The translations under genes were made by a program, and so were the position numbers. A stretch of DNA of 62,432 bases, taken from positions 1 to 62,432 of the IMG/VR virus record IMGVR_UViG_3300037882_001611, one strand, 5' to 3'. This document shows, piece after piece, positions 1 to 62,432 of the stretch. Under the pieces are notes generated by a model. That model had not been told where the DNA came from. It searched no databases and worked only from the letters and a program-made list of their open reading frames with translations. The stretch comes from a virus (lineage: Duplodnaviria > Caudoviricetes). How positions within the stretch are numbered: the stretch's first letter is position 1; each line of letters opens with the position of its first letter.

Positions 1-96
1 GGCGCGCTGGTGCTGGCTAAGGCCTTCACGGCGGCGGATACGCTGCTGCTGGTGCTGGACACGGGTGTTACCATCATTGTAAACGTGACAGCTTAA
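1..96 (+). CDS. 3' end of an upstream gene (partial; possibly tail/receptor-binding region)
   Basis: Frame 1 is open (GALVLAKAFTAADTLLLVLDTGVTIIVNVTA) to TAA at 94-96; truncated by the window edge; product guessed from position only. Confidence 0.4.
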   Translation, partial: GALVLAKAFTAADTLLLVLDTGVTIIVNVTA

Positions 97-105
97 GGGT
101 TTGTT

Positions 106-444
106 TTGATGAGTAGTGGGGAACCTGTTGAAGTTCGAGTTGCTCGACTTGAAGAAAAAATGAATTTCTTAGTCGATGAGGCTAAGGAAGCAAAAGCTGC
201 ACGCAAAATACAATATGTTACAAATGAAGAAAACAAAACCAAGATGACCGAGATTGGTAATTCTCTCTCGGCTGTCGAAATTAAACTTGCTGGTCAAGCA
301 CCTACTATCGAAGAGTTCATTACGATCAAACATAAAGTCGTTGGAGCTGGAAAGATGGGTAAAGGTGTTTGGGCAGCAGGTGCTTTCATTATTGGAATAC
401 TTTATTCCAGTCGTGAAAGTGTTGTCGGATGGCTCGCTAAATAA
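106..444 (+). CDS. Putative holin/lysis-associated membrane protein
   Basis: Coiled-coil-like N-terminus and one C-terminal hydrophobic segment (VWAAGAFIIGILY); immediately upstream of the endolysin. Confidence 0.5.
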   Translation: MMSSGEPVEVRVARLEEKMNFLVDEAKEAKAARKIQYVTNEENKTKMTEIGNSLSAVEIKLAGQAPTIEEFITIKHKVVGAGKMGKGVWAAGAFIIGILYSSRESVVGWLAK

Positions 445-456
445 GGAGTTAAACCT

Positions 457-1062
457 ATGAATACTAAGATTCTATTCGACGCTATTCGAAGCGTTAAAAA
501 CTCAGATCTAACTCAGGCTGATGTTGATCTTATCAACAAAGCTTTGGTGGCAGATATAGTCACTATCGAGAAGAAAGGCTTCACTCTTGGTGAAGCAGGA
601 CGAGATCTGATCCACAGTTTTGAAAGTTTGAAACTTACGGCATACAAAGATCCGGGAAGCAAAAATGGTCTCCCAATTACCAATGGTTGGGGTACCACAG
701 TTGGTGAAAATGGTCAGCCAATCAAGCTGGGAGAAGTTTGGACCAAGGAGATGGCAGATCGTCTCTGGCTCCGTGATGCAGCTTATATGGTTCGATGTGT
801 GAACATTCTGATTGGTAATACCCCAACGACACAGAACCAATTTGATGCATTGGTGTCCTTCGCTTACAATGTCGGTCCTGATATGGACAATGACGGTAAG
901 ACTGAAGGTTTGGGTGATAGCACTTTGATGAAGAAACATCGTGCTCGTGATTATGTAGGAGCACAAGCTGAATTTTCCAAGTGGAACAAGAATGACGGCG
1001 TAGTCATGAAAGGTCTTGTTCGTCGTCGAGCTGCTGAGGCTGAATTATATGGAAGAACTTAA
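457..1062 (+). CDS. Endolysin, GH24 phage lysozyme
   Basis: FESLKLTAYKDPG...TNGWG catalytic region, QNQFDALVSFAYNVG and GLVRRRAAEAELY motifs; SD TAAGGAG upstream. Confidence 0.93.
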   Translation: MNTKILFDAIRSVKNSDLTQADVDLINKALVADIVTIEKKGFTLGEAGRDLIHSFESLKLTAYKDPGSKNGLPITNGWGTTVGENGQPIKLGEVWTKEMADRLWLRDAAYMVRCVNILIGNTPTTQNQFDALVSFAYNVGPDMDNDGKTEGLGDSTLMKKHRARDYVGAQAEFSKWNKNDGVVMKGLVRRRAAEAELYGRT

Positions 1063-1429
1063 TCGCGGAAAACTTCGGCATTTTATACACTGGTTAGGAC
1101 ATCCTTTTCGCAGTGTAGCAAGAGGCTGTATATTTCTGATCAATCTGAACCAAACACAGATCAGAGCTTTGTTTTCTCTTGGTATGTTAGGGGGAATCAT
1201 TGCTCTTTCATTTCAGAACATTGGTCTAATTATGATGGTCAGTCAGATTCTTGGCAAAGAATCTTCAAGAGCACTGTTTGGTCAAATGGCTATGGATCAG
1301 CAATGGTGGAACAATGCTATCATGGCTGGTTTTGGTGGAATTCTTGGTCTTGTCGTTTTTGGAGCTGACTATTTCAAATTCAAACATGGCGACACTGAAG
1401 GTGGTTTTGGAAAAGAAGACAACGAATGA
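1049..1429 (+). CDS. Putative holin/antiholin (multi-TM membrane protein)
   Basis: Two to three hydrophobic segments and a charged C-terminus; lies between endolysin and spanin; ATG at 1049 preferred over 1016. Confidence 0.55.
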   Translation: MEELNRGKLRHFIHWLGHPFRSVARGCIFLINLNQTQIRALFSLGMLGGIIALSFQNIGLIMMVSQILGKESSRALFGQMAMDQQWWNNAIMAGFGGILGLVVFGADYFKFKHGDTEGGFGKEDNE

Positions 1430-1974
1430 TCTCGGCAGCACTTGTAGCGATGCGGCTTTGGCCTTGGGGTAAGATCCTTAAAATCGGTCTTCCTGTTCTC
1501 GCAATTGGTTTCTTGCTATGGCATGTTTATTCTCTTGGTTCAGATCATGGAAAATCTATGGTCCAACGAAAATGGGATGTCCAAAAACAAATAGACGCAA
1601 AAGCGTTGGCTGATGAAAAAAAGAAAATCGCCTTAGAAGAGGCGATCCATCGAGCAAACAATAAGGAAATTTCTGATGAACTCGCTTCAATCAAACAAAC
1701 TGCTATTGGCGATATTGCTCGTATCAGGGGTGAGTCTGCTCTCAGGCTGCAAGACAGCACCAAACGAGCGGATTTGTATCGGCGTCAGGCCGAAGCTGGA
1801 GCCGTTGAGCAAGCAAACCTTGCAAGCCATGCAGCCCAACTCGACCGATCTCTCTCAGAGGGCATCGAACTGGTCGAAGAATTCCAAGCAATTGTTGAAC
1901 TCCGTGATGGACAAATCCATGGATTAGCGGCACAGATCAACAACGACCGCCAACTTATCACTGGATCAGATTAG
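1426..1974 (+). CDS. Inner-membrane spanin (Rz-like)
   Basis: N-terminal TM helix followed by a long coiled-coil; last lysis gene before the portal, as in N4. Confidence 0.8.
1676..1927 (+). CDS. Outer-membrane spanin lipoprotein (Rz1-like), embedded in the +1 frame of the i-spanin
   Basis: Signal peptide [18 protein letters not shown] with lipobox LSGC; TAAGGA SD upstream; wholly inside the Rz-like gene. Confidence 0.82.
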   Translation: MNSLQSNKLLLAILLVSGVSLLSGCKTAPNERICIGVRPKLEPLSKQTLQAMQPNSTDLSQRASNWSKNSKQLLNSVMDKSMD

Positions 1975-1978
1975 TCCG

Positions 1979-4204
1979 ATGCAAACAGTACAGCCCAGCA
2001 TTAGCCCTAATGAACTTCAACCACAGAAACTGACGGATTGGAGCAATGCACCTTCAGTTCGTCAGCTCAAGGAAGACCTTGAAACGGCGAAACAGGCTCA
2101 TGATAGCCAGATGATCCGTATCCAGCGATGGAACGATCTGACGGCTGTCAAAGGCAGTGCAAAACCACCGAAGATCAAAGGACGTTCATCGATTCAGCCA
2201 AAACTGATTCGGCGTCAGGCTGAGTGGCGATACTCAGCTTTGACAGAACCGTTTCTGTCATCAAAGAAGCTCTTCAGTGTAAAGCCGGTCACGTTTGAAG
2301 ATGCTGATGCTGCTCGACAAAATGAGCTGGTTTTGAATTGGCAATTTCGTACCAAACTCAATCGAGTGAAGTTTATTGACGATTTTGTTCGTTCAATAGT
2401 CGATGAGGGTACGGGCATTGTACAAGTGGGTTGGGTCCGTGATACGACCACAATCCAGCAGGAAGTTCCTGTCTTTTCTCATTATGAAATACAGAGTGAA
2501 GAACAACTCCAGCCTCTTCAACAGGCATTGGAGCTACGTGATACTGATCCTCGCATGTATGATGAGCAGATGGATCCTGCCATTAAAGCAGCAGTAGATT
2601 ATTATGATGAGAGCCAACAGCCTACGGTAGCTGTTCAAACTGGAACTGAGAAGGTTTCAGTTGAGAAGGTTCTCATCAATAAACCGACTGTTGAGGTGCT
2701 TAATCCTCAGAATTTTTATATTGATCCATCATGCGGTGGTGATGTTGAAAAAGCATTGTTTGCTGTCGTTTCATTTGAAACGAATAAAGCTGACTTGTCA
2801 AAAAACAAAAAACGATATAAGAATCTTGATCTGGTAAATTGGGAAGCAAATACTCCTATTACCAATCCAGACCATGAGAGTAGTAATCCAGATACGTTTC
2901 AGTTTCGAGATCAACTTCGAAAGCGTGTGGTAGCCTACGAATATTGGGGCTTCTACGATATCCATGGTAATGGCCGATTGGTACCGATTGTGTGTACTTG
3001 GATCGGTGATGTCATTATTCGTATGGAAGAAAATCCCTTTCCGGATCAAAAGCTCCCCTTCGTTTTGGTTCCTTATCTTCCTGTAAAGCGTGAGCTTTAT
3101 GGCGAGCCTGATGCTGAGCTTTTGGAAGATAACCAGAAGATCCTTGGTGCTGTATTCCGTGGCATGATCGATCTGCTCGGTCGATCCGCAAATGGTCAGC
3201 AAGGTTTTGCTAAGGGGATGCTCGATCCTCTCAATCGTCGTCGATATGAAAATGGTCAGGACTATGAGTTCAATCCAAACCTAACGCCTGCGGCTGGTTT
3301 GATTGAACATAGATATCCAGAATTCCCTCAGTCTGCATTGCAGATGGCTGGTCTCCAGAACCAAGAAGCAGAAGCTCTTACTGGGGTAAAAGCTTTTGCT
3401 AGTGGCTTGTCTGGTGAAAGTTACGGTGATGTAGCTGCTGGTATTCGTGGTGCTCTTGACGCAGCATCCAAGCGAGAGATGGCTATTCTTCGCCGTATAG
3501 CGAAGGGTATGATCGAAATCGGTCAGAAGATCGTCAGCATGAATGCTGTCTTCCTTTCGAAGGAAGAAGTGATCCGAGTCACGAACGAAGAATTTGTCAC
3601 TGTAAAACGTGAAGATCTTCAGGGTAATTTTGATCTAGACACTGATATTTCTACTGCTGAGGTGGATAATCAGAAAGCTCAAGATCTTGCTTTCATGCTT
3701 CAGACTATCGGCAACAATATGGATATGAGCATCACGCTCATGATCCTTGCTGAAATTGCTGAATTGAAGCGTATGCCTGAATTGGCTGAAAAACTCCGTC
3801 GCTTCAAACCGCAGGTTACTCCGGAACAACAGCAGATGCAGGCACTCCAGCTTGAAGAGATGAAGTTGAAAGTGGAAGAACTTCGTTCGAAGGTTGAGTT
3901 GAATCGTGCCAAAACTGCCGAAGCTCTAGCCTCAAAAGATCAAAAGAACCTCGATTATCTTGAGCAAGAGACAGGAACCAAACACACCCGAGATATGCAA
4001 AAGCAAGGCGCTCAGGCTCGTGGTAATCAGGATCTTCTGGTGACGAAAGCACTTACTACACCAACAAAGGAAGGTGAAAGTCGTCCTGATGTAGAGGCTG
4101 CCATTGGATTCAATGAGATCAGTGATCGTCTAAATGATGCTGGACAACCTGCTCAAGTTGATTATCCAGTTGACAATCCACCCCAAGTTGGAGGAATGCT
4201 CTAA
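1979..4204 (+). CDS. Portal protein (N4 gp59-like)
   Basis: 741 aa; [27 protein letters not shown] and [10 protein letters not shown] motifs typical of N4-like portals; synteny. Confidence 0.92.
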
Positions 4205-4242
4205 AACAGACCGAACACCAAACCCAGTAGAGGCCCAATCCC

Positions 4243-4587
4243 ATGAATCAAGTCGAAGCTCTTGAAGAACAACTGAAGACTGAAAAGCTTCGTGTCGAAC
4301 GACGCGATGCCATTCTTCGGCTCTCTAAGAATCCGGATTTCCGAAAACTCATCATTGAAGATTTCTGCCGTAATGAATGTGCTCGTTATGTGCATGAGTC
4401 TGGTGATCCATCGCTCACTGCTGAGCAACGTGCTGATGCACTGAATATTGCCCAAGCAGCCGGTCATCTGAAGCGGTTCCTCAATGTCAATATTACTATG
4501 GGTGATGTTGCTGAGCGAACTGTAATGGATCTTGATCAGGCAATCGAGGAAGCTCGTGCCAGTGAAGGTCAAGAGGAGATTGACTAA
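4243..4587 (+). CDS. Conserved N4-like hypothetical protein (gp58-like)
   Basis: RLSKNPDFRKLIIEDF motif; position between portal and gp57-like gene. Confidence 0.65.
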   Translation: MNQVEALEEQLKTEKLRVERRDAILRLSKNPDFRKLIIEDFCRNECARYVHESGDPSLTAEQRADALNIAQAAGHLKRFLNVNITMGDVAERTVMDLDQAIEEARASEGQEEID

Positions 4588-5813
4588 TGGCTGATGAAGT
4601 TAAGCCTGATATGGCTACCAATCCTCTTGAACTTTCTGATGATGATTTTCTGAAGCTCAGTTCACCTGATGCTCTTGAAAATCACAATCCAGAAGAACCG
4701 ATTATCGATTTAACAGTAGATGAAGCTGTTGCGTCGGGTACGGAAGAAATTGATAATGAAGCAAAGCCGGAAGCTGAAAATTCAGAAGACGGAGATCTTG
4801 CTAAGCCGGTTGCTGAGGAAGAAGGTGCTGAAGATAATATTGTTCAGCCCGAAACCAAAGAAGGATCGGACAAGCAGGGGGTAGAAACTCCAAAGCCTGA
4901 AGATGACGTTCATGCTGTTGGTTCAATCGAAGAACCAAAGCCTGTAGATCACAAGGCTTTCTACGAGCAAATTATGACTCCATTCAAAGCGAATGGAAAG
5001 ACCATCGAGTTGAAGTCGCCCGAGGAAGCGATTCAACTCATGCAGATGGGAGCCAATTACACTCGTAAAATGCAGTCTATCCAACCGCATCGAAAGGTGC
5101 TAACAATGTTGGAGAACAATGGTCTTCTTGATGAGGACCGGCTTTCTTATCTGATCGATTTGGATAAGAAGAACCCGGAAGCCATCAAAAAGCTCATTAA
5201 AGATGCAGGTATTGATCCCCTAGAGATTGATACCGAAGTCGAACCAGTCTACCTTGGAGGTGGTCATAAAGTCAGTGATGCTGAAGTAAATTTCCGTTCT
5301 AACTTGGACGAGCTTAGCTCTACTCCAACTGGGAAGGAAACAATTCATACCATCAATTCGACTTGGGACGAGACCAGCAAGGAAGTTCTTTGGCAAGAAC
5401 CCAGTCTGATGACGATAATTCACGCTCAACGTGAAACGGGTGTATATGACCGTATCACTACTGAGATGGACCGGCAGAGGATGCTAGGCAAAATTACTCC
5501 CGATACTCCGTTCCTGAAAGCTTATAAGGAAATCGGTGATGCACTAACTGAAGTTGGTGGTTTCGACGATCTTCTGAAGCCAAAACAGACTACGAAAGAA
5601 GTGCTGATCAGCACCCCAGCAAATCCGTTGGAATCTGAGCCAGTAATTACTCGTGCTGCGTTGCCTAAGCCTTCAGTTGAAAATGGAGATAAGGCCAGTG
5701 CAGCGTCCCCCACACGAAGCACTCCAAAACCGGCAAAACCCTTCGTTAATCCGTTGGGTATGTCAGATGATCAATTTATGGCGGAATTCGCGAAATTCCA
5801 AGGCCGAGTTTGA
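4587..5813 (+). CDS. N4 gp57-like protein (scaffold/'tape measure' annotated family)
   Basis: Acidic low-complexity N-terminus followed by PFKANGK...LMQMGANYTRKMQ motif; directly upstream of the major capsid gene. Confidence 0.8.
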   Translation: MADEVKPDMATNPLELSDDDFLKLSSPDALENHNPEEPIIDLTVDEAVASGTEEIDNEAKPEAENSEDGDLAKPVAEEEGAEDNIVQPETKEGSDKQGVETPKPEDDVHAVGSIEEPKPVDHKAFYEQIMTPFKANGKTIELKSPEEAIQLMQMGANYTRKMQSIQPHRKVLTMLENNGLLDEDRLSYLIDLDKKNPEAIKKLIKDAGIDPLEIDTEVEPVYLGGGHKVSDAEVNFRSNLDELSSTPTGKETIHTINSTWDETSKEVLWQEPSLMTIIHAQRETGVYDRITTEMDRQRMLGKITPDTPFLKAYKEIGDALTEVGGFDDLLKPKQTTKEVLISTPANPLESEPVITRAALPKPSVENGDKASAASPTRSTPKPAKPFVNPLGMSDDQFMAEFAKFQGRV

Positions 5814-5826
5814 GGAATAATCTCTA

Positions 5827-7050
5827 ATGCTTAACTATAATGCCCCTATCGATGGCCAGAAGTCGTCCATTGACGGTACTGGCTCCGATCAGATGGAAAC
5901 CTTTTTCTGGCTGAAGAAGGCAATCATCGACTCGCGGAAAGAGCAGTATTTCATGCCGCTCTCTTCAACCATCAATATGCCGAAGAACTTTGGTAAGACC
6001 ATCAAAGTTTTCCAGTATGTCCCACTGCTGGATGACCGCAACGTCAACGATCAGGGTATCGATGCAAACGGTGTAACCATTGCCAATGGCAATCTTTATG
6101 GTTCCAGCCGTGATGTCGGTGCCATTGCCAGCAAGCTGCCTGCTCTCACCGAGAATGGTGGACGTGTGAACCGTGTCGGCTTCACTCGTCTGAGTCGTGA
6201 AGGTTCGATTCACAAGTTCGGCTTTTTCACTGAGTTCACTCAGGAATCGATGGACTTTGACAGTGACTCGGATCTGATGTCCCATCTCAGCCGTGAGCTG
6301 ATGAATGGCGCTGTTCAGCTCACTGAAGCAGCTCTCCAGATGGACCTTCTCGCTGCTCCCGGTGTGGTGCTCTATGCTGGTGCAGCTACGGATGTGGATG
6401 AAATCACTGGTGAAGTGGATACGGTTCCCAATCCAGATACTCCGGCGTCCATTGTAGATTACGAAGATCTGATGCGTTTGGACCAGATTCTCACGGACAA
6501 TCGTACTCCAACGCAGACTACGATCATCAAGGGCAGCCGTTTGGTTGATACGGTTACGCTCGGTGCTACTCGTATTCTGTTTGTTGGTTCCGAACTGGTT
6601 CCACTTCTGAAGCGAATGAAGGATCTGTTCAACAACAAGGCGTTCATCGAAATTCAGCATTATGGTGATGCTGGTATGGTGATGAACGGTGAAGTCGGCT
6701 CTATCGACAAGTTCCGCATTATTCAGGTTCCTGAAATGCTGCACTGGGCTGGTGCTGGTGCTGAGGTTAATGACAACCCCGGTTATCGTTCGACCACTGT
6801 TGGCGGCACAGAACGCTATGACGTATATCCAATGCTCTGCATTGGTGAAGATAGCTTCGTTACCATTGGTTTCCAGACTGATGGTAAGACGGTCAAGTTT
6901 AACGCCATGACCAAGATGCCCGGTAAGGAAACGGCTGACCGTAACGATCCGTTTGGTGAAACTGGCTTCAGCTCGATCAAATGGTACTACGGTATCCTTA
7001 TCAAGCGTCCGGAACGGATTGGTGTTATCAAAACGGTTGCTCCGATCTAA
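5827..7050 (+). CDS. Major capsid protein (N4 gp56-like)
   Basis: [30 protein letters not shown] and [16 protein letters not shown] motifs; strong SD and downstream terminator. Confidence 0.95.
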
Positions 7051-7074
7051 CTCCAATGGCATAAGCCGAAATTG

Positions 7075-7110
7075 AGGGGTGGGTTTTGTAAAAGCCTACC
7101 CCTTTCTTTT
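7075..7110 (+). terminator. Intrinsic terminator after the capsid gene
   Basis: AGGGGTGGGTTTT/AAAGCCTACCCCT stem followed by TTCTTTT. Confidence 0.8.
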
Positions 7111-7147
7111 ATGACCGACCATTCAAAACCCGAAAGGTATTTTCCTG

Positions 7148-7948
7148 ATGACTGAGCAGACTGAAGGCAGCGGCCCGTCTGAACTTGAACTCCTCAAGAA
7201 TCGAGCACGCTTGCTCGGTATCGAGTTCTCCAATAATATTGGTCTTGAAACTCTCCGTGAACGTGTGAGTGAAAAGATCGCAGAAGTTGAAAATGATACT
7301 GGTGGAGACAACCTTCCAGCTCTTTCTTCTGGTTCTGAAAGCGATGCTGACATCGAAGAAGAAACGGTTACTGGAACCGCTGATCAACAGGAACCAAATG
7401 GTTTGACGGCTGCCGCTCAAATTGCTGCGGCAAAAGCGACAGCTCCTCCAGTAGCATTCATTCAACCGATTGCTCCGAAAATTGTTGAAACACCTGATCC
7501 CTCAATTTCAGCCAAGACTGGACAGGCAACAGAAGCAAAACCGGGCAAAACGCTTTCACTCCGACAGCGTTTGTATAATGAACAGATGAAACTGGTTCGT
7601 GTTCAGATTACCAATTTGGATCCGAAAAAGGCTGATCTACACGGCGAACTTTTGGCTGTAGGCAACAAGTTCATTGGTACGATCAAGATGTTCGTGCCGT
7701 ATGGTGAAGTGACGGATGATGGTTGGCATATCCCTTACATCATCTACAAGGAACTGGAACGTCGGAAATTTTTGGCTATTCGTACCACGAAAGACCGTCG
7801 TACTGGTCAGGTGAAGGTATCGAAGAGTTGGGCGAAGGAATTCTCTCTGACCATTCTTCCACCTTTGTCAGAAACAGAACTGAAGCGTCTGGCGATTGCT
7901 CAGGCCGCTGCCGGTTCAATTGATGCCCCGAGTGAAGTTCTCGGCTAA
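7148..7948 (+). CDS. N4 gp55-like protein
   Basis: ELELLKNRARLLGI N-terminus and KLVRVQITNLDPKK motif; synteny. Confidence 0.75.
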   Translation: MTEQTEGSGPSELELLKNRARLLGIEFSNNIGLETLRERVSEKIAEVENDTGGDNLPALSSGSESDADIEEETVTGTADQQEPNGLTAAAQIAAAKATAPPVAFIQPIAPKIVETPDPSISAKTGQATEAKPGKTLSLRQRLYNEQMKLVRVQITNLDPKKADLHGELLAVGNKFIGTIKMFVPYGEVTDDGWHIPYIIYKELERRKFLAIRTTKDRRTGQVKVSKSWAKEFSLTILPPLSETELKRLAIAQAAAGSIDAPSEVLG

Positions 7949-7981
7949 TATCTCGGCTTGAATCAAGAAAAGGAACCGCTG

Positions 7982-8902
7982 ATGAGTTGTGGTGCTGATA
8001 CCGAAGCGAATGAATTGATCGCCAGTTTGACGACCGATGCCTCTTTTGAGATCCCAGAGATCGATTTGGATGCAACGATTTTCAAGCTTCCGGGTGATCA
8101 AACCATTCCGATGTACGGTCAGGTTGTACCTCTGACTAATCTAGATCTTACCACTGGTGAGATCAGCGGTTCCGGTTCTTTTGATGCATTGATGCGGGGG
8201 TTTAAAGCTCATCTAGCTTTGGAATTCGAAAAAGGCCGGATCACTGGTGCCGAATATGCAAAGACATATACGACACTTACCCAGAATGCGATGGCTGCCG
8301 GTGTGCAGTTTCTTTTGGGTCGAGATCAAGCCTATTGGACTTCTCAGCTTGCTCAGCTTCAGGCAATCACTGCCCGTGTACAGCTTGAGACCATGAAAGT
8401 TCAGCTTGCTCAGGCCCAGTTCGAAGCCCAAAATGCAAAGGTAAATTATGCTCTTACGAAGATGCGTTTGGCGTCAGAGAGCGTAACTTATTGCACTGCA
8501 AAATATAATTTGGAAAACATACTTCCGAAACAACTTGCAAAGTTGGAAGCAGAAACGCTTAACGCAGAGCAACAAGTAGCTATTGGTGAGTATCAGCTTA
8601 CCTATATGCTACCAAAACAACTTGCTCTTGTGTCTGAACAAGTCGAAACACAGCGTTCACAGACGCTTGATACTCGAACAGACGGTGCTACCATTGTTGG
8701 TTCAGTAGGAAAACAGAAAGATCTGTATTCTCAGCAGATCATCTCGTATCAACGTGACGCTGAAGTGAAGGCTGCAAAAATATTTGCAGATGCTTGGATC
8801 ACGCAAAAGACTATCGATGAAGGTTTGCTGCCACCAACTGGCTTTACAAATGCAAGCCTCGATGATGTGCTGGATGTCGTTAAGACAAACAATGGGTTCT
8901 AA
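7982..8902 (+). CDS. N4 gp54-like virion structural protein
   Basis: GSGSFDALM...GRITGAEY and DAWITQKTIDEG motifs; ATG at 7982 follows AAGGA. Confidence 0.75.
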   Translation: MSCGADTEANELIASLTTDASFEIPEIDLDATIFKLPGDQTIPMYGQVVPLTNLDLTTGEISGSGSFDALMRGFKAHLALEFEKGRITGAEYAKTYTTLTQNAMAAGVQFLLGRDQAYWTSQLAQLQAITARVQLETMKVQLAQAQFEAQNAKVNYALTKMRLASESVTYCTAKYNLENILPKQLAKLEAETLNAEQQVAIGEYQLTYMLPKQLALVSEQVETQRSQTLDTRTDGATIVGSVGKQKDLYSQQIISYQRDAEVKAAKIFADAWITQKTIDEGLLPPTGFTNASLDDVLDVVKTNNGF

Positions 8903-8904
8903 TT

Positions 8905-11607
8905 ATGGGTCTCTTTGGAAGTAAGAAGATTTATGTTGCTTCTACTGTCCGTAATATGGCCGGTGATGAACTCAAGCGTCCAAATTATCTAAAGACAACT
9001 ATCATTGGTAATATAATTGCTAACAACAAACAGGGTGCAGGAGATGTGATTCAACGGTCTTATATAAATGGACCGGGAATCAAACTTCGAAACTTTTTTC
9101 GTTGGGCGCAAAATAATTATGATTTGATCGGTTTACCGACTTCAACAATCAGTGCTGATATTGGTACCGATGCAAGTGTTGTTGATCCTGAAATTTCTTT
9201 AAGTCTCGGTGAAAATGCAGTCACCCAAGATATTCAGATCTCAGTAGCTGACTTCAGTTTCTGGGCCGAGCAGTGGATGATGGAAAATCATCCTGATCTA
9301 CTCGATACAGATTGGGAAGCTGACTATAATGAAGCTACCGATGAAATCATTATTCTTTTTGAAGACGCAACGACCGCATCTTTTACTCCAGTGGATTATG
9401 TGAAAGGTAGTTTATATCTTTTTGCAACCTATGTGAAATCTACTGATGGTTATGAAGAAGATGTAGTGCTTGGTGATGTTGTTGATTTGGATCTAAGTGA
9501 TCCATTTCCCAGTGTAACTGGGTGGACCAATGATAGCTCAACGTCATCTTTAATAGATGAAACATTGGATAATCTGACAACAACATTGATCACATATTCA
9601 GATGGGCGACCTGATGAATATTCAGAAACCAGTGGTTCTACTATTGGTTCCTATACGTATATCAACAACATTTATCACGTGGATGAATACAAAGGTTCAA
9701 CTCTAACTACTGGTGGTAGCGAAACCTATAAGACTCGAAAGTTTATGCTACAGTCTCAAACTGGAACTGTGGCTGACAAAGCACCTGAAATCACGACAAC
9801 TGTAACCACAGTGCCTGGTCTAAATCCCGGTGATCCTGATGTAACAAAGACCACCGTAGTTACGGTTTACGATCAAGAAGTCATAGTTGAGAAATCCTAT
9901 CGTATAGATGAACAACGGATCGTCATTAAGACGTGGGAAGGTCCGTTTATGTTCATCTATAAGATAGGTTCGGGTAATGCTAATCTTGATGTTCTTGTAA
10001 CGGAAACCTCTGATGATGGAGAATTCTTTCCGTTTATTCCTATTCGTTTAGATAATAAGTTTCTGTCCTCAACTTATCACAATCCAGAATATCTCATTGC
10101 TAAAAAGGCATTGAAAAAAGCTGTTGGTGGTAAGATGGATGATATTATAGAATCGTTGAACGATACAGAAAATCTTGATGATATCGATTATGCGTATGCG
10201 TTTTTCGGCGTATCAGCAAATGTGCTTGATAATTCAGCACGGAAATATATGTATTTGTTTTTTGATCGTTTAAAGAACACTTCAACAAATACGTCCGAAA
10301 CAGACTATGCTGTTTATCAGCTTTTGATTGATGCGTTTAATGATGCGAATGATGATTGGTTAGCTTGGCAGGCTGCACAAGCAGATTCTCTGGATCCTTT
10401 ATATGGAGCACCTGAACCAACGATCCCTCCATATCCTTCGTTGCCTTTGTCTGGTGTTCGCATTCAGGCAACCGGAACTGGTGGACTGAACAACAATCTC
10501 GACATGCAGCTTTCATGGCAATCGATGACTGGGGTCACTGGTTCTGGAGTTGGAAAGCCGGATGCTAAACGTGGAGACGTTTGGTTTGAACTCGGTGTGA
10601 CTGATGTTATTCCGGGGAAGTTGTGGAAAAAAGCAGGAGAAATGACAAAATCATCCAAGCTGATCGATAAAATTCGAATATATCATCAAGTGGAAACTGA
10701 TGAATGGGAAGCTATTGATATTGTCGGAATGATTCATCGAAACTATATCTATAAGGGTAAGTTCGTTGAGATCACTTTACGTGAAGGAATCGTGGATACC
10801 GAAGATTCAGGTTTTTTGGTTCCACTTCATTATCCAACTTTTCGAACGATGTCTTTGATCGATTCTACACAAATGAGTACAGCTTGCACGTTTCTCGTGT
10901 TTAACTCCTATGTTGTGAAGAAAACTGGTCTCCTTGGTTCTCTATTCTTCAAAATCTTACTAATCGTAATTATTATTGCTGTAGTCGTATTTGCACCTCA
11001 ACTTGCTCCAGCGACCGTAAAAGCGGCTGTAGCAACTGGTACTGCACTGGGTTTAAGTGGCACACTAGCATTGATTGTTGGTGCTGCTATTAACGCAGTT
11101 GCTGGTATGATTATCAGTTCACTCATAATGAAAGCATCTACTGCTGTTTTTGGTAAAAAACTTGGTCTTATTATTGGAACGATCATCAGTATTGCTGCGA
11201 TGAACGGTTTAGGTAATTTAGCTAATGGTCAAGGTTTCACCATAAATTTTGGTAATATATTAAGTGCCCAAAATTTAACGATGCTTACTTCGTCAATTGG
11301 TAATGTCTATGCTAAGCTTGTAGCAATGAATACTATGGACACTGTGCAAGACACACAGAAGCTGATCGAGCAATATGAGAAAGATTCAAAGAGAATTACA
11401 GAACTCTTTGCACAAAATTTTGGTTATGGTAATGGGGTCATAGATCCTCTCCAACTGCTCGACAGCAGTCAGGTTATGGTAGAGTACGCCGACACCTTTT
11501 TGAGTCGAACTCTTCTCACCGGCACTGACATTGCGGAGATGTCCATGGATATGCTGGGAGCTTTCTCTGACATCACATTGAGTAATGATTTGCCTTTGGG
11601 CAGTTAA
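8905..11607 (+). CDS. N4 gp53-like large virion protein
   Basis: 900 aa with a C-terminal hydrophobic Ala/Gly-rich region; position in the N4 gene order. Confidence 0.7.
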   Translation: MGLFGSKKIYVASTVRNMAGDELKRPNYLKTTIIGNIIANNKQGAGDVIQRSYINGPGIKLRNFFRWAQNNYDLIGLPTSTISADIGTDASVVDPEISLSLGENAVTQDIQISVADFSFWAEQWMMENHPDLLDTDWEADYNEATDEIIILFEDATTASFTPVDYVKGSLYLFATYVKSTDGYEEDVVLGDVVDLDLSDPFPSVTGWTNDSSTSSLIDETLDNLTTTLITYSDGRPDEYSETSGSTIGSYTYINNIYHVDEYKGSTLTTGGSETYKTRKFMLQSQTGTVADKAPEITTTVTTVPGLNPGDPDVTKTTVVTVYDQEVIVEKSYRIDEQRIVIKTWEGPFMFIYKIGSGNANLDVLVTETSDDGEFFPFIPIRLDNKFLSSTYHNPEYLIAKKALKKAVGGKMDDIIESLNDTENLDDIDYAYAFFGVSANVLDNSARKYMYLFFDRLKNTSTNTSETDYAVYQLLIDAFNDANDDWLAWQAAQADSLDPLYGAPEPTIPPYPSLPLSGVRIQATGTGGLNNNLDMQLSWQSMTGVTGSGVGKPDAKRGDVWFELGVTDVIPGKLWKKAGEMTKSSKLIDKIRIYHQVETDEWEAIDIVGMIHRNYIYKGKFVEITLREGIVDTEDSGFLVPLHYPTFRTMSLIDSTQMSTACTFLVFNSYVVKKTGLLGSLFFKILLIVIIIAVVVFAPQLAPATVKAAVATGTALGLSGTLALIVGAAINAVAGMIISSLIMKASTAVFGKKLGLIIGTIISIAAMNGLGNLANGQGFTINFGNILSAQNLTMLTSSIGNVYAKLVAMNTMDTVQDTQKLIEQYEKDSKRITELFAQNFGYGNGVIDPLQLLDSSQVMVEYADTFLSRTLLTGTDIAEMSMDMLGAFSDITLSNDLPLGS

Positions 11608-11626
11608 GATTGAAAGGTTAAATTAA

Positions 11627-12139
11627 ATGTCCAATCCTTTTTTCCTTCCAGCATCAACTTTTAGTGTTGGTCCCGGAAGCACGTCTACTGGGATTACTTC
11701 TGCTAAAGATTTGATGTTTGGTGTTCCCGGTTATAGTAACTCTGAATCCTTGGATAATATGAACCGTGGTGATATTGCTGCACAAATGGCTGATGTGATC
11801 GGTATCACCTCACGCAATATGCTGAAGCCAAGCGGAGGCATTGGCGGATCTGCGGCTGGTTCAAGTTCTGGCTTTGGTGCTAACCTCGACACAGCCAGAT
11901 TGGCTATGACTGGCTTGGGAACCATCGGTAACTTGTGGGCTGCATTTCAGGCTCAGAAGCTTGCCAAGAAGCAATTTGCTTTTACGAAACGGATTACTGA
12001 AGCAAACCTCGCCAACCAAGTTCAGTCATACAATACGACGCTTGAAGATCGTGGTCGTTCTCGTGCTTTTGCCGAAGGACAGAGTGCTTCTGATGCTCAG
12101 GCATATATCAACAAGAATCGTCTGACCACTGGAGGTTAA
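11627..12139 (+). CDS. N4 gp52-like small virion/ejection protein
   Basis: Gly/Ser-rich; NLANQVQSYNTTLEDR motif; synteny. Confidence 0.7.
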   Translation: MSNPFFLPASTFSVGPGSTSTGITSAKDLMFGVPGYSNSESLDNMNRGDIAAQMADVIGITSRNMLKPSGGIGGSAAGSSSGFGANLDTARLAMTGLGTIGNLWAAFQAQKLAKKQFAFTKRITEANLANQVQSYNTTLEDRGRSRAFAEGQSASDAQAYINKNRLTTGG

Positions 12140-12142
12140 TTT

Positions 12143-14176
12143 ATGGCTATGCTAAATTGGCATAATGTCGATGCGCCAGACTTTCGAACCAGTCTGGAAG
12201 GCTATCAGACTTTCAGTAAATTGCTGGATAACGCTTTTCGTGGTGCCAATGAAGGTATCAACACATTTGACGCTTCTCTCAATGAGAAGGCAAATACGGC
12301 TGTCATTGCTGCTGCGATGCGTGAACGTGATCCTGAAGCATATCAAGCTGCACTTGCTTCAGGTCAGTTTATTGAAGGTATCGATCCTAATCGAGTATCG
12401 GCACAGACCTACTCTGCTCTGAACACTCAAGCGAGTTCTCTTCTGAACCAAGCAACCCAGTCTCAGCAATTGGGTGATCTGAAGTATGCTTCAAACCAGA
12501 GTAAAGCATTCGATCAGTTTGGTGATGAATATCAACAGATTGAAGCTCTTCGTCGTACTGGCACTCCTGAAGCAAATGCTGAAGCAGACCAGCTTATGGC
12601 TTCGCTCCGTCCTCAGCTTAGTGCTGTTGGTACTCGGAATGTAATGACTCTTATCAAAGGGTTCAATGATTCCGAGTTGTTTGGTGTAGACATAAAGGGT
12701 CGTCGTGAAGAACAGAAGTGGGCTGCCAATCGTGATCAACGAGATGACACCCGCCTTGGTTATGAAAAAACCCGTCTCGGTTACGAAGGTGATCGTCTCG
12801 GAATGGAGAAAGGTCGGTATGACTGGGAAGTCAGTGATCGGAATGATGTAAAAGCTGGTCAAGCTGCATTCATGGCAATGCAGGGACGATCTATGGATCG
12901 TGAAACAGCACTATCAGCTTTTAATTCTCCGGAGTTTGCAAAACTCACTCCGGGAGCAAAAATGTATGCTCTTCAGCAACTTAATAATAGCTGGGGTAAT
13001 ATTTATACACCGGAACAGCTTGGAGATGCTGCCGGATTTACTCCATCAACAGGTGGATTGTCTGGTTTAGTCGGTGCTGAATCTGGGGGAAATTGGGGTG
13101 CGCTAAATAGTGAAGGTTATGGGGGTCGTCTCCAGTTTGGTGACACTCGTTTGGCTGATGCTGCAAAAGCAGGTGTAGTCCCGAAAGGAACTACCGGGGC
13201 ACTATTTTCTAAAATGTCATCTGCTCAACAAATGAAAGTTGAAAATTGGCATTTTCAAGATATTGATAAACAGGCAAATGCTCTTGGTATATCACGCTAT
13301 ATCGGTCAAGCTATTGCTGGAGTCCCTATTACTCGTGATAGTATCAGGGCGATGGCCCATCTTGGTGGAATAGGTGGGGTTAAAAAATTTATAGAATCAG
13401 GGGGTAAAATTGATCCCGCTGATTCTAATGGAACTAAACTCTCTGATTATGGTCGTCGTTTTGGAAGATCTTCAAGTGCTTCTCCTACTTCTATCATTAC
13501 AAGTGCTCAGCTTCGTTCTGGTCAGGAAAAGGTAAACAAAACTTCTGCTTCAAAACTTTTGGCATCGGCTGCAAGCGAAGCAGGTGTTCAGGATGTAGTT
13601 GCTGAACTCCGTAAGGGTAAATTTGCCGATACTTCACAGAAATTCCTAAAAGAACGTCTGGATGAAATTGTACGTAATGGTCGAACGGCTGACGGTCGAT
13701 ATACAATTACCTATGCACAGGCTGGTGACATCCTTAATTCTTCCCTTACTGAAAATAATAACAGTTGGGGAATTACTAACTGGTTGTCTGGTAATTCAGT
13801 ACGAGTTAGTAAGGATGGTTGGCGTTTGAACGACGATACTGTTAAAGCAGAAACTGATCGTGTTCGTAGTGGTGGCCTTATTCGTGATTTGAGTAATGAC
13901 CAAGGTCGTCAGGTTGATATGCAGGCATTAGGCGCAGCAAGTGCCCAACTATCTGCGGCTCGACAAGCATATCAAGCTGCACTGATGCGGATTCCTGTGC
14001 AGCCGGGTCTTCAAGCTGAACTGCCTCGTCTCCAAGCTCGTATGCAGGCAGCTCAAGCTGCTTTCGATCAACTTTCAAATACAGTGGAACCTCGTAATGC
14101 TCCGAACTTTGCACCACCTTCGGAGGTGCCGGGTAAAGCTCCAACTGCTAAGACGTTTTATCGCCGTGGTGGGTAA
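12143..14176 (+). CDS. Virion ejection protein (gp51 position) with a lytic-transglycosylase-like domain
   Basis: Internal GAESGGNWGA...GRLQF...AMAHLGG segment resembles the lysozyme-like SLT fold; directly upstream of vRNAP. Confidence 0.65.
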   Translation: MAMLNWHNVDAPDFRTSLEGYQTFSKLLDNAFRGANEGINTFDASLNEKANTAVIAAAMRERDPEAYQAALASGQFIEGIDPNRVSAQTYSALNTQASSLLNQATQSQQLGDLKYASNQSKAFDQFGDEYQQIEALRRTGTPEANAEADQLMASLRPQLSAVGTRNVMTLIKGFNDSELFGVDIKGRREEQKWAANRDQRDDTRLGYEKTRLGYEGDRLGMEKGRYDWEVSDRNDVKAGQAAFMAMQGRSMDRETALSAFNSPEFAKLTPGAKMYALQQLNNSWGNIYTPEQLGDAAGFTPSTGGLSGLVGAESGGNWGALNSEGYGGRLQFGDTRLADAAKAGVVPKGTTGALFSKMSSAQQMKVENWHFQDIDKQANALGISRYIGQAIAGVPITRDSIRAMAHLGGIGGVKKFIESGGKIDPADSNGTKLSDYGRRFGRSSSASPTSIITSAQLRSGQEKVNKTSASKLLASAASEAGVQDVVAELRKGKFADTSQKFLKERLDEIVRNGRTADGRYTITYAQAGDILNSSLTENNNSWGITNWLSGNSVRVSKDGWRLNDDTVKAETDRVRSGGLIRDLSNDQGRQVDMQALGAASAQLSAARQAYQAALMRIPVQPGLQAELPRLQARMQAAQAAFDQLSNTVEPRNAPNFAPPSEVPGKAPTAKTFYRRGG

Positions 14177-14205
14177 TCTCCACTACAACAGCATGTTGGA
14201 AAAAA

Positions 14206-14238
14206 GAAAACCCTCGGCCTTGATGACCGAGGGTTTTC
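14206..14238. terminator. Bidirectional-type intrinsic terminator
   Basis: GAAAACCCTCGG / CCGAGGGTTTTC inverted repeat. Confidence 0.75.
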
Positions 14239-14277
14239 GATTTAATGATCTAAACATTCTTCAGATCAGGACGCGTC

Positions 14278-17200
14278 ATGGCTACCAATTATCAGGACAT
14301 TCTGAACCAATATCTTGCTGCTAACCCGATAACCAATCCTGATATTTTCGGAACGCCTGTTCCGAAAGTTCAACAGGTTGAAGAAGCAACAAATCAAAAA
14401 CGTCGAGAAGCCTACGCACTTTCAAGTATGGCGGCTGATGGATCTGGTTATAGATCAGCTTCTCAACGTGATCGTGATTACGTCATGATGACTCCATATC
14501 AGTTTCAAGCAAAATATGGTGAGGAAGTTGCAAGAAATCTTCAAGCAGACGTGTCCAATATGGATGCTGCTCGTCGTGGTGATATTCAAGGTCGTCGAGA
14601 TGGTATCACTACACTTGGCGATACTATCAACTCGGCTGGTATGGGCTTTGTAAACAGTTTGGGTGGTATTGCTGCTTTTGGCCTTGGTTTGGTTAATGAT
14701 GATGCTGGTGTTTGGACTTCTCGTAAGCTGGGCGATCTGAATGAATTTACACAGAGTTTTCAATCAGATCAGCTTAATGCTGCTCGTCGATCTTATGGTG
14801 TTCAGCAAGAACTTGATACCCGTGATAATGCAGCGAATTACGAACAGAACCGTAAAAGATTTGGTGATACTGTAGCTAATCTATGGCGTGTTGGTGCTGA
14901 TGTAGTCAACAGTGTTGGTAATTCTTTTGATACACCAATGCTTGCGCAAGACACCATTGCTTCCGGTGTTGGTTCACTCTTTGCAGGTGGACCTATTGCT
15001 AAGGGTTTGAAGGTTATTGGTTCGGCTGCGGTCAAGGGAGCTACGATAGCTCGCCCTTCGTTGTTGCTCAGTGAAACAGCGGGTAAAGCTGTGTCTATTG
15101 GTTCGAAGGCAGCAATGCCTGCTGCTATTGGTTTGATGGAAGGTGGTGGTGCATACCAGCAGACGGCTGAAGCTGCGTATGAACAGCTCCGAACTCGTGA
15201 AGACCTCACTGAAGATCAAAAGATTGAGATGGCAAACAATGCTGCTCTGAAGGCAGCAGCTATTCAGATACCCATAGGTGTCGCCACAGGCTCGTTGGTG
15301 AGTCGTTTTGAAGCATCCCCTCTCCGAGTACCTACAGTTCGTGGAGCAGCTTCAAACATGCTCAAAGAGACTGTGGAAGAAGGTGTTCAATCAGGATCAG
15401 GTCAGCTTGCTCAAAATGTAGCTCTATCTCAGGAAGTCAATCCTGAGCAGGATCTTTTGCAAGGTGTAGGTGAGCAGATCGGTCTTGGTGCTTTGGGTGG
15501 TGCTGGTTCAGCCGGTGTGGTGCAAGCTCCGGGTGTTGCTTTGCGTGCGTCTGTTGAGACAGCAAAGCTCCCATTTCGTGCAGCAGGTGCTGCCCTGTCC
15601 TATGCTGGTGATCGTATTAAGGCCCGGAACCAAAGGGTCCAAGACGATGTTTTGGTAGGTCTTCATGATGAAGCGACGATAGCGGCTCCGGATGCTCAAA
15701 TTGAAGCTGATCAAATCATCGGAGCATCAGATGCACCTGAAGAGGTGAAAGCGACTGCTCGGAATTTTGTTGCACAAACAATAGAACGTCTGTCAAATTC
15801 GACTGCTATTCAAGAAGTAGCAAAGCGTGTTACGAATGTTAAAACAGATATTCGTGAACGTCTGGGAGCTTTAAGTGAACTATCTCCAATGGTTCATGAA
15901 AGTGAAGCTACACAAAATCAGGAAACTCCTGAGGTTTTGCAAGGATCATTGATCCAGTCCATAAAAGATGTAGTAGCAAACACTGTGCAATCTGAAAGTG
16001 TTCAGAAAGCAAAAGAACAAGGAATAAAGCTTTACGAAAAGTATGCTCCAATCATCAATGATGAAATGAAAGCTGCTCTTAAAAAGTTCGATGCTCATTT
16101 GGCAAAGCATGGAAATGAGGTAGCATCTAATCTACCTTCTATTGAAGTTACAGTGAATGATGTTCAGAGTGAATTGAACAAGAGCACTCAGCTTATTGTT
16201 GGTATGGCTGAACAAACTCCGGAGCAAGTTGATCCTGATGTTGCAGATCGTATCCTGTACCATTCAGAAAATGGTGGGATCAATCTGACAGCTCCGCAGA
16301 AAGTAACTTTGCGTTCTGCTTCTGCTACAGCCCGTGCTGTTCAGAAGGGTAGTGAGCTGGCGTCAAAATACGGCTTAGTTAATGCTGCGGAAGTATCTCG
16401 TCAGGTATTGACGAGTGCGCCGAAGGAAGACAGTAACTTGTCGTTGTATGGCCATCTTGAAGAAATTCGGATGGCGTATAATTCGGGTGATCTCGATCTT
16501 GCTACCCAGCGTTTCGCTGATCTTCGCAGCTTTGCTCAAAGCCAGAGCAATAAGGTCGCTGCCTTTAATCAAGCTTTGATTGGTGGTAATACGAGCAGTC
16601 ATCGACCAGTCGTCTATGACGCCCATGTCGGTGAAGGGAAGTTTCGACCCACTTCCACAAGTAGGGTCAATCTCAGTCCTACCAGCGCCAACTCGATCAA
16701 AATTGCTCAACAAGTGGCCGTAGAAGCTGTCACCCTTGCTAATGCTGTGAACAACTTGAGTGACGCTTTCCCCGATCTCGGTATCGAGCACATCGCTGTT
16801 CCTTTGCTTGATGTCTCTTTGAATGGTGAAGCAACTACCGTCGCTCAGGAATATCGTACTGGGAAACGAAAGGTTTCTGTCAACACAACAGACAGTGTGC
16901 AGACTGGGTTGGAGCCGGTAATTGACGTAAACAACGTCGAAAACATCGGTGCTGAGGTCATGAAAGAGCAAGGGGGTCAATCCTCTGAGTTTGATGAAGC
17001 AGGGGCTTCGATTTCTGATCCGGGTCAGGTCGTCAGTGAACAAACGGAACAGACTGAAGTTGAACCTGATAGTGCAAAAATGCAACAGTCGGAAGAAATT
17101 TCAGAGCCTAAGCAGACTGAAGAAATTGCTTCTTCGGAGCAGAACCAAAAAGAGGGAGCTGATGCTCCCAAAGAGCAAGCTCCTGAAGTCGTTCAGGAAA

Positions 17201-20200
17201 AGCCTGCGATCAACACCGATGAGCAGGAAGCTCAGACGGTTGAGAAGATGTATCCGGCTCTCCTTGGTTCCAAGATGAACCGACTTTGGCGTTCGTTCAA
17301 AATTCCGAAGATCAAATCAACTCGGACGTTCGCTGTCGAAAGTCCGATTACGATTGTGCGTGATGGTCTAAAAAATGAAACGACTTTCCGTCAATTGATT
17401 GATGGAGATCTGAACCGTAAGTTCACATCTGAAATTGCTAAAGCATACGAACAATATCTCCAAATTGGAGATGCATTGTTGGAAACTTTGGATAATCGTC
17501 TTCAGGCATTTTTGAATAAATCCGCTACAAAAAAAGCTGGTATTGACAATGCTATAACTTGGCTAAATGGTCAGGCGGTAAATATTGTTGATCAAAATGA
17601 AGACGGATCATATTCGTATAATCAAAAGCTCATCGAGAATGCTGTGCTGGCCAGTCTTCAATGGTATCTGAAGATGAACCAGTATGGTGGTAATCTGGAT
17701 GAAAAGGATGTACGCAGTCTCCTTCGTCTTCCGATTGGTTCTGTATTGCCTGAAGGTCTTGTCGATGACATCAACAATGCTGGTATGGGGCCAGCCGAGA
17801 TGTCTCGTTCATTGTCTCGTGAGATCCAGCGTTTCTGGGGTTTGGAAACTGACAGCTCACAACCTCGGAATTTCTCAGAAGGTGTTCCTGAAGGTGTAGC
17901 CAAGGAAATCCTTGTTGCCATGCTCGATGTTGGTTTGTTGAAACTGAACGAAGTAGACATTTCGAGCGTCACAACAAACGAGAATATTGATCATCTTAAT
18001 CGCTATCAGATGAACACGGTAGATGCAGATGGAAAGACAAAAGTCATTCCTGCTGATCATCCTATTCGTCAATTTCCTACAGCTATTGAAAAAGCTGTTC
18101 TGACTGAAAGTGAAGAGATTCATTATCTCGGTCAACTCCCCCCTGCTCCATCGAAAACACAACTTCGAAACGACGCTGTGGAGAATACTCCTGAACAGCT
18201 TCGTTCGCTTGAAAAGCAGCAAGCAGTTGAGCATCGATTGAACATGCCATTTATTGAAATGATTCAACAGATGGGTGAGGTAATGGTACTTCGCTTATTT
18301 GGTGGTGGAGATATTGAAAACACTCCACTAAACCAAAATCATAAGAAGACTCTTGCTGGGCAGAATCTTACACTACAATCAGCCTATCTGTCGATCATGT
18401 CATTGGTTGCTGAAGCTCAGAATAAAGCTGATCTGGATGGTATCGATATAGGTGATCTGGCGATTCACTTTGCTTATAATGACACAGTGGTGAACCGTGC
18501 CCAGATGTTGGGTAAGGATAATCCTCAATCGAACAAGTTGATGCGTGAAGCAATTTTGCCGACTTGGAAAATTCTGGATTTAACAAATGGATCTGTTCGA
18601 GATCAGTTTTTCATGGGTCTGGCTCAGGCTTTAGGTGTGAAAGTTCATACGCAATCTCGTGAACAGACAATGAGTGATCTTCAGAAGAAGCTAGATGGTT
18701 TCACTGAAACACTCTCAATTATGACTGATACCAGTCAATTGAAGTTCACTCCGGAAATCATCGATACGATGAAGTCTGAAGGTGTAAATAGCGTTGCTGG
18801 TTTGCACGCTTTGATGGAATATGCTCGATATCAGGCTTCAGAAGATAAATCTGCTTTCCGTACTTCAATCTATTTTGAAGCAGATGGCGTTACCAATGGT
18901 GTTATCAATGCCATGGCTCTATTCTCATCTGGACCATTTACTTCTGAATGGTTGGAGAACATCGCTCGCGGTGGATATAATGTTGGAGAAGAACCACTTT
19001 CGTTGGCTCAAATTCGAACTCGTTTTTCGAAGGCTGCTGCTGACCTTTATGGTTTGGCCGGAACGAAAACGACTGAATATATAAAAATGCTTCGTGAGAA
19101 GTACCGAGATCAAAAAGAAATCACTGCTCAGTTTAATGCGATTCGTGATCTGCTAACTGAGTTTCTTAGTGATGGTATCGGAGTCAATGAGAACAACGAT
19201 TTGATCGTTGATCGTGGTGCTGTGAAAAATCCGCTTACTATAACAATTTATGGTGCGGGCGCTGAAGGCATTGCCGGTAACATTGTTGATGAATTGGTGT
19301 CGAGGATTTACGAACGTATGTCTTTGACAGCACAGCGTATTGCTGAAGATCCTGATCTAACTGAAGCTCAAGCATTTTACGGTGGTGATGTTCAGACTGC
19401 TGAAATCAAGTTCAAACAATTGATGTCGAATTTGAATGCTATTGTTGCTAATCGTCTTGTGATGAACGATGGTGAACTTGTAGTAGAAAACATTATCAAA
19501 GGTAGTGCAAAAACTTTTGGTGATCCAAAGGCTTTCACATTTCCGAAAGTCGGAATCGATACGATCCGACAAAATATGCTTCATGCTTTTGTCGAACCAA
19601 TGATTGATGGTATCACTGATACAGTTGGTGCTGATCTGATGAACAATCTGACGATCATCAAGACACAAATTCAATCATGGTCTCTGATCGGTAAATTTGC
19701 TTATCAAGCAGCGTATAACGAAGCTATTTTGGAGAAGCGAAAAGCTAATCCAGAAATGAGTAAGAATGAGTTGCTTAGCCGTCGTGAAGAACAGACGATC
19801 ATGAAAAAAGTTTGGAAACAACTTCCATTTTTTTCAACTGGTTCACAAAACTTCTTGTTTGGTATGAAGCAAGCAATGGATGTTCGTACCGAATTTGCTC
19901 GTGGTTTCAATGATGAATTGAATACTCCAGCATTTGGTTATACGCCTGATGATGCAGGTGTTGCTGGTATTCCGGGTATCACTATTGGTACTGGTGATGG
20001 TCAGACTGTGCTCAATGCTATCGCTGATTCTGATATGCCCGAAGGCTTTATTCAGATCTTTGATGGCATTCACTCGTCAGTGCTTGATATGGAGACTATG
20101 GGTCGTGTTGCCAACAAAGCGGTGTTTGATGCATGGCAGAACAATCCGCTCGATGATCTGTCGAAGGCGTTTGGTTCTTTCGTCGATCAGGTGGACCTGT

Positions 20201-23200
20201 CTGATCTGACCGAAGAACAACGAAAGGCTTTGACGAAGAGCCTGTTTCCTCCTCGGTTCTGGCGTACTGCTCAGCCTGCTGATGTGCTCAAAAAAGCTCT
20301 TGAGGATTGGTTAAAGCGTGGTGAGGAAGCTGCTCAAGGAATTGCTGAACGTCACGCCGTGATGGCACAAGTTCAGTCTTCTGTGGATCAGATGGCAGGT
20401 GCGTCAGCTCCACACCAAATCGAAGGCTTGATCCTTTCTGGTTCCCCGGAACAGAAAGCTGCTGCTATGGAACGTCTTCGCTATGGTGATCTTGAAGTTG
20501 AGCAGGGGGCCGAACAACGCGAGATTGATTTGCGACAAGCAAATCAATCGAGTCCGGCCCCAACTTTCAAGCAGGTAACTCCGAATTTGATGGCCGGTAT
20601 GCTGGATAAGGTTATCGGCAAGATCACGAGTGATCGTCTTACACGTGCTCTGGTGCGAGATGTTATTCGTTCAGGTCGAGTAGACGATTATCAAATCCAT
20701 ATTGGAAGTCGTGAAGAACTGCTGACCAAAGCCGTTGATCTTGGTATTCAGATCCCATCGAATCGTGCTGGGTTTGAAGGTTTCATACATCCACAATCAA
20801 AATCGATTTTTGTAGTTGATGGTAATTCTGAAACTATTCTGCACGAACTAATTCATGCAGCTACATACAGCATTCTTGAAGATTTTTATAACAAGGATGC
20901 TGTTAGTAATCTGACTCCTGATACTATGGATGCAATCCGGCGTATTGAAGGTTTGATGGATGAATTCAAAAATGCTGATCTTGAAGGAGAAGCATATCAG
21001 AATGCTTTGGACGAAATGGAACGTCAGGCTGCTTCTGGAAATCAAGCAGGTGAACTCAACGAGTTCATGGCATGGGCATTGTCGAATGCTGACCTGAGCA
21101 GCCAACTCAAGGAGACAAAGATCGATAAGGCACTTCGTATTGCCCGATCAGTGATCCAGTCTCTGAAGCATCTCCTATGGGGCCGGAAGCGTTCGGCTGC
21201 CGTCAAGGATGATATGTTCACGAACCTTCGATTCAACACGAACATCATCATGCGTAGTCAGCAAAAGGTTGCTGAGACGGCCTCGGATGGAGTGTTGTTC
21301 CATGATCCTAATTTTGGTCAGTCTTCTCGTTTGACTGATCTAATGAAGCGCTTGAAATCAAAAATCATCGATTATGTAGATACGGATCCTGTAACTCATG
21401 TGATCAATCGTCGTAAACTTACTCCCGCATTAACAAATGCTTCTCGGGTTGCTGTTGCTTTTCAGAATGCTGGTTTTAATATGACAAAACAGGAGCAGAT
21501 GGCTTTCATTCATATGATAGCCATTATGGGAACTGATGCTCAGTTAGATGCTAATAGTACTTTACGTATGCAAGAATTGTTTACGCATGTCGGAAAGCAT
21601 TTGTCTCTGGAAAGCTTTATGCGTAATCCAAATCAGAATGATCCGGCTGATATTGATCAAGCTACACAGAAATTCAATATTCTGATGGGTAAATTTGCTC
21701 CTCGAAAGGATGCTTTTGATCGCAGTGTAGTACTTCCAGCATTTATTGCTTTGGCAACGGTTAATGAAGATTTCCGAAAGATTTTATCAGAAATGGAAAT
21801 GCCGAAGACCAAGTATGCACAATGGGATTCTGTAAATAATATTCTGGATAATATTGGGGATACGTCAATAGACAATCTGTCTCGATGGGTTTCTGGTGAA
21901 GGTGTTCGTACTAAGGATGTTCAAGTTGCCCTTGATGGTTTGATGGGACAGATGCTTGATACTGCTCAGGAAAGTAGACTTTATATTGAAAAGTTTACCA
22001 ATCCTGCCGGTGATGGCATTGATCGAGTAAATCAAACAGTCATTGAAGCAATGGACTGGGTAGGTAAAAAAGCTTCTGAAAATGCTAAAAATATCCAAAC
22101 TAATAATCCAGATGCGAAGATCCGTATTGGAATAGCAAGAAGCCTTCAAACCATTACTGGATTACTGAATGAACAAAATGGTCATGCTTCAGCGGTAGAG
22201 TTGATGTCGGATGCTAATCGTACAAAAATTTGGCGTCCAATTTACGATCTATTGAAAGATTTGGTAGGACGTACTACTGAAAACGCACAAGTTTATGATC
22301 TGATTAAAATCGCTCGGACTTGGGTCAATGGCATTCGTCAGCAATACCGTGAGCAATTTCCTCGGATCGTAAACAGCAAATTCAGTCGTGAACTCACGGA
22401 TGATGAGCAGAGCCATTTATATCGTGGTTTGGGTGAAACTGATTTTGCTTCACTGATGCGAGGAAATAATATTGAGCGTGTGCTTGAATTGATAAGCGAC
22501 CAAGCTGCTCGTGATGTTGAGATTCGAAATCAAATCTCTAAGATTGAAGGACTGTCGCCAGAGAACGCAAAACGTATTGAAAGCAAAGCACGCCAGCTTG
22601 CAAAATATATGGTCTCGAAGAAGAATGATCACGGGAACCTGCTTCGTAATGCTGAAGCTATTGCTCATCTTCTAAATGAGAATGGTGTGAAAGGTACTGT
22701 GACCAGTCAGGCAATGATTGATGCGATTGATCATCTTGTATCAGTTCTAGCATTCAATGAATTGAGTGATGCCTCGAAGATTTCACTTTCTTCTTTGGTT
22801 CAAAGCGAAGCCAAGGGTCTGACGTTCATCATGTCCTATCTTCAGGGACAGGATGAAATCGACCGTGCCAAGGCAACAGGGAATGCTCGGTTCAATCACT
22901 TCAAGGGATACATGCCCTCTGAGGCTGCACAGGGCGTGAGCCTGTTGGTTTCGCATGAGAGTCGTGCTGCTGGATTGCTGGAGAAGAGTTACACCCGTCT
23001 GCGGGCTTTCAGCGGTTCATCAAAGGATCCTACGGCTGGAAAACGCGATTATTATTTTGCTCCTGTATCTGGTCGTGCTCGTTTCTCTCAAGGCATTATG
23101 CAAAATGTTCAGCAGACAGTTTCTGGTGTAGATAAAGCTACAGGGTTTTCTATTGGCTTAACAGGAGGTCTTATTACTGATCCATTGTTGGTGGCTAAGA

Positions 23201-24621
23201 TCACAGCAGATCGAACCAAGGAAACTGGATTAGCTTTGATGCCTCTCTTTGATGAAAACGGGAATCTATTTGCATATGAACGAAGCATTGACCCTGCGAT
23301 GTTGGATTGGCTCCAGCTCAAAACGAACATGTCTCAGGCTATGGGCATTCGTTCAGGTCGTCAGGTTGAAGAAGCTTTGTCGCATGAGTTGAACAAGACA
23401 CTCATCAACCGTCTCCGGGATATGTGGAATAAAGATAAGCTCATTCGTTCGAGTGAATATATCAATCTCTTCAAGAGCAATGATCCAATTCATAAAGATG
23501 CTGTGAAGATTTTCTCGAATGAGACAATGGAATATATCCGAGCACGGTTTCCTGAAGGTTTCTACGTGCGAAAAGATATGATTGATGATGCGATTGGTTA
23601 TCGGTCTGCGTCTATTGGTGATGTTTGGACTGGTAATTCACGTTGGTCTCCTGCCACTCAGGAGCAGGTGAAGAAAATTTTGATGGGAATGTTTGGAAAC
23701 AAAGCATATCAATATGCAGTGCGAGCCGAATCGCTTCTCCAAAATGTCATACAGGATCTTCGAGTTGCTATTGTCATCAAGAGCATTATAGTTCCAATGG
23801 CAAATGCTGCGAGCAACATATATCAGCTCATTGGACGTGGTGTGCCCGTTGTTCAGATCTTCCGAAGCATTCCAAAGAAGACTTCTGAAATTGAAGCATG
23901 GCATAAGAGCCGGATCCGTCAGATCGAAGCAGAAGCTGAATTGATGGCGACGACTGACATTTTGGAACGGCGTCGTCTTGAAGCTGAAATTCAGACGATC
24001 AAAGACAGCCACAAGCGTCTATCAATTTGGCCATTGCTTCAAGCTGGTGAGTTCAGTTCGATCTCTGATGCTGGTTCGCGAGACGATATCCTACTGTCAG
24101 AAGGAAAGCTCAGCGAATATCTGGAACGTGCGGTCAACAAGTTGCCGAAGTCAATCCAGACGGCTGGCAAATATGCCATCATCTCGAAGGATACGGCACT
24201 GTTTCGTGCTCTTCAAAAAAGTGTCGAGTATGGCGACTTTGTTGCCAAGAGCATCTTTTATGATGATCTCGTTAAACGTCAGGGAAAAACGAAGGAAGAA
24301 GCACTTGGTCGAGTGACTGAAGAATTTGTGAATTATGATCGTCTTCCGGGACGTGATAGAGCATATCTTGAAAGCATCGGTCTTCTTTGGTTCTACAACT
24401 TTAAGATTCGTTCATCAAAGGTTGCAGTAAGTATGATTCGGAACAATCCGGTTCATAGTCTTATTTCAATGAGTTTACCACTTCCCATCAATGGAATTGG
24501 TACATCTCTCGAAGATAATCTTTGGGTTTCATTGTTTGATGGTCGTGCGTCTAACTCTATGGGATTTGGAATGGCATTCCGAGCACCGGGTCTTCTGCCG
24601 CTTAATAATTTGCTTTGGTAA
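14278..24621 (+). CDS. Virion-encapsidated RNA polymerase (N4 gp50-like)
   Basis: 3447 aa; FEADGVTNG (motif A), RGAVKNPLTITIYG (motif B), QIFDG (motif C); hallmark of N4-like phages. Confidence 0.97.
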   Translation: MATNYQDILNQYLAANPITNPDIFGTPVPKVQQVEEATNQKRREAYALSSMAADGSGYRSASQRDRDYVMMTPYQFQAKYGEEVARNLQADVSNMDAARRGDIQGRRDGITTLGDTINSAGMGFVNSLGGIAAFGLGLVNDDAGVWTSRKLGDLNEFTQSFQSDQLNAARRSYGVQQELDTRDNAANYEQNRKRFGDTVANLWRVGADVVNSVGNSFDTPMLAQDTIASGVGSLFAGGPIAKGLKVIGSAAVKGATIARPSLLLSETAGKAVSIGSKAAMPAAIGLMEGGGAYQQTAEAAYEQLRTREDLTEDQKIEMANNAALKAAAIQIPIGVATGSLVSRFEASPLRVPTVRGAASNMLKETVEEGVQSGSGQLAQNVALSQEVNPEQDLLQGVGEQIGLGALGGAGSAGVVQAPGVALRASVETAKLPFRAAGAALSYAGDRIKARNQRVQDDVLVGLHDEATIAAPDAQIEADQIIGASDAPEEVKATARNFVAQTIERLSNSTAIQEVAKRVTNVKTDIRERLGALSELSPMVHESEATQNQETPEVLQGSLIQSIKDVVANTVQSESVQKAKEQGIKLYEKYAPIINDEMKAALKKFDAHLAKHGNEVASNLPSIEVTVNDVQSELNKSTQLIVGMAEQTPEQVDPDVADRILYHSENGGINLTAPQKVTLRSASATARAVQKGSELASKYGLVNAAEVSRQVLTSAPKEDSNLSLYGHLEEIRMAYNSGDLDLATQRFADLRSFAQSQSNKVAAFNQALIGGNTSSHRPVVYDAHVGEGKFRPTSTSRVNLSPTSANSIKIAQQVAVEAVTLANAVNNLSDAFPDLGIEHIAVPLLDVSLNGEATTVAQEYRTGKRKVSVNTTDSVQTGLEPVIDVNNVENIGAEVMKEQGGQSSEFDEAGASISDPGQVVSEQTEQTEVEPDSAKMQQSEEISEPKQTEEIASSEQNQKEGADAPKEQAPEVVQEKPAINTDEQEAQTVEKMYPALLGSKMNRLWRSFKIPKIKSTRTFAVESPITIVRDGLKNETTFRQLIDGDLNRKFTSEIAKAYEQYLQIGDALLETLDNRLQAFLNKSATKKAGIDNAITWLNGQAVNIVDQNEDGSYSYNQKLIENAVLASLQWYLKMNQYGGNLDEKDVRSLLRLPIGSVLPEGLVDDINNAGMGPAEMSRSLSREIQRFWGLETDSSQPRNFSEGVPEGVAKEILVAMLDVGLLKLNEVDISSVTTNENIDHLNRYQMNTVDADGKTKVIPADHPIRQFPTAIEKAVLTESEEIHYLGQLPPAPSKTQLRNDAVENTPEQLRSLEKQQAVEHRLNMPFIEMIQQMGEVMVLRLFGGGDIENTPLNQNHKKTLAGQNLTLQSAYLSIMSLVAEAQNKADLDGIDIGDLAIHFAYNDTVVNRAQMLGKDNPQSNKLMREAILPTWKILDLTNGSVRDQFFMGLAQALGVKVHTQSREQTMSDLQKKLDGFTETLSIMTDTSQLKFTPEIIDTMKSEGVNSVAGLHALMEYARYQASEDKSAFRTSIYFEADGVTNGVINAMALFSSGPFTSEWLENIARGGYNVGEEPLSLAQIRTRFSKAAADLYGLAGTKTTEYIKMLREKYRDQKEITAQFNAIRDLLTEFLSDGIGVNENNDLIVDRGAVKNPLTITIYGAGAEGIAGNIVDELVSRIYERMSLTAQRIAEDPDLTEAQAFYGGDVQTAEIKFKQLMSNLNAIVANRLVMNDGELVVENIIKGSAKTFGDPKAFTFPKVGIDTIRQNMLHAFVEPMIDGITDTVGADLMNNLTIIKTQIQSWSLIGKFAYQAAYNEAILEKRKANPEMSKNELLSRREEQTIMKKVWKQLPFFSTGSQNFLFGMKQAMDVRTEFARGFNDELNTPAFGYTPDDAGVAGIPGITIGTGDGQTVLNAIADSDMPEGFIQIFDGIHSSVLDMETMGRVANKAVFDAWQNNPLDDLSKAFGSFVDQVDLSDLTEEQRKALTKSLFPPRFWRTAQPADVLKKALEDWLKRGEEAAQGIAERHAVMAQVQSSVDQMAGASAPHQIEGLILSGSPEQKAAAMERLRYGDLEVEQGAEQREIDLRQANQSSPAPTFKQVTPNLMAGMLDKVIGKITSDRLTRALVRDVIRSGRVDDYQIHIGSREELLTKAVDLGIQIPSNRAGFEGFIHPQSKSIFVVDGNSETILHELIHAATYSILEDFYNKDAVSNLTPDTMDAIRRIEGLMDEFKNADLEGEAYQNALDEMERQAASGNQAGELNEFMAWALSNADLSSQLKETKIDKALRIARSVIQSLKHLLWGRKRSAAVKDDMFTNLRFNTNIIMRSQQKVAETASDGVLFHDPNFGQSSRLTDLMKRLKSKIIDYVDTDPVTHVINRRKLTPALTNASRVAVAFQNAGFNMTKQEQMAFIHMIAIMGTDAQLDANSTLRMQELFTHVGKHLSLESFMRNPNQNDPADIDQATQKFNILMGKFAPRKDAFDRSVVLPAFIALATVNEDFRKILSEMEMPKTKYAQWDSVNNILDNIGDTSIDNLSRWVSGEGVRTKDVQVALDGLMGQMLDTAQESRLYIEKFTNPAGDGIDRVNQTVIEAMDWVGKKASENAKNIQTNNPDAKIRIGIARSLQTITGLLNEQNGHASAVELMSDANRTKIWRPIYDLLKDLVGRTTENAQVYDLIKIARTWVNGIRQQYREQFPRIVNSKFSRELTDDEQSHLYRGLGETDFASLMRGNNIERVLELISDQAARDVEIRNQISKIEGLSPENAKRIESKARQLAKYMVSKKNDHGNLLRNAEAIAHLLNENGVKGTVTSQAMIDAIDHLVSVLAFNELSDASKISLSSLVQSEAKGLTFIMSYLQGQDEIDRAKATGNARFNHFKGYMPSEAAQGVSLLVSHESRAAGLLEKSYTRLRAFSGSSKDPTAGKRDYYFAPVSGRARFSQGIMQNVQQTVSGVDKATGFSIGLTGGLITDPLLVAKITADRTKETGLALMPLFDENGNLFAYERSIDPAMLDWLQLKTNMSQAMGIRSGRQVEEALSHELNKTLINRLRDMWNKDKLIRSSEYINLFKSNDPIHKDAVKIFSNETMEYIRARFPEGFYVRKDMIDDAIGYRSASIGDVWTGNSRWSPATQEQVKKILMGMFGNKAYQYAVRAESLLQNVIQDLRVAIVIKSIIVPMANAASNIYQLIGRGVPVVQIFRSIPKKTSEIEAWHKSRIRQIEAEAELMATTDILERRRLEAEIQTIKDSHKRLSIWPLLQAGEFSSISDAGSRDDILLSEGKLSEYLERAVNKLPKSIQTAGKYAIISKDTALFRALQKSVEYGDFVAKSIFYDDLVKRQGKTKEEALGRVTEEFVNYDRLPGRDRAYLESIGLLWFYNFKIRSSKVAVSMIRNNPVHSLISMSLPLPINGIGTSLEDNLWVSLFDGRASNSMGFGMAFRAPGLLPLNNLLW

Positions 24622-24660
24622 AAGAAAAACCCCCCTGCTAGTTCCTTAGCAGAGGGGTTC
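24622..24660. terminator. Terminator at the convergence of + and - transcription units
   Basis: AACCCCCCTGCTA / TAGCAGAGGGGTT stem with an A-tract on the left (U-tract on the - strand). Confidence 0.75.
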
Positions 24661-24688
24661 ATTCTATAGATCTGAGAATGTGAGCTGA

Positions 24689-24853
24689 TCAGGGTTCCTG
24701 ATTTGGCGGTTTACGTTTCCCCTTGGAGAGCAGGAGCGAAACACCTAAAATCATTATCCCAACTGCTATGTAGGGAGCTGCTGAAATGATGGTAAAGATC
24801 AAAACAAGATACAGTGCCAACATTAAGATCCCTACAACAAGGATCCGCAGCAC
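24689..24853 (-). CDS. Small two-TM membrane protein (54 aa; below the ORF-track cutoff)
   Basis: GTG start after GAGG; MLRILVVGILMLALYLVLIFTIISAAPYIAVGIMILGVSLLLSKGKRKPPNQEP. Confidence 0.6.
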   Translation of the reverse strand: MLRILVVGILMLALYLVLIFTIISAAPYIAVGIMILGVSLLLSKGKRKPPNQEP

Positions 24854-24858
24854 TTACC

Positions 24859-25410
24859 TCAGTTCTTTGGTTTGGTCAAACTACCAAACAGTGAAGCGCG
24901 TGGTGCAGCTTCTCCGATTTGATCAGACTGTTCGTTTACTTCCTGATCAACAACTTCGACTTCAACTTCTTCAACTTCAACCACTTCTTCAACTTCTTCA
25001 ATTGAAGCAAGCGGCAATTCTACCTGAATTTCGTCAGACGTTTCCGTGACGACTTCGACAGGCAAATCAGCAAGATCACTGGTCTGCGTAATCGTTCCAG
25101 TCTTCTCGGTTGCCTTAGGCATATTTAAGCTTTTTGCAGCCTTGGTTCGTCCATCAATCTTGCCGTTGGCAGCAGTTTCAGCAACAGGTTCAAGTTGAGA
25201 AGTTGAACGATTTGCGATGATTGCGGTACCTTCACGAGCAACCTCATCTGCATTGCGGATGAGAATCGTTGCGGTGAAACCTGCACTCCCACGAGTAGCA
25301 GAGAGATCGATATCAAGCTGGGCATCTGGCTTGATTTCCATCATGGAACCAATGTGATCCTTGATGGCCTGTTCGATGTCGATCTGTTCGATGGTAATCT
25401 TAATCGCCAT
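24859..25410 (-). CDS. Hypothetical protein with an acidic E/V-rich C-terminal tract
   Basis: N-terminal IEQAIKDHI...ATRGSAGFTATI domain at the usual post-resolvase position. Confidence 0.65.
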   Translation of the reverse strand: MAIKITIEQIDIEQAIKDHIGSMMEIKPDAQLDIDLSATRGSAGFTATILIRNADEVAREGTAIIANRSTSQLEPVAETAANGKIDGRTKAAKSLNMPKATEKTGTITQTSDLADLPVEVVTETSDEIQVELPLASIEEVEEVVEVEEVEVEVVDQEVNEQSDQIGEAAPRASLFGSLTKPKN

Positions 25411-25422
25411 AATTATGGTACC

Positions 25423-25986
25423 TTATCTTTCAAATAGTCGCATGAGATTTTTGAACGTAGGAGTGAGCACTCCTGCGTGAATCGCACCAAATCCGTCTGC
25501 GACGTGTTCGGCTTTGGCGGCGATTAGTGTTTCACCCTTTCGAGTGTAAATTGGCCAATTAGCCTCGGGGTATAGATTGACTGCCCAATCAATCATTTGC
25601 TGTTTGGTGGCGTTTTTGTTGCCTGTGGCTGCCTGTTTGACTTCGAGAGCCGTTACTTCAATCAGCGGTATTTCGAGTGCTCGGACAGAAGCAAGGATGC
25701 CAACGCAGATCCCATAACTAGCCATTGCCCTTGCTGATTGTGATCCAACAGGAACTTCAACAAAAATAACTTTGCAGCGTTGGGCTACTTCGATAGCAGT
25801 TTTTGCTAACTGTTCTGATCTGAACAAGTCATTGGAATTGTTTCTGACTTGTTTACCTTTGAGTTCTTCTGGTTCTATGATTGTCAGATGAGGATTGTTG
25901 AGATACCCACCATTCAAATCGAGATCAGCTTCTGTGATGCCCCAGTGAGTGAGGCTTGGGTCAAACCCAGCTACACGGATTATCAT
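25423..25986 (-). CDS. RuvC-like Holliday junction resolvase
   Basis: GFDPSLTHWG N-terminal motif, FVEVP, VKQAATGNKNATKQQMI, EHVADG. Confidence 0.85.
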   Translation of the reverse strand: MIIRVAGFDPSLTHWGITEADLDLNGGYLNNPHLTIIEPEELKGKQVRNNSNDLFRSEQLAKTAIEVAQRCKVIFVEVPVGSQSARAMASYGICVGILASVRALEIPLIEVTALEVKQAATGNKNATKQQMIDWAVNLYPEANWPIYTRKGETLIAAKAEHVADGFGAIHAGVLTPTFKNLMRLFER

Positions 25987-26001
25987 GTTGACTCCAGAGA
26001 A

Positions 26002-26032
26002 AGACCCTCCTGAGTTGATTTCAGGAGGGTCT
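26002..26032 (-). terminator. Terminator after SSB
   Basis: AGACCCTCCTGA / TCAGGAGGGTCT 12-bp inverted repeat. Confidence 0.7.
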
Positions 26033-26066
26033 CTCGTTACTCCAACTTACCTCGTGAGGCAAGTTG

Positions 26067-26837
26067 TTATTTGCCAAACAATGACTTCCGTTCGCCACCC
26101 GAGCTTCCACCGGAAGCCGGAGGAGCACCAGCAGAACGACCCGGACGACCGGCTTGACCAGCTTCACCATCCTTGATGGTTCGACGATCCATGACCTTAC
26201 CCTTGTGGGCTTCAACCCATGAATCAAAGAAAGTTGGAGCTTCAGCACCATCTGTGGCTTCTTTGACTGTCATTTTGGTGGGAGAATGAAACACCTTTTC
26301 CGTAGTGTTCACATCACGGGTTTCAGCAGTGGCGGCATAGTTACCGTTGTTGTCTTTCTGGTTCTTGTTTTCCAGCCGCTTATAGATAGCCAGATAGACT
26401 TTCTTGCCGAGGAGACCGACAAGAACTGGAACCGATTTCGGCAGTTCCTTCTTGGCATCGGCATCGTAGACCTTGACAGTCTTCTCTTCCGTTTCCTGTT
26501 CAGAAAGCGGCTTGTCGGTCGTAACCAGACAGATGTCATTGACATGATCAAAGCCAGCGAGTGCTCGTTTCTTGCCTGTTTCGTTGCCATCTTTATCTTT
26601 GGCCATATAATAATTTTGGCCATTTTTGCCGGTAACGTAGAACGTCTCGCGATATTCTTTGCCGTCAGCATCATTGAAAATTATGGCAACAAACTGAGCA
26701 TTACCACTGGACTTGCCAGCATAGGCAACTTTGATTTCAAGTTCGTACACATCAGTGTCACGGCTAAAAGAGCCACCACCAACACGATCCTCCTTCTGTT
26801 CCAGACCATCATCAGTCAGATTTCCAAATAAGCCCAT
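26067..26837 (-). CDS. Single-stranded DNA-binding protein (N4 gp45-like)
   Basis: EDRVGGG N-terminus, YRETFYVT and C-terminal KSLFG typical of N4 SSB. Confidence 0.88.
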   Translation of the reverse strand: MGLFGNLTDDGLEQKEDRVGGGSFSRDTDVYELEIKVAYAGKSSGNAQFVAIIFNDADGKEYRETFYVTGKNGQNYYMAKDKDGNETGKKRALAGFDHVNDICLVTTDKPLSEQETEEKTVKVYDADAKKELPKSVPVLVGLLGKKVYLAIYKRLENKNQKDNNGNYAATAETRDVNTTEKVFHSPTKMTVKEATDGAEAPTFFDSWVEAHKGKVMDRRTIKDGEAGQAGRPGRSAGAPPASGGSSGGERKSLFGK

Positions 26838-26881
26838 GTGTTTTTCTTTCTGTATTGTTTCTCTACTTAGCTCTATGTTGA

Positions 26882-27652
26882 TTAGCTGTTGTAGAACTTA
26901 TGGAGGTGATCCAGTAGGATTTGGGCATCATTATCCATAAAGGTCTGATCCTTTCGAAACATTCCCATTGGAGAACGAATACGCTGGCCGGTTGTCTTAC
27001 TGGTCAAACGAGTTTGGAAGACATATTTGAAGCCGAGGTCTTCCTCTTCCTCGGTGACGGTCAACATTTTTCCATTACCTTCAATGAAAGGTTGGAGATC
27101 TTTGAGCGTCATTCGCTTCGTTGAAACCACGGTAGAGAAATAGGCTTCCACTCCGTTGTTCTTGAGCGAACCCTTGATCGGGACAGCCGTTTTGGTGTCC
27201 AGATTTTTTTCATCATATTCGTCCTTGGTGTGGGCGATGATGATGACCGGCTTGTTGAACTGCACCACGAGTCGTTGCATCAGATCCTTAAAGAACTGAG
27301 CATAGCTACCCCATGCAGCCATGGTGTTGGGTGAGTTCACAACATATTGAGTTTCGAACATGTCCATCAGGAACGTGATCGAATCGATGATGATTCCATC
27401 CAACATATCACGATTGGCGATGGCTTCATTGAAATATTCTACCACTTGATACGGATCACTGATCCGGACAGTGTTGAACTTATTTCTGAATGGAAGCTTT
27501 TTACCAGCTTCAGTGTTCATATATACCCAACGCTCTTGATTGCGAATATTACGCAAAGAAGCGGACTTACCAGTGGTTGACTCACCGGAAATCAAAATGA
27601 GCTGATCATTCGTTTCTGGGTAGTCATCACTGTCAGTGTGTTGTCCAGTCAT
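26882..27652 (-). CDS. AAA ATPase (N4 gp44/Sak4-like)
   Basis: Walker A GESTTGKS, Walker B IIIDS, IRSPMGMF. Confidence 0.85.
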   Translation of the reverse strand: MTGQHTDSDDYPETNDQLILISGESTTGKSASLRNIRNQERWVYMNTEAGKKLPFRNKFNTVRISDPYQVVEYFNEAIANRDMLDGIIIDSITFLMDMFETQYVVNSPNTMAAWGSYAQFFKDLMQRLVVQFNKPVIIIAHTKDEYDEKNLDTKTAVPIKGSLKNNGVEAYFSTVVSTKRMTLKDLQPFIEGNGKMLTVTEEEEDLGFKYVFQTRLTSKTTGQRIRSPMGMFRKDQTFMDNDAQILLDHLHKFYNS

Positions 27653-27818
27653 GGTATTCCTTTCTTTGGTTCAAGTCTGAAGGACCATCAGGTCTGAACC
27701 AAGAAAACAGACCTGATGGCATATTCTAGGTGAACGGCATACCGGCCCGCTTTATCGGCCTACCCGTTCTCCGACACCTAGTTGCCGATCCGTTTTATTG
27801 ATCCGAACGGATAAACGA

Positions 27819-30005
27819 TTACTTACGCTCGAAGCGTTTTCCAACAGTGACCATAATGGTTGCATCGATCTCACTCTCTTTGAGCGGATTGTTGAGCTTC
27901 TTGTTAAAGTCATGCACTTGTTGCTGAACCGATATCAGATCCATACCGCTATCTACGAGAGCTAAAGCATATTTGATCATTTGATTGTTACGATTTCCTG
28001 AAGCGATGCGTTGAGCAAACCATCGTTCGAGGTTATCGAGACTTTCGAGGGATTGCATTCCCTTCTTGTATGCTTCGTTCTTCGAAGTCTTCGGAATAAA
28101 TGGAAGAGCATCGAGAAACTCACCATCCATGTTATAATGGTATTCGCCGTTATCAAAGCATTCCCATTTTTTTGATCTTTGGTTGGCTGATTCGTCTGTT
28201 TTGAACGGGAGCCAGTCCATGAAAGAATTCATGAACTCTTTATATTCCTCCGAGTCCAATTGAAGATTATAGTTGATGGGAATGATAAGACGGAAACGAT
28301 CTGGACCAATAATGTCATCTCCGTATTCATTGATACCTTCAAATATTTGATGACGTTTGGTGGTATAAGTCATGAACTTGAATTCTTTCATCAGTTCATG
28401 AACTGTTGCTATAGGAATAGCTCCATCAACATCAATAACAATCATGTTGAATCCAGCGATCACATTTTCTTCTGCACGATGGTTTTTCGTGAAGTGGTGA
28501 TTGGCCCAGTGATATCCGGAAGCTTGGGTCATGTAGTGAAGTTGATCAAATGGAGCACATTCTCCAGTATAGTTATAAGCCCAATGATCTGAATAAGAGA
28601 CAATCATTTCATTGAGATCAGTCTCCTTGAGCTTCTCACCCTTGAAGAATTCAATACCGTCAATGAAACTTTTCTTGATAATGATATGCTTTTTATAGCC
28701 CCATGCCATAGCAAGGGTCATCATTTCATTACGAGCAGCATTACCAGATTTATAGAATGGTAGTGCTTCGTGGAGATCGGCATGAGTTACTTCTACGTCT
28801 ACGTCAGCAATATAGCGAGCCAACTTCACATAGGCTTTTTCACGATTTAGAATATCCTGAAATGCTCGACCAGACTCTTCAACGAGCAAAATGGCCGACA
28901 TGAGATGACTCATTTCGATTTCATTGCTTTCGTCTACGAACGCTAAAGCACCGGCCAGCTTGAGAGCTTTGAAATAGCGATGGCTTAGTTCAGCCTTCTT
29001 GATGTCTTCGTGTTCAGCCAGCTTATCAGAGGCGTGCTCACAGGCGATTTTATAAGTTAAAAGTTGAATGCCAACGTCATCTTCAACAATCATTTTCCAG
29101 CCATACATGGCTGGATCAGCCAGTTTATGGAATTGAGCTGCCCATTTGTTGACAAGAGCATTATTGTTGGGTTCGACGAGACGCTGATAAATCTCTTCAG
29201 GTGTCATAGAATTCAGAGCCTTACGGTTCTGTTGACCCCAGCCAAAGATGCAACGTCGAGCATAGCCTGTATCGAGGAACGAGTAGAACTGATCCTCAGT
29301 CTGTCCACCATCAAGCAATTTTGAAGGAGTACCAAATAACAGCATATTGGTAGGTGTTTTCCCATCGAGTTCTTCACCTCGTTGGTTGTCCGCTGTGTTT
29401 TTGATGAGCTTTTGTTTAACGATCCCCTGATCGTAAAGTTCAAGAAACAAGGTCAAGACATCGACGTTACCAATAAGGTTAGAGCCGATTTCATCAATTT
29501 GTAGATTGATCGAGCCACAGGCAGATAGAAGTAGCTTATGGCGAAGTTGCTTTACCGCAGGAGGTGTTCCAGAGTCGAATGTGAACGGATAAGCACCAGC
29601 AGATTTGAATTCCCGTTCAGCTTTCTCAAATTCCTCTTGTGGATCTGTCCCGTTTCGAGCGGCACGTCCATTGGCGATGACCCAGAGATTTTGTTCAGCA
29701 ATGGTTGGAAAAGTGTCTTCCATGAAACGCTTTTTGAATGGGCGTAGAAGTTCGTTTTCGAACACATTAACGCTGTGCCCTTTACCATAGCCAGAAGTAG
29801 CTAGAGCAAGGGCATATATATTGACAGGGATCTCACCACGATCTTTAGTGCTAATGGTAGCACGTTGAGAGCTTGCCATTTTTCCAAGAAAATATGCAGC
29901 TTCAACACGGAAGAAACCCTTGTCAGTGTTTTGAGTCTTGTTGCAGAGCACTTCGACGATTTCTTCAATCGCCGGATGGTGTTGCACTCCAGTTAAGTCA
30001 ATCAT
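27819..30005 (-). CDS. DNA primase (N4 gp43-like)
   Basis: SGYGKG P-loop, C-terminal PriCT-like GNRNNQMIKYA; size and synteny. Confidence 0.85.
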   Translation of the reverse strand: MIDLTGVQHHPAIEEIVEVLCNKTQNTDKGFFRVEAAYFLGKMASSQRATISTKDRGEIPVNIYALALATSGYGKGHSVNVFENELLRPFKKRFMEDTFPTIAEQNLWVIANGRAARNGTDPQEEFEKAEREFKSAGAYPFTFDSGTPPAVKQLRHKLLLSACGSINLQIDEIGSNLIGNVDVLTLFLELYDQGIVKQKLIKNTADNQRGEELDGKTPTNMLLFGTPSKLLDGGQTEDQFYSFLDTGYARRCIFGWGQQNRKALNSMTPEEIYQRLVEPNNNALVNKWAAQFHKLADPAMYGWKMIVEDDVGIQLLTYKIACEHASDKLAEHEDIKKAELSHRYFKALKLAGALAFVDESNEIEMSHLMSAILLVEESGRAFQDILNREKAYVKLARYIADVDVEVTHADLHEALPFYKSGNAARNEMMTLAMAWGYKKHIIIKKSFIDGIEFFKGEKLKETDLNEMIVSYSDHWAYNYTGECAPFDQLHYMTQASGYHWANHHFTKNHRAEENVIAGFNMIVIDVDGAIPIATVHELMKEFKFMTYTTKRHQIFEGINEYGDDIIGPDRFRLIIPINYNLQLDSEEYKEFMNSFMDWLPFKTDESANQRSKKWECFDNGEYHYNMDGEFLDALPFIPKTSKNEAYKKGMQSLESLDNLERWFAQRIASGNRNNQMIKYALALVDSGMDLISVQQQVHDFNKKLNNPLKESEIDATIMVTVGKRFERK

Positions 30006-30991
30006 GCGAAATACCTGTCCTTTTGTTTACAGATGGAGAAAGCAGCACAATATTTTTCACATCGCTTTGGTTCACCAAGCTTAGTGATGACTATACCTTT
30101 ACCCTTTTCAGCACGGTATGCATCAGCTTCAGCTTTGGTATCGAAGTTTTTAGTCGAACGACCATCAGTCTTCGAGGGATCAGCAAAGTATTTGAATTGA
30201 GGATCCGAACGCCAGATGTCAGCATCAGAACATTCGATCATAGCTTCTTCAGGAAGAGTCATGTTCTTCTTGATGTCATGGAGCTTTGCCTTGACGTACA
30301 GTTCTGTGTCTTCAAGACTGAGGAGCGGAAGATCTTTATGCTTCACTCGGCTTTGTGGGTATTTTGGATTGGTTCGAGCCTGCATTTTCTGCCAATCAGT
30401 GAAAATATAATTGACTCGCATAAAATCTTCAGTGATCCGAGGCATTTCCCGAGCAGCATCAATCCAGCGATATAAGCTCCCCTGAAGACGATTGTCTTCG
30501 TCTCTGGTTCCGAATACCCAACCAAAAGCAGAAGTGCTCTTGTTGTCTTCTACGTGGCCTTCTGCGACCAAATCGAACTTACCTCCGATGGTCACACCGT
30601 TGATCTCTCGGAAGCCACGTTGCTCCAGATAAATTGGAATTATATCAGGATTGGCGAGACGTTCTTCGTCAGTAGGATTGATTGCCACAAGGTTAATGAC
30701 GTGCTCAGGAATACCGAGTTTGGTTAAATTGGTGCGATAATTTTTGACCCACGCTTTTTCGATGGAGTCATGAATTGAATGGCCGAGACCACGTGAGATG
30801 TAATCTTCAACGTCTTCCACCTGTTGCTCAATGGGCACACGTCGAGCAAGTACAATTTGCTTGGTAGGACGCATTAAGGTGGTGACGGAGATATACTCCT
30901 TAAAACCTTGACTGGCTTGATAATCATACTCATCATTGATGAGCCAAACTGCAAGTGAAAGGGAAATGTCGGTATTGTTCGTGATCTTCAC
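30002..30991 (-). CDS. PD-(D/E)XK exonuclease (N4 gp42-like)
   Basis: GKFDLV...VEDNKSTS nuclease motif; C-terminal Cys cluster (RCEKYCAAFSIC). Confidence 0.8.
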   Translation of the reverse strand: MKITNNTDISLSLAVWLINDEYDYQASQGFKEYISVTTLMRPTKQIVLARRVPIEQQVEDVEDYISRGLGHSIHDSIEKAWVKNYRTNLTKLGIPEHVINLVAINPTDEERLANPDIIPIYLEQRGFREINGVTIGGKFDLVAEGHVEDNKSTSAFGWVFGTRDEDNRLQGSLYRWIDAAREMPRITEDFMRVNYIFTDWQKMQARTNPKYPQSRVKHKDLPLLSLEDTELYVKAKLHDIKKNMTLPEEAMIECSDADIWRSDPQFKYFADPSKTDGRSTKNFDTKAEADAYRAEKGKGIVITKLGEPKRCEKYCAAFSICKQKDRYFA

Positions 30992-31019
30992 GATCTTTCT
31001 CCAGATCTAAAGGGGAATA

Positions 31020-31048
31020 AAGCGGCAGCCCTAAAAGAGCTGCCGCTT
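31020..31048 (-). terminator. Hairpin/terminator
   Basis: AAGCGGCAGC / GCTGCCGCTT inverted repeat. Confidence 0.6.
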
Positions 31049-31100
31049 CGAAAATCAATTTAAGGGTACTTACTCGAATGGGAGTTCGAGTTGTTTTTCC

Positions 31101-31436
31101 TCAGACCGATTCACTTGTGGGTTGGTGTTCATCTTCAGCGCCCTTTCGCTTCAGATAACGCAGGATCCGACCAGCATAATGAACGATTTTCTCAGCACCA
31201 TAAATGGCATCATGACCCGGTTTACCATTGGCTTTCCGGGCATTAGCTGATCGCCAAATTTCCTTGAAAATATTGGCTTCGTTCGGAGTTAGTTCGAGTG
31301 CTTCGATGACATCTTCACACTCGGCCCGATATGCAGGCTGATCCTCTCGCTGGGGATGCGTCACATGAACGAGGTAATAATTTACCCGTCCCCCAGTGAG
31401 CTTTGTTTCGGCGGTGATGACAGGAATGTTACCCAT
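31101..31436 (-). CDS. Hypothetical protein, DUF3310-like
   Basis: ECEDVIEALEL...ANIFKEIWR...EKIVHYA pattern resembles DUF3310 proteins. Confidence 0.55.
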   Translation of the reverse strand: MGNIPVITAETKLTGGRVNYYLVHVTHPQREDQPAYRAECEDVIEALELTPNEANIFKEIWRSANARKANGKPGHDAIYGAEKIVHYAGRILRYLKRKGAEDEHQPTSESV

Positions 31437-31439
31437 TGA

Positions 31440-31790
31440 TCAAACTTCCAAAGCAGGACTGTTGTTAGAAGTTTTTTCTTCAGTGGGTAATTTTGGCTCT
31501 TCGAGTGCAGCCTGAAATTCTTCCTCAGCCATCTCACCGAGATACGAGACACTCAGAATAACGATGTCATGAATGTTGGCAAGTTCAGGTTCCGGGAGCT
31601 TCATAATGAAACTCTTATGGAGATTCTGTTGTGCCTTGGCTAATTTTTGAGCAGGAAAACGTGTATCGTCGTGACGAACGATAGCATTGACGAAGATGTT
31701 ACTGGGTTGGATGTTTTCCAAATTGTTGATGTCACCAACAGTGAACATGATTGAACCAGAGATCAAGAAGTAATGCTTTTTTTGGGACAT
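31440..31790 (-). CDS. Hypothetical protein
   Basis: ORF with AGGAG SD; ILSVSYLGEM motif. Confidence 0.6.
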   Translation of the reverse strand: MSQKKHYFLISGSIMFTVGDINNLENIQPSNIFVNAIVRHDDTRFPAQKLAKAQQNLHKSFIMKLPEPELANIHDIVILSVSYLGEMAEEEFQAALEEPKLPTEEKTSNNSPALEV

Positions 31791-31876
31791 GGGTTTCTCC
31801 TGTGGAAAATGTGAGGGGCAATCGACCCCTTAGTGGTCAAACGGATGACTGGCATATCAGCCAATCATCAACAAAA

Positions 31877-34534
31877 CTAGGTGTTTTCTCGAAGATGTTC
31901 ATCGATGATCGAGAAAATTTCCTCTTCTGTGGCACCGTTGGATAAGGTGATTTCGGTATTCCAATTTGGATAGAATATGCCAAATTGTCCACCAATGTTC
32001 ACCTCATCATGTGCAATGGCAGGGTCTTCCTGCCACTGAACAGCTTTGACCAAATGGTCATTTGTATATTTGATAGTCTTGATATCGTCTCGAATGATAA
32101 AATATTGAGCATCGTGGATCTGGGCACTAGGCTTGATATCCATACAATGTTCACCCTTACGGACTTTATCATTGAATTCGACACCAGCTCTTGAATTGAG
32201 TAGGCAATAACTCTGACCAAGAGCATTGCCCGCTGTTCGCCCTTCAGCTTGAGCTTGATATGGAGTCTTACTGGTTCCACGAATAACTTGATGTAGTAGT
32301 GGTGTTCGCAATCGTAAACCGAATGCGATAGTCACATATCCATCTTTGGATGCTTGTTCCAATTTATCCTCAACCCATTGGTCGCTGACCTTATAGAGTT
32401 CGTGATATTTAGCCTCAACATCCTTGGCTTGTTCTTCACTGAAACCGTATTTCTTGACGAGAGCCACCCATGTTCCCTGATAGGTCAGGGTAAAAGTAGG
32501 GTTCTTGGATCGATCACGAAGGGGTTTATATTTCTTCTGGATCGAGTTGATGCTGGCTACTTCATTTGAATCAATGTCCAACATTTGGTTTCCAAAATAT
32601 GCATAGGCACGTAGAGAATGCCCATCATATCCGTCAGTGTAAACCTTGAGTTTGTTTGGATCCTTGGTGGTCAGAGCAGAGATGCGGTCTTCAAGCGAGT
32701 TGAAGTCAATACCGCAGAACAACCAGCCCGGAGGTGCTTCGAAGCAGCTCTTAATGAGCTTGGCATAACGAAGTTTCATAGGATGACCCTTACCTGTAGA
32801 AGGTAGGTTTTGGAGATTAGGGCCAGAACTGCTCAAACGACCTGAAAGTGTGCCTCCAAGATTGAAATAACCAAATAGATAATGCCATCCATCCGGACCT
32901 TGGACGGAACCAAGAATGGATGGCATAAAATTGGTGGTGAGCACATCAATGATGTTATAAAGTTGGAAGCCTTCCAACAAATTTTTGATCTCAGGATCAT
33001 CAACACGATTGACGAGAGCTTCGATAGTTTCTCCATCAGTGGATGGCATCTTACTATCGGTATAATTGATCTCAGGAAGTCCGAGATAAGTGAAAAACAA
33101 TGCTCGTTTTTGTGGATCAGAATTTGGATTGAATTGTTGTGGTTCATCACCCAATTCGATACGTTTGGTTATAAGCTTTGTATTTCGTTTTTTCATATGC
33201 TCTACATCGAGGTATTCTCTAGTAAAGCGTTGAATAATCGGACTGTTCATAATTTGCTGACGAGCACCATCCAATTCACTTTCGAGAATTGTATTAACTT
33301 CGCGTGCTCGATGGATGTTTACTGGCATACCAGTAAGCTGCATCTGAACGATATCTACTGTGGTTGGTTGAAACAATTCTCGATAAATCGGAAGCTGTTG
33401 ATCCGTAACCAGTGTCTTCCAATGTTTTTTATAGGTGTACCAAGTGCTGAGTCCGTCTACCAAGTTATATTGGAGAAGATCTGGAAGTGGAATTTTTCGG
33501 ATGTCAGAGATTTCATCTTGTGCATAATTACCAGCAAATTCCTGAGCCTGATCTTTTAGACCTAGTTTGTTACCAGCACAGGAATTGGTGGCGAGATAGG
33601 TAATGAGCTTAGTGCAGTCCCATCCACCATGATCTCCAAGCATGATGCTCAATCCATATAGCAAGCCTTTTTGATCGAGGATGTGCTCCATGAAGAGTTG
33701 ATAGACCAATACGTAAACATCATAACCAATGCTATGCCACATGATCGTGACATTCATTTCTCGGGCAAGTTCAAAGAATCGCTTGAGTAGAGCACGTCGA
33801 TGAGGATTGATTCGTTGAAAACCGTAAGTGCCATCAATTTCAGCAGCACGCGGATTGATTTTATTATGAGGTACATAATCTACAGGGAAGGCTATTCCTT
33901 CTCCTTGGTTCCAACAGAATGTAATTGTACCGATGCCAGTACTATAGTGTTTAAGACTAAACCCTTCAATATCAGATGAAAGCGTTTTGTGATTTTCGAG
34001 TAGTTTAATTAACCACTCTTCGATTTCCTGATCAGTATCAGGATAAGCAGCAAACTTGATGATACTATCACCGGGTGGAGTATAATTACCATTTTTATGG
34101 TCAACCAGTGCTCGCATTGCCTGAGTGATTTTAGATTTGGTTTTCTCAGGATCATAAAAGATCTGAGCAAAGTTGGGAATATAAATGACTTTGAAGTCAC
34201 CGAAAGGACTGTCCATCACATAGCCGAGATTGGCTTCAATTTTTGTTGCTTTAGTAAGTGCCTTGAAATATTCTCCATCTGCACAGAGAACATATTTGAC
34301 TTTCATATCAGCAAAAATCGGAGCGAGTTCTTCAGTGATATATAACCGCATTTCGGCCATGCTGGTTTTTTTCTTGTCCATTGAATAATGCAGATCGATT
34401 ATCAACATATCATTTGGATCAAGACTCGATGTATCAAGATATGCCTTTTTGATTTCATCCTTACGGATGACTGGAACCAAGAGACAAACAGGATAGACCG
34501 ATTGTTCTGTTTCGGAAAAGAAGGCGTAATTCAT
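31877..34534 (-). CDS. DNA polymerase, family A (N4 gp39-like)
   Basis: Exonuclease SDIEGFSL, SGRLSSSGPNLQNLP, motif A DFNSLEDRI, motif B RDRSKNPTFTLTYQG, motif C IHDAQ; no intein or intron evident. Confidence 0.95.
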   Translation of the reverse strand: MNYAFFSETEQSVYPVCLLVPVIRKDEIKKAYLDTSSLDPNDMLIIDLHYSMDKKKTSMAEMRLYITEELAPIFADMKVKYVLCADGEYFKALTKATKIEANLGYVMDSPFGDFKVIYIPNFAQIFYDPEKTKSKITQAMRALVDHKNGNYTPPGDSIIKFAAYPDTDQEIEEWLIKLLENHKTLSSDIEGFSLKHYSTGIGTITFCWNQGEGIAFPVDYVPHNKINPRAAEIDGTYGFQRINPHRRALLKRFFELAREMNVTIMWHSIGYDVYVLVYQLFMEHILDQKGLLYGLSIMLGDHGGWDCTKLITYLATNSCAGNKLGLKDQAQEFAGNYAQDEISDIRKIPLPDLLQYNLVDGLSTWYTYKKHWKTLVTDQQLPIYRELFQPTTVDIVQMQLTGMPVNIHRAREVNTILESELDGARQQIMNSPIIQRFTREYLDVEHMKKRNTKLITKRIELGDEPQQFNPNSDPQKRALFFTYLGLPEINYTDSKMPSTDGETIEALVNRVDDPEIKNLLEGFQLYNIIDVLTTNFMPSILGSVQGPDGWHYLFGYFNLGGTLSGRLSSSGPNLQNLPSTGKGHPMKLRYAKLIKSCFEAPPGWLFCGIDFNSLEDRISALTTKDPNKLKVYTDGYDGHSLRAYAYFGNQMLDIDSNEVASINSIQKKYKPLRDRSKNPTFTLTYQGTWVALVKKYGFSEEQAKDVEAKYHELYKVSDQWVEDKLEQASKDGYVTIAFGLRLRTPLLHQVIRGTSKTPYQAQAEGRTAGNALGQSYCLLNSRAGVEFNDKVRKGEHCMDIKPSAQIHDAQYFIIRDDIKTIKYTNDHLVKAVQWQEDPAIAHDEVNIGGQFGIFYPNWNTEITLSNGATEEEIFSIIDEHLRENT

Positions 34535-34549
34535 GAAGCGACCTCAGCT

Positions 34550-35092
34550 TTAGTACAACAGACGAGCTGCACTATACATTTCGATTTTGGGTAGCAGTTT
34601 TTCAAATTGTCTGCTTGCTCGTACATCCTGACGCAGTGACCACCCTTGTTCATTATGACGGGGTAGATTTGCCAAAGCAGGGAGCATGGATGCGAGACAA
34701 TCTGGAAGGCTGTCTCGCATATCCTGAAGAGTTTCGCAGGGGTCTGCAAGCTTGAATATGATCTGCCCGATGAAGCGTTCATCGTCAGCTACAATTTTGG
34801 CATCCTTGAGATGCCATTCAATTTTGTCGGTGAGATCATCATGGAGTGTATATTTACCTCCGGGCGCTACTGTTTGAAAGCCTTGAGCTGTATAATATTC
34901 TCCATAATAGAGAAAGCCAGCAGCCTGAACGCCTAATAGTTCGTTATTCTTTCGAATAAGATCAGCAACTGCTTTGTCGAGTCGTCGCTTTTCGGCGACG
35001 AATAACTCTGAAAGCAAATGTTTTATTAGTTTGAACATTGAACTACCGGGATTTGGTAGTTGAGAATTTATATCTGAATTTTTGTTGGCCAT
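34550..35092 (-). CDS. Conserved hypothetical protein (N4 gp38 position)
   Basis: QDMRDSLPDCL motif; between helicase and polymerase; ATG at 35092 preferred. Confidence 0.65.
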   Translation of the reverse strand: MANKNSDINSQLPNPGSSMFKLIKHLLSELFVAEKRRLDKAVADLIRKNNELLGVQAAGFLYYGEYYTAQGFQTVAPGGKYTLHDDLTDKIEWHLKDAKIVADDERFIGQIIFKLADPCETLQDMRDSLPDCLASMLPALANLPRHNEQGWSLRQDVRASRQFEKLLPKIEMYSAARLLY

Positions 35093-35102
35093 AGTGTTTG
35101 TC

Positions 35103-36440
35103 CTATACGATAAGGCCACCATACTTCTGGGCCAGTTCTCCATAAAAGATAATGCGTTTTCGGGCACGAGAACCCGCCACATAAAGCATACGGGCAACCT
35201 GTGATGGATTATGACAGGTGCTGATGTTTGCTACATCAATGAACACTGTATCAAGTGAAGATCCTTGAGCCTTATAGATAGTAGATCCGTCACGTTGACG
35301 TAAATCGAGAACGTGTTTTTTCAGATTGTAATAAGCAGGCCAATTTTTCCGACTAGATAACCATTTGAGAATAGCTGCAAAATGTGTTCGATCTTTAGGT
35401 AGTTTCACATCAGTGAAAGTCATACCCAAACGATTACGAATATCACATTCGTAGACTTCGATCTCAACATCTTGTCCTTCGAAATTATCAATCCAAAGAA
35501 CAATTGTTTTTGGTTTAATCGAAAGGATTTCAACCTCTTCTTCGACTGATAACATATATCGATTAAGTGGGATTGCAGTGTTGTTGATGAGTTGTTCACC
35601 TACGGTGAATTCATCTGGTAGATTGCGGAGAAAACGAACATGATCATTGTATTCAACAACTCGCTTATTGGTATATGCAAGAATACGTGAATCCAAAGTC
35701 TGCTGTGAAAAATGAGACTGGATAGCCAGTTCCATCTGCTGGTCTGTGTACCAATCAATGATACCGGGAATGATTTGAATAGGTTTGAACTCACCAGTCT
35801 CGACTGTGGTACGAAGTTGCAGGTTCAGTGCATGTAATTCAGGAATGTTGGTCCGCATTGGCTGAGTGAGATGATAAATAGTCATCGGCACACGATAAAT
35901 TGGACTGATGGGTTCCATGATTGGAGTCATTTGACAATGATCACCAACCCACACAATTTTACACCCTTGGGTGCCCTCATGAGTTATATTGTAAAGCGGT
36001 GTGTCTACCATAGACCCTTCGTCCACAAACAATATTTTTCGTTCATGCACTGACCAATTTCTGGTTTTGGTAAGTTTGCTTTGTCCAGTATTGTAATCTT
36101 CTTGTACTTTGAGATTGAGAAAACTTTGAACGGTGCTGGTAGGCTTTCCAGCAGCAAGACTGAGAACTTCAGCAGCTTTATTGGTGGTAGCTGTCATTTC
36201 CACTGAATCAAACAATGGTGGTATTCCGATCAGCTTACAGCTTTGGAAATATTCAGGAATGATCTTATCGATCATAACGCCCATAAGATGTGTCTTTCCA
36301 GTACCACCGGGACCAGTGATACCCATTTCCTTCTCATCATTAAAAAGGAAATCGAAGAAGCCATCGGCAGCGATTTGTTGTTCTTGGTTCAGGTCCATGG
36401 TTGGGACATTATTCTGATCCATTTTATTCTCCTGAAACAT
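35103..36440 (-). CDS. SF1 DNA helicase (Dda/RecD-like)
   Basis: GPGGTGKT, TATTNKAA, VDEGSM, GDHCQ, TIYKAQGSS, YVAGSRAR. Confidence 0.92.
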   Translation of the reverse strand: MFQENKMDQNNVPTMDLNQEQQIAADGFFDFLFNDEKEMGITGPGGTGKTHLMGVMIDKIIPEYFQSCKLIGIPPLFDSVEMTATTNKAAEVLSLAAGKPTSTVQSFLNLKVQEDYNTGQSKLTKTRNWSVHERKILFVDEGSMVDTPLYNITHEGTQGCKIVWVGDHCQMTPIMEPISPIYRVPMTIYHLTQPMRTNIPELHALNLQLRTTVETGEFKPIQIIPGIIDWYTDQQMELAIQSHFSQQTLDSRILAYTNKRVVEYNDHVRFLRNLPDEFTVGEQLINNTAIPLNRYMLSVEEEVEILSIKPKTIVLWIDNFEGQDVEIEVYECDIRNRLGMTFTDVKLPKDRTHFAAILKWLSSRKNWPAYYNLKKHVLDLRQRDGSTIYKAQGSSLDTVFIDVANISTCHNPSQVARMLYVAGSRARKRIIFYGELAQKYGGLIV

Positions 36441-36499
36441 AAAGGGGAGAACCTCATATAAAATGAGATCCTCCCCGAGCAGCTTTCGCTGTAGATTGA

Positions 36500-36946
36500 T
36501 TAGATGTACTTACGAAGATCAGCTTTGAAATAGTCTAGACCTTTGGCGATCTTTCCATTTCCATCGAAGATAGCTTCGCCATTGACAAACTTGGAATAGT
36601 TTGAACGATCAACTTCGTCAAGAGCACCTGAAATATCCATCTTCTGATCATGAGCACATCCAACAGCAGTTACGATCTGATCACAAAGTGCATCAAGATA
36701 ATTTTTGCGATCTTCGAGATTGATGCGAACAACAGAATCGTTGGCTTTGAGGTGTTCAGCCAATTTATGACAGGCGAGACTTGCTTCAGCAATTAGAGAA
36801 CTGGTTTCATCATTTAAGCCAGTGATCTCAGCGAGCATTTCACTGACTTCTTCAAAATGAACACCCATCTGTGTATGCAGATGTTTGGCATTGACGTTAG
36901 GACGAGCTATTTTGAACCAGTCGAGAATGGATTTGATCGTATTCAT
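36500..36946 (-). CDS. MazG-like NTP pyrophosphohydrolase
   Basis: FEEVSEM and LDALCDQIVTAVG...EVDRSNYSKF...GKIAKG motifs. Confidence 0.85.
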   Translation of the reverse strand: MNTIKSILDWFKIARPNVNAKHLHTQMGVHFEEVSEMLAEITGLNDETSSLIAEASLACHKLAEHLKANDSVVRINLEDRKNYLDALCDQIVTAVGCAHDQKMDISGALDEVDRSNYSKFVNGEAIFDGNGKIAKGLDYFKADLRKYI

Positions 36947-37266
36947 GGTTTTTCATTGTTCCGTGATTGACTGGCCAGATATTCCTTGGCTAGAAGATTG
37001 GTGATATAGTCCTTGATGGGCAAGTGCGGTCCCAATTGATCAGCGAGCCAATCAATCTGTACGGTTGTTAAGTGCCCGACTACATCTTCCATGAAGGTTC
37101 GACGAGTGTCAGCCGGTGGAATACCGAGTGATTTGAGTCGTTGAGTGATGGTTGTGTGGTGACAGCCAAGAAGATTGGCGATGGTAGCGAGAGAAAGTCC
37201 AACGCTGTTAAGCCGAATGATATCGGCATCACTGGCTTTTCGATTGGCTCGAAAGACTGAGGACAT
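36943..37266 (-). CDS. HTH-containing protein
   Basis: GLSLATIANLLGCHHTTITQRL helix-turn-helix. Confidence 0.7.
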   Translation of the reverse strand: MSSVFRANRKASDADIIRLNSVGLSLATIANLLGCHHTTITQRLKSLGIPPADTRRTFMEDVVGHLTTVQIDWLADQLGPHLPIKDYITNLLAKEYLASQSRNNEKP

Positions 37267-37277
37267 GGTTGTTTCCC

Positions 37278-37319
37278 AAAAAAATATCCTCACCACATTA
37301 CAGTGATGAGGATATTTTT
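37278..37319. terminator. Bidirectional-type terminator after rIIB
   Basis: AAAAATATCCTCA / TGAGGATATTTTT inverted repeat. Confidence 0.65.
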
Positions 37320-37345
37320 CAAGGTATCTTGGTGGAGATTTCTGA

Positions 37346-39163
37346 TCAGATATAATCAGGCTTATTCACCTTGATACGTTCGATTTCTCGAGCATTGAAG
37401 CCAAGGATGGTCCACGACTTTTTGCAGTCCTTCTGGTGCCGCCAGAGCGTGCCCCAGCGAGATTTGTCACCAGCCACGGCCTGTTCAAACAGGGTCCGGG
37501 CAACTTCAGCACGAGTGCCAGTTAGAGTAGCGGTTGGTGTAGCCACAGGCTTTGTTTCCTTCTTCTTCTTCGGCGTTGGTTCTTTGGCTTCAGAGATGGC
37601 TTCAACCACCGGAGTTATAGCCGAGACTGCTTTTTCCTGCTTTATGATTTCAGCTTCACTCATTTTACCGACAGCAGGCTGTCCATTGGTAATAGGACTT
37701 TCAACCAATTCACCCTTTGAACCAGCGAAGAGAGCAATCTCTTCATGCGAAAAGCCAAGAGCTTCCCAACTCTTTTTGGCTTTCTTTTTGAAAGCGTTGA
37801 GTTCAGTGATCTTTCCGTTAGTATAAAGTTCACGGGCTTCCTGAACCTTAGTCTTGGGAGTTTCAGCCTTTTTGGCTTCGACTTCCTTGGCGACTGTCTT
37901 TGGATCGACCTTTGGTGCATCAAGCACTGGTTCAGGCTTCTTCACTGGTGCAGGAATAGGAGCTGTCTTGGGTGTACCCTTCTTGACCTGTGGAACATAA
38001 TTCTTCGAAGTCTCGACAGGAATTCGTTTGAATGAACCACCACTGGGTGATGTGATTTCGATGATTTCAATCACGTCAATGTGATTACCAGCAACTGCCA
38101 TAGTCAGAAGTTTCAGAGCGTTGGTGCCCGTCATTTCCTGATTGGAACGAAGTTTGTTGTGTTCATTCTTCGGGATCTTGGCGAGGATATGGTAGCCTTT
38201 CACTCGCATCTTGTCTGGTTCACCATTAGGAACGATGATCACATCTTCAGGCTCGATTTTCACCATAACGATGATGTTACCACCAAAGTTACGAAGATAA
38301 GCACGCCGAGCAATGTGTAGACCAGTGCCGCATTGAGCTTTGTCTTGATTGATCAAATCGATGGACTGAGTAACAAACGAACCAACACGTTGTTCGACTT
38401 TGCTGGTATGGCAATCGACGAAAACATTGGCAGTTTCATCATTACCAAATGTCTTCAATACCTTATAGGCAATGATGCAACCATCGTCTGTCAATGGCAG
38501 ATCACCACGTTCCATAAATCTCAGAACGTCCTGCACACTGTGCCCACGTTGACCAATGGCGGCTCCCAGACGCTTCAGGAAGGCTTCCATGCCCTTGGTG
38601 TTATCAAACTTGACTGCATGGGTAATATGATCCTTCAGTGCCTCGACACCGGGCACAGCAACAGCTTTGCCATTACCGTTGTCAGTGACAGCAACAATAG
38701 TGTGGTTTTCAGTCGTGTCATGGTCATCAAAATGGTCTGAAGATACAGGTTCAGCATGAGCCATGATGTCAGCAATAGCTGCATCCATTATTGGCAGTTC
38801 TCCGAGCTGAGTCGGAGCTACATGAGCAACGGGTGTTTCATCAACCTGACCATCTCCGAAGAGATGGTTGATCTTAGTTTTGATAACACGGAAGAATTTG
38901 GTGAAGCCACCAGTTTTCTTTTCGTAATCACCGAAAGCATTTTCACGTATCTTTTCAGGCACGTCGAATTGAACTTCAACGTAAGCCTGTCCGCTTTCAT
39001 TGACAGGGAGACGATAAGCTTTGGGGTTTGACAGTGGTTTACACTGTTCGAGAAGTTGGGCAAGTCGAGGATCCCCTTGTGGAATATCCACAGTGGCACC
39101 ATTTTCCTTGTACAATTGAAGCTGCTTCGTATCCACGACAGCAGCAATAATACGAATAGTCAT
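37346..39163 (-). CDS. rIIB-like protein
   Basis: DLPLTDDGCIIAYK, CGTGLHIA, KMRVKGY; follows rIIA. Confidence 0.88.
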   Translation of the reverse strand: MTIRIIAAVVDTKQLQLYKENGATVDIPQGDPRLAQLLEQCKPLSNPKAYRLPVNESGQAYVEVQFDVPEKIRENAFGDYEKKTGGFTKFFRVIKTKINHLFGDGQVDETPVAHVAPTQLGELPIMDAAIADIMAHAEPVSSDHFDDHDTTENHTIVAVTDNGNGKAVAVPGVEALKDHITHAVKFDNTKGMEAFLKRLGAAIGQRGHSVQDVLRFMERGDLPLTDDGCIIAYKVLKTFGNDETANVFVDCHTSKVEQRVGSFVTQSIDLINQDKAQCGTGLHIARRAYLRNFGGNIIVMVKIEPEDVIIVPNGEPDKMRVKGYHILAKIPKNEHNKLRSNQEMTGTNALKLLTMAVAGNHIDVIEIIEITSPSGGSFKRIPVETSKNYVPQVKKGTPKTAPIPAPVKKPEPVLDAPKVDPKTVAKEVEAKKAETPKTKVQEARELYTNGKITELNAFKKKAKKSWEALGFSHEEIALFAGSKGELVESPITNGQPAVGKMSEAEIIKQEKAVSAITPVVEAISEAKEPTPKKKKETKPVATPTATLTGTRAEVARTLFEQAVAGDKSRWGTLWRHQKDCKKSWTILGFNAREIERIKVNKPDYI

Positions 39164-39166
39164 ATC

Positions 39167-41665
39167 TTATCCTTCTATTACTTCGAGCAGCATGTCTCTT
39201 AGCATTAGACGTTGCTTCGAGGATACTGGGTTTATATTATTGATCGCTGGTTTGATCATGTATTCTGCGACTTGTTCTGGATTAAAAGCATTCAGCAACT
39301 TCGATTTACGAATGAGATCAAACAAATCAATAACTCGTTGATTAACTTCAATGGTTTCCAGTAGATCAATAATCTTTTTGAAAAACCCTTTGGTACCATA
39401 ACGATATTCGGATTTGAATTCGTTCCACATAGCCCAAAAAAGTTGATCATCTTCATTCATGGTTTGAACCAAACCAAAATAATCAACGAGGTCTGGATCA
39501 GCATATACGGCATTCATGAAACATATTTCACGTTGAAAGGTACGAACAGATCCCCATCGCCTTTCATCGATGAGTTTACTACGTTCGAACATAAATGGAA
39601 GAGATTCGATGATACGGGGGTTGTTCGAAAATTCTTCAAAGATTTTTTCAAGGATGAAATCCTCATAGAGAGTTGCACCCATAGCAATATATTTTGCCTC
39701 TTGATTAGAATTAACAACGAAGCCACCGAGTTTGCCCCATTTGTTAATAATGAATTTACTCACTTTAACACTATGATGAGGTAAGTGATGAGCATCACTT
39801 TTATAATTGGCTTTGAGAATGAACTCTGGTGTATCAATCAATAGTTCTTCTTCTTGGTTTGGCCGCATCATGTTGATGTTTTGGGTAGCAGGGACTAAGC
39901 AGCTTTCTAAAGTTGGAATACCTTTTCGCTTAGGTCGGCTGGTATATTCCTTTAGAATAGGAGCAGCCGCATCTTTGGCTTCCCATGGTTGAGCTATGGT
40001 TAGATCAAGAATGATATAGCCCTGTTTTTTGAAGAATTCTCGTGCAGCTTCTACCTTTTTAGGTGATCGCGGAACTGTATAGAGGAAAACATCTTCCACC
40101 TTACCTAACCAGTGACCCATGATAGGAAAGTCAGTTGCTCGATCCACAAAATCAATGCGATTATGCGCAAGTACGACGATCTTTCGAAGCCATGAGAAAT
40201 ATTTGAACAATGATCGAGAAACCATGTTTTTTGGGATAATAAGTTTAACTCCTATATCCCAAGAATGTTTTTGTTCCGAACAAAAGAGAAATAATTTGTC
40301 ATGATTAAGACTAGGATCGAGTGTAAGTGCTGATACCAATGGATCCAAGATATGCTCTTTGAACCAATCTTCAGTTGGTTGAGTTTCTTTACTCTTCTTA
40401 GGTTCAAATTCAGCTTGGAGACGTTTTTGGAATTGTTTTAATAGTTCACGATCCCCAAAACCAGCGTCAATCAAAGCTTGAACTCGTGCCATTTGATCCT
40501 TTTGCTTGAAAGCAGGATATTCAGGATATGAATAAGAAGCATATCGAACAATAAATTGATCAAAATCAGTTATAACATCTTCAATATTTTTTTGACGACG
40601 AAGATTTGGAATACGGTTTTTTGTTTCAAAAAGCACTTTTGGTGCAGCATTGAGCCATGTTTGATCAATGGATGTTTGGAGTAAATCAAAGCATCCTTTT
40701 TCAAGACGAGCTTCTGCAATAGACAGGAAGTCCTTTAAGAGTTTGGTAATCGTATTGATCGTTCCTTCTTGCATTGACAAAGCTTCACGGCTGGGTGTGA
40801 TGCTAATGCTATTTGGTGGTGCCTGAAATACGATCTTGTAATTAAAATTACAATAACGATTTCCATCATGAGTTGGGATCTTTTCAAGGATCTGAATGAT
40901 TTGTTGATATTGATCAGCAAAAGCAGCATCATTTTCAATTGGATAAATCACATGACCATAACGTAATAGAATAGGTTGCTTTGTTTCGATCAGTTGTTTT
41001 TCGGTTATGAGGAAGTTATGAACTACTCGATCAAAAGGAAGTTTTTCAAGAACAGCACCATTGAAAGTGCAATTCATCTCTCCGTTCTGGGCGATACGAC
41101 GAATGAGTTTTTCAAAACGTGCACGATCATTTTGATGATTAAGCTTGATTCGGACTTGAAGACCAGTTTCAGTTGTTGGTACACTGACAATGGGAATGAT
41201 ACCGGGCTTGCCTTTTACTTCAGCTGAGGACTTAGACATGTTATAAACTGTCATTGTTCCTTGGTTCCAGCTCGTCACTTCAAAGTGATCGGTGAATGCA
41301 AAAGGTGCTTTGCAGCCGAGACCAAAGCCACCAGTGACATTGCCATTCATCTTCTTTGTTGAGCCGCCATAGGTACCATAAACAGGTCCAATCATATCCA
41401 AAGGAATGCCATGACCAAAGTCACGAATGATCAATTCATCATTATCCAGAGTGATCCAAAAAGGTTTGTCGGTAATACCTGCTTCAATATGAGCATCCCA
41501 TGCATTACATAGGGTTTCGCGGATCACAGCAAGCTGTTGATCGGTATAAAGTGCTTTAGATAGCACGTTCATGAGTTCAGCATCATCGCTGATGGTAAAA
41601 TTGATGGCTTTATGCCCGCCAATAACGGCATGTGTTACATGATCGCTAATTTGATTAACTTGCAT
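39167..41665 (-). CDS. rIIA-like protein (GHKL ATPase N-terminus)
   Basis: LYTDQQLAVIRETLCNAWDAH, RDFGHGI, GGFGLGCKAPFAF; start MQVNQ at 41665 follows AAGGA. Confidence 0.9.
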   Translation of the reverse strand: MQVNQISDHVTHAVIGGHKAINFTISDDAELMNVLSKALYTDQQLAVIRETLCNAWDAHIEAGITDKPFWITLDNDELIIRDFGHGIPLDMIGPVYGTYGGSTKKMNGNVTGGFGLGCKAPFAFTDHFEVTSWNQGTMTVYNMSKSSAEVKGKPGIIPIVSVPTTETGLQVRIKLNHQNDRARFEKLIRRIAQNGEMNCTFNGAVLEKLPFDRVVHNFLITEKQLIETKQPILLRYGHVIYPIENDAAFADQYQQIIQILEKIPTHDGNRYCNFNYKIVFQAPPNSISITPSREALSMQEGTINTITKLLKDFLSIAEARLEKGCFDLLQTSIDQTWLNAAPKVLFETKNRIPNLRRQKNIEDVITDFDQFIVRYASYSYPEYPAFKQKDQMARVQALIDAGFGDRELLKQFQKRLQAEFEPKKSKETQPTEDWFKEHILDPLVSALTLDPSLNHDKLFLFCSEQKHSWDIGVKLIIPKNMVSRSLFKYFSWLRKIVVLAHNRIDFVDRATDFPIMGHWLGKVEDVFLYTVPRSPKKVEAAREFFKKQGYIILDLTIAQPWEAKDAAAPILKEYTSRPKRKGIPTLESCLVPATQNINMMRPNQEEELLIDTPEFILKANYKSDAHHLPHHSVKVSKFIINKWGKLGGFVVNSNQEAKYIAMGATLYEDFILEKIFEEFSNNPRIIESLPFMFERSKLIDERRWGSVRTFQREICFMNAVYADPDLVDYFGLVQTMNEDDQLFWAMWNEFKSEYRYGTKGFFKKIIDLLETIEVNQRVIDLFDLIRKSKLLNAFNPEQVAEYMIKPAINNINPVSSKQRLMLRDMLLEVIEG

Positions 41666-41703
41666 TGGTTCGTCCTTTAGGATTGGTTCCAGTTGAAAGA
41701 TAA

Positions 41704-41731
41704 AGGGGTCGCCTATATTTAGACGACCCCT
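41704..41731 (-). terminator. Terminator upstream of rIIA
   Basis: AGGGGTCG(C/T)CTA stem followed by TTTATCTTT on the - strand. Confidence 0.65.
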
Positions 41732-41882
41732 GCTGGGTTTAGTTCTCAGCGGAACGGATGACGTTTCTGATGGTGTCCCAATTCCAATGCAGAGGAATTC
41801 CGACAAAACGTCCATACTGCATCGAGCCGTTTTGAAGTCACCTGATCTCGCTCAGAATGCAATATGAGTCATAGTTTATTCC

Positions 41883-41978
41883 TTAATCATCGTTGATGGT
41901 TATATCAATTTCACCGACCAATACTCCGATTAAAAAGGATAAGACCAACCAAGTAAAAATTTCAGATATACACTGCAT
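41883..41978 (-). CDS. 31-aa hydrophobic peptide
   Basis: MQCISEIFTWLVLSFLIGVLVGEIDITINDD; starts just after the upstream stop. Confidence 0.4.
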   Translation of the reverse strand: MQCISEIFTWLVLSFLIGVLVGEIDITINDD

Positions 41979-41980
41979 AA

Positions 41981-42277
41981 CTAATTTTCTTCCATTTCTC
42001 TTGCTACTCGTTGTACTTGAAGCCCAAGTGGTGTAAGTCGATAAGCGTTTATCCATCCAATTTTCTTGGCGTATTTACTGCCTTGTTGCTTTTCACAGAG
42101 CATTGGTTGACCTTGAGAGTTTTTGTATTGCCAATGCAGAAATTCAGCTCCACTAGAAGTGAAGCGTCCTTCAGATGCTGTCTGCCATTCACCCGTAATT
42201 TTACGAATAGCTTTAAGAGCACCGCAAGTTAGGATTTTAGTCAGATCAGTGACTGTCATTGACTCATAATAACTCAT
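41981..42277 (-). CDS. Hypothetical protein
   Basis: ORF in a tightly packed - strand operon (ATGA overlap). Confidence 0.55.
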   Translation of the reverse strand: MSYYESMTVTDLTKILTCGALKAIRKITGEWQTASEGRFTSSGAEFLHWQYKNSQGQPMLCEKQQGSKYAKKIGWINAYRLTPLGLQVQRVAREMEEN

Positions 42278-42576
42278 CGGCGTCGTGGCTTTCTGTGTTG
42301 CTTGGTTGGATCAAAATTCAAATAGGATGCGTCTTTGCCGTTTTGTTTGACTGGTTTTTCAAAAAGGATTTTCTCAATCGGTTCGAATTCTGCGAGTTCA
42401 TCGATGATAGCAAAATCAACAGTTTTTCCTAAATAGAATTCTTCAGCATCAATATATTTGATATGAATGCTTCCATCACTATTACGGCTGATTAAAGCGC
42501 CTATAATTCGATTTTCGATTGGACTAAAATCAGTGTCTATCCACGGAAGTTTTTGCTTTTTTGGAAATGGATCCAT
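42274..42576 (-). CDS. Hypothetical protein
   Basis: AAGGAG SD; stop overlaps the next start. Confidence 0.55.
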   Translation of the reverse strand: MDPFPKKQKLPWIDTDFSPIENRIIGALISRNSDGSIHIKYIDAEEFYLGKTVDFAIIDELAEFEPIEKILFEKPVKQNGKDASYLNFDPTKQHRKPRRR

Positions 42577-42606
42577 GATTGATATGCTCCTTGATAGGAA
42601 GTTGGG

Positions 42607-42744
42607 TTATCCAGCTATCAAGTGGAAAAGTTTCACTCCTATTCCAAGTGCTATAGAGAGCACGAGAATGAAAGCGATGATGATGCCAAGGCACCCAAAA
42701 CACGAGATTTTGATCTGTGTCTGTGAATCGAGTTGCTGTTTCAT
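42607..42744 (-). CDS. 45-aa single-TM membrane protein
   Basis: ATGA overlap with thyX stop; CFGCLGIIIAFILVLSIALGIGV hydrophobic core. Confidence 0.5.
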   Translation of the reverse strand: MKQQLDSQTQIKISCFGCLGIIIAFILVLSIALGIGVKLFHLIAG

Positions 42745-43769
42745 CCTGCGATAAACTCATTGGGTAGCATCTTACGGTGCTGTTTCCAGCCCTTCAGATT
42801 GCCATGAAGTTGAGGATTTTCCCATTCAAAATGAGATTCTGTAAGAGTTTTATTAACATCCCATTCTGGTCGGCTTGTGGTATCAGGCATAGCTTGATGC
42901 TCGGCAGGACTAGCATGAAGTGGTGTTGCGACTACCAACTTATTTGCGAGTTCTATGTCTTCTTCGACAGTAGTTTCTCGGCCATCATGAGTTTTGTAGG
43001 AGACACGGGCGCATCGAGCGACAGAAACCATGAGAGCAAGTTCAGACAGCTCTTCATATTGAGGTTCGTCACGAGTAACCCGATTCTTCTTGGCAAAAGC
43101 TCGAATAGCTTCCCAGTCGGAACCAAGGACATAAGGCAGATGCCATTGCCCATTTTCGATCAAACTGGGTGTAGAGCAGTGCATAGCTGACTGCATTTGA
43201 TCCGAGAGAAGCTTGATCTCAGGTTGAGCGTCAGGATGGCTTCGTAGGGCAAAGAAATTGCCCCATTGAACAGCAGTGACCACGACATTGATATGTGCCC
43301 ATGGTTCGAGCAATCGATTGACGATTTGTTTATGATATTCGCTTGCATCAAATGCTTCAGCATATTCAATGGAAACTTCCATCAGATCAAGCCATGCTTG
43401 TTCGCGAGTTCGATCCCAAATACCTCCAGAGGTTGTGGGAACAGATACGAGAGCGTTCCAGTCTTCGCCTGCTTGCATACCGGGTTTGTTACGACCCCAG
43501 TAAATTGGCATAGCCGGATCACGACGAAGATCTTCGATCAGACGCTTGACTGGAATAGCACGACTGGAGCTGGCATTTCGACTCAGATTCTGATCGTACA
43601 TGAGACCATCTGGAATGGCTTCATAGAACAACAATTCAGGCTGAGTATCGAGAATACGATGAGTCAGTTCCTCAGCATGAATGAAGCGAGGATAGCGAAG
43701 TTGGAATGTGGTTAGTCGAACACCCAATGGGCTGATACTATCCAGAATGATTTTAGCACTGATTGTCAT
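42741..43769 (-). CDS. thyX: Flavin-dependent thymidylate synthase (phage ThyX/Thy1-like)
   Basis: YPRFIHAEELTHR, SRNASSSRAIP, HKQIVNRLLEPW, SVARCARVSY, HASPAEHQA. Confidence 0.88.
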   Translation of the reverse strand: MTISAKIILDSISPLGVRLTTFQLRYPRFIHAEELTHRILDTQPELLFYEAIPDGLMYDQNLSRNASSSRAIPVKRLIEDLRRDPAMPIYWGRNKPGMQAGEDWNALVSVPTTSGGIWDRTREQAWLDLMEVSIEYAEAFDASEYHKQIVNRLLEPWAHINVVVTAVQWGNFFALRSHPDAQPEIKLLSDQMQSAMHCSTPSLIENGQWHLPYVLGSDWEAIRAFAKKNRVTRDEPQYEELSELALMVSVARCARVSYKTHDGRETTVEEDIELANKLVVATPLHASPAEHQAMPDTTSRPEWDVNKTLTESHFEWENPQLHGNLKGWKQHRKMLPNEFIAG

Positions 43770-43866
43770 TTAAGTTTTCCTTTTCTTTTTCGATAAGATT
43801 CGGTTGTTTTCGAAGTTCATCTCGATTTGCTCGCCATTCCTTGTAGTCTTGCCATCCAACTACGGT

Positions 43867-44058
43867 CTACATTGTTTTAATTTCAGACCAAGATAATGTC
43901 ATATGATTACCAAAGTCTGATTCAACGTAGAATACTTCGGATTGAGTATCGATTTCACCTTCAGCAAAGCCATGATAAAACTTGGTACTACCACCATAAA
44001 TGATGGCGTTTCCAATTTGATATTGACTAGGATTACGAGGTCTAAGTCGAATGCCCAT
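43867..44058 (-). CDS. Hypothetical protein
   Basis: AAGGAG SD, short ORF. Confidence 0.45.
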   Translation of the reverse strand: MGIRLRPRNPSQYQIGNAIIYGGSTKFYHGFAEGEIDTQSEVFYVESDFGNHMTLSWSEIKTM

Positions 44059-44137
44059 GATTTTCTCCTTGGTTCAAAAATAAAAAACCCAGAAAACACA
44101 AGATTTTCTGGGCATTTTTTATATCGATCAAAATCGA

Positions 44138-44506
44138 TTAGTGAACAACAGGCTTGTTCAGCTCACCACGGATTTCATCGATCTTTTCGATGCCTGCTGA
44201 AGCTTGATGCATGATTGTCGTCTGCACATCTTCAGGAAGCGTTTCAAACGGCTTGCCGGGATAAATGCCAGCCGCCATAGCTTCAGCATAACCCTGAATG
44301 CGAACTTGATGAATGATTTCGTCGAAACCTTCATGACACTGGACGTGAGCACGGCGCTCTATTTCAAGTAGTTCACGAGCTTCATCACGTTGATCCATTA
44401 GCATAGCGATTTGATCAAGACTGAAAGCAACAGCAGCATCATGTCGATCATCATCGTTATCTTCAGGAATACCGACTTCAGTAAAAACTATTTCTTCAAT
44501 TTTCAT
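44138..44506 (-). CDS. Hypothetical acidic protein
   Basis: ORF flanked by two terminator-like hairpins. Confidence 0.55.
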   Translation of the reverse strand: MKIEEIVFTEVGIPEDNDDDRHDAAVAFSLDQIAMLMDQRDEARELLEIERRAHVQCHEGFDEIIHQVRIQGYAEAMAAGIYPGKPFETLPEDVQTTIMHQASAGIEKIDEIRGELNKPVVH

Positions 44507-44540
44507 TGTTTTGTTGTCTTTCTATCATTGGAAAGTTAAA

Positions 44541-44575
44541 AAGTGAGAGACGGCAATGTGATCCGTCTCTCACTT
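44541..44575 (-). terminator. Terminator after HU
   Basis: AAGTGAGAGACGG / CCGTCTCTCACTT 13-bp stem plus T-tract on the - strand. Confidence 0.75.
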
Positions 44576-44599
44576 ATCCTTGGGTGCGACCCAGAAGGA

Positions 44600-44875
44600 T
44601 TAGTTATTCAAACTGTCTCGCAATGCTTTAGCAGGCGAGAAGACTGCTTTCGTTGAAGCAGCGATCTGGATTGTTTCACCAGAAGCTGGATTGCGACCCT
44701 GACGGGCAGGTAGATGCTTGACCTTGAATTTACCGAAGCCAGCAAGGTTCACTTCATCGCTACGTTTCAGAGCTTCACTGATGTTTTGAACAACAGTGTC
44801 CACAAAGGTTTTGGCATCTTTTTGGCTCATACCGTGAGCGGCTGCGATGGTGGCAGCGAGATCTGCATTATTCAT
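44600..44875 (-). CDS. hup: HU-family histone-like DNA-binding protein
   Basis: MNNADL, VNLAGFGKF, ARQGRNPASGETIQI, FSPAKALRD signature. Confidence 0.93.
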   Translation of the reverse strand: MNNADLAATIAAAHGMSQKDAKTFVDTVVQNISEALKRSDEVNLAGFGKFKVKHLPARQGRNPASGETIQIAASTKAVFSPAKALRDSLNN

Positions 44876-44998
44876 TGATAGTCCTTTCTTTGGTTCCACA
44901 TGTGTATTGAACCGAGAAAGAAACTATCAGATTTATTGGAGGTCGAAAAGCCTTATTTTTGGGGCTAATTTCGATTTCGACAGAACGGTCCGCAATCT

Positions 44999-45610
44999 TC
45001 ATTTGTCTTTGGGACCATCTCCTTTTTGATAATAGATGTTCTGTTCTTCAATAGCTTGGTCTAAATTAGAGGGATGAACACCATTAGCATCGATAATACA
45101 TACTGGGCCTTGGTGTTCGAAAACAGCAGGTACAGGCTTATCTTCTTGGTTTTGATACTTGCCATTATATTCAATAGGGCAGGTTACATGGTGAAATATC
45201 ACCTGAGCAATGCCAGCACCGGCTGGAAGATATAGGCGTTTTCGACCATGATAAACGAGTTCGAGAGTGAGATATCCATGCCAACCGGGTTCAATGACCG
45301 TATTGAAAACAGATAGACCATGACGTGCCCATGTAGATTTGTCATGAACGATGCCGGTGAGAGTATGCGGCATTTGGAAATGCTCAATAGCAGATCCAAG
45401 GACGAAACGTCCTATGCCGCTATCACCATTACAAGCCCATGACATCTCGGGTTGACCTTCGAAACCGGGTTCAAAAATGATCTCCTGTTTGAGTCGAATG
45501 TCATAGCCAGCTTCTCCGAGACCATAGCTAACGCCGTGTTCTCGATGTTTCTCAGTGGCCATACAGCTAATTGGAGCCATCTCCAAAAGGGTTTTACCGT
45601 TGATGATCAT
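44999..45610 (-). CDS. dcd: dCTP deaminase / dUTPase family protein
   Basis: AGYDIRL, HDKSTWARHGL, VIEPGWHGYLTLE, YNGKYQNQ. Confidence 0.88.
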   Translation of the reverse strand: MIINGKTLLEMAPISCMATEKHREHGVSYGLGEAGYDIRLKQEIIFEPGFEGQPEMSWACNGDSGIGRFVLGSAIEHFQMPHTLTGIVHDKSTWARHGLSVFNTVIEPGWHGYLTLELVYHGRKRLYLPAGAGIAQVIFHHVTCPIEYNGKYQNQEDKPVPAVFEHQGPVCIIDANGVHPSNLDQAIEEQNIYYQKGDGPKDK

Positions 45611-45807
45611 CAGTATAATATCATTTTTGTACCATTAGCAAAAGTGCCAGTGGTACGAGTGCCTTCATTACCAAATGCTCGAACAGCATTACGGTTAATT
45701 TGGCAATATTCATTATAGTTGATGCCACGAGGGGCGGAAATGCTGTGTGTGATCGGACAGCCACGAAGGACAGCATGGACTTCTACTTTGATAAATTTAT
45801 GCTCCAT
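45610..45807 (-). CDS. Hypothetical protein
   Basis: Short ORF (MEHKFIK...) coupled to neighbouring genes; start uncertain. Confidence 0.4.
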   Translation of the reverse strand: MEHKFIKVEVHAVLRGCPITHSISAPRGINYNEYCQINRNAVRAFGNEGTRTTGTFANGTKMILY

Positions 45808-46300
45808 TTTCAAGTACCTCAATAAGTGCGAGTATTGGTGGGCGTTTGTCAAGCTTACCAGAATAGATGTCATCCTTGAGCTTTTTATCGTCAGTATAAC
45901 GAGCAAAAATTTCACGAGCTTTGTAGACCAAAGGATCTACATTTAGCTCAGGATGAGCGATTAGTGCTCGACGTTTCCATTCACGAAGTTTTTCAAATTC
46001 GATCTGAAGTTGAGTTTGTGTTTGAACATTATCAGCGATGGTTTTGATTGGTTTGGTTACAGGAGTAACATTGGGTTTACGTCCTCTTTTAAGTGGAGGA
46101 TTACCAGTAGCAGTATATGCCCAAACATTTCGACCATCTTTTTCGATTTTTTTACGAGTTATACTGCCACTACGTACCAGATCTATAAGTCGAGAAGAAA
46201 GGTTAATACTTAAAGAATTATCAAGCAATGCGATTATTTCTTTGGACGTTATATCTTCAAATTGAGATATAATATTTAAAATTTGTTGTGCTTGGGTCAT
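45797..46300 (-). CDS. Putative winged-HTH protein with an AT-hook-like motif
   Basis: ITSKEIIALL...LSSRLIDLVRSGSI wHTH-like N-terminus; KRGRKP. Confidence 0.55.
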   Translation of the reverse strand: MTQAQQILNIISQFEDITSKEIIALLDNSLSINLSSRLIDLVRSGSITRKKIEKDGRNVWAYTATGNPPLKRGRKPNVTPVTKPIKTIADNVQTQTQLQIEFEKLREWKRRALIAHPELNVDPLVYKAREIFARYTDDKKLKDDIYSGKLDKRPPILALIEVLENGA

Positions 46301-46303
46301 TTA

Positions 46304-47536
46304 TTATCCCCTGATATGAATGAGTTCGCCAAAATTAACGGTTGCACTTTTGTTGTCAATGGCTACCCAGATGGTTGGTAGATCAGTTAATGGTGGAGGA
46401 AGTTTCTCCATCACACCACAATAGAGATCAGAAAAAATCACTGCTGCGGTAGGATTATTTTCGATTATGTGTTCTCTGACAGGAGTCAAATCAGTACCAC
46501 CTCGACCTACAACCACAAGCTCAACGAAATCATCTTCTTCAAGAAATGTCTTTTCTTGGGTGATACGAGTATCAAACTGCACAAGAGTGAGCTTGCGGGG
46601 CTTAAACATGTCCTTGATGAACTTCACCTCAGAATTGAAGCGAATAACCTGTGAGTCAGTTACAGATCCAGATACATCGAGATAGTAAATGAGGTGATCA
46701 AGTTTACCATCATCTTCTACTCGTGATGGAAGATAGATATCATGGAAACGTCGATTAGGGCGACGCCATGAATAATCTGTATCACAGAGATCATGAAAAA
46801 ATTTGTGAAGCAAGGTTTCCCATGGAACCACAGGAGAGAGAAACTGCTTCAACAGAGTTTCAACTTCACCGGGGATATCTCCAGCTTGACCGGAGAGACG
46901 TGCTTGATGAGCAGCCTGAACAACGTTGCCAATTGCTTTGGCGATGTCTTCCTTGTCGTCACTGGGAATCAGATCACCGAGATTATCCTCAGGGTTTCCT
47001 TCTTGGTTCCCATCAGAAATGCCTTTCCAAGCGTCTCCCATCATTTTTTTGAGAGCAACAATAAAGTCCCAACCTTTACTCATTAGAGCATCATAGATGT
47101 CTTCTTCAGTAGCACGAGTAGGTGAATCAAAGCTATGATCGAGCCACGGCTTAATACCATGAAAAGAATATCCTGCTTTGTCGAGATCATTGTTAATCCG
47201 AATGTCACAAGCGTAGTTCCAAACCTGAGGATCACGATCACCGCGACGAACCATATGTAGTCTTGCAGGGTGCCAGAGTTCATGGACATTGACAGTCTTT
47301 CGAACTTCGGGATCCAAGGAGAGGAACCAGTGAGGATTCCACCAGAATTGATGGCCGTTGGTGGCAGCGGTAGGCACTTCCTCGGACCAAACAAAGTTCA
47401 TCATGGACATGAGAGGGCCGAGAAAGGCGGCATTATGGCCCATAAAGACTTTGGATTTGGTGATATCAAGTTGACGATTGAGTTCATAGAGATCAAATTC
47501 TCCACTCATTTTTTCGTTCTCTATGGGTTTGAACAT
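46304..47536 (-). CDS. Metallopeptidase + VWA-like protein (N4 gp25-like)
   Basis: PTAATNG, HELWH zincin motif, WNYACDIRIN, DVSGS MIDAS, GRGGTD. Confidence 0.88.
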   Translation of the reverse strand: MFKPIENEKMSGEFDLYELNRQLDITKSKVFMGHNAAFLGPLMSMMNFVWSEEVPTAATNGHQFWWNPHWFLSLDPEVRKTVNVHELWHPARLHMVRRGDRDPQVWNYACDIRINNDLDKAGYSFHGIKPWLDHSFDSPTRATEEDIYDALMSKGWDFIVALKKMMGDAWKGISDGNQEGNPEDNLGDLIPSDDKEDIAKAIGNVVQAAHQARLSGQAGDIPGEVETLLKQFLSPVVPWETLLHKFFHDLCDTDYSWRRPNRRFHDIYLPSRVEDDGKLDHLIYYLDVSGSVTDSQVIRFNSEVKFIKDMFKPRKLTLVQFDTRITQEKTFLEEDDFVELVVVGRGGTDLTPVREHIIENNPTAAVIFSDLYCGVMEKLPPPLTDLPTIWVAIDNKSATVNFGELIHIRG

Positions 47537-47765
47537 TCTTTTTCACCTTGTTTGTGAGAGTTTCTGTGAACATACAACGAGTACAGGTAAGATAGATAAT
47601 ACCGTCTTCTTGCTCCAAGTTATAATGGTGTTGGACACAGGATCTACGTCCGAGAGGATCACCATTGGTTTCAATGCTGCGTCTGGTGAGGAGACCGGCT
47701 TTTTTGAAGTCGGCCTCCGTCCAGTCGATGATGCTTTTGCCTTTGAGTATATCCCATATATCCAT
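47493..47765 (-). CDS. Hypothetical protein with Cys/His motif
   Basis: CVQHHY...CTRC. Confidence 0.45.
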   Translation of the reverse strand: MDIWDILKGKSIIDWTEADFKKAGLLTRRSIETNGDPLGRRSCVQHHYNLEQEDGIIYLTCTRCMFTETLTNKVKKNVQTHRERKNEWRI

Positions 47766-47769
47766 ATCT

Positions 47770-48828
47770 TTAACTCAGATAGCGGTTGAGGTCTCTTAGT
47801 GCGGTTGCGAATGCGGGATGGATGCGAAGTTGAGGCTTCTGAACCATTACGGATCGGAAAAAGAGCACTTTGAAATCAAGGCTGAAACGGCCAGCATAGG
47901 TAGACAGATCACCGAAGTTCTTTTCGTCAACCATTTCACACATATGTGTGATGTTCGCCCATGATTCTGCTGGATCGTTAGGAATCCGACAGCTAATAGG
48001 ATCATCAGTAATTTCCTTAATGGAAATCAAGTTTTCGAAAACACGAGTAAACTGAATGAAATCTACAGCAACACCAGAAGTGATTTTGCCAGCATATTTA
48101 TGTGTTTGTCGAGGGTCGATACCCTTACTGCTTGGTTCCCGTGTTTTGAGGAGTTTGTTGACAAATTCCCATGTACGAGGACAGCAGAAAGTTTTCTCAT
48201 TGTGATCTGGACGGAAATCCATCAGTTTGCTTGGATAGCGGCTGAGATACGCAATGATACGTCGATCCCAGTTATTTTTCAAAGCAACATCTTCCATCCA
48301 TTCTTTGAAGTTGACCTCCAAGACATAGTGGGAAAGACGACTTTGCATAGCAGTGCCAATAGGATTGGTAATTGCTCGGTCAGTGGCTAGATTACCTGCA
48401 CCACCAATGACCACATTAGGATGAAGGTTTCGTTGACCAGTTTTTCGATCCAGAACGAGTTTATAAGCGGATGCTTGTACTGCTTTGAGAGCTGCATTGA
48501 ATTCATCTAAGAAAAGCAACCAACCTTGTTTACCCTTAGGTAGTTCATCTCCCTCCAAAGGGAAGAGATCGCCAAATGGTACGAACATTGCCCGTTTGGT
48601 AACAGGATCAATCATTGGGAGACCTGACAGATCTTCGGGAGCTGAAGTACTAAGACGATGGTCAATCAATTCAAGATTTAATTTTTCAGCAACCTGAGCA
48701 AAAATGCTCGATTTACCAATACCGGGGGATCCTTCTACGTAAGGAACAACACCGGAATAGAAATCATCTTCGATTGCTTCTGCGAGTTGCCGAGGTGTTA
48801 CACGGTAGATGTTGTTGATGTCGTCCAT
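47770..48828 (-). CDS. MoxR-like AAA+ ATPase (N4 gp24-like)
   Basis: GSPGIGKS, LFLDEFN, AGN, CPRTWE; paired with the VWA gene. Confidence 0.88.
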   Translation of the reverse strand: MDDINNIYRVTPRQLAEAIEDDFYSGVVPYVEGSPGIGKSSIFAQVAEKLNLELIDHRLSTSAPEDLSGLPMIDPVTKRAMFVPFGDLFPLEGDELPKGKQGWLLFLDEFNAALKAVQASAYKLVLDRKTGQRNLHPNVVIGGAGNLATDRAITNPIGTAMQSRLSHYVLEVNFKEWMEDVALKNNWDRRIIAYLSRYPSKLMDFRPDHNEKTFCCPRTWEFVNKLLKTREPSSKGIDPRQTHKYAGKITSGVAVDFIQFTRVFENLISIKEITDDPISCRIPNDPAESWANITHMCEMVDEKNFGDLSTYAGRFSLDFKVLFFRSVMVQKPQLRIHPAFATALRDLNRYLS

Positions 48829-49256
48829 TATCTTTCGATATCCTGTTCTGTACGAGGCGGAATATACGCTTCGTAGGGGTTGTTTTCGGTACAAAGGTGG
48901 CCGATTGGTGTCATTATGAAATCACCATCTTCGTGACCCACCAAAGCAAGTACGGAACGGGGTTCCATTGTCTTGGCATCAAGACATGCCATAAGAGCTA
49001 GATCGCCTGCACCGGCGGCTTTCTGCAATTGATGAAACCACTGCTTATGGTGATCAGGAAGTTTACCGTGTTGGTCGGGAAGACCAATGGTTTCAATGGG
49101 CTTATTCAAAACTTCATTGAGACGACACCAAAGACCATTACTGAGTTCGATGATTGTGTTTCCATTTTTATCCTTGGTTCCTCGCATGATGAGATCGTTG
49201 CTAATTGCAGTTAGGAGATCCAGAAGATCTCGATTTTCTTTTCGAAGATTACTCAT
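48828..49256 (-). CDS. Hypothetical protein
   Basis: ORF with overlapping start/stop junctions. Confidence 0.55.
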   Translation of the reverse strand: MSNLRKENRDLLDLLTAISNDLIMRGTKDKNGNTIIELSNGLWCRLNEVLNKPIETIGLPDQHGKLPDHHKQWFHQLQKAAGAGDLALMACLDAKTMEPRSVLALVGHEDGDFIMTPIGHLCTENNPYEAYIPPRTEQDIER

Positions 49257-49495
49257 AATGAGGTTCCTTGATAGATAACATCGAATTTACCATCATTCCA
49301 AAAGCAAAGGATGACTTGACCACGTTTTTTTGTGACAGGATTATAACTGGTCGTAAATGGACGAATATTTTTATAATCTTCGTCTTTACGGAGTTCTTTG
49401 AGAGCTGCATTTAGTTCATCAACAGCTTGTGTGGTCCGTTCATATGGAGTGAGTTTAGGTTTCGGTTTCTTAAAGAAACGTGAGAAAATAGACAT
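49253..49495 (-). CDS. Hypothetical protein
   Basis: GAGGAG SD. Confidence 0.55.
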   Translation of the reverse strand: MSIFSRFFKKPKPKLTPYERTTQAVDELNAALKELRKDEDYKNIRPFTTSYNPVTKKRGQVILCFWNDGKFDVIYQGTSL

Positions 49496-49575
49496 TATTG
49501 AACTCCTCGATTAAAATAAAAAACCCGGAGAACCTAAGTCCTCCGGGCATTTTTGATTTGAAAGATAGACTGATT

Positions 49576-49989
49576 TTAGTCCAGCTCTTCGAGTTGCTTG
49601 AGAATGTCTTCCTTGGACATCGAAGCGAGTTCAGTGTTTTCACGGTTTTCCAAAGCTTCAAGCAGTTTGGCACGACGAGCACGCTTCTCACGCTTGGCGA
49701 GAGCAACAGCGTTCTGTTCCTGACGGAAGTCGATTACCAACTTCACCACGTTAAGCATTTCGTTCAAGCCGTTTTGCTGAGCAGTGTCACCACGATTGAC
49801 GAAGCTTTCTTCTCCCAGAGACTTGAGAGCACTGTTGACCGATTTGGCCACAGCATCAAGGCTGAAGCCGTTTGTTGCCGTCAAAGGCATTCCAAACAGA
49901 TCCTCAGTGGTGATGAGACCACGAGCAGAGGGGAATCGCATTGCCGTGGACAAAGCGATAAGCAGAAGGTTTTTTTCAGACATGTTCAT
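49576..49989 (-). CDS. Conserved phage coiled-coil protein (partner of the upstream 661-aa protein)
   Basis: RFPSARGLITTEDLFGMPL...LDAVAK...EESFV pattern. Confidence 0.7.
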   Translation of the reverse strand: MNMSEKNLLLIALSTAMRFPSARGLITTEDLFGMPLTATNGFSLDAVAKSVNSALKSLGEESFVNRGDTAQQNGLNEMLNVVKLVIDFRQEQNAVALAKREKRARRAKLLEALENRENTELASMSKEDILKQLEELD

Positions 49990-49992
49990 TCC

Positions 49993-51978
49993 TTAGAACT
50001 GAAGGTTATAGGCACGGCGATCACCGGACCCGGAAGTGACAATGACAACACAAGTATCGTCACGAGTCGAAGAGAAGCCCAGACCAGACAGACTGTCTGG
50101 GATAGGTTCACACTTGGTTTTGGAACCAAGCACCTCAAACACCTTGCGATGTTCGTTGAGGTCCGAACGGAGAAATTCGTTATAAATTCCCCGAGTTGGT
50201 TCTGGGTTATTACACCCAGAAAGTATAAAGAACCAGTGTTTATTGCCCTTACCAATCTGTCCATCCCAATGATTTGGAGACAACATGAGCGTATCGACCG
50301 GAACGAAAGTTTCTGTCTTGATGCCCCATTTATCTTTTGAACCAGTGGAAGAAACCAGTTTCTTGTTGACCACCAAATTCTTGAGTTGGCCAGCGAACAT
50401 TTCGAATTGAAAGACTTCATGTTGTTCTTTGGATTTCATTTCGAAAGCATAAGTATAGATCTTGCTTTCACCATTAGCCCAAAGTTCGAGAGTGAAACCC
50501 GGATCACGGGTATGACGCTTCGAGAACTGATGGATTGAAACAGCATACTTACCGTCACGAGGACGTTTCCAGCTCAGATTTTCGACGGGATCGACTTTGT
50601 TATGGTGATTAAGGCTGTTTGTATCAACATCGAGAATGCTCTTCGTATTATGATAATAAATATGTCCTTCGGGGCATTGAGCGTGCATGTCAAGGTCATC
50701 ACCATTGTACCATGCAAGTGAAACTCGCAACGGCACTTCGGTGTTACCACCTGCACGCTTGACCTTTTCCTTGATGGAGTCGGTGACTTCACCATCATAG
50801 GACCATGCAAATTGGTTATCCCATTGGAACAACCGAGCAGGATCATCTGAACCAGTGAGACTGACAAAGTTGTTGAGATGGCGATTTTGGACCATGAGAT
50901 CCATTGCTGTAGCAGTCGGCAGCACATCCTTGAGGAAGTCTTCGATTTTGATGGTTTGAGCGTCTTTGTATGACGGTAAGGGTTTGGTGGCCATGGCTGG
51001 AGCCAGAATCTCCATCAAACCACTGTCTTTCATCTGTGATTTTTTGGTTCGATTGGCCCAGAGAACATTATTGATGCTGACATCAGAGATTCGAGCAAAC
51101 CGACGATGTACAGCAGCTTCGAGACCAAGGCTCTTCAACTTATCGACAGCTTGTTCAGCCATTTTGGGCGTGATGAGAGCAGAGGTTCGCTTGTAGTTTT
51201 CGGGGGCTACCTTTGATTCGAACATTTTGACGGCATCTTCCAGATCTACACCTGTAGACAGGTCAGTTAGAAGAGTACCAATAACAGTATTGCGGAAACG
51301 AGCTTTCGGATCACTGACGTTAGCCCAGATGAAAGCATCACGATCTGAAGCTTCATTATACTGCTTCTGGATCTTTTGGAATGCCTTGACTGAGGCAAGA
51401 TGTTCTTTACCACGATAGATAGATTTGCTCTCAATGAGATCAATCACCGTTTCGAAGGATGCGGGAGTCAGTTCTTCCAGACCACGTTTGAAAACATGAA
51501 CGGTAGTGTTCAGATCACCACGATCCTTATCGGGAGTTGTACTGAAATGCTTGTCAGCAACTCGACCGTAGAAGTGATGCCACATGATAATTTCATGGTT
51601 GTCGGCATTGCTTTCGTGGCTGTATTGGCGTTCCTTGGTTCGGAATACACTGATAATGGGAGCCTGACGAACCAATGCCTGCATTGTACGTGCAACAGTA
51701 GCATAGGGTTCAGGTAGGTCAACCAAGTTATCCCAGACGGTGAGGCGAAGATGGGTGATCGGATCAATGCCCACGAGCAAACCGAGGCGTCGGATAAACG
51801 ACTTACAGCAGTTGCAGTCATGGACCGTTCGTTCACGAAAAATAGGATCAGTGCCTTCAGGGAAAGCAGCTAGATAACTGGCGAAGATGTCTTCGACATC
51901 AACGACGAACAGTTCATGCTTCTGCATGGCTGCATATTGGGCATGAACTGCCTTTGAAAAGATTTGAAATTCACTCAT
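49993..51978 (-). CDS. Large conserved phage protein with HDCNCC motif and YfaP/DUF2135-like domain
   Basis: YLAAFPEG...HDCNCCKSFIR; LRVSLAWYNGDDLDMH...LDVD...PVEN; start MSEFQ at 51978 follows GGAG. Confidence 0.65.
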   Translation of the reverse strand: MSEFQIFSKAVHAQYAAMQKHELFVVDVEDIFASYLAAFPEGTDPIFRERTVHDCNCCKSFIRRLGLLVGIDPITHLRLTVWDNLVDLPEPYATVARTMQALVRQAPIISVFRTKERQYSHESNADNHEIIMWHHFYGRVADKHFSTTPDKDRGDLNTTVHVFKRGLEELTPASFETVIDLIESKSIYRGKEHLASVKAFQKIQKQYNEASDRDAFIWANVSDPKARFRNTVIGTLLTDLSTGVDLEDAVKMFESKVAPENYKRTSALITPKMAEQAVDKLKSLGLEAAVHRRFARISDVSINNVLWANRTKKSQMKDSGLMEILAPAMATKPLPSYKDAQTIKIEDFLKDVLPTATAMDLMVQNRHLNNFVSLTGSDDPARLFQWDNQFAWSYDGEVTDSIKEKVKRAGGNTEVPLRVSLAWYNGDDLDMHAQCPEGHIYYHNTKSILDVDTNSLNHHNKVDPVENLSWKRPRDGKYAVSIHQFSKRHTRDPGFTLELWANGESKIYTYAFEMKSKEQHEVFQFEMFAGQLKNLVVNKKLVSSTGSKDKWGIKTETFVPVDTLMLSPNHWDGQIGKGNKHWFFILSGCNNPEPTRGIYNEFLRSDLNEHRKVFEVLGSKTKCEPIPDSLSGLGFSSTRDDTCVVIVTSGSGDRRAYNLQF

Positions 51979-52028
51979 TGTTGTTCTCCGGGTTTGGACC
52001 GATAATGGTTTGAAAAAACAAACCAAAT

Positions 52029-52063
52029 AAAAAATCCCACGCCAAATGAATGACGTGGGATTT
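52029..52063 (-). terminator. Intrinsic terminator ending the ncRNA/tmRNA transcript
   Basis: AAATCCCACGTCA / TGGCGTGGGATTT stem followed by TTTATTT on the - strand. Confidence 0.75.
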
Positions 52064-52400
52064 CTTCTAACAATTCTGTTGCAAGGCTGTTAGAAGCCCC
52101 TATCTGCTACCTATTAGGCAGCAAGACGAAGTGCCATTACTGGCGAATTGTCGTTGGCATTTGTTGCTAACTATCCCGTCACGGTGGGCCATTCCGGATC
52201 GCGTTCAATTTCAGTCTTTCGGATCGAGACTATTTCACCCCCATCAACTGCCCTGTGGGCTCGCCCGTCGAGCCCGGACATGCACTCAGAGAGGCACTTC
52301 CTGCTTTGGCGATCATTCCCACAGGACAGATGGTGGAGGTGGCGGGTACCGCCCCCGCGTCTCCGATTGTCTTACGTTGATCGAATTACGATCATATCCT
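52064..52400 (-). ncRNA. ssrA: tmRNA, circularly permuted two-piece (alphaproteobacterial type); tag ANDNSPVMALRLAA
   Basis: Acceptor piece ends GAC-GCGGG-GGCGGTA-CCCGC-CACCTCC-ACCA (CCA end at 52331); 88-nt intervening segment; coding piece starts GGGGGTGAAATAG at 52242 and pairs with CACCTCC, giving G3-U70; tag frame 52158-52117 followed by TAA TAG. Outer ends are approximate. Confidence 0.93.
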
Positions 52401-52419
52401 GAAGAATAATGCCCCCTAG

Positions 52420-53798
52420 AGCTTTAGGCAAGAGGGGTGATAACGGTGCATCATTCTTCTGAATTTGCAAACTCGGATGGCCTGCTGGTATATTGCTACA
52501 TTGAAAGCACAGGGACCAGCAGGGCGCACCAAAGATGAACCCGCAAGCATTGGAGTGTTTCAGATCCCATAAATGGGGTACGTTTCTCTTCCAATGCAGG
52601 CTTCGTCATTCCTAAATATCGTTGTATTCAGTAACTAATTTAACGAGTTGAGTCTGATAACTCAATACAGCTAGTCAATGCTGTATCCCCTGTTCGGATG
52701 CCTATTCAGGCAAATTTCGTGCTTTAGAGTTTATTATATTGGACTATCCAAAGCTGACCAATGTGCTTGCTTCGATGTCTCTAGCCACAATGTAGCTTCG
52801 TTTCTTTCGATGCCACGGAGATACGTGGGTTGTTTGGATCCGAGGGAACCAACCTCGCTAAGCCACCCTTAGGGCCGATCTACGTCTTAGGCCGCTCTCG
52901 TTAGTAATGATAGCTCCCCTGTGACCGAGCCGTCCTCAATTGCAGAACTTAATCTACGGAGAGGATGCATTGGGATCGAACCAATACCATCACCAATTCA
53001 AAAGGTGTTCGGGTACATGGACTCTAGGTTACACCCGTATGACCGTCAATTCTCGTTCCACTTGAGGTTTTGTCAGTGCCCGCCTGACTACACAATGCCG
53101 CTTAACGTCCATCTATTCACAGAATAGTGTTAGGACGACGGGAGCATGAATAACTCTGGTTCACGGAGCTTCTAATTGAGAGCACAACTTTCAATTTCGA
53201 TGCTAATTTCCTAACCAGTCTCCGTGTTCCCCAATCGGTACACTATGAGCAGTTTCCAACCGTTTCGATCTTCCTTGTCCTCCGGTCATGACTCCGGACG
53301 ATTAGAAGACACTGGTTGAACTCTTATTTCCGTTTCCACCCACGGTGCTGAGAGCGTATCATCAGACCCGGTGGATCTAGGCTTATCCAAAGTACCAGAG
53401 CCATGGTGGCGCCTATCTGGTTCATCCCAGCAACGGTCTGAATGGTCCTAACAATCATTCAGACTTTTTCTTGGTTTTAGAACATCGCAAAAAACCAATA
53501 TTCTCATCTTAGAAGGCCGGACCACCGCTTCGTTGCGACTTCTCGTGTTCGGCATGATCAAGAACCAAATTTCGACCTGCTACTATTAGGTGTTTAGGTC
53601 TATCAGCCTTCAAAAATGAGAGTGACCGTCATCGTTGGGAGCTACCCAATCACATCTGCCCAGTCAAGCCACCTGAATGTTTAATAAGATCTTTGAGGCC
53701 CATTCAGACTGAAGGTTTGAAGCCTCAAGAAATCACGCTATTCCTGCTGTGTACTTTAGCAGTTTTTTATCTATTGCAATAGATAAACATCTAAGCGT
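52420..53798 (-). ncRNA. Unassigned large structured non-coding region (one large or several smaller RNAs)
   Basis: No - strand ORF of 60 aa or more over ~1.4 kb in an otherwise densely coding genome; many stems; flanked by a hammerhead and tmRNA. Confidence 0.6.
52962..53037 (-). other. Degenerate tRNA-like element
   Basis: Perfect T-arm ATTGG-TTCGATC-CCAAT preceded by a 5-nt spacer and a 17-nt anticodon-like arm; D-arm and CCA not evident. Confidence 0.35.
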
Positions 53799-53844
53799 GG
53801 GTATGACCATTTGGTTTCGTCTCATAAAGACTCATCAGATACCC
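53799..53844 (-). ncRNA. Hammerhead ribozyme, type I
   Basis: - strand GGGTAT CTGATGA GTCT-TTATG-AGAC GAAA CC-AAAT-GG TC ATACCC: stem I, CUGAUGA, stem II, GAAA, short stem III, GUC cleavage triplet. Confidence 0.88.
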
Positions 53845-53910
53845 TGTATTTTTAGTTTGCCGCCCTGACTCTGGGGGATTGAGCCAGAGCGACAAACCAA
53901 AAAACCAGAC

Positions 53911-54417
53911 TTATTCAGTCACTGCCAGTTCAGCGGTTGGTACAGCGGTTGGTTCAACCAATGGTGCTGCTTGGGTCTGAACTCCAGATTCTGTAATCGT
54001 GGAAGCATTGGAAACAGTGTCCTTGGCTTTGACGCCAAGACCGATCTGTTTTGCCAATGCAGCACGAGTGCTAGAATAGTTGGGAGCCGTCATCGGATAA
54101 TCAGCGGGAAGATTCCACTTGGTGCGATACTGATCCGGCGTCATGCCATAATGCGTCATCAGATGGCGCTTGAGCATCTTCAGTTTCTTGCCGTCTTCAA
54201 GGCAGACAATATAGTCAGGCTTGACCGAGGAACGGATCGAAACTGCTGGTTCCTGAGCAACGACTTCAGGTTCGGGAGCCTTCTGCGTGTTGTTCAAGGC
54301 ATCATAAGTGCTCTGGATGAGGCTTGACAGTTCATCGGCACGGATGGTGGTGTTCGATACAAAAGCCGAGACGATACCTGTGGTCATTTGCAGAATTTTG
54401 AGTTCAATGTCATTCAT
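53911..54417 (-). CDS. mucR: MucR/Ros family zinc-finger transcriptional regulator
   Basis: IVSAFVSN, PAVSIRSSVKPDYIVCLEDGKKLKMLKRHL...YRTKWNLPADYPMTAPNYS...LAKQIGLG; ATG at 54417 follows AGGAG. Confidence 0.94.
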   Translation of the reverse strand: MNDIELKILQMTTGIVSAFVSNTTIRADELSSLIQSTYDALNNTQKAPEPEVVAQEPAVSIRSSVKPDYIVCLEDGKKLKMLKRHLMTHYGMTPDQYRTKWNLPADYPMTAPNYSSTRAALAKQIGLGVKAKDTVSNASTITESGVQTQAAPLVEPTAVPTAELAVTE

Positions 54418-54447
54418 TTCATTTCTCCTGTGTGAGCAAATACTCAC

Positions 54448-54479
54448 AAAAAAATGGCTACCCCGAGAAGGGTAGCCAT
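54448..54479 (-). terminator. Intrinsic terminator upstream of mucR
   Basis: ATGGCTACCC / GGGTAGCCAT stem plus T7 tract on the - strand. Confidence 0.75.
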
Positions 54480-54553
54480 GTCAAGATATATTGGAAGAAA
54501 AAATTGCTTATGCGGTACAGGTGATTGCTACCGTATCCGTTTTGGCACCTTCT

Positions 54554-54880
54554 TCAGATGCTGACATTGTTTTTCACCATATCCCAAGTGATCGTAACAC
54601 GATCAATGTCAGTGATGTTGTTCGGGAACATAGCGGTCAATGCTGGATTAGCAGCAGACCGTTTGTAAAGAATGTCACGAACATGGTGAAAAAGAGCATG
54701 ATTTTCACCGAAAGAAGTTTCGGTGGAATTGTCACCAAGATCATCCTGTGAAACATCGTGATAGAAATCACCGATATTCACGTATGCCTGACCACCTTCA
54801 TTGGCGGGCAGAACATCGCCGTAAGGTTGTACTTGAGCGTGTTTGGTATTCTTATGATATGCGACTTGATAACGAGCCAT
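54554..54880 (-). CDS. Hypothetical protein
   Basis: 108-aa ORF; NHALFHHVRDILY. Confidence 0.6.
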   Translation of the reverse strand: MARYQVAYHKNTKHAQVQPYGDVLPANEGGQAYVNIGDFYHDVSQDDLGDNSTETSFGENHALFHHVRDILYKRSAANPALTAMFPNNITDIDRVTITWDMVKNNVSI

Positions 54881-54965
54881 AGCTTTTACCTATCTATTCT
54901 TGCAAGGAAAGGTGCCCTTTCCTTTGTTGGTTCGGGAACCAAGGAAAAAGACACCTCTTCTTACA

Positions 54966-55325
54966 TCAACAGATCGGGTCTGACCAGAGTGGCATGAAGC
55001 CTTGTTGTTTGAGCCAAGATCCTACAGGACCAAAGCCGAAATGAGCCAGTCCAAGCTCTACCAAACGCCAAAGAGGTCGATTACGCGGCATTTGACGATA
55101 GCTCATGAGATGGACTTGATAGCCCTTTTCAAATAGCAGCAGAGCTTCTCGAATTTGAGCTTTGGTAAGCTTTTCTTCAGATTTTATTATAGTGTCTGTT
55201 GATCTCCATCCACGAGTATACGCCCGGAATAATACAATGCCCCAATGATTGGGGCACTGCATATCCCAGTCAAATTCTCGGTGTTTTTTACCTAAACGAA
55301 ACGCTGCTTTAGGAGAGGGCATAGT
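54966..55325 (-). CDS. Hypothetical protein
   Basis: ORF overlapping the RNAP2 stop; start uncertain (MPSPK region). Confidence 0.4.
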   Translation of the reverse strand, partial: TMPSPKAAFRLGKKHREFDWDMQCPNHWGIVLFRAYTRGWRSTDTIIKSEEKLTKAQIREALLLFEKGYQVHLMSYRQMPRNRPLWRLVELGLAHFGFGPVGSWLKQQGFMPLWSDPIC

Positions 55326-56514
55326 CTGCGCTCCCGATGCTTTGCCATAGGTATGGGTCAAGTTTACCAACTGTCACAGTTCGCCCAACGAGTTGGGAGA
55401 TCAAATGGCTCAGCATTTCGCTTTTAGCAATAAGCATGAGTTGACGGGTGTACTGTTCCCTGAGATCATTGCCGTAGTTAGGATGGCAACGGAAGCAATC
55501 ATGAATACTGATCACCTTGAATGGCTTCTCGGGGAGACTCTCAAGCAACTCCCAGATGGTGGAGACATCGACATGTCCCAAATTATCCGTGTTGAGATGC
55601 TGAAGGATACGGGCAGAGAGATACCCGCTGTTTTGGTAGTGGTTCCAGAGAGTAACAACGAGCTTATCGTCGTTGCTTTTGGTTTCGTGTCCGTACAGAC
55701 TGTTGTCTCCAGAAAATAGGTCATAAAGATAGTTGACCTTTTGTACGTCATAGTCGCAGCGGCGAGTCATTTCTCTAACGATCATCCCATCGATGCTGTG
55801 AATAGTATTTGCACCGAGTGAACGGCCTTGCTTCATTGGTTGATTGATCCGATGATAGTAGTCGAAAGGCTGATTGAGAAAGTTCACAGTTTCTTTTATG
55901 GAGTCCATGACTTTAATTTTAACATGGAAATTGTCGGGCAATATCCAGTCATGGGAATCTGTATTAGGATCCCAGAGAAGCAGCATAGTTTCGTTGAGTT
56001 CCCATGCTCCGGGAGCATTAGTGATCATTGTGTTGTAGAACAGATCCAAGAGAGCACCTTCACCGAAGATGCGTTTGGGTTGAGCCTTGCTGCTATAGAG
56101 AGCTGTCATGATCGCGTCTTTGCAATCATCACGGCTGATTTTGGCAGTTTCTCCCAGTTGGTTCAACATGATCTGATAGATCTTGGTATAGGCATCTTCA
56201 CGTTTGCCTGTGGAGACCACATTGCAAAGTTCGGCTGCCAGACGATCTCCCGTCAGAGCAGCCAAGAGCTGCAAGCCACTGGAGGTGGCATCGAGTGAGA
56301 TCATATAACCAGTGGGTTGTCCTGCTACAGCAGCATTGTAAGCTATACAGCCTGCATAGAAGAGAGCAGGTTCTTTAGCTTGGTGGATTAGTTCAGCGAT
56401 GCTGTTCTGATGTTGATCGAACCATTGGATGCGTTCATCCCAGTTCAGTTTGTCAAGGCCGAAGCTATTAGCGATATCGATCTTGATATATTCGAGTGAA
56501 GTGAATTTCTGCAT
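55309..56514 (-). CDS. RNA polymerase II subunit 2 (N4 gp16-like)
   Basis: YIKIDIANSFGLDK, LDATSSGLQLL (motif A), RDDCKDAIMTALY (motif B), IHDCF (motif C); start MQKFT at 56514 follows GGAG. Confidence 0.92.
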   Translation of the reverse strand: MQKFTSLEYIKIDIANSFGLDKLNWDERIQWFDQHQNSIAELIHQAKEPALFYAGCIAYNAAVAGQPTGYMISLDATSSGLQLLAALTGDRLAAELCNVVSTGKREDAYTKIYQIMLNQLGETAKISRDDCKDAIMTALYSSKAQPKRIFGEGALLDLFYNTMITNAPGAWELNETMLLLWDPNTDSHDWILPDNFHVKIKVMDSIKETVNFLNQPFDYYHRINQPMKQGRSLGANTIHSIDGMIVREMTRRCDYDVQKVNYLYDLFSGDNSLYGHETKSNDDKLVVTLWNHYQNSGYLSARILQHLNTDNLGHVDVSTIWELLESLPEKPFKVISIHDCFRCHPNYGNDLREQYTRQLMLIAKSEMLSHLISQLVGRTVTVGKLDPYLWQSIGSADYALS

Positions 56515-56848
56515 TTCTAATCTCCTGCATATGGCATGATTGCCGCGTCTTGGGGATTTATTCTGGATCACCTTCTTCAAGAGTTTTGAGAATATTTTCC
56601 GCTTCAGTACGAATATCGTGCATAATCGGAACAACATCTCTTGATTGATCTTCAGATAAAAAGATGATTCTATTCGCAATTTCAGCGATTATCTCTTCCA
56701 TTGTAGTCATTCTTGATCCTTCCAGAGGTTGATGTGGTCACCATACACTTTGTGCCAGTAACGCCACTTGAGCATAGTGATCCAAGCCCAAGAGAGTTTC
56801 CCTTGGGCTTGGTTCTGCTTCCGCATATACTTGCGAAGTCTATGTTGA

Positions 56849-57367
56849 TTAGACGACAAGTTCAGGTTCAGCCAACTTACGCTTCTCGTTCCACCGAGGG
56901 CGACGATTGTTGGCTTGTTCTTTGCGGGTAGCCCAGCGACAGTTTCCGGGTTCATAATTCCCGTCATTGTCGATACGTTCGATGGTCAACTTGTCTGTCC
57001 AGCCATTAGCAAGAGACCAGTCCTTGAAGGTCTGAAAGTCGTGCCATTCAGGGCAGACCTTAATGCCTCGATCAACGTAGGCATCTCGATCTTTACGAGT
57101 CGTATTAGGATTGCACCTTGCCATCATGTTTGACCATGAATTGAAGATGGGTGTTCTTGATGCACCATGAGTAGTGTTCACTTCAATGGCGTAACAGCCA
57201 CATGAAGTGGACTTTCCTTGCTTGAGGTTTTGCCAGAGAACGAGGGTCTCCTTGCCGCAGTCACAACGGCATTTTACACGCCGTTTGGCTCCTAGCTTGG
57301 AGACCTCTTCGATCAGGGTGAGTCGGCTCATTTTCGATCCGAGCGAGATCACATCAGCTTTCGGCAT
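56849..57367 (-). CDS. Free-standing HNH-type homing endonuclease
   Basis: [58 protein letters not shown]. Confidence 0.85.
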
Positions 57368-57370
57368 GGG

Positions 57371-58258
57371 TTATTCCATAGAGACTATTTCTTCATCCGC
57401 AAGCTGTATCACTGCCTTGTTCCAAGGAGCACCTTGATAGTTGACGTGATAACCTTGGCAGTACACACGTCCACGCTTGTCGTATTTGTGGGTGAGATGG
57501 AACTCATTTCCATGATCGACGAGCTTCGCTATCACTTCGTGACAACTACGATCATATTTTTCAAATGCACGTTTCCGGCGTTCGAAATCGTCTTTGGTTT
57601 CACCTTCTTTCGGTTTGTCCAAATTACGCCAAGAGTTGGCGATCATATTGGCCGTATCGATATTGATGGTGAAACGAACATTGTTCATATGATTGATGTG
57701 GTCTAGACATACATCATCATCATGATGGTTCTTTTTGAGAATGATTGATCCTCGGTTGAGCACATATCCAGTATCTCGGTTGCACTTTACCTTTCTGGGT
57801 CGGACAACCATAGGGAGAGGGAATTGGTAAAGATCCAATTCACGTTGGATATCTTCTGGAATCGTGAGAACAGGTTCTACAATGAGCTGTGAATAGGCAG
57901 GGTGCCAATGGAGCAAGTCCACTTCACAGCATTTCAGAATGGCATCTGCTACGTCCTGAACGTCATTATAATGATGACGTAGGATACCTACCATAGTTGG
58001 TAGAGTAGTTCGTTTATGGAGAGCCATTTGAACCAGAAGGGAGAAACCGAACGCGGGATCAATGCTGTTTAGTTTCATGAACTTGGTTAGGTCAAGTCCA
58101 GTGCGTTCTTTGAGTTCTACCTCGAAGTAGTTGTACAAACGAGGAAGAAGTTGGTTTTTGGAATAAAGCTTTTCAAGCTGAATCTGTGTCTGCATGTTGG
58201 CGTCTTGCACAGTAGTTCTCCTTAGAGTTGTTCGGTGATATGAGTTACACGGAAGCAT
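57371..58258 (-). CDS. RNA polymerase II subunit 1 (N4 gp15-like)
   Basis: LEKLYSKNQ, YQFPLPMV, LTHKYDKRGRVYCQGYHVNYQG; true start probably 30-60 nt downstream of the ORF-track start. Confidence 0.92.
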   Translation of the reverse strand: MLPCNSYHRTTLRRTTVQDANMQTQIQLEKLYSKNQLLPRLYNYFEVELKERTGLDLTKFMKLNSIDPAFGFSLLVQMALHKRTTLPTMVGILRHHYNDVQDVADAILKCCEVDLLHWHPAYSQLIVEPVLTIPEDIQRELDLYQFPLPMVVRPRKVKCNRDTGYVLNRGSIILKKNHHDDDVCLDHINHMNNVRFTINIDTANMIANSWRNLDKPKEGETKDDFERRKRAFEKYDRSCHEVIAKLVDHGNEFHLTHKYDKRGRVYCQGYHVNYQGAPWNKAVIQLADEEIVSME

Positions 58259-58422
58259 GTCAGATTGCGTTCAATCGATTCTTTCCGTGCCTTTTCTTCG
58301 TCGTCATAAGATATGACTGCACGACCGGATTTAGCTCGAAGCTGAAATTCAATCTTGTAATCATCTGCGGACTTAAGCGGCAAACCTTCGGCCTGACGTT
58401 GTATTAAGCAATGTTGTTGCAT
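58222..58422 (-). CDS. Hypothetical protein
   Basis: Short ORF in the early-gene cluster. Confidence 0.4.
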   Translation of the reverse strand: MQQHCLIQRQAEGLPLKSADDYKIEFQLRAKSGRAVISYDDEEKARKESIERNLTCFRVTHITEQL

Positions 58423-58439
58423 TTCATGTCCTTTCTAAT

Positions 58440-58784
58440 TTAGATGGGTAGTATGATGACGATCTCAACGATCTCCATATCTTCAGCATGACGATGAGGT
58501 TTAGGAATGAGGTAATTTTCCTCATAATAATCTTCATAATCATATCCACGATCACAGCCAACGGCTCCTTTAAGCCATGCTGTTAGTAGATTTTTAGCAG
58601 CTCTCTTTTCGGGATAGCTGCGAATCTGCATGTATTTGTCATAATTTTTCGGCCATGAACTTCGATCAGCAAAGTCTACTGGTTCGAGGTGTGAACCACC
58701 TCTTCCATCACGTCTTTGTGGACGTGGTAGATATCTTTGTGTGCCTTTGATTCGAACGGCATATTCGGTGATTATTATTGTCAT
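58440..58784 (-). CDS. Hypothetical protein
   Basis: ATGA overlap with the upstream gene (MTIIITEY start). Confidence 0.55.
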   Translation of the reverse strand: MTIIITEYAVRIKGTQRYLPRPQRRDGRGGSHLEPVDFADRSSWPKNYDKYMQIRSYPEKRAAKNLLTAWLKGAVGCDRGYDYEDYYEENYLIPKPHRHAEDMEIVEIVIILPI

Positions 58785-59167
58785 GGGAATGTTCCCCAAT
58801 AAGAGAAGTCTTCTCCGAGCCATGGTTTCCATGCCTCGTCGAATTTGCAGTTCTTGGGTGCCAGCTTGAACATCGGAGCGATGTTAGTAGGTTTGAGACC
58901 AGCGAGACCACATCCGATTTGTGTCACCTTGAAGGTGAGCTTTGGATGTCCTCGTGCAAAGGCAAGGAAGCCTTTCACATAATCTTCGATACGTGAGAGC
59001 GGCATCGTTTGGATCTGGTCATCTTTGGTAGGGATAGCCCAGCTATCCCCATGGTGTCCGTAGGATTTGCCCCAACGAGCACCGAACTTTTCATATGCGA
59101 GTTTGGCGGCTCCGGCTCCATGAATACCAGCTTCATTGCTGCCGAAGCAAAAGATCATTTTAGACAT
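58781..59167 (-). CDS. Macro-domain-like (A1pp-related) small protein
   Basis: IFCFGSNEAGIHGAGAA, WAIPTK, VTQIGCGLAG motifs. Confidence 0.7.
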   Translation of the reverse strand: MSKMIFCFGSNEAGIHGAGAAKLAYEKFGARWGKSYGHHGDSWAIPTKDDQIQTMPLSRIEDYVKGFLAFARGHPKLTFKVTQIGCGLAGLKPTNIAPMFKLAPKNCKFDEAWKPWLGEDFSYWGTFP

Positions 59168-59340
59168 GACCTTTTTCCTTTCTTTTGTTGGATTTATTTA
59201 GAACTTGTTCGAGACGAGTTGCCCATTTGCAATTTGATGGTTCATAATCACCATCATTATCTATACGTTCAAGTGTCAGTCCTTCAGATGGTTTATCCTG
59301 TGAAGGACATGTTTCATCGCAAGATCTTCAAGAGACATTT

Positions 59341-59865
59341 TCATGAGATAAACTCCTGAAGTTTTTGGCGATCATATTCCAGTTCGATATTGAACATTGG
59401 AATTTTATATGCGGCTGCGATCCTGAGTGAATGGTTTGTGCCACCAAAGGTGTACATGTCATTGTCAGCTTCGTGCCAATAGACAACCATGGATACTGGA
59501 TCAGCAGCTTCATCGCCAAGGATGATGTTGACGTTTCGATCAAATAGACTCTGAATATAGTCTGGGCATGTTGAATAGTGCGAGTGATATTCAGCAGCTA
59601 TTTGTCGAATGAGAGGTGAGCGTGACGAAACCCTGAAAGTATCATCAGCAAAATATTGCCCATTGAAGGGCAGGCACGGGAGCCAGATTTCCTTGTTATT
59701 GGTTCCAGCTTCGAAGGCTTGGTCAGCGCCTCTGCCTTTTCCGCTTCGCAGCTTCCAGTTCAGCAACGATAAATCGTGCGAGAGGGTGGTCAGCAGGTCT
59801 AAGACCTTCGTAGGCGTCTTTCGTGGCCCAATGCCAGCATAGAGTTTCTGTTTCTGTTTCTGCAT
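59341..59865 (-). CDS. SLOG/DprA-like nucleotide-binding protein
   Basis: YAGIGPRKTP, LRSGKGRGADQAFE, RNVNIILG, GGT...A...IPMFN. Confidence 0.72.
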   Translation of the reverse strand: MQKQKQKLYAGIGPRKTPTKVLDLLTTLSHDLSLLNWKLRSGKGRGADQAFEAGTNNKEIWLPCLPFNGQYFADDTFRVSSRSPLIRQIAAEYHSHYSTCPDYIQSLFDRNVNIILGDEAADPVSMVVYWHEADNDMYTFGGTNHSLRIAAAYKIPMFNIELEYDRQKLQEFIS

Positions 59866-60145
59866 CTGATAATCCTTTCATTGAGAGGTTGTTATCGCGT
59901 CTGAAATAATAGAATAGTTCATCAATCTGCATCGAGTTAGAGGTCCGTAGGATTTGACCATTCACTCGATGCCCTTTGACGTGTGCTTCATGTGCAATGA
60001 TTCTGATGTAATCCATTCTTCCAAAATGGGTTACTACCCATGCATCAGTTTGATCCATTCTTACGAGATAAAAAAAGAATGGATCCATTTCGTCGATATG
60101 CCTACGACCAGCTTCATAACTTTCAGCTATAAGCACATGATTCAT
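59723..60145 (-). CDS. Hypothetical protein
   Basis: GGAGG SD; 3' end overlaps the SLOG gene. Confidence 0.45.
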   Translation of the reverse strand: MNHVLIAESYEAGRRHIDEMDPFFFYLVRMDQTDAWVVTHFGRMDYIRIIAHEAHVKGHRVNGQILRTSNSMQIDELFYYFRRDNNLSMKGLSDAETETETLCWHWATKDAYEGLRPADHPLARFIVAELEAAKRKRQRR

Positions 60146-60146
60146 A

Positions 60147-60546
60147 TTAACCTCCTGCGAGGTTCATAATGACTCGTTTTACGATATGGGCATGAGTGAC
60201 GTTAGAAGCAGGACAGCACCGGGTTGTGAGGATGATACCAGCTCCGAGAGCTTTATTGTAGATGTCATCCAAAGTGGTGAGTACAGCAGAGTTTTGAGCC
60301 TTGATCTGGTCTTCGAGCCAGATCTCGTATTCATCGATCTGATCATTGTAGTTTTTAATGATGTCGCCATCCCAACTTTTGGATCCGATTTTGATATGTT
60401 CTGGGATCCAGAGTGGACCTTTGTCCACATTATATGTGTGTGCAACTGCCTGTGCCCCTTGGTTATTGTCGCTATGATCGACTTCAATATGAAGTTCTTT
60501 TGTATCTGATCGCATCTTGAATGATCCTCTTGATGATGTGTCCATA
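60147..60546 (-). CDS. Hypothetical protein
   Basis: Probable start MDTSS directly after the HNH stop; C-terminal CC...HAHIVK. Confidence 0.5.
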
Positions 60547-61026
60547 TTAACTGTGCCTAGCAAACTGACCGTGTAATTGGTTTCGTTTTGCAATAAGCCA
60601 GTTTTCAATTTTTGAACGATCTTTGCTTGTTTTACTGTGCGATTTTCCATTGCACATTATTTGTCCACGCCATGCTTGGGTTTTTGCGTTAAAGCTAAGA
60701 CCTTTTATTTCTGTCGTGTTGTGACTGTATATTCCAGCGTTTGCTGAATTTTGTGCTTGAGTCGCTAGTCTGAGGTTACTCAGTACATTGTATCCACGAT
60801 TAGTATTTTCGTGGTCTACCTGTAAGCCTGTTGGTACAGGACCATTGTGCATTTCCCATATGAGAACATGCACACTGAAAAGCCATTTCTTACTGGCTAT
60901 AAGCCAGTAGCCATCGTGATTGAGTGTACCGACCGGTAAACCGTTGAGATCAGTCAATCCTGACGGCGAAATTGGATCATATTTGATTTGCTGCATTAGC
61001 AAGATTTTTGCCTGATTTTTGGTCAT
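60547..61026 (-). CDS. HNH endonuclease with AP2-like C-terminus
   Basis: HVLIWEMHNGPVP...VDHENTNRGYNVLSNLRLATQAQN; KGLSF...WRGQI; LHGQFA. Confidence 0.85.
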   Translation of the reverse strand: MTKNQAKILLMQQIKYDPISPSGLTDLNGLPVGTLNHDGYWLIASKKWLFSVHVLIWEMHNGPVPTGLQVDHENTNRGYNVLSNLRLATQAQNSANAGIYSHNTTEIKGLSFNAKTQAWRGQIMCNGKSHSKTSKDRSKIENWLIAKRNQLHGQFARHS

Positions 61027-61176
61027 AGGTTTACTCGGTGCTGTTAGCCAAAAGTCGGAAAAAGTTGAATTTTGTTTAATAGAAAGTTGAATTTTCCAAC
61101 ACTACAAAGTAGCAGTATGTTGGAGGTAACTTGTCTATAATTTGTCTCTCATTTGTCTATCGTTGAAGGGTTCGAA

Positions 61177-61200
61177 GGGCTGTCCAGTTAAGGACAGCCC
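61177..61200 (-). terminator. Hairpin downstream of the gp2-like gene
   Basis: GGGCTGTCC / GGACAGCCC stem. Confidence 0.6.
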
Positions 61201-61222
61201 CTGAGTTGAGATTGAGTTGAAA

Positions 61223-61687
61223 TCAGTTCTTGATTTCGATTGGCCGGAACGCGATGGGCTTGGTCAGCGAGTTCTCCTGCGGTGTTTCCATAGCACCACG
61301 AACTCGCTTGAGCTGAACAGCCAAACCAATAGTTTCGTCCATGATGACAATGGCCGAAGCACCGGGTTCGAGCTGAGCAGCAACAGACATGAAGTTTTCA
61401 TGCAGCTTGTTCTGGGCGTCCCGAAGAGCAGCCATGTTCTGTGTGCGAGCCTTACTCACGTCGAATGGCTTGATCTGGTCGAGCGGGATGCCCCGTGCCA
61501 GACTGACGAAGATTTCTTCTTCGTTGCCATCATTCACAACAGTGGTTGAGTAGCCGATGTTCAGCCAGAACTCAGCGTCTTCCTGCGTGTTCTCGGTAGC
61601 ATTGCCCGAGGCAGAGTTGCGGCCAAGGCCAGCGAATGCTGACAGGTTGAGGCCGTTGTTGGTGATAGTATTTGCTTTGGTAGTCAT
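61223..61687 (-). CDS. N4 gp2/Drc-like ssDNA-binding activator of RNAP II
   Basis: AEFWLNIGY and FVSLARGIPLDQI motifs; early region. Confidence 0.8.
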   Translation of the reverse strand: MTTKANTITNNGLNLSAFAGLGRNSASGNATENTQEDAEFWLNIGYSTTVVNDGNEEEIFVSLARGIPLDQIKPFDVSKARTQNMAALRDAQNKLHENFMSVAAQLEPGASAIVIMDETIGLAVQLKRVRGAMETPQENSLTKPIAFRPIEIKN

Positions 61688-61722
61688 TGTATTTCTCCAA
61701 GTTAGATTTGGGTTAGGAACAA

Positions 61723-61741
61723 CCCAAAAACGGCGTAGCCG
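61723..61741 (-). promoter_or_regulatory. Putative vRNAP hairpin promoter driving the gp2-like gene
   Basis: + (template) strand CCCAAAAA-CGGC-GTA-GCCG has the N4 early-promoter architecture CCAAAA-stem-C(GNA)G. Confidence 0.7.
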
Positions 61742-61867
61742 AAAATTGAGGTTATCGTTAAGAAGACTTAACGAGTTTAGTTTTGATACGTTTCAGACGA
61801 TTATATTCTTGCCAAGCAACAATATGCTGAAAGTGATAGCCGCTGAAGTATGATGCTTCAGCATAGA

Positions 61868-62059
61868 TCATAGGATATGTCCTCGTCTTTCAAAGTGCTT
61901 ACGCACAATGTGAACATTGCGAAAATGGCTAATTGTTCCCCAGCTCAGATAGATGCCACCGAGTATTTTCAACTCGATGGCTGCGAAATGATATCCTGCA
62001 AGGATCAGCACAAGTGCGATTAAGCAGGGTATGAGTGGTAGTCTGCTGGTCATATTCAT
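61868..62059 (-). CDS. Small membrane protein
   Basis: Hydrophobic ORF with ATGA overlap. Confidence 0.5.
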   Translation of the reverse strand: MNMTSRLPLIPCLIALVLILAGYHFAAIELKILGGIYLSWGTISHFRNVHIVRKHFERRGHIL

Positions 62060-62241
62060 GACTTTTCCTTTTCAGTAAATTTGTTGAATTTGTTGAAAAC
62101 AGAAGCCACCCACAGCCAGATGATAGATCCGGCTATGAGTAGCATTCCGTATTCGATGATTTCGGTTTTTGAGCTTGTGACCATGACCACACCAAGGATG
62201 ATGTAAGGCATGGTCTTCACGATCCTAATAAATGTAGCCAT
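62056..62241 (-). CDS. Small membrane protein
   Basis: TAAGGAG SD; two hydrophobic segments. Confidence 0.55.
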   Translation of the reverse strand: MATFIRIVKTMPYIILGVVMVTSSKTEIIEYGMLLIAGSIIWLWVASVFNKFNKFTEKEKS

Positions 62242-62253
62242 GGAGTGTGCTCC

Positions 62254-62430
62254 TTATTTGGGAGAGGCTGTAAATTCGGGCATTACGCCGAATGAGCATT
62301 TCCAACGACGCAGGAGTTTGAGCCTGCGTTCGAGTTCATTGATGGTTTTGGCTTTCGCCAAAAAGTCATCCATGTTGATCAGGACGTTGAATGCTCCGTT
62401 GCGTTTGACGCCACCGGGCAAGCCCTGATT
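62254..62430 (-). CDS. 3' end of an early gene (partial)
   Basis: Open frame from the window edge to TAA at 62256-62254. Confidence 0.35.
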   Translation of the reverse strand, partial: NQGLPGGVKRNGAFNVLINMDDFLAKAKTINELERRLKLLRRWKCSFGVMPEFTASPK

Positions 62431-62432
62431 AC

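Follow-up and report, generated by a model that had tools for sequence, protein, structure and literature searches.

An alphaproteobacterial-type two-piece tmRNA gene in a variable accessory island of an N4-like phage

Two-piece tmRNAs of the Caulobacter type (Keiler, Shapiro and Williams 2000), modelled in Rfam as RF01849, are found in phages as well as in bacteria. According to the accessible text of the survey by Buchholz et al. 2022 (PMC9004378), 402 of 18,146 phage genomes carry tmRNA genes; these fall into 133 unique forms, of which ARAGORN called 53 as two-piece. Their Table S1 lists permuted tmRNAs for Caulobacter, Sphingobium, Roseobacter, Ruegeria, Phaeobacter, Mesorhizobium and Pelagibacter phages, all of 130-322 kb. 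The published carriers are phiCbK-like Caulobacter phages, Sphingobium phage Lacusarx, DSS3_MAL1, DSS3P8, Ruegeria V10, Phaeobacter MD18, Mesorhizobium Cp1R7A-A1, Mosig, HTVC008M and Melnitz (PMC9004378; PMC5648845), with DSS3_MAL1 and DSS3P8 being Roseobacter phages, Mosig and HTVC008M pelagimyophages and Melnitz a phage of OM43 (PMC9004378). The 17 rows of the same table that are marked 'podophage' consist of 3 Cellulophaga and 14 crAss-like phages and include no N4-like phage. According to the accessible parts of their descriptions, Lacusarx carries its one tmRNA beside 24 tRNA genes; for Senya and Shash, two related phages of Caulobacter, 38 and 33 tRNA genes are given, respectively. One-piece tmRNAs are reported for mycobacteriophages of the Bxz1 group and for Bacillus phage G (accessible text of PMC4131195), and the phage tmRNAs listed in the accessible portion of Hudson et al. 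2014 are one-piece forms only.

The gene described here lies in a linear virus record of IMG/VR, 62,432 bases long, the whole of which is referred to as the window; CheckV puts its completeness at ~84%, so that gene absences apply solely to the 62 kb in hand. Like the published permuted phage tmRNAs, the window gene is a virus-borne gene of this type that needs no SmpB in the phage, but its carrier is an N4-like podophage with a record of 62 kb and no tRNA gene by ARAGORN, whereas the published carriers are sipho- and myophages of 130-322 kb. Melnitz and Mosig have a glutamine riboswitch upstream of the tmRNA; the window gene does not, and neither this riboswitch nor any other Rfam family was detected upstream of it up to E=1. 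With the genes of the Bxz1 group and phage G it shares the dependence of a phage-borne ssrA on host SmpB, while those genes have the standard unpermuted order and belong to phages of other host phyla. A full-text literature search, with subscription papers and later databases outside its scope, returned no report of a tmRNA in an N4-like phage or in Schitoviridae. In the accessible text of papers on such phages, two say that ARAGORN detected no tmRNA and two others just name the program among their methods, so that the published claims of absence depend on this tool. As far as the searched literature goes, this therefore looks like the first tmRNA found in an N4-like phage. The suggestion in an earlier note on this DNA that a two-piece gene would be unusual in an N4-like phage holds for the setting, which looks new, but not for the gene type as such, since two-piece tmRNAs of phages, with their 53 unique ARAGORN-called forms, had already been published.

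Judged by its gene content, the carrier is an N4-like phage with relatives among the Schitoviridae. A 3447-aa ORF matches phrog_2206, the virion RNA polymerase family, with 2455.9 bits, the genes for RNAP1 and RNAP2 are recognised by their own phrog matches, and rIIA/rIIB, DNA polymerase, primase and portal genes were found as well. The record thus combines the giant virion RNA polymerase, the two-subunit RNAP II and the replication and structural gene set of the N4 type, and the N4-like assignment made earlier from the sequence alone stands. By RNAP2, the cultured phages nearest to it are Schitoviridae that infect Sinorhizobium and Rhizobium, with ort11 first (59% identity) and the RHph/RHEph phages after it; together with a Ros/MucR-family gene near the tmRNA, this fits an alphaproteobacterial host. 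N4-like phages are known as lytic, and no tyrosine or serine recombinase (integrase) was found in the 62 kb of the record. Likewise, the ~84% complete record yielded no smpB, in agreement with the earlier reading, and the tmRNA is the only feature of the window to score above an Rfam cut-off.

The tmRNA gene matches RF01849 (alpha_tmRNA) over the full length of the model (model positions 1-355; 106.2 bits at a cut-off of 50, E 5e-28; 52447-52065, minus strand) and RF04321 (tmRNA_permuted) with 99.8 bits at a cut-off of 47 (52393-52114, minus strand), a family match that is far beyond chance. The earlier note had read the locus as a circularly permuted alpha-type tmRNA with its own tag and had named the Rfam alpha_tmRNA model as a check, which thus came out in its favour. 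The other check that it named, ARAGORN, gave a divided answer: at default settings the program makes no call in the window, and at a threshold of 90% it reports a permuted tmRNA with exactly the tag ANDNSPVMALRLAA. The related viral tmRNA L009 is called at default settings. The gene order is permuted, the CCA-ending acceptor half preceding the G1 half on the minus strand, which carries both (Table 1). The acceptor stem GGGGGUG/CACCUCC is paired at 7/7 positions, contains G3-U70 and is followed by a 3' ACCA, and the helices UCGGA/UCCGA, UCAA/UUGA and GAUCG/CGAUC connect the two pieces. The CCA end, the GGCGGUA T-loop, G1, the acceptor stem and two of these helices are all where they had been placed before, with UCAA/UUGA as our addition, and the tag frame reads as proposed: its 14 residues (GCC...GCC, 52158-52117), with a resume codon for Ala, are followed by two stops. 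The span of 52064..52400 that had been assigned to the gene is somewhat too short, as the gene reaches ~52447 on its 5' side and its terminator lies at 52066-52029 on the 3' side.

Table 1. Coordinates of the tmRNA gene, its parts and its surroundings in the window
Feature	Position	Strand	Basis or remark
Whole permuted tmRNA gene	52065..52447	-	RF01849 match span
Acceptor piece, 5' part	52362..52393	-	strands GAUCG 52389-52393, UCAA 52377-52380 and UCGGA 52362-52366, pairing with coding piece
T-arm	52342..52358	-	stem GCGGG/CCCGC, 5/5 pairs; loop GGCGGUA 52347-52353; aligned to model T-arm
Acceptor 3' strand CACCUCC (52335-52341), discriminator A and encoded CCA	52331..52341	-	predicted 3' end of acceptor piece at 52331
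Intervening segment, 88 nt, predicted to be excised	52243..52330	-	one long closing hairpin; GUUGAU precedes G1
G1 and acceptor 5' strand GGGGGUG	52236..52242	-	coding piece starts at G1; RNase P predicted to cut 5' of 52242
Coding-piece strands pairing with acceptor piece	52197..52223	-	UCCGA 52219-52223, UUGA 52205-52208, CGAUC 52197-52201
Candidate pseudoknot 1, CGG..CCC..CCG..GGG, upstream of tag	52175..52196	-	model stem with one non-standard pair; CCC/GGG stem by eye
Tag frame	52111..52158	-	resume codon GCC 52158-52156, ANDNSPVMALRLAA, stops UAA 52116-52114 and UAG 52113-52111
Intrinsic terminator-like hairpin and U-run, directly after tmRNA	52029..52066	-	16-pair stem, then TTTTTT
Accessory island holding the tmRNA	48895..55308	-	between RNAP2 and ATPase gene; ~6.4 kb
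ATPase gene	47770-48894		homologue directly follows RNAP2 in L011
677-aa gene, widespread phage family phrog_1735	49993-52026		tmRNA neighbour
Ros/MucR-family gene	53911-54447		tmRNA neighbour, 1.5 kb upstream; PF05443, 165.5 bits
RNAP2	55309-56679		match to phrog_2051
RNAP1	57371-58258		match to phrog_2166
Virion RNA polymerase, 3447-aa ORF	14278-24621		match to phrog_2206

With the two-piece tmRNAs of alphaproteobacteria, the window gene has in common the gene order, the GGCRGUA T-loop, G3-U70, an ANDN...AA tag and the inter-piece helices. It differs from them in being phage-encoded and in the absence of part of the model positions 3' of the tag; in the Rfam alignment, several pairs in the distal helices are also non-standard and the 5' hairpin is not formed. 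Compared with 25 sphingomonad genomes, its intervening segment is long (~88-91 nt by a motif-based measurement, versus 25-53 nt), as is its tag (14 versus 11 residues).

Beyond the fit to the models, the fold is supported by the intervening segment itself, whose 88-nt hairpin has a minimum free energy of -43.6 kcal/mol (z -4.36), a stability reached by 0/200 shuffles. In four related tmRNAs, the corresponding segments measure 80-111 nt, lengths that are motif-based, and each has its own distinct predicted closing hairpin; (G)UUGAU or UUUGAU stands before G1 in all related tmRNAs compared except the bacterial copy described below. Beside the tRNA-like domain, the junction helix varies in sequence, yet its complementarity is kept in the window (UCGGA/UCCGA), in the bacterial relative L047 (GGCUG/CAGUC) and in the viral relatives L160 (GCGCA/UGCGC) and L009 (GUUCUG/UGGAAC); tested alone against shuffles, the helix of the window is marginal (p=0.056). 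Helices were scored per sequence, because a MAFFT alignment (A2) set the junction helices of the subfamilies out of register. In a set of 18 alpha tmRNAs, positions 5 and 6 of the acceptor stem covary and G3-U70 is invariant; the stem is 7/7 paired in 17 of them and 5/7 paired in the last, where the search pattern probably misplaced G1. A search for a terminal helix gave no significance (p 0.2-0.95), and minimum-energy cofolds of the two pieces were noisy. Pseudoknot 1 is a plausible candidate, and the other defining tmRNA elements that we examined are intact.

The nearest relative that we found is L047, an ssrA on contig C228 of the bacterial MAG G031 (labelled Sphingomonas), with 67% identity over 260 nt. 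It has the same 26-nt T-arm/acceptor core as the window gene and shares the segments AUGAUCGUAAUUCG and AUUGAACGCGAUCCG with it, its intervening segment is 89 nt long, and its tag is ANDNSPVTALKLAA; it is chromosomal, whereas the window copy is phage-borne. The SPVM in the middle of the window tag had been taken in the earlier note as a divergent trait that may alter adaptor recognition. A phage adaptation in this middle was not supported, because a bacterial chromosomal ssrA encodes nearly the same tag; neither the tag nor its SPV middle was thus invented by the phage. Of the 15 codons compared between the window and G031, 7 are the same in both, 6 show synonymous differences and 2 carry replacements (M/T and R/K), the differences being distributed 1/2/7 over the three codon positions; the whole RNAs are identical at 181 of 306 positions (59%). 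The differences in the tag frame have the signature of a translated frame, and the lineage in which this selection acted could be bacterial, before the transfer.

Some caution is advisable with regard to the bacterial copy. C228 has the appearance of ordinary chromosome, with genes for a GGDEF-EAL protein, a permease, GroEL and a GMC oxidoreductase flanking the ssrA, and L047 is the sole alpha tmRNA found in the MAG. G031 is atypical, however: in its own genus one of four genomes matches beyond the core, and of the 26 matching genomes among 201 sampled from its family it is the only one to do so, the other 25 having 11-residue tags of the ANDNEALALAA type and intervening segments of 25-53 nt. 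Moreover, the GroEL encoded on C228 is just 82% identical to the GroELs of the genus, including the second copy in the same MAG, on which grounds the contig may be mis-binned, carry a paralogue or be a foreign segment.

Exact matches to the 26-nt core come from a single other viral contig and from five species genomes, namely four gammaproteobacterial MAGs with permuted tmRNAs of the beta type and the one with the alpha-type L047. Since bacterial tmRNAs have this very core, host factors should recognise the window RNA. Scans of viral contigs and metagenomes with exact 15-mers returned 226 loci, of which one is a related tmRNA (L160) and the remainder are chance matches. No match to the tmRNA region was obtained by blastn against 50,697 phage records (E 1e-5), and a degenerate pattern of the resume context plus ANDNSPV had 0 matches in the viral contigs of IMG/VR. 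Related alpha-type permuted tmRNAs were found in two viral contigs, a fragment of a T4-like myophage (G001, tag ANDNDVAFALAA) and a small tailed phage (G232, tag ANDNYISANAVAA). Both are like the window gene in their same or near-same core, in their long hairpin-closed intervening segments and in the (G)UUGAU before G1, but their phage backbones are unrelated to that of the window and their tags are different; among the proteins, a single weak match to G232 (27% identity over 101 aa) is all that the window has in common with the two.

Long hairpin-closed intervening segments, together with the shared segments AUGAUCGUAA.UCG and AUUGAACGCGAUCCG, could be the marks of a 'phage-type' lineage, which would bring together unrelated phages, that is, an N4-like podophage, a T4-like myophage and another small tailed phage. 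In its full form, this reading holds that such alpha two-piece tmRNAs move as a cassette between unrelated phages and into bacteria, that in at least one case (G031) they took the place of the resident ssrA, with the phage gene as the source, and that together with Ros/MucR they constitute a host-takeover module, gained and lost as a unit by a 70-kb phage devoid of tRNA genes. We consider this chain of events unlikely.

Within the phage genome, the tmRNA occupies a region between RNAP2 and an ATPase gene (Table 1). L011, with an RNAP2 that is 62% identical, is the closest complete relative and has the ATPase homologue directly after RNAP2, and other relatives have different fillings between the two genes, which identifies the stretch from 48.9 to 55.3 kb as a variable island. 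The tmRNA is on the same strand as the neighbouring island genes. We asked whether the phrog_1735 gene on its 3' side travels with it and rejected this idea, as the homologues in phiCbK and DSS3_MAL1 have no annotated tmRNA within 6 kb and a scan with RF04321 places the tmRNAs of these phages far away. Upstream, the tmRNA adjoins 1.46 kb of non-coding, ORF-poor DNA, for which no similarity was found to the relatives, to the flanks of other tmRNAs or to the rest of the window, nor by blastn to the 50,697 phage records. In the whole records of 29 N4-like relatives, nothing scored above cut-off with RF01849, RF04321 or RF00023 (4, 9 and 12 sub-threshold matches, respectively). Five cultured N4-like rhizobiophages and two Naomviridae gave no match to RF04321 either above or below the cut-off, and the same model found both controls, DSS3_MAL1 and phiCbK, above it (118.7 and 71.4 bits), with one additional sub-threshold match in phiCbK (27.2 bits).

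Contigs assembled from other public runs cover the locus and its edges: one of run X1 (record 2) spans 51864-52248 with 7 differences, one of run X3 (record 16) 52413-52563 with 1 difference, and one of run X4 (record 27) 52325-52556 with 20 differences. Among the public runs listed for this DNA there is no RNA run, and the DNA runs have small shares of it only. A contig of run X1 that is ~91% like the window joins position 52044 to 52469, apparently without the 424 bases in which the tmRNA lies (52045-52468), whatever that contig may have between the two points. If this join is read correctly, close relatives with and without the cassette exist; the apparent absence of the tmRNA from a related variant suggests that the gene is dispensable.

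Based on these results, the locus is a genuine two-piece ssrA of the alphaproteobacterial type, and it is probable that it works and that horizontal transfer brought it into the variable island of an N4-like phage whose host is an alphaproteobacterium. The main rival to this explanation is that the gene is a neutral passenger, picked up recently from the ssrA of a host or phage into a plastic island, still intact in structure, without benefit to the phage and heading for loss. This would agree with the singleton status of the tmRNA among the relatives searched, with a related variant that skips exactly 52045-52468, with the non-coding 1.46 kb that it adjoins and with an ARAGORN score below the default threshold. 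We regard it as somewhat unlikely, however, given that the defining elements examined, leaving aside candidate pseudoknot 1, are intact, that the gene has a terminator of its own, and that at least two other runs yielded contigs with near-identical copies. In addition, even the closest cellular copy that we found shares just 181 of 306 positions with the gene (59%), which speaks against a fresh capture from the donors sampled, and yet the gene is free of decay.

Alternatively, the phage RNA might modulate trans-translation in the host, competing with host tmRNA for SmpB and ribosomes such that stalled products receive the phage tag or the tagging of phage proteins by the host is blunted, or it might act with Ros/MucR in host takeover. 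A counteracting role of phage tmRNA has been proposed by the authors of the Lacusarx study, and a phage form that consists of the tRNA-like domain only and inhibits tmRNA is cited by Hudson et al., in the accessible text of both papers; the window RNA is full-length, though, rather than such a domain alone. The window tag exceeds the 11-residue tags found in the 25 sphingomonad genomes by three residues, but it retains the ANDN start and the LAA end, shows no mark of a non-degradable or phage-specific tag and has a nearly identical counterpart in a bacterial ssrA. As to Ros/MucR, its gene is located 1.5 kb upstream, and its putative link to the tmRNA lies in this proximity. Overall, such a modulating role appears quite improbable. 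The idea that the locus is mis-assembled host DNA, or an attP-type copy of a host ssrA left by integration, is already largely refuted, and we give it hardly any weight. While the record is a metagenome assembly and tmRNA genes are common integration sites (accessible text of PMC4383910), both junctions are bridged by contigs of other runs, which also disposes of the chimeric host-derived assembly that the earlier note had named as the finding that could overturn its own reading. Moreover, no host genes flank the locus, the gene is complete instead of an end fragment, the record yielded no tyrosine or serine recombinase, and N4-like phages are known as lytic.

For a working, horizontally acquired ssrA, we infer the following course of transcription, processing, charging and use. 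The gene would be transcribed from the minus strand into a single precursor that ends at the terminator (52066-52029). Host tRNA-processing enzymes would then remove the 88-nt hairpin between CCA (52331) and G1 (52242), with RNase P cutting at G1 and 3' trimming at CCA, after which the 7-bp acceptor stem and the three short helices would keep the acceptor and coding pieces together. The host alanyl-tRNA synthetase could charge the RNA with alanine via G3-U70. As SmpB is not encoded in the record, that of the host would be needed for the RNA to enter ribosomes stalled on broken mRNAs, where translation would resume at GCC (52158) and the addition of ANDNSPVMALRLAA would mark the product for host proteases. 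During infection, the added rescue capacity might keep ribosomes available for the synthesis of phage proteins. The earlier note had proposed that the RNA may sustain rescue when defence nucleases cleave host RNAs, a role that would be one form of such a benefit.

We regard the finding as being of moderate interest, because natural variants with and without the gene appear to exist and because a standard tool misses it. That ARAGORN at default settings overlooks this tmRNA, though almost every phage paper uses the program, is a practical warning. Our search found no paper that tests what a phage gains from a tmRNA of its own, a question for which the natural variant without the cassette offers a ready comparison. 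If the gene works as its sequence suggests, a private RNA for ribosome rescue would not be limited to large phages, but would extend to a mid-sized, lytic N4-like podophage that has no tRNA gene.

Sub-threshold matches to the Rfam tmRNA covariance models were obtained at the loci of four N4-like relatives of the window phage (G005, G006, G013 and G009), and beneath them lies an element with a conserved tmRNA-style resume context and a tag frame. This frame reads ANDNVVLMAA or ANDDVVLMAA before running into stops; it is preceded on its 5' side by a 16-bp hairpin and followed, 290-450 nt downstream, by an ACCA-bearing tRNA-like end. The acceptor stem of this end lacks a G3-U70 pair and covaries, with UCCGGUG/CGCCGGA in one version and UCCAGG/CCUGGA in the other. 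The order of the parts is neither that of standard tmRNAs nor the permuted order of the alpha type. The block holding this type of element was found in 391 phage records, N4-like coliphages and Klebsiella phages among them, where it is left without annotation or is labelled as a hypothetical protein or an odd tRNA.

Features discussed in this part (window coordinates unless a locus or contig is named)
Feature	Position	Strand	Match or remark
677-aa protein gene	49993-52026	minus	phrog_1735, 747 bits; just downstream of tmRNA
ORF-poor stretch	52450-53910		1.46 kb, directly upstream of tmRNA
Ros/MucR-family transcriptional regulator gene	53911-54447	minus	PF05443, 165.5 bits
HNH endonuclease gene	56849-57367	minus	phrog_374, 186 bits; between RNAP1 and RNAP2 genes
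tmRNA-like element	~1440-2010 of each of L040-L043 (G005, G006, G013, G009)		sub-threshold tmRNA-model matches, 21-36 bits
alpha tmRNA L047	G031:C228:1859-2253		bacterial MAG

The ORF-poor stretch next to the window's own tmRNA contains no ORF of more than 68 aa, and stop codons are dense (3.5-6%) across all six of its frames. No counterpart was found in the closest relatives or in the flanks of other tmRNA loci, nor did blastn detect similarity to any of 50,697 phage records. Related variants in the public sequencing run X1 retain the stretch at ~90% identity. Its distal half (53181-53910) is rich in long hairpins on the minus strand, where it folds with a z of -6.4 (0 of 20 shuffles as good); these include a stem of ~23 bp immediately past the MucR stop. 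The proximal half reaches a z of -1.9.

The Ros/MucR family is typical of Alphaproteobacteria, and the window's member is without a PHROG match. Bacterial mucR-like contigs stack over positions 54022-54272 in all four sequencing runs compared. The 677-aa protein lacks a Pfam match and has homologues in 557 phage records, whose carriers are widely diverse (N4-like, Ackermannviridae-size and phiCbK-like phages, and one cyanophage). For the HNH gene, tblastn revealed no homologue at the equivalent site in five relatives.

The nearest relative found for the window tmRNA, L047, is the only alpha tmRNA detected in its MAG (G031, labelled Sphingomonas). It is of a 'phage-like' type, with an 89-nt spacer between CCA and G1 and a 14-residue tag, which sets it apart from three other genomes of its genus and from 25 of its family. 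The GroEL of the same contig shares 82% identity with GroELs of the genus. L047 may be a paralogue, may lie on a mis-binned contig or may have replaced the resident ssrA.

In two phage tmRNAs, those of the small tailed phage contig G232 and of Roseobacter phage DSS3_MAL1, the spacer contains a T-arm-like hairpin (GCCGGUUCGAUUCCGGC and GCGGUUCGAAACCGU, respectively), and both spacers look as if they held a nested tRNA fragment.

What the first reader, a model, noticed from the sequence alone, without database searches (positions are those of the whole stretch)
52420..53798. ~1.4-kb unassigned hairpin-dense RNA, candidate large ornate ncRNA
Seen: many stems on the - strand, including GTCTGAATG/CATTCAGAC (53436-53464), CCTGCTGG/CCAGCAGG (52481-52523), GCATTGGA/TCCAATGC (52547-52597), GCTTTGGA/TCTAAAGC (52721-52754) and CGTCC/GGACG enclosing CTATTC/GAATAG (53106-53137). 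I found no RNase P (GAGGAAAGUCC) or SRP signature. Established: phages carry large structured RNAs of unknown function, such as GOLLD and ROOL, often next to tRNA-type genes. I cannot assign this region to either by eye, so it may be a new class or an array of smaller RNAs.
Basis: partly seen in the sequence, partly recalled or inferred. Interest (0 to 1): 0.8.

Follow-up and report, generated by a model that had tools for sequence, protein, structure and literature searches.

The report
Phage island of structured non-coding RNAs
A 1.4-kb gene-free stretch of an uncultured N4-like phage is a string of conserved, separately folding RNA modules that starts with a hammerhead self-cleaving ribozyme and ends at a phage-borne tmRNA; what the modules do is still unknown.

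Summary
Window 52448-53910 is the only long ORF-free gap of a 62-kb N4-like phage contig. It is not coding. It evolves 3-5 times more slowly than four-fold degenerate sites of the flanking genes, and it carries compensatory base-pair changes that fit RNA on the - strand.

It matches no Rfam family (GOLLD, ROOL, 6S, Y RNA, RNase P, SRP). There are two additions at its edges.

Three homologous loci and contigs from four sequencing runs show that the stretch is modular. Blocks of about 100-250 nt are each closed by their own helices and are gained, lost, replaced or reordered. A real tRNA, a 146-aa ORF or the tmRNA sits between blocks in one genome or another. One block is a permuted tRNA-like cloverleaf.

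My best reading (about 0.6) is an array of small stable RNAs in a phage tRNA/tmRNA island, not one giant ornate RNA. Function is inferred only. There are no expression data and only four genomes carry it. I rate it as new RNA families of a known kind, of moderate to high interest.

The parts
52029..52066 (-). Intrinsic terminator (16-pair stem followed by a T run). It closes the RNA island just before the 677-aa gene.
   Evidence: The hairpin is also present in L044 and L045.
52065..52447 (-). Alpha-type two-piece (permuted) tmRNA gene. It overlaps the first 28 bases of the finding. It is absent from L044, L045 and one X1 contig.
   Evidence: Rfam alpha_tmRNA 106.2 bits (cut-off 50) and tmRNA_permuted 99.8 bits. 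ARAGORN at 85% thresholds calls a permuted tmRNA at 52023-52423 with tag ANDNSPVMALRLAA; at default thresholds it finds none. The gene is missing in relatives.
52473..52622 (-). Module A: two hairpin domains. It is the only module found in all four genomes.
   Evidence: Alignment A9: 34 pairs, 95.5% of cells paired, 8 pairs changed on both sides against 2.3 +/- 1.2 in shuffles (0 of 500), and 0-2 after sliding. L049 has five consecutive compensatory pairs. nhmmer E 6e-9 to L049 3077-3194.
52623..52720 (-). Module A': three short hairpins. Present in L044, deleted in L045.
   Evidence: alignment z -3.7, 1 compensatory pair; z -2.9.
52721..52901 (-). Module B. Its core (about 52830-52895) is also conserved in L049.
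   Evidence: 91% identity to L044 and L045. 4 compensatory pairs against 0.58 in shuffles, 0 of 100. With L049: 24 pairs, 7 changed on both sides. nhmmer E 8e-4.
52902..53001 (-). Module B': a permuted tRNA-like cloverleaf. A closing stem encloses a T-arm hairpin (52967-52987), a long middle hairpin and a D-arm-like hairpin.
   Evidence: MFE equals the centroid. All 8 of 8 substitutions against L044 lie in stems and keep pairing on the - strand. Alignment z is -5.0 on the - strand and -0.5 on the +. T-arm scan.
53002..53152 (-).
   Evidence: The structure signal is weak (alignment z -1.1; single-sequence z +0.9).
53153..53333 (-). Variable segment V. It is replaced by unrelated sequence in L044 and L045, and skipped in X1 contigs.
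   Evidence: joints 53153>53334 and 53067>53334. z -1.25.
53334..53468 (-).
   Evidence: 93-94% identity. 45 pairs, 2 compensatory. The pair 53442/53458 goes A-U > G.U > G-C across window, L044 and L045. Alignment z -4.9.
53502..53622 (-). Module E: a domain closed by a long terminal helix. In L044 a 146-aa ORF is inserted between D and E.
   Evidence: 91% identity to L044. Alignment z -3.0. ORF in L044.
53651..53798 (-). Module F, the part downstream of the ribozyme. It includes the palindromic hairpin 53766-53787. Its 3' half is conserved in L049.
   Evidence: 92% identity to L045. nhmmer E 1e-15 to L049 5971-6172, ribozyme included. 53773 A>G together with 53780 T>C in X1 and X3 contigs keeps the hairpin.
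53799..53844 (-). Hammerhead ribozyme, stem I open (type I topology). - strand sequence: GGGTATCTGATGAGTCTTTATGAGACGAAACCAAATGGTCATACCC. The predicted cut is between 53805 and 53804.
   Evidence: the MFE gives the three stems. A full descriptor matches once in the window and 0 times in 100 shuffles. Stem I covaries in L045 and L049. Rfam Hammerhead_3 gives only 22.6 bits against a cut-off of 48.5.
53849..53903 (-). 23-pair hairpin directly after the MucR stop codon, with no U run behind it.
   Evidence: z -5.6 together with the ribozyme. Three changes in L045 keep pairing on the - strand only. Present in L044.
53911..54447 (-). ROS/MucR-family regulator gene, upstream neighbour on the same strand.
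   Evidence: Pfam PF05443, E 6.5e-49.

Best explanation
Window 52029-53910 is a 'stable-RNA island' of an N4-like phage that probably infects an alphaproteobacterium. It is read on the - strand, the same direction as all neighbouring genes.

Layout, 5' to 3' on the - strand:
- a 23-pair hairpin after the MucR gene;
- a hammerhead ribozyme;
- about nine separately folding RNA modules (F, E, D, V, C, B', B, A', A). B' is a permuted tRNA mimic;
- a two-piece tmRNA and an intrinsic terminator.

Proposed working (inferred, not shown):
- The island is transcribed with or behind MucR. It may also be transcribed from an internal sigma-70-like promoter in module C.
- The hammerhead cuts at 53805|53804. 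This separates the mRNA from the RNA array and leaves a 5'-OH end.
- Host RNases trim the array into small stable RNAs, as happens in tRNA operons.
- The modules are separate evolutionary and probably functional units that come and go like tRNA genes in phage tRNA islands.
- The most likely field of action is the host's translation and tRNA-handling machinery or tRNA-directed defences. This last step is a guess from the company the modules keep: tmRNA, tRNAs and tRNA mimics.
For: Not coding.
- No ORF longer than 68 aa, and none appears under stop-codon reassignment.
- 27 of 27 stop-to-stop frames of 35 aa or more have no Pfam or PHROG match better than E 0.06.
- Substitutions show no three-base periodicity, and 1-nt indels occur in B, C and F.
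- No frame has protein-like synonymous excess, except a weak 6:3 in E.

Under selection.
- Aligned blocks are 86-94% identical to L044 and L045. The flanking genes are 78-85% identical.
- Four-fold degenerate sites differ at 63 of 188 (677-aa gene) and 25 of 63 (MucR).

Structure.
- Across eight blocks: 17 compensatory pairs against 4.2 +/- 2.0 in column shuffles (maximum 11 in 100).
- A-B block: 11 against 2.0 +/- 1.5 (maximum 6 in 60).
- Module A with the distant L049: 8 against 2.3 +/- 1.2, 0 of 500.
- Module B core: 7 compensatory pairs of 24.

Strand.
- Alignment z is better on the - strand for A, A', B', D and F. B' is -5.0 against -0.5; F is -6.3 against +0.4.
- One-sided compatible changes: 29 on the - strand, 12 on the +. 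Broken pairs: 5 against 11.
- All 8 of 8 changes in B' fit the - strand.
- G exceeds C on the - strand only inside the gap.

Hammerhead and boundaries.
- The hammerhead descriptor matches once in the window and 0 times in 100 shuffles. The same core is present in L045 and L049.
- A - strand terminator lies at the 3' end.

Modularity.
- Blocks are lost, replaced or reordered. A tRNA-Ala, a 146-aa ORF or the tmRNA is inserted.
- L049 has the syntenic island with tRNA-Arg, the hammerhead, two weak tRNA-like hits and a weak YrlA-like hit.
Against: - No expression data of any kind exist, so transcription, cleavage and processing are all inferred.
- Only four genomes carry the region, and three of them are close relatives. 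Covariation counts therefore rest on few independent events.
- RNAalifold picks compatible pairs by construction. One-sided compatible changes are not enriched over shuffles (29 against 28.1).
- Tests on structures predicted from the window alone were ambiguous. The full MFE gave 3 compensatory, 15 one-sided and 14 broken on the - strand, against 5, 9 and 16 on the +. The Watson-Crick-only folds gave 30 G.U-type changes on the - strand, 17 on the +, and 22 broken.
- The + strand also folds well: whole-stretch z -5.4, and modules A and D z -3.1 to -3.2.
- Module C and segment V show no structural signal.
- Blocks were defined by alignability. About 18% of the gap (V and the junctions) is not conserved.
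- The hammerhead has a 3-pair stem III and a 6-pair stem I, with no evident tertiary contact, and it is missing in L044. It may therefore be slow or dispensable.
- The promoter is a bare consensus match.
Confidence: 0.6

Rival explanations
1. One large multi-domain 'ornate' RNA of a new class, in the manner of GOLLD or ROOL. The modules would be its domains, the variable blocks its peripheral insertions, and the whole would act as a single folded particle.
For: - The setting is the same as for GOLLD and ROOL: a phage, beside tRNA-type genes, over 1 kb, with many hairpins.
- GOLLD is described as having a conserved 3' part and a variable 5' part, with tRNAs sometimes in a linker (passages of bioRxiv 10.1101/2024.12.08.627333).
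- Here module A, at the 3' end, is the most widely conserved block, and a tRNA sits inside the array in L044.
Against: - No long-range helix is supported. The F-D complementarity is broken in L045.
- Every well-supported module closes on itself.
- A 146-aa ORF lies between D and E in L044.
- Two ORFs (201 aa and a HIRAN-domain protein) separate A from the rest in L049, and the B/C order differs there.
- No Rfam GOLLD or ROOL match at E<=10.
Confidence: 0.15
2. Cis-acting RNA structure of the phage middle transcript, with no stand-alone RNA products. The hairpins would be processing or stability elements and a leader for the flanking genes. For example, module A plus the terminator would be an attenuator of the 677-aa gene, and the hammerhead plus hairpin would be a 3'-end former for the MucR mRNA.
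For: - In L044 and L045, module A is followed within about 70-100 nt by the terminator and then by the 677-aa gene.
- In L049, module A sits directly upstream of a small ORF.
- Perreault et al. 2011 (passages read) suggest that hammerheads flanking genes in prophages process long transcripts.
Against: - 1.4 kb is far more than known leaders need.
- In the window the tmRNA (about 380 nt) separates A from the terminator.
- The genes next to the island differ between the window and L049, yet the modules persist.
- A tRNA mimic, tRNAs and the tmRNA among the modules point to stable RNA products.
Confidence: 0.12
3. DNA-level elements (replication origin, packaging site, or arrays of promoter or operator sites), with the inverted repeats acting as DNA.
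For: - The + strand folds as well as or better than the - strand in single-sequence tests.
- There is a perfect 22-bp palindrome at 53766-53787.
- Module C has an invariant about 50-nt stretch with promoter-like hexamers.
Against: - Many changes keep pairing only as G.U on one strand.
- For B' and F the alignment-based stability is present on the - strand only.
- A complete hammerhead core and a tRNA-like T-arm have meaning only as RNA.
Confidence: 0.06
4. Decaying remains of a tRNA array or of small early genes, with no present function.
For: - Relatives have real tRNAs at this place.
- L049 has sub-threshold tRNA-like hits of 25.2 and 23.7 bits against a cut-off of 29.
- Segment V and the junctions are not conserved.
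Against: - The aligned blocks diverge 3-5 times less than four-fold degenerate sites of the neighbouring genes.
- They keep their helices through compensatory changes.
- No coding remnant was found.
Confidence: 0.04

Closest known systems
Hammerhead self-cleaving ribozyme (Rfam clan of Hammerhead_1/3/II; phage and prophage examples in Perreault et al. 2011, PMC3088659, passages read)
   Same: Window 53799-53844 has every core element in the right order: CUGAUGA, a stem II with a G-C first pair, GAAA, an A-U pair opening stem III, the cleavage triplet GUC, and stem I. It lies between a gene and the next unit of a phage transcript. Perreault et al. describe this arrangement for prophages.
   Different: Stem III has only 3 pairs and stem I only 6, with no visible loop-loop or pseudoknot contact. 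The Rfam type III model scores 22.6 bits, below its cut-off of 48.5. No type I score was listed: lower-scoring matches of the same clan are dropped from the table. Activity is untested.
GOLLD and ROOL large ornate RNAs of phages
   Same: Phage-borne, over 1 kb of non-coding structured RNA, beside tRNA-type genes, with a tRNA inside the variable part in one relative (context from bioRxiv 10.1101/2024.12.08.627333, passages read).
   Different: No match to either Rfam model at E<=10. No supported long-range architecture. Modules can be separated by ORFs and reordered.
YrlA, the bacterial and phage Y RNA with a tRNA-like domain (Chen et al. 2014, PMC4201824, passages read)
   Same: Module B' has the same order of elements: a closing stem, a T-arm, an 'acceptor-like' hairpin and a D-like hairpin (order as described). 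L049 has a weak YrlA match at 5668-5768 (22.1 bits, E 0.13).
   Different: No YrlA match in the window, even when B' was searched alone. No TROVE/Ro60 gene in the window record or in the 99%-complete L049 record. No Ro-binding helix was recognised.
Stable small RNAs of unknown function inside the phage T4 tRNA gene cluster (recalled from general knowledge; no call)
   Same: Non-tRNA stable RNAs co-located and co-transcribed with phage tRNA genes and cut out of a common precursor.
   Different: T4 has two such RNAs. Here there are about nine modules, a ribozyme and a tmRNA. No sequence relation was tested.
Alphaproteobacterial two-piece tmRNA
   Same: The 3' neighbour 52065-52447 is a full-length match (model positions 1-355 of 355, 106.2 bits).
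   Different: It is an add-on to the island, not part of the unassigned RNA. L044, L045 and one X1 contig lack it.

Membership tests
Hammerhead ribozyme | Conserved catalytic core: CUGANGA, then stem II, then GAAA | tested here: met
   Present at 53838-53815 on the - strand, with a 4-5-pair stem II whose first pair is G-C.
Hammerhead ribozyme | Stem III opened by an A-U pair, cleavage site NUH, and stem I pairing the two flanks | tested here: met
   The full descriptor (stem I >=5 pairs, stem II >=4, stem III >=3, H not G) matches once in the window and 0 times in 100 dinucleotide shuffles. The MFE fold shows all three stems. Stem I changes are G.U in L045 and compensatory in L049.
Hammerhead ribozyme | Score at or above the Rfam gathering threshold | tested here: not met
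   Hammerhead_3 gives 22.6 bits against 48.5. The alignment forces a type III topology. RAGATH-1-hammerhead gives 17.7 bits against 56.3. No type I score was shown.
Hammerhead ribozyme | Self-cleavage activity, and a tertiary contact between stem I and stem II | not testable with these tools
   Needs in-vitro transcription. No loop-loop or pseudoknot partner was looked for systematically.
GOLLD / ROOL | Match to the family covariance model | tested here: not met
   Neither family is among the 19 matches at E<=10 over 51900-54000, nor among the gathering-level matches in the whole window.
GOLLD / ROOL | Phage or prophage location near tRNA genes | tested here: met
   N4-like phage contig. tmRNA adjacent. 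tRNAs in the island in L044 and L049.
YrlA (Y RNA-like) | tRNA-like domain with the order T-arm, acceptor-like stem-loop, D-arm | tested here: met
   Fold of B' and T-arm scan. This was compared by eye with the description in PMC4201824.
YrlA (Y RNA-like) | Match to the Rfam YrlA model | tested here: not met
   No match at E<=10 in 52880-53030 or in 51900-54000. L049 5668-5768 scores 22.1 bits against a cut-off of 69.
YrlA (Y RNA-like) | Encoded next to a Ro60/Rsr (TROVE) gene | tested here: not met
   PF05731 found in 0 of 2 records (the window record and the L049 record). The tool's control genomes did give matches.
tRNA | Cloverleaf recognised by ARAGORN or the Rfam tRNA model | tested here: not met
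   0 genes in the window at default settings. No tRNA match at E<=10. Only at 75% thresholds does ARAGORN give five calls in 51900-54000, mixed with obvious noise.
Alpha-type two-piece tmRNA (neighbour, not the finding proper) | Full-length covariance-model match and a tag reading frame | tested here: met
   106.2 bits, model positions 1-355 of 355. Tag ANDNSPVMALRLAA from ARAGORN at 85% thresholds.

The most novel reading that the evidence does not exclude
The island is a new kind of phage 'RNA arsenal'. It would be a co-transcribed battery of decoy or sponge RNAs, among them a permuted tRNA mimic with no free acceptor end, that titrates host tRNA-directed enzymes or tRNA-cleaving defence nucleases. 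One or more of the still unassigned modules would be self-cleaving ribozymes of new classes that, together with the hammerhead, cut the array into units at the module borders.
Probability: 0.12. Interest if true: 0.85.

Novelty: new variant of a known kind. Interest (0 to 1): 0.6.

Why it matters
Phage genomes are packed tightly, so 1.4 kb of selected non-coding sequence is costly and should pay for itself.

What the island offers:
- several RNA motifs with covariation support that are in no curated family;
- a hammerhead ribozyme in an N4-like phage. My two literature searches found no paper that links the two;
- a tRNA mimic built like a Y RNA but without a Ro protein gene nearby;
- a phage-borne two-piece tmRNA that is present in one strain and absent in its close relatives.

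Together they give a compact natural system for asking what non-tRNA RNAs in phage 'tRNA islands' are for. That question is still open for GOLLD and ROOL. The module-by-module gain and loss among near-identical phages suggests fast, possibly defence-driven, turnover.

The limits are that the family is rare (four genomes), the host is uncultured, and no function is shown.

Tried and rejected
Coding under another genetic code. Stop-codon reassignments open no convincing frame. The longest is 178 aa with TAG read through, or 289 aa only if TGA is the sole stop. Rejected.

Pseudogene. 27 of 27 frames have no family match. Rejected.

Known RNA families.
- Rfam at gathering level, at E<=10, and on sub-stretches gave only the tmRNA and the sub-threshold hammerhead.
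- The mraW (30.2 bits against 50) and microRNA 'matches' at 53833-53920 merely fit the long hairpin.

Repeats, CRISPR or tandem arrays. Nothing beyond short chance repeats.

Similar DNA elsewhere.
- Known phages: none.
- 41 loci then held and the rest of the window: none.
- Relatives found through the 677-aa protein (7 loci), MucR (32 loci) and the RNA polymerase (29 loci) lack the gap, the hammerhead, tRNAs and any similarity.

Pattern scans.
- Three scans of viral contigs found no new homolog (one search returned only L049, already held).
- The conserved F motif hit two Fibrobacter MAG contigs in genome contigs, but inside what reads as a coding sequence and with no further similarity. I take these as chance.

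Covariance models.
- Model R1 (module A) found only its four training sequences in 62 sources (833,627 bases) and in 5 whole virus records.
- Model R2 (module B') gave one weak extra hit, L049 5188-5266, 19.3 bits, rough E 0.012. I treat it as a lead, not as proof of homology.

Other ideas dropped.
- A second 'CTGATGA...GAAA' in module D is not a hammerhead: there is no stem II, and GAAA reads GAAC in L044 and L045.
- A long-range F-D pairing is not supported.
- ARAGORN's 'tRNA-Thr' in L044 module E at 85% thresholds has no convincing T-arm by eye.

Calls that gave nothing usable.
- One search printed nothing because nhmmer did not take the alignment file. I repeated it with hmmbuild.
- One search was a mistyped structure string, corrected.

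Expression. No RNA holder was listed among the sequencing runs, so nothing can be said about expression.

Parts of the stretch without contig cover in single runs are not interpreted.

Supplementary files of papers were not opened. The supplementary datasets of PMC3088659 and PMC4201824, which list phage hammerheads and YrlA RNAs, might contain relatives that I could not see.
Full report
WHAT THE WINDOW IS

The 62,432-base window is a whole IMG/VR virus record, estimated 84% complete. Several features mark it as an N4-like podophage:
- a 3447-aa ORF at 14278-24621;
- two pieces of an N4-type RNA polymerase: PF00940 in 55309-56679, and phrog_2166 'N4-like RNA polymerase' in 57371-58258;
- best protein matches to N4-like phages such as Pseudomonas phage Zuri, at 50.6%.

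A ROS/MucR regulator gene and an alpha-type tmRNA point to an alphaproteobacterial host. From about 25 kb to the right end the long ORFs are nearly all on the - strand.

THE OBSERVATION

Between the MucR gene (53911-54447, - strand) and the 677-aa gene (49993-52026, - strand) there is no long ORF. Rfam assigns 52065-52447 (- strand) to a full-length two-piece tmRNA (106.2 bits). That leaves 52448-53910 unassigned.

This is the only internal gap of 500 nt or more in the window.

Rfam at E<=10 gives no GOLLD, ROOL, 6S, Y RNA, RNase P, SRP or tRNA match. ARAGORN at default settings finds nothing.

The whole stretch is more stable than dinucleotide shuffles on both strands: z -3.3 on the - strand and -5.4 on the +, with 0 of 25 shuffles as stable. 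Single modules reach only z -2 to -3, and module C reaches +0.9.

NOT CODING

- No reassignment of stop codons opens a credible frame.
- 27 of 27 stop-to-stop frames of 35 aa or more have no Pfam or PHROG relative (best E 0.064 and 0.27).
- Substitutions against relatives show no three-base periodicity, and single-base indels occur inside blocks B, C and F.
- Of 22 open frames of 30 codons or more, none shows protein-like conservation. The nearest is a 37-codon frame in module E with 6 synonymous and 3 non-synonymous changes. I do not regard that as significant after 22 tests.

RELATIVES

No similar DNA exists in 50,697 GenBank phage records.

Contigs of four public runs from four studies were laid on the stretch. 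Three of the runs are labelled aquatic or freshwater. They hold the stretch at roughly 90% identity.
- X1 record 3 covers 52469-52899 with 37 differences.
- X1 record 4 covers 53348-53932 with 54 differences.
- These contigs also show variants: one without the tmRNA (joint 52044>52469), two deletions (53153>53334 and 53067>53334), and a 78-base insertion at 53467/53471.

A pattern from a core conserved in those contigs retrieved two metagenome contigs, L044 and L045. A hammerhead-based pattern retrieved L049.

L049 is a 99%-complete, 73-kb N4-like virus record. Its RNA polymerase is 70% identical to the window's at the protein level. It has a syntenic ORF-poor region at 4304-6623.

Twenty-nine further N4-like loci (RNA polymerase 38-70% identical) have neither the gap, nor a hammerhead, nor tRNAs, nor similarity. 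The island is therefore confined to a small lineage.

SELECTION

Against L044:
- The non-coding blocks are 89.6, 86.1, 94.1 and 90.9% identical.
- The 677-aa gene is 85.0% identical and the MucR region 77.6%.
- Four-fold degenerate sites differ at 63 of 188 and 25 of 63.

The alignable blocks cover about 82% of the gap and change 3-5 times more slowly than neutral sites next door. The remainder (53153-53333 and two junctions) is replaced or deleted in relatives.

STRUCTURE AND STRAND

RNAalifold on the three close sequences gave these results.
- A-B block: 130 pairs, 11 of them with compensatory changes. Column shuffles gave 2.0 +/- 1.5 (maximum 6 in 60). Consensus energy z was -3.8.
- Eight blocks together: 17 compensatory pairs against 4.2 +/- 2.0 (maximum 11 in 100).

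The distant L049 adds independent events.
Overall 8 pairs changed on both sides against 2.3 +/- 1.2 (0 of 500 shuffles), and 0-2 after sliding the partners.
- Module B core: 7 of 24 pairs are compensated.

Evidence for the - strand:
- Alignment-based z-scores favour it for B' (-5.0 against -0.5), F (-6.3 against +0.4), D, A and A'.
- One-sided changes that keep a pair number 29 on the - strand and 12 on the +. Broken pairs number 5 and 11.
- All 8 of 8 substitutions in B' lie in stems and keep pairing only as RNA on the - strand.
- The pair 53442/53458 passes from A-U through G.U to G-C across the three genomes.

Evidence against a clear strand call must also be stated.
- Structures predicted from the window alone gave no clear strand preference.
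- One-sided compatible changes are no more frequent than in shuffles.
- Blocks B, C and E score as well or better on the + strand.

THE HAMMERHEAD

- The minimum-energy fold of 53799-53910 returns its three stems.
- A descriptor demanding all core motifs and all three stems matches once in the window and never in 100 dinucleotide shuffles of the whole window.
- L045 has it with an A>G change that gives G.U in stem I. L049 has it with a compensatory G-C>U-A in stem I and a different stem III loop.
- Three other phage contigs (L046-L048) share the identical stem II but have a longer, covarying stem III.
- Rfam gives only 22.6 bits, because the type III model cannot accommodate this topology.
- The predicted cut is between 53805 and 53804. 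L044 lacks the ribozyme altogether.

MODULAR BUILD

Reading the - strand from MucR, the order is:
- a 23-pair hairpin (53903-53849);
- the hammerhead;
- modules F, E, D, the variable segment V, then C, B', B, A' and A;
- the tmRNA;
- an intrinsic terminator (52066-52029).

Differences in the relatives:
- L045 lacks A', B', C and E.
- L044 lacks F and the ribozyme. It has a tRNA-Ala(cgc) exactly between C and B' and a 146-aa ORF between D and E.
- L049 has tRNA-Arg(tct), the hammerhead, and F-, B- and C-like blocks in another order. Its module A lies 1.1 kb further on, behind two ORFs.
- L049 also has two sub-threshold tRNA-like matches and a sub-threshold YrlA match.

The well-supported modules close on themselves, and no inter-module helix survives comparison. 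This is why I prefer an array of small RNAs to one giant RNA.

Module B' folds, with the MFE equal to the centroid, into a closing stem that encloses a canonical T-arm, a long hairpin and a D-like hairpin. That is the order expected for a tRNA opened at the anticodon loop, and it is the order described for the tRNA-like domain of YrlA (PMC4201824, passages). It is not a YrlA member by model, and neither phage record has a Ro60 gene.

HOW IT PROBABLY WORKS (INFERENCE)

- A terminator-like hairpin at 54479-54454 precedes MucR. MucR and the island may therefore form one unit.
- The ribozyme would free the RNA array from the mRNA.
- An invariant stretch of module C carries TTGACG-17-TAGAGT at 53049-53021. 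In L044 this ends about 18 nt before tRNA-Ala. It may be an internal promoter for B' through the tmRNA.
- Host RNases would then release the units.

Nothing here shows what the units do. Their company (tmRNA, tRNAs, tRNA mimics) suggests translation or tRNA-directed defence as the field of action.

COMPARISON AND NOVELTY

The hammerhead is a new example of a known class in a group of phages for which I found no report: 0 papers hold both 'hammerhead' and 'N4-like', and 3 unrelated papers hold Schitoviridae, noncoding RNA and tRNA.

The island resembles GOLLD and ROOL in setting only. Modules A, B, D, E and F belong to no curated family. Module A's covariance model finds only its own four members in 833,627 bases of phage loci and five whole records.

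I rate this as a new variant of a known kind: structured non-tRNA RNAs in phage tRNA islands. Interest is 0.6.

Papers: PMC3088659, PMC4201824 and bioRxiv 10.1101/2024.12.08.627333 were read as passages found by term search. PMC5737381 and the others appeared only in search listings. The remark on T4 stable RNAs is recalled from general knowledge.

Noticed in passing
window 52065-52447 (-): An N4-like phage carries a full alpha-type two-piece tmRNA (tag ANDNSPVMALRLAA by relaxed ARAGORN). Close relatives L044 and L045 and one X1 contig lack it, so it is a recent gain or loss. Only partial similarity (8-17% of its length) exists to three alphaproteobacterial phages in GenBank.
   Followed up: partly
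window 56849-57367 (-): An HNH endonuclease ORF (phrog_374, E 2e-54) sits between the two N4-type RNA polymerase genes (57371-58258 and 55309-56679). L049 also has related ORFs there.
   Followed up: no
L044 2073-2153 (-) and 2601-3041 (-): An 81-nt tRNA-Ala(cgc) and a 146-aa ORF with no Pfam or PHROG family are inserted between RNA modules in a close relative of the window.
   Followed up: partly
L046 708-733, L047 2296-2321, L048 1537-1562 (+): Three other viral contigs (34-77 kb) carry a type I hammerhead whose stem II and loop are identical to the window's. In each it lies just upstream of a small ORF beginning MKKFL. L047 has tRNA-Met and tRNA-Arg 4.7 kb away.
   Followed up: partly
L049 4586-4655 (-), 5188-5306 (-), 5668-5768 (-): tRNA-like elements below thresholds. 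One has a good acceptor stem, D-arm and T-arm but a 6-nt 'anticodon' loop (Rfam tRNA 25.2 bits). One lacks an acceptor stem (23.7 bits; it also gives a weak hit to the B' model). One is YrlA-like (22.1 bits).
   Followed up: partly
window 53766-53787: A perfect 22-bp palindrome. Contigs of runs X1 and X3 change 53773 A>G and 53780 T>C together, which keeps the hairpin. It could also be a dimeric protein-binding site.
   Followed up: partly
window 53932-54077 (MucR C-terminal part): In one X1 contig, 144 bases of the MucR gene's 3' part are replaced by 120 other bases. L044 and L045 also differ in length there, so the regulator has a variable C-terminal tail.
   Followed up: no
window 49993-52026 (-): The 677-aa neighbour belongs to phrog_1735 (E 4e-224). 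This family of unknown function is present in 557 GenBank phage records of very different types (N4-like, T4-like and jumbo phages). It has no Pfam domain.
   Followed up: no
L063 3602-5323 and L069 2114-3302: Two other N4-like contigs have ORF-free gaps of 1.7 and 1.2 kb upstream of their RNA polymerase genes. They have no tRNA, no hammerhead and no similarity to the window's island.
   Followed up: no

Follow-up and report, generated by a model that had tools for sequence, protein, structure and literature searches.

Here, we propose that an N4-like phage carries a functional type I hammerhead ribozyme that would give the structured non-coding RNA lying downstream of it a defined 5'-OH end, a reading that we consider probable on the comparative evidence. 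The motif is 46 nt long and occupies positions 53799..53844 on the minus strand of the window, by which we mean the whole stretch of viral DNA analysed (62,432 nucleotides); the neighbouring features described below lie on the same strand. The window, an IMG/VR contig, belongs to an N4-like phage: it encodes a virion RNA polymerase of 3447 aa (phrog_2206, 2455.9 bits) along with both small N4-like RNA polymerase subunits. By sequence criteria the motif is a type I hammerhead, a kind known in phages, an assignment based on its sequence, a descriptor search, a covariance model of a phage hammerhead class (R1, 49.1 bits), and the minimum free energy (MFE) fold.

Read from 53844 to 53799, the motif is GGGUAU-CUGAUGA-GUCUUUAUGAGAC-GAA-ACCAAAUGGU-C-AUACCC, exactly the type I hammerhead sequence given in the preliminary description of this DNA. 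That description had also claimed a complete core and a cut at 53805/53804, and here we agree with it, all of the core positions being legible in the sequence (C3 U4 G5 A6 U7 G8 A9, G10.1-C11.1, G12 A13 A14, A15.1-U16.1, and C17, the last satisfying the H17 consensus of any residue other than G). Stem I consists of 6 bp between its 5' strand, GGGUAU (53839..53844), and its 3' strand, AUACCC (53799..53804), which would also provide the first bases of the predicted 5'-OH product and which is seen both in the window and in related sequences. Between these strands lie the core CUGAUGA (C3-A9, 53832..53838), the 13-nt stem II hairpin GUCU-UUAUG-AGAC (53819..53831; 4-5 bp with a short loop, G10.1-C11.1 included), the core residues G12 A13 A14 (53816..53818), and a stem III hairpin of 3 pairs (A15.1-U16.1, C-G, C-G) with the loop AAAU (53806..53815). 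Stem I is open and loops close stems II and III, as in the type I topology. Because GUC occupies 53807-53805, the scissile bond (53804..53805) is predicted to follow C17 (53805) and precede position 1.1 (A 53804), a placement that presumes that the established hammerhead consensus applies to this minus-strand sequence. No ORF of at least 40 aa overlaps the motif.

The hammerhead fold is the MFE structure of the 46-mer (-9.8 kcal/mol) and is kept as such within 226 nt of context. Its share of the ensemble is about 11%, stem III is absent from the centroid, and the stability of the 46-mer is close to that of its shuffles (z -0.97, with 29/200 shuffles folding equally well). We ran our own type I descriptor on the window and on 300 dinucleotide-preserving shuffles of it, and the motif at 53844..53799 was the only site that it found in the window; a second CUGAUGA, at 53365, was considered as a hammerhead and failed the descriptor. 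Loose matches occurred in 15/300 shuffles (mean 0.053 per window), and over the 300 shuffles 3 matches equalled the real motif (stems of at least 6/4/3; p ~0.01). The statistics of the window alone are thus modest and by themselves not decisive, and the case that the motif exceeds chance is a comparative one, drawn from alignments with other sequences.

The first line of comparative evidence is a populous class of phage hammerheads. Scanning IMG/VR with a pattern in which the core, both arms of stem II, and 'ACC' were fixed and everything else was free yielded 30 loci. In every one of them (30/30) the seed is part of a full type I hammerhead, the strands of stems I and III that the pattern had left open being paired. 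These loci contain 78 hammerheads (58 distinct), often several per contig. Stem I is exactly 6 bp in 77 of the 78, an A stands just outside it on the 5' side in 48/58 and on the 3' side in 46/58 distinct sequences, and the stem II hairpin is 13 nt long in 47/58. The window motif follows the same design: its stem I has 6 bp and is bordered by A at either end (ACA directly before GGGUAU and ACG directly after AUACCC), its stem II hairpin lies within the 12-15-nt range, and its score against the class model is significant. The strict length of stem I and its flanking A residues may hint, going by known structures, at a non-Watson-Crick contact; inspection of the class sequences by eye revealed no stretch of loop II complementary to the flanks of stem I. 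Where the window departs from the class is stem III, its hairpin being 10 nt long in the window and in one related phage genome (L052) only and 14-61 nt long in the other 57 distinct members.

For covariation across the class we aligned the 41 distinct members with a stem III hairpin of at most 22 nt, excluding the window and L052. The C, U, G, A, G, and A of the CUGAUGA core are invariant over these 41 sequences, as are G12 A13 A14. Both sides change at 9/13 pairs, including 3/4 pairs of stem II, and slid partners give covariation scores of 0.015-0.052 where the actual partners reach 0.638, figures to be read with the caveat that our descriptor had already demanded part of the pairing. The covariance model R1, built from this alignment and so from neither the window nor L052, scores the motif at 49.1 bits (E 1.2e-10), with the next match in the 62 kb reaching 13.7 bits; since the window's own core and stem II supplied the seed pattern, part of this score is inflated, its stem II share lacking independence.

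Comparison with Rfam hammerhead models, which the preliminary description had put forward as a check, gave no hammerhead in the window at the gathering score, where the search returned tmRNA alone. A search of 451 nt in E-value mode ranked Hammerhead_3 highest, at 22.6 bits (E 0.021), in a mis-permuted alignment and below the gathering cut-off of 48.5 bits. Membership of the RAGATH-1-hammerhead family (RF03152) was rejected, the score being 17.7 bits (E 2.1) where 56.3 is required, and sub-threshold matches to mraW (30.2 bits, E 0.001), SAM-II, DUF2800, and leader families were judged chance-level and not credited. At the gathering score, Rfam called 1/40 of the descriptor-defined class hammerheads in 12 loci. 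This suggests that it is the threshold and not the motif that is limiting, makes the miss in the window typical of the class, and implies that phage annotation under-counts such ribozymes. Rfam gathering thresholds would then be overlooking almost all of a populous phage class, namely type I hammerheads whose stem I has 6 bp.

The second line of evidence is conservation within the lineage. A hammerhead occurs at the corresponding position in four related phage sequences. L052 is a syntenic 73-kb record, 99% complete, whose RNA polymerase subunit is 68% identical to that of the window and whose single-copy hammerhead scores 47.4 bits with R1; L095 and L096, which came from a second metagenome scan, share 79-92% DNA identity with the window and have hammerheads scoring 46.4 and 43.6 bits with the same model. 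Over the 4-sequence alignment the core and the pairs of stems II and III are invariant (the core CUGAUGA and the stem III pairs in 4/4, and the stem II hairpin identical throughout). Stem I is paired in 24/24 cells over the four sequences while changing on both sides at 2 pairs and by a wobble at a third: pair 3 goes from G-C to U-A in L052, pair 5 from A-U to G-U in L095 and to G-C in L096, and pair 6 from U-A to U-G in L096. Covariation is therefore found for all three helices, within the lineage for stem I and only across the class for stems II and III. The window and L052 ribozymes differ at pair 3 of stem I and in the loop of stem III (GUAG in L052) and are otherwise identical, and the upstream flank of L052 is essentially unalignable with that of the window. 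With flanks diverging by 6-50% between the related sequences, the hammerhead is, as these alignments read, an island of conservation.

The DNA contigs of three runs, one from each of three studies, agree, their flanks being about 6-10% different from the window. Among the differences listed, only two fall within the 46 nt, 53840 T>C together with 53803 A>G, which are the two partners of stem I pair 5; low-depth variants inside the motif may exist beyond the best-supported contig differences listed (341 others). The resulting series at pair 5 (A-U, G-U, G-C) is what would be expected from selection acting on an RNA helix. Class membership, syntenic conservation, and the conservation island together lead us to regard the motif as a real and selected type I hammerhead. 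Its distribution is narrow: R1 found no hammerhead in 29/29 other N4-like RNA-polymerase loci or in 32/32 MucR-encoding viral loci, which points to a recent, lineage-specific acquisition by a small clade. Over 62 sources R1 made one match, to L052, and a pattern with fixed stem I ends likewise found L052 alone among viral contigs; a metagenome scan with the stem I ends fixed in the pattern gave 0 matches. Among cultured phages, a distant blastn search with 52000-54500 matched 2 records, each inside mucR only.

The idea that there is no ribozyme function at all, the motif being a chance match or inactive relic and its conservation reflecting a DNA site or plain hairpins, can draw on the roughly 1 in 100 window-alone statistics, the Rfam scores under threshold, and the occurrence of inactive hammerhead-like sequences in phages (noted in PMC3088659), but we regard it as very improbable given the R1 E-value of 1.2e-10, a core that stays invariant in four related sequences despite flanks diverged by 10-50%, three stem I pairs that have varied solely in pair-preserving ways, and RNA-type G-U intermediates (L095 pair 5, L096 pair 6) that a DNA site does not need.

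What, then, does the ribozyme act upon? Directly downstream of the cleavage site, the 4-sequence alignment reveals a conserved hairpin-rich RNA of about 175 nt (53625..53798), and the downstream ~230 nt are 65% identical to L052. In this alignment (A3, 4 sequences) there are 47 pairs downstream of the hammerhead, 15 of them changing on both sides. Together with the 14 hammerhead pairs this makes 61, with 17 both-side changes, a count that 0/500 shuffles reach and that compares with 2-3 for slid controls; as A3 comprises few sequences, three of them close relatives, and the structure was predicted on the same sequences, the pair counts lean towards structure. In the first downstream hairpin (53787-53766), the DNA contigs combine 53780 T>C and 53773 A>G, a compensatory change; being a perfect palindrome, this hairpin alone could be a DNA site. 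The preliminary description had proposed that cleavage sets the 5' end of the downstream RNA, and this fits the alignments, in which the hammerhead appears to be co-conserved with the ~175 nt of structured RNA in four relatives. A small downstream ORF was considered as well and rejected, since the three-frame translations of the window and L052 share none with a conserved start.

The remainder of the non-coding stretch (52448..53624) is variable and cassette-like, with ORFs of at most 68 aa; altogether about 1.35 kb following the hammerhead has no ORF longer than 68 aa. At E <= 1, a search of 52448..53624 gave no Rfam family beyond tmRNA and weak, chance-level matches, and when fold z-scores were computed in sliding windows across the island, nothing clearly strand-specific emerged besides the hairpins and the tmRNA. 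The tmRNA gene (52065..52447) is a two-piece (permuted) one of alphaproteobacterial type (Rfam RF01849, 106.2 bits; RF04321, 99.8 bits). It is missing from L096, L052, and an X1 contig (which joins 52044 to 52469), and a 180-nt block (53154-53333) is missing from L096 and an X1 contig. Hence the 'ncRNA island' of the preliminary description is not one conserved unit, both the tmRNA and the 180-nt block being absent from close relatives. After the tmRNA, a terminator-like hairpin with a T-run (52029..52066), found by consensus scan alone, ends the unit, and the next gene beyond it is a 677-aa ORF with no assigned function (phrog_1735). We also considered a long-range inverted repeat (53795-53817 with 52020-42, 74% complementary), which we judged to be chance-level because, by our own estimate, 1.9 kb should contain several exact 9-mer seeds anyway.

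Upstream of the ribozyme lies a gene for a ROS/MucR-family transcriptional regulator (mucR, 53911..54447; Pfam PF05443 (ROS_MUCR), E 6.5e-49), itself preceded by a terminator-like hairpin with a T-run (54454..54479), which was detected by consensus scan alone. In the MFE fold, a perfect 23-bp hairpin with a 9-nt loop (53849..53903) separates the mucR stop codon from the hammerhead, and the fold of the surrounding 53690-53915 has a z-score of -6.6. From these elements we envisage the following sequence of events. Minus-strand transcription would read through mucR, the 23-bp hairpin, and the 46-nt ribozyme, which would fold as it is transcribed. The likely unit would lie between two terminator-like sites, beginning past that at 54479-54454 and extending to that at 52066-52029. 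In hammerhead chemistry, in-line attack by the 2'-OH of C17 leaves a 2',3'-cyclic phosphate upstream and a 5'-OH downstream; here the 2'-OH of C17 (53805) would attack the next phosphate. The upstream product would carry the hairpin and a 40-nt ribozyme body behind the mucR message and end in a 2',3'-cyclic phosphate, and the downstream product would begin with a 5'-OH at A53804 and enter hairpins within 17 nt. The 6-bp stem I would melt after the cut, allowing the two RNAs to separate in fate. The idea of the preliminary description that a 5'-OH end would escape 5'-monophosphate-stimulated decay is reasonable from what is known of RNase E, and a 5'-OH end followed by hairpins would probably be a poor substrate for this pathway.

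The same arrangement could be read from the upstream side, with the main purpose of the ribozyme being to form the mucR mRNA 3' end, where the hairpin, ribozyme body, and cyclic phosphate would block 3' exonucleases and the downstream RNA would be a by-product. In support of this, the consensus scan found no terminator-like site between mucR and the ribozyme, the 23-bp hairpin is followed by no U-run on either strand, and L095 and L096 retain the hairpin along with the ribozyme; a role of ribozymes in 3' UTRs has also been suggested for bacterial twisters and hammerheads (PMC6765202). The upstream neighbour nevertheless varies, being mucR in three of the related sequences and tRNA-Arg in one: L052 has its tRNA-Arg about 360 nt upstream and keeps the ribozyme with neither mucR nor the long hairpin. 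Similarly, one X3 contig skips 53847-53883, losing 37 nt of the 23-bp hairpin and retaining the ribozyme, and the co-conserved element is the downstream RNA. The link to mucR made in the preliminary description thus looks incidental, the hammerhead of L052 being syntenic. We consider it unlikely that the mucR 3' end is the main purpose, although the two roles are compatible and not exclusive.

As the alignments stand, then, the conserved partner of the ribozyme appears to be the downstream RNA, with its ~175 nt of covarying hairpins, and not the upstream gene, which is why we read the main purpose of the defined 5'-OH end as a context-independent 5' end for the non-coding RNA. We further suggest, tentatively and as a possibility only, that the hammerhead is the 5'-processing module of an undescribed conserved phage RNA of about 175-240 nt (53798-53625, perhaps extending beyond), which would head a cassette-like non-coding island in a small N4-like clade. 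If true, this would supply a concrete and testable role for a phage hammerhead, unlike the usual cutting between cistrons, in which an RNA obtains a 5'-OH end whatever lies upstream.

A different possibility concerns how readily cleavage occurs. With a stem III of 3 bp, the monomer may be slow and may need high Mg2+, a chaperone (protein or RNA), the pairing of two transcripts to extend stem III, or release from an alternative pairing with the downstream RNA, such that cleavage would be regulated during infection. No class member has a shorter stem III hairpin, the fold is marginal as described above, and two ACCAAAUGGU copies could pair at 8/10 positions. RNAalifold moreover favours an 11-bp long-range helix between the ribozyme 5' half and a conserved block ~180 nt downstream, with 93% of its cells paired over the 4 sequences. 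This helix, however, has no covariation support (86/500 shuffles match its score, and both sides change at 1 pair), and it needs some 180 more nt to be transcribed, whereas the ribozyme can fold immediately. As for pairing between copies, which the preliminary description had raised for short stem III variants, dimeric hammerheads with a short helix III are on record (PMC6155905), but these are tandem copies on one RNA and here there is a single copy per genome. One copy is present in the window and one in the 99%-complete L052 genome, which excludes dimerisation via tandem copies. The short stem III has also been kept unchanged in four related sequences, which argues that it is sufficient. 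Cleavage that is conditional or assisted is thus, in our view, quite unlikely, and we retain the reading of a ribozyme that cleaves as it is transcribed to set the 5' end of the downstream RNA.

In light of this reading, how does the ribozyme compare with known hammerheads? In the literature searched, meaning the reports themselves as distinct from the supplementary lists of earlier surveys, we found no report of a hammerhead in an N4-like phage. The curated type I family (Rfam RF00163, clan CL00010) has the same core, three-way junction, open stem I, and cut after C17. The window motif differs from it in falling below the curated cut-offs (its best clan match, at 22.6 bits, is to a type III model), in having a bare 6-bp stem I without an internal loop, and in its 3-bp stem III. 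The RAGATH-1 variant (RF03152) resembles the window in its open stem I and in a hairpin just upstream, with a score that is too low. The hammerheads of avocado sunblotch viroid and of newt satellite DNA, which have a short helix III and act as tandem double hammerheads (de la Pena et al. 2017, PMC6155905), share with the window a type I-like topology and a weak helix III; the window, in contrast, has one copy per genome, no repeat unit, and no circular RNA context.

Further counterparts are other phage hammerheads. Those of phages and prophages described by Perreault et al. (2011) flank genes and cleave both in vitro and in E. coli (PMC3088659). Taken as one group with the class of 6-bp stem I hammerheads collected here, they have the architecture of the window motif, a 6-bp, A-flanked stem I followed by a stem II hairpin of 13 nt, and likewise come from phage genomes. 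The processing of polycistronic transcripts has been proposed as a role (PMC6765202), and although hammerheads are common in phages, two reviews still call their role in bacteria and phages open (PMC6765202, PMC6155905). Within our class, 51/64 distinct hammerheads lie at most 60 nt upstream of an ORF of at least 60 aa, often directly after the preceding stop codon, a placement before ORF starts that fits cutting between cistrons as these sources propose (PMC3088659, PMC6765202). Class members are, furthermore, usually present in several copies per contig. The window hammerhead, in contrast, is a single copy followed by about 1.35 kb without long ORFs, and neither it nor that of L052 has an ORF of at least 60 aa within 400 nt downstream. 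Placement before a conserved structured non-coding RNA rather than a gene is thus atypical for phage hammerheads, and the combination of a single copy, a swapped upstream neighbour, and a conserved downstream non-coding RNA would make the effect of cleavage measurable on one RNA.

Directly 3' of the predicted cleavage site of the hammerhead lies a conserved, hairpin-rich RNA (53625-53798, minus strand), for which no family match was found in Rfam. Within it are a hairpin that forms a perfect palindrome (53766-53787) and carries compensatory changes in the related phages, and a block at about 53640-53670 that is almost invariant, a 15-mer from which is found, among 94 loci, only in the window and in L052, the syntenic relative with a 73-kb record. 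On the other side of the ribozyme, between it and the mucR stop codon, is a hairpin (53849-53903, minus strand) with 23 perfectly paired bp and a 9-nt loop; its U-run and A-run both fall within the stem, and no U-run comes after it on either strand. Its length would suffice for an RNase III-type substrate. It is found in L095 and L096, two relatives with a hammerhead at the same position, is absent from L052, and is missing in part from one X3 contig.

A strong terminator-like site, made up of a hairpin plus a T-run (54454-54479, minus strand), lies immediately upstream of mucR, and therefore mucR, the hammerhead, the non-coding island and the tmRNA may form a separate transcription unit or else depend on read-through. 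For mucR itself, the GTG annotated as the start codon (54447) is probably placed too far upstream, judging from an in-frame ATG 10 codons downstream. In L052, a tRNA-Arg gene (anticodon TCT; 6530-6606, minus strand) takes the place of mucR, and its hammerhead is succeeded by about 1.8 kb free of minus-strand ORFs. After the island, the window encodes a 677-aa protein of unknown function (49993-52026, minus strand; phrog_1735, 747 bits) that has no Pfam family and for which a tblastn search against part of the L052 record found no homologue.

The hammerhead can be set beside a large class of type I hammerheads from phages, found on IMG/VR contigs (loci L035-L064, e.g. L042:2233-9483, L059 and L056). 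Stem I is exactly 6 bp long in 77 of 78 cases, with flanking A residues, and the stem II hairpin has 12-15 nt; members mostly lie in the gap between a stop codon and the next ribosome-binding site, and reach up to about 10 copies per 14 kb. At its gathering score, Rfam called one of 40 class hammerheads (12 loci). When a collection of species-representative genomes was scanned with the seed pattern (core, stem II arms and 'ACC'), the sole match was a hammerhead of the same class (L097:618-682, plus strand; 46.4 bits with R1, our covariance model of class hammerheads) in a contig from a metagenome-assembled genome of Chamaesiphon, a cyanobacterium.

The island itself looks to be built of cassettes. 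Neither L096 nor one of the X1 contigs has the 180-nt block 53154-53333, and the 120-nt segment 53320-53201 gives the better fold on the minus strand (z -3.7, against z -1.6 for the plus strand). This N4-like phage also carries a two-piece (permuted) tmRNA gene of alphaproteobacterial type (52065-52447, minus strand; RF01849, 106.2 bits; RF04321, 99.8 bits), which ARAGORN did not call. The gene looks like a recent insertion, because it is missing in the close relative L096, in L052 and in one X1 contig, where 52044 is joined to 52469. Two-piece tmRNAs carried by phages are mentioned in PMC9004378.
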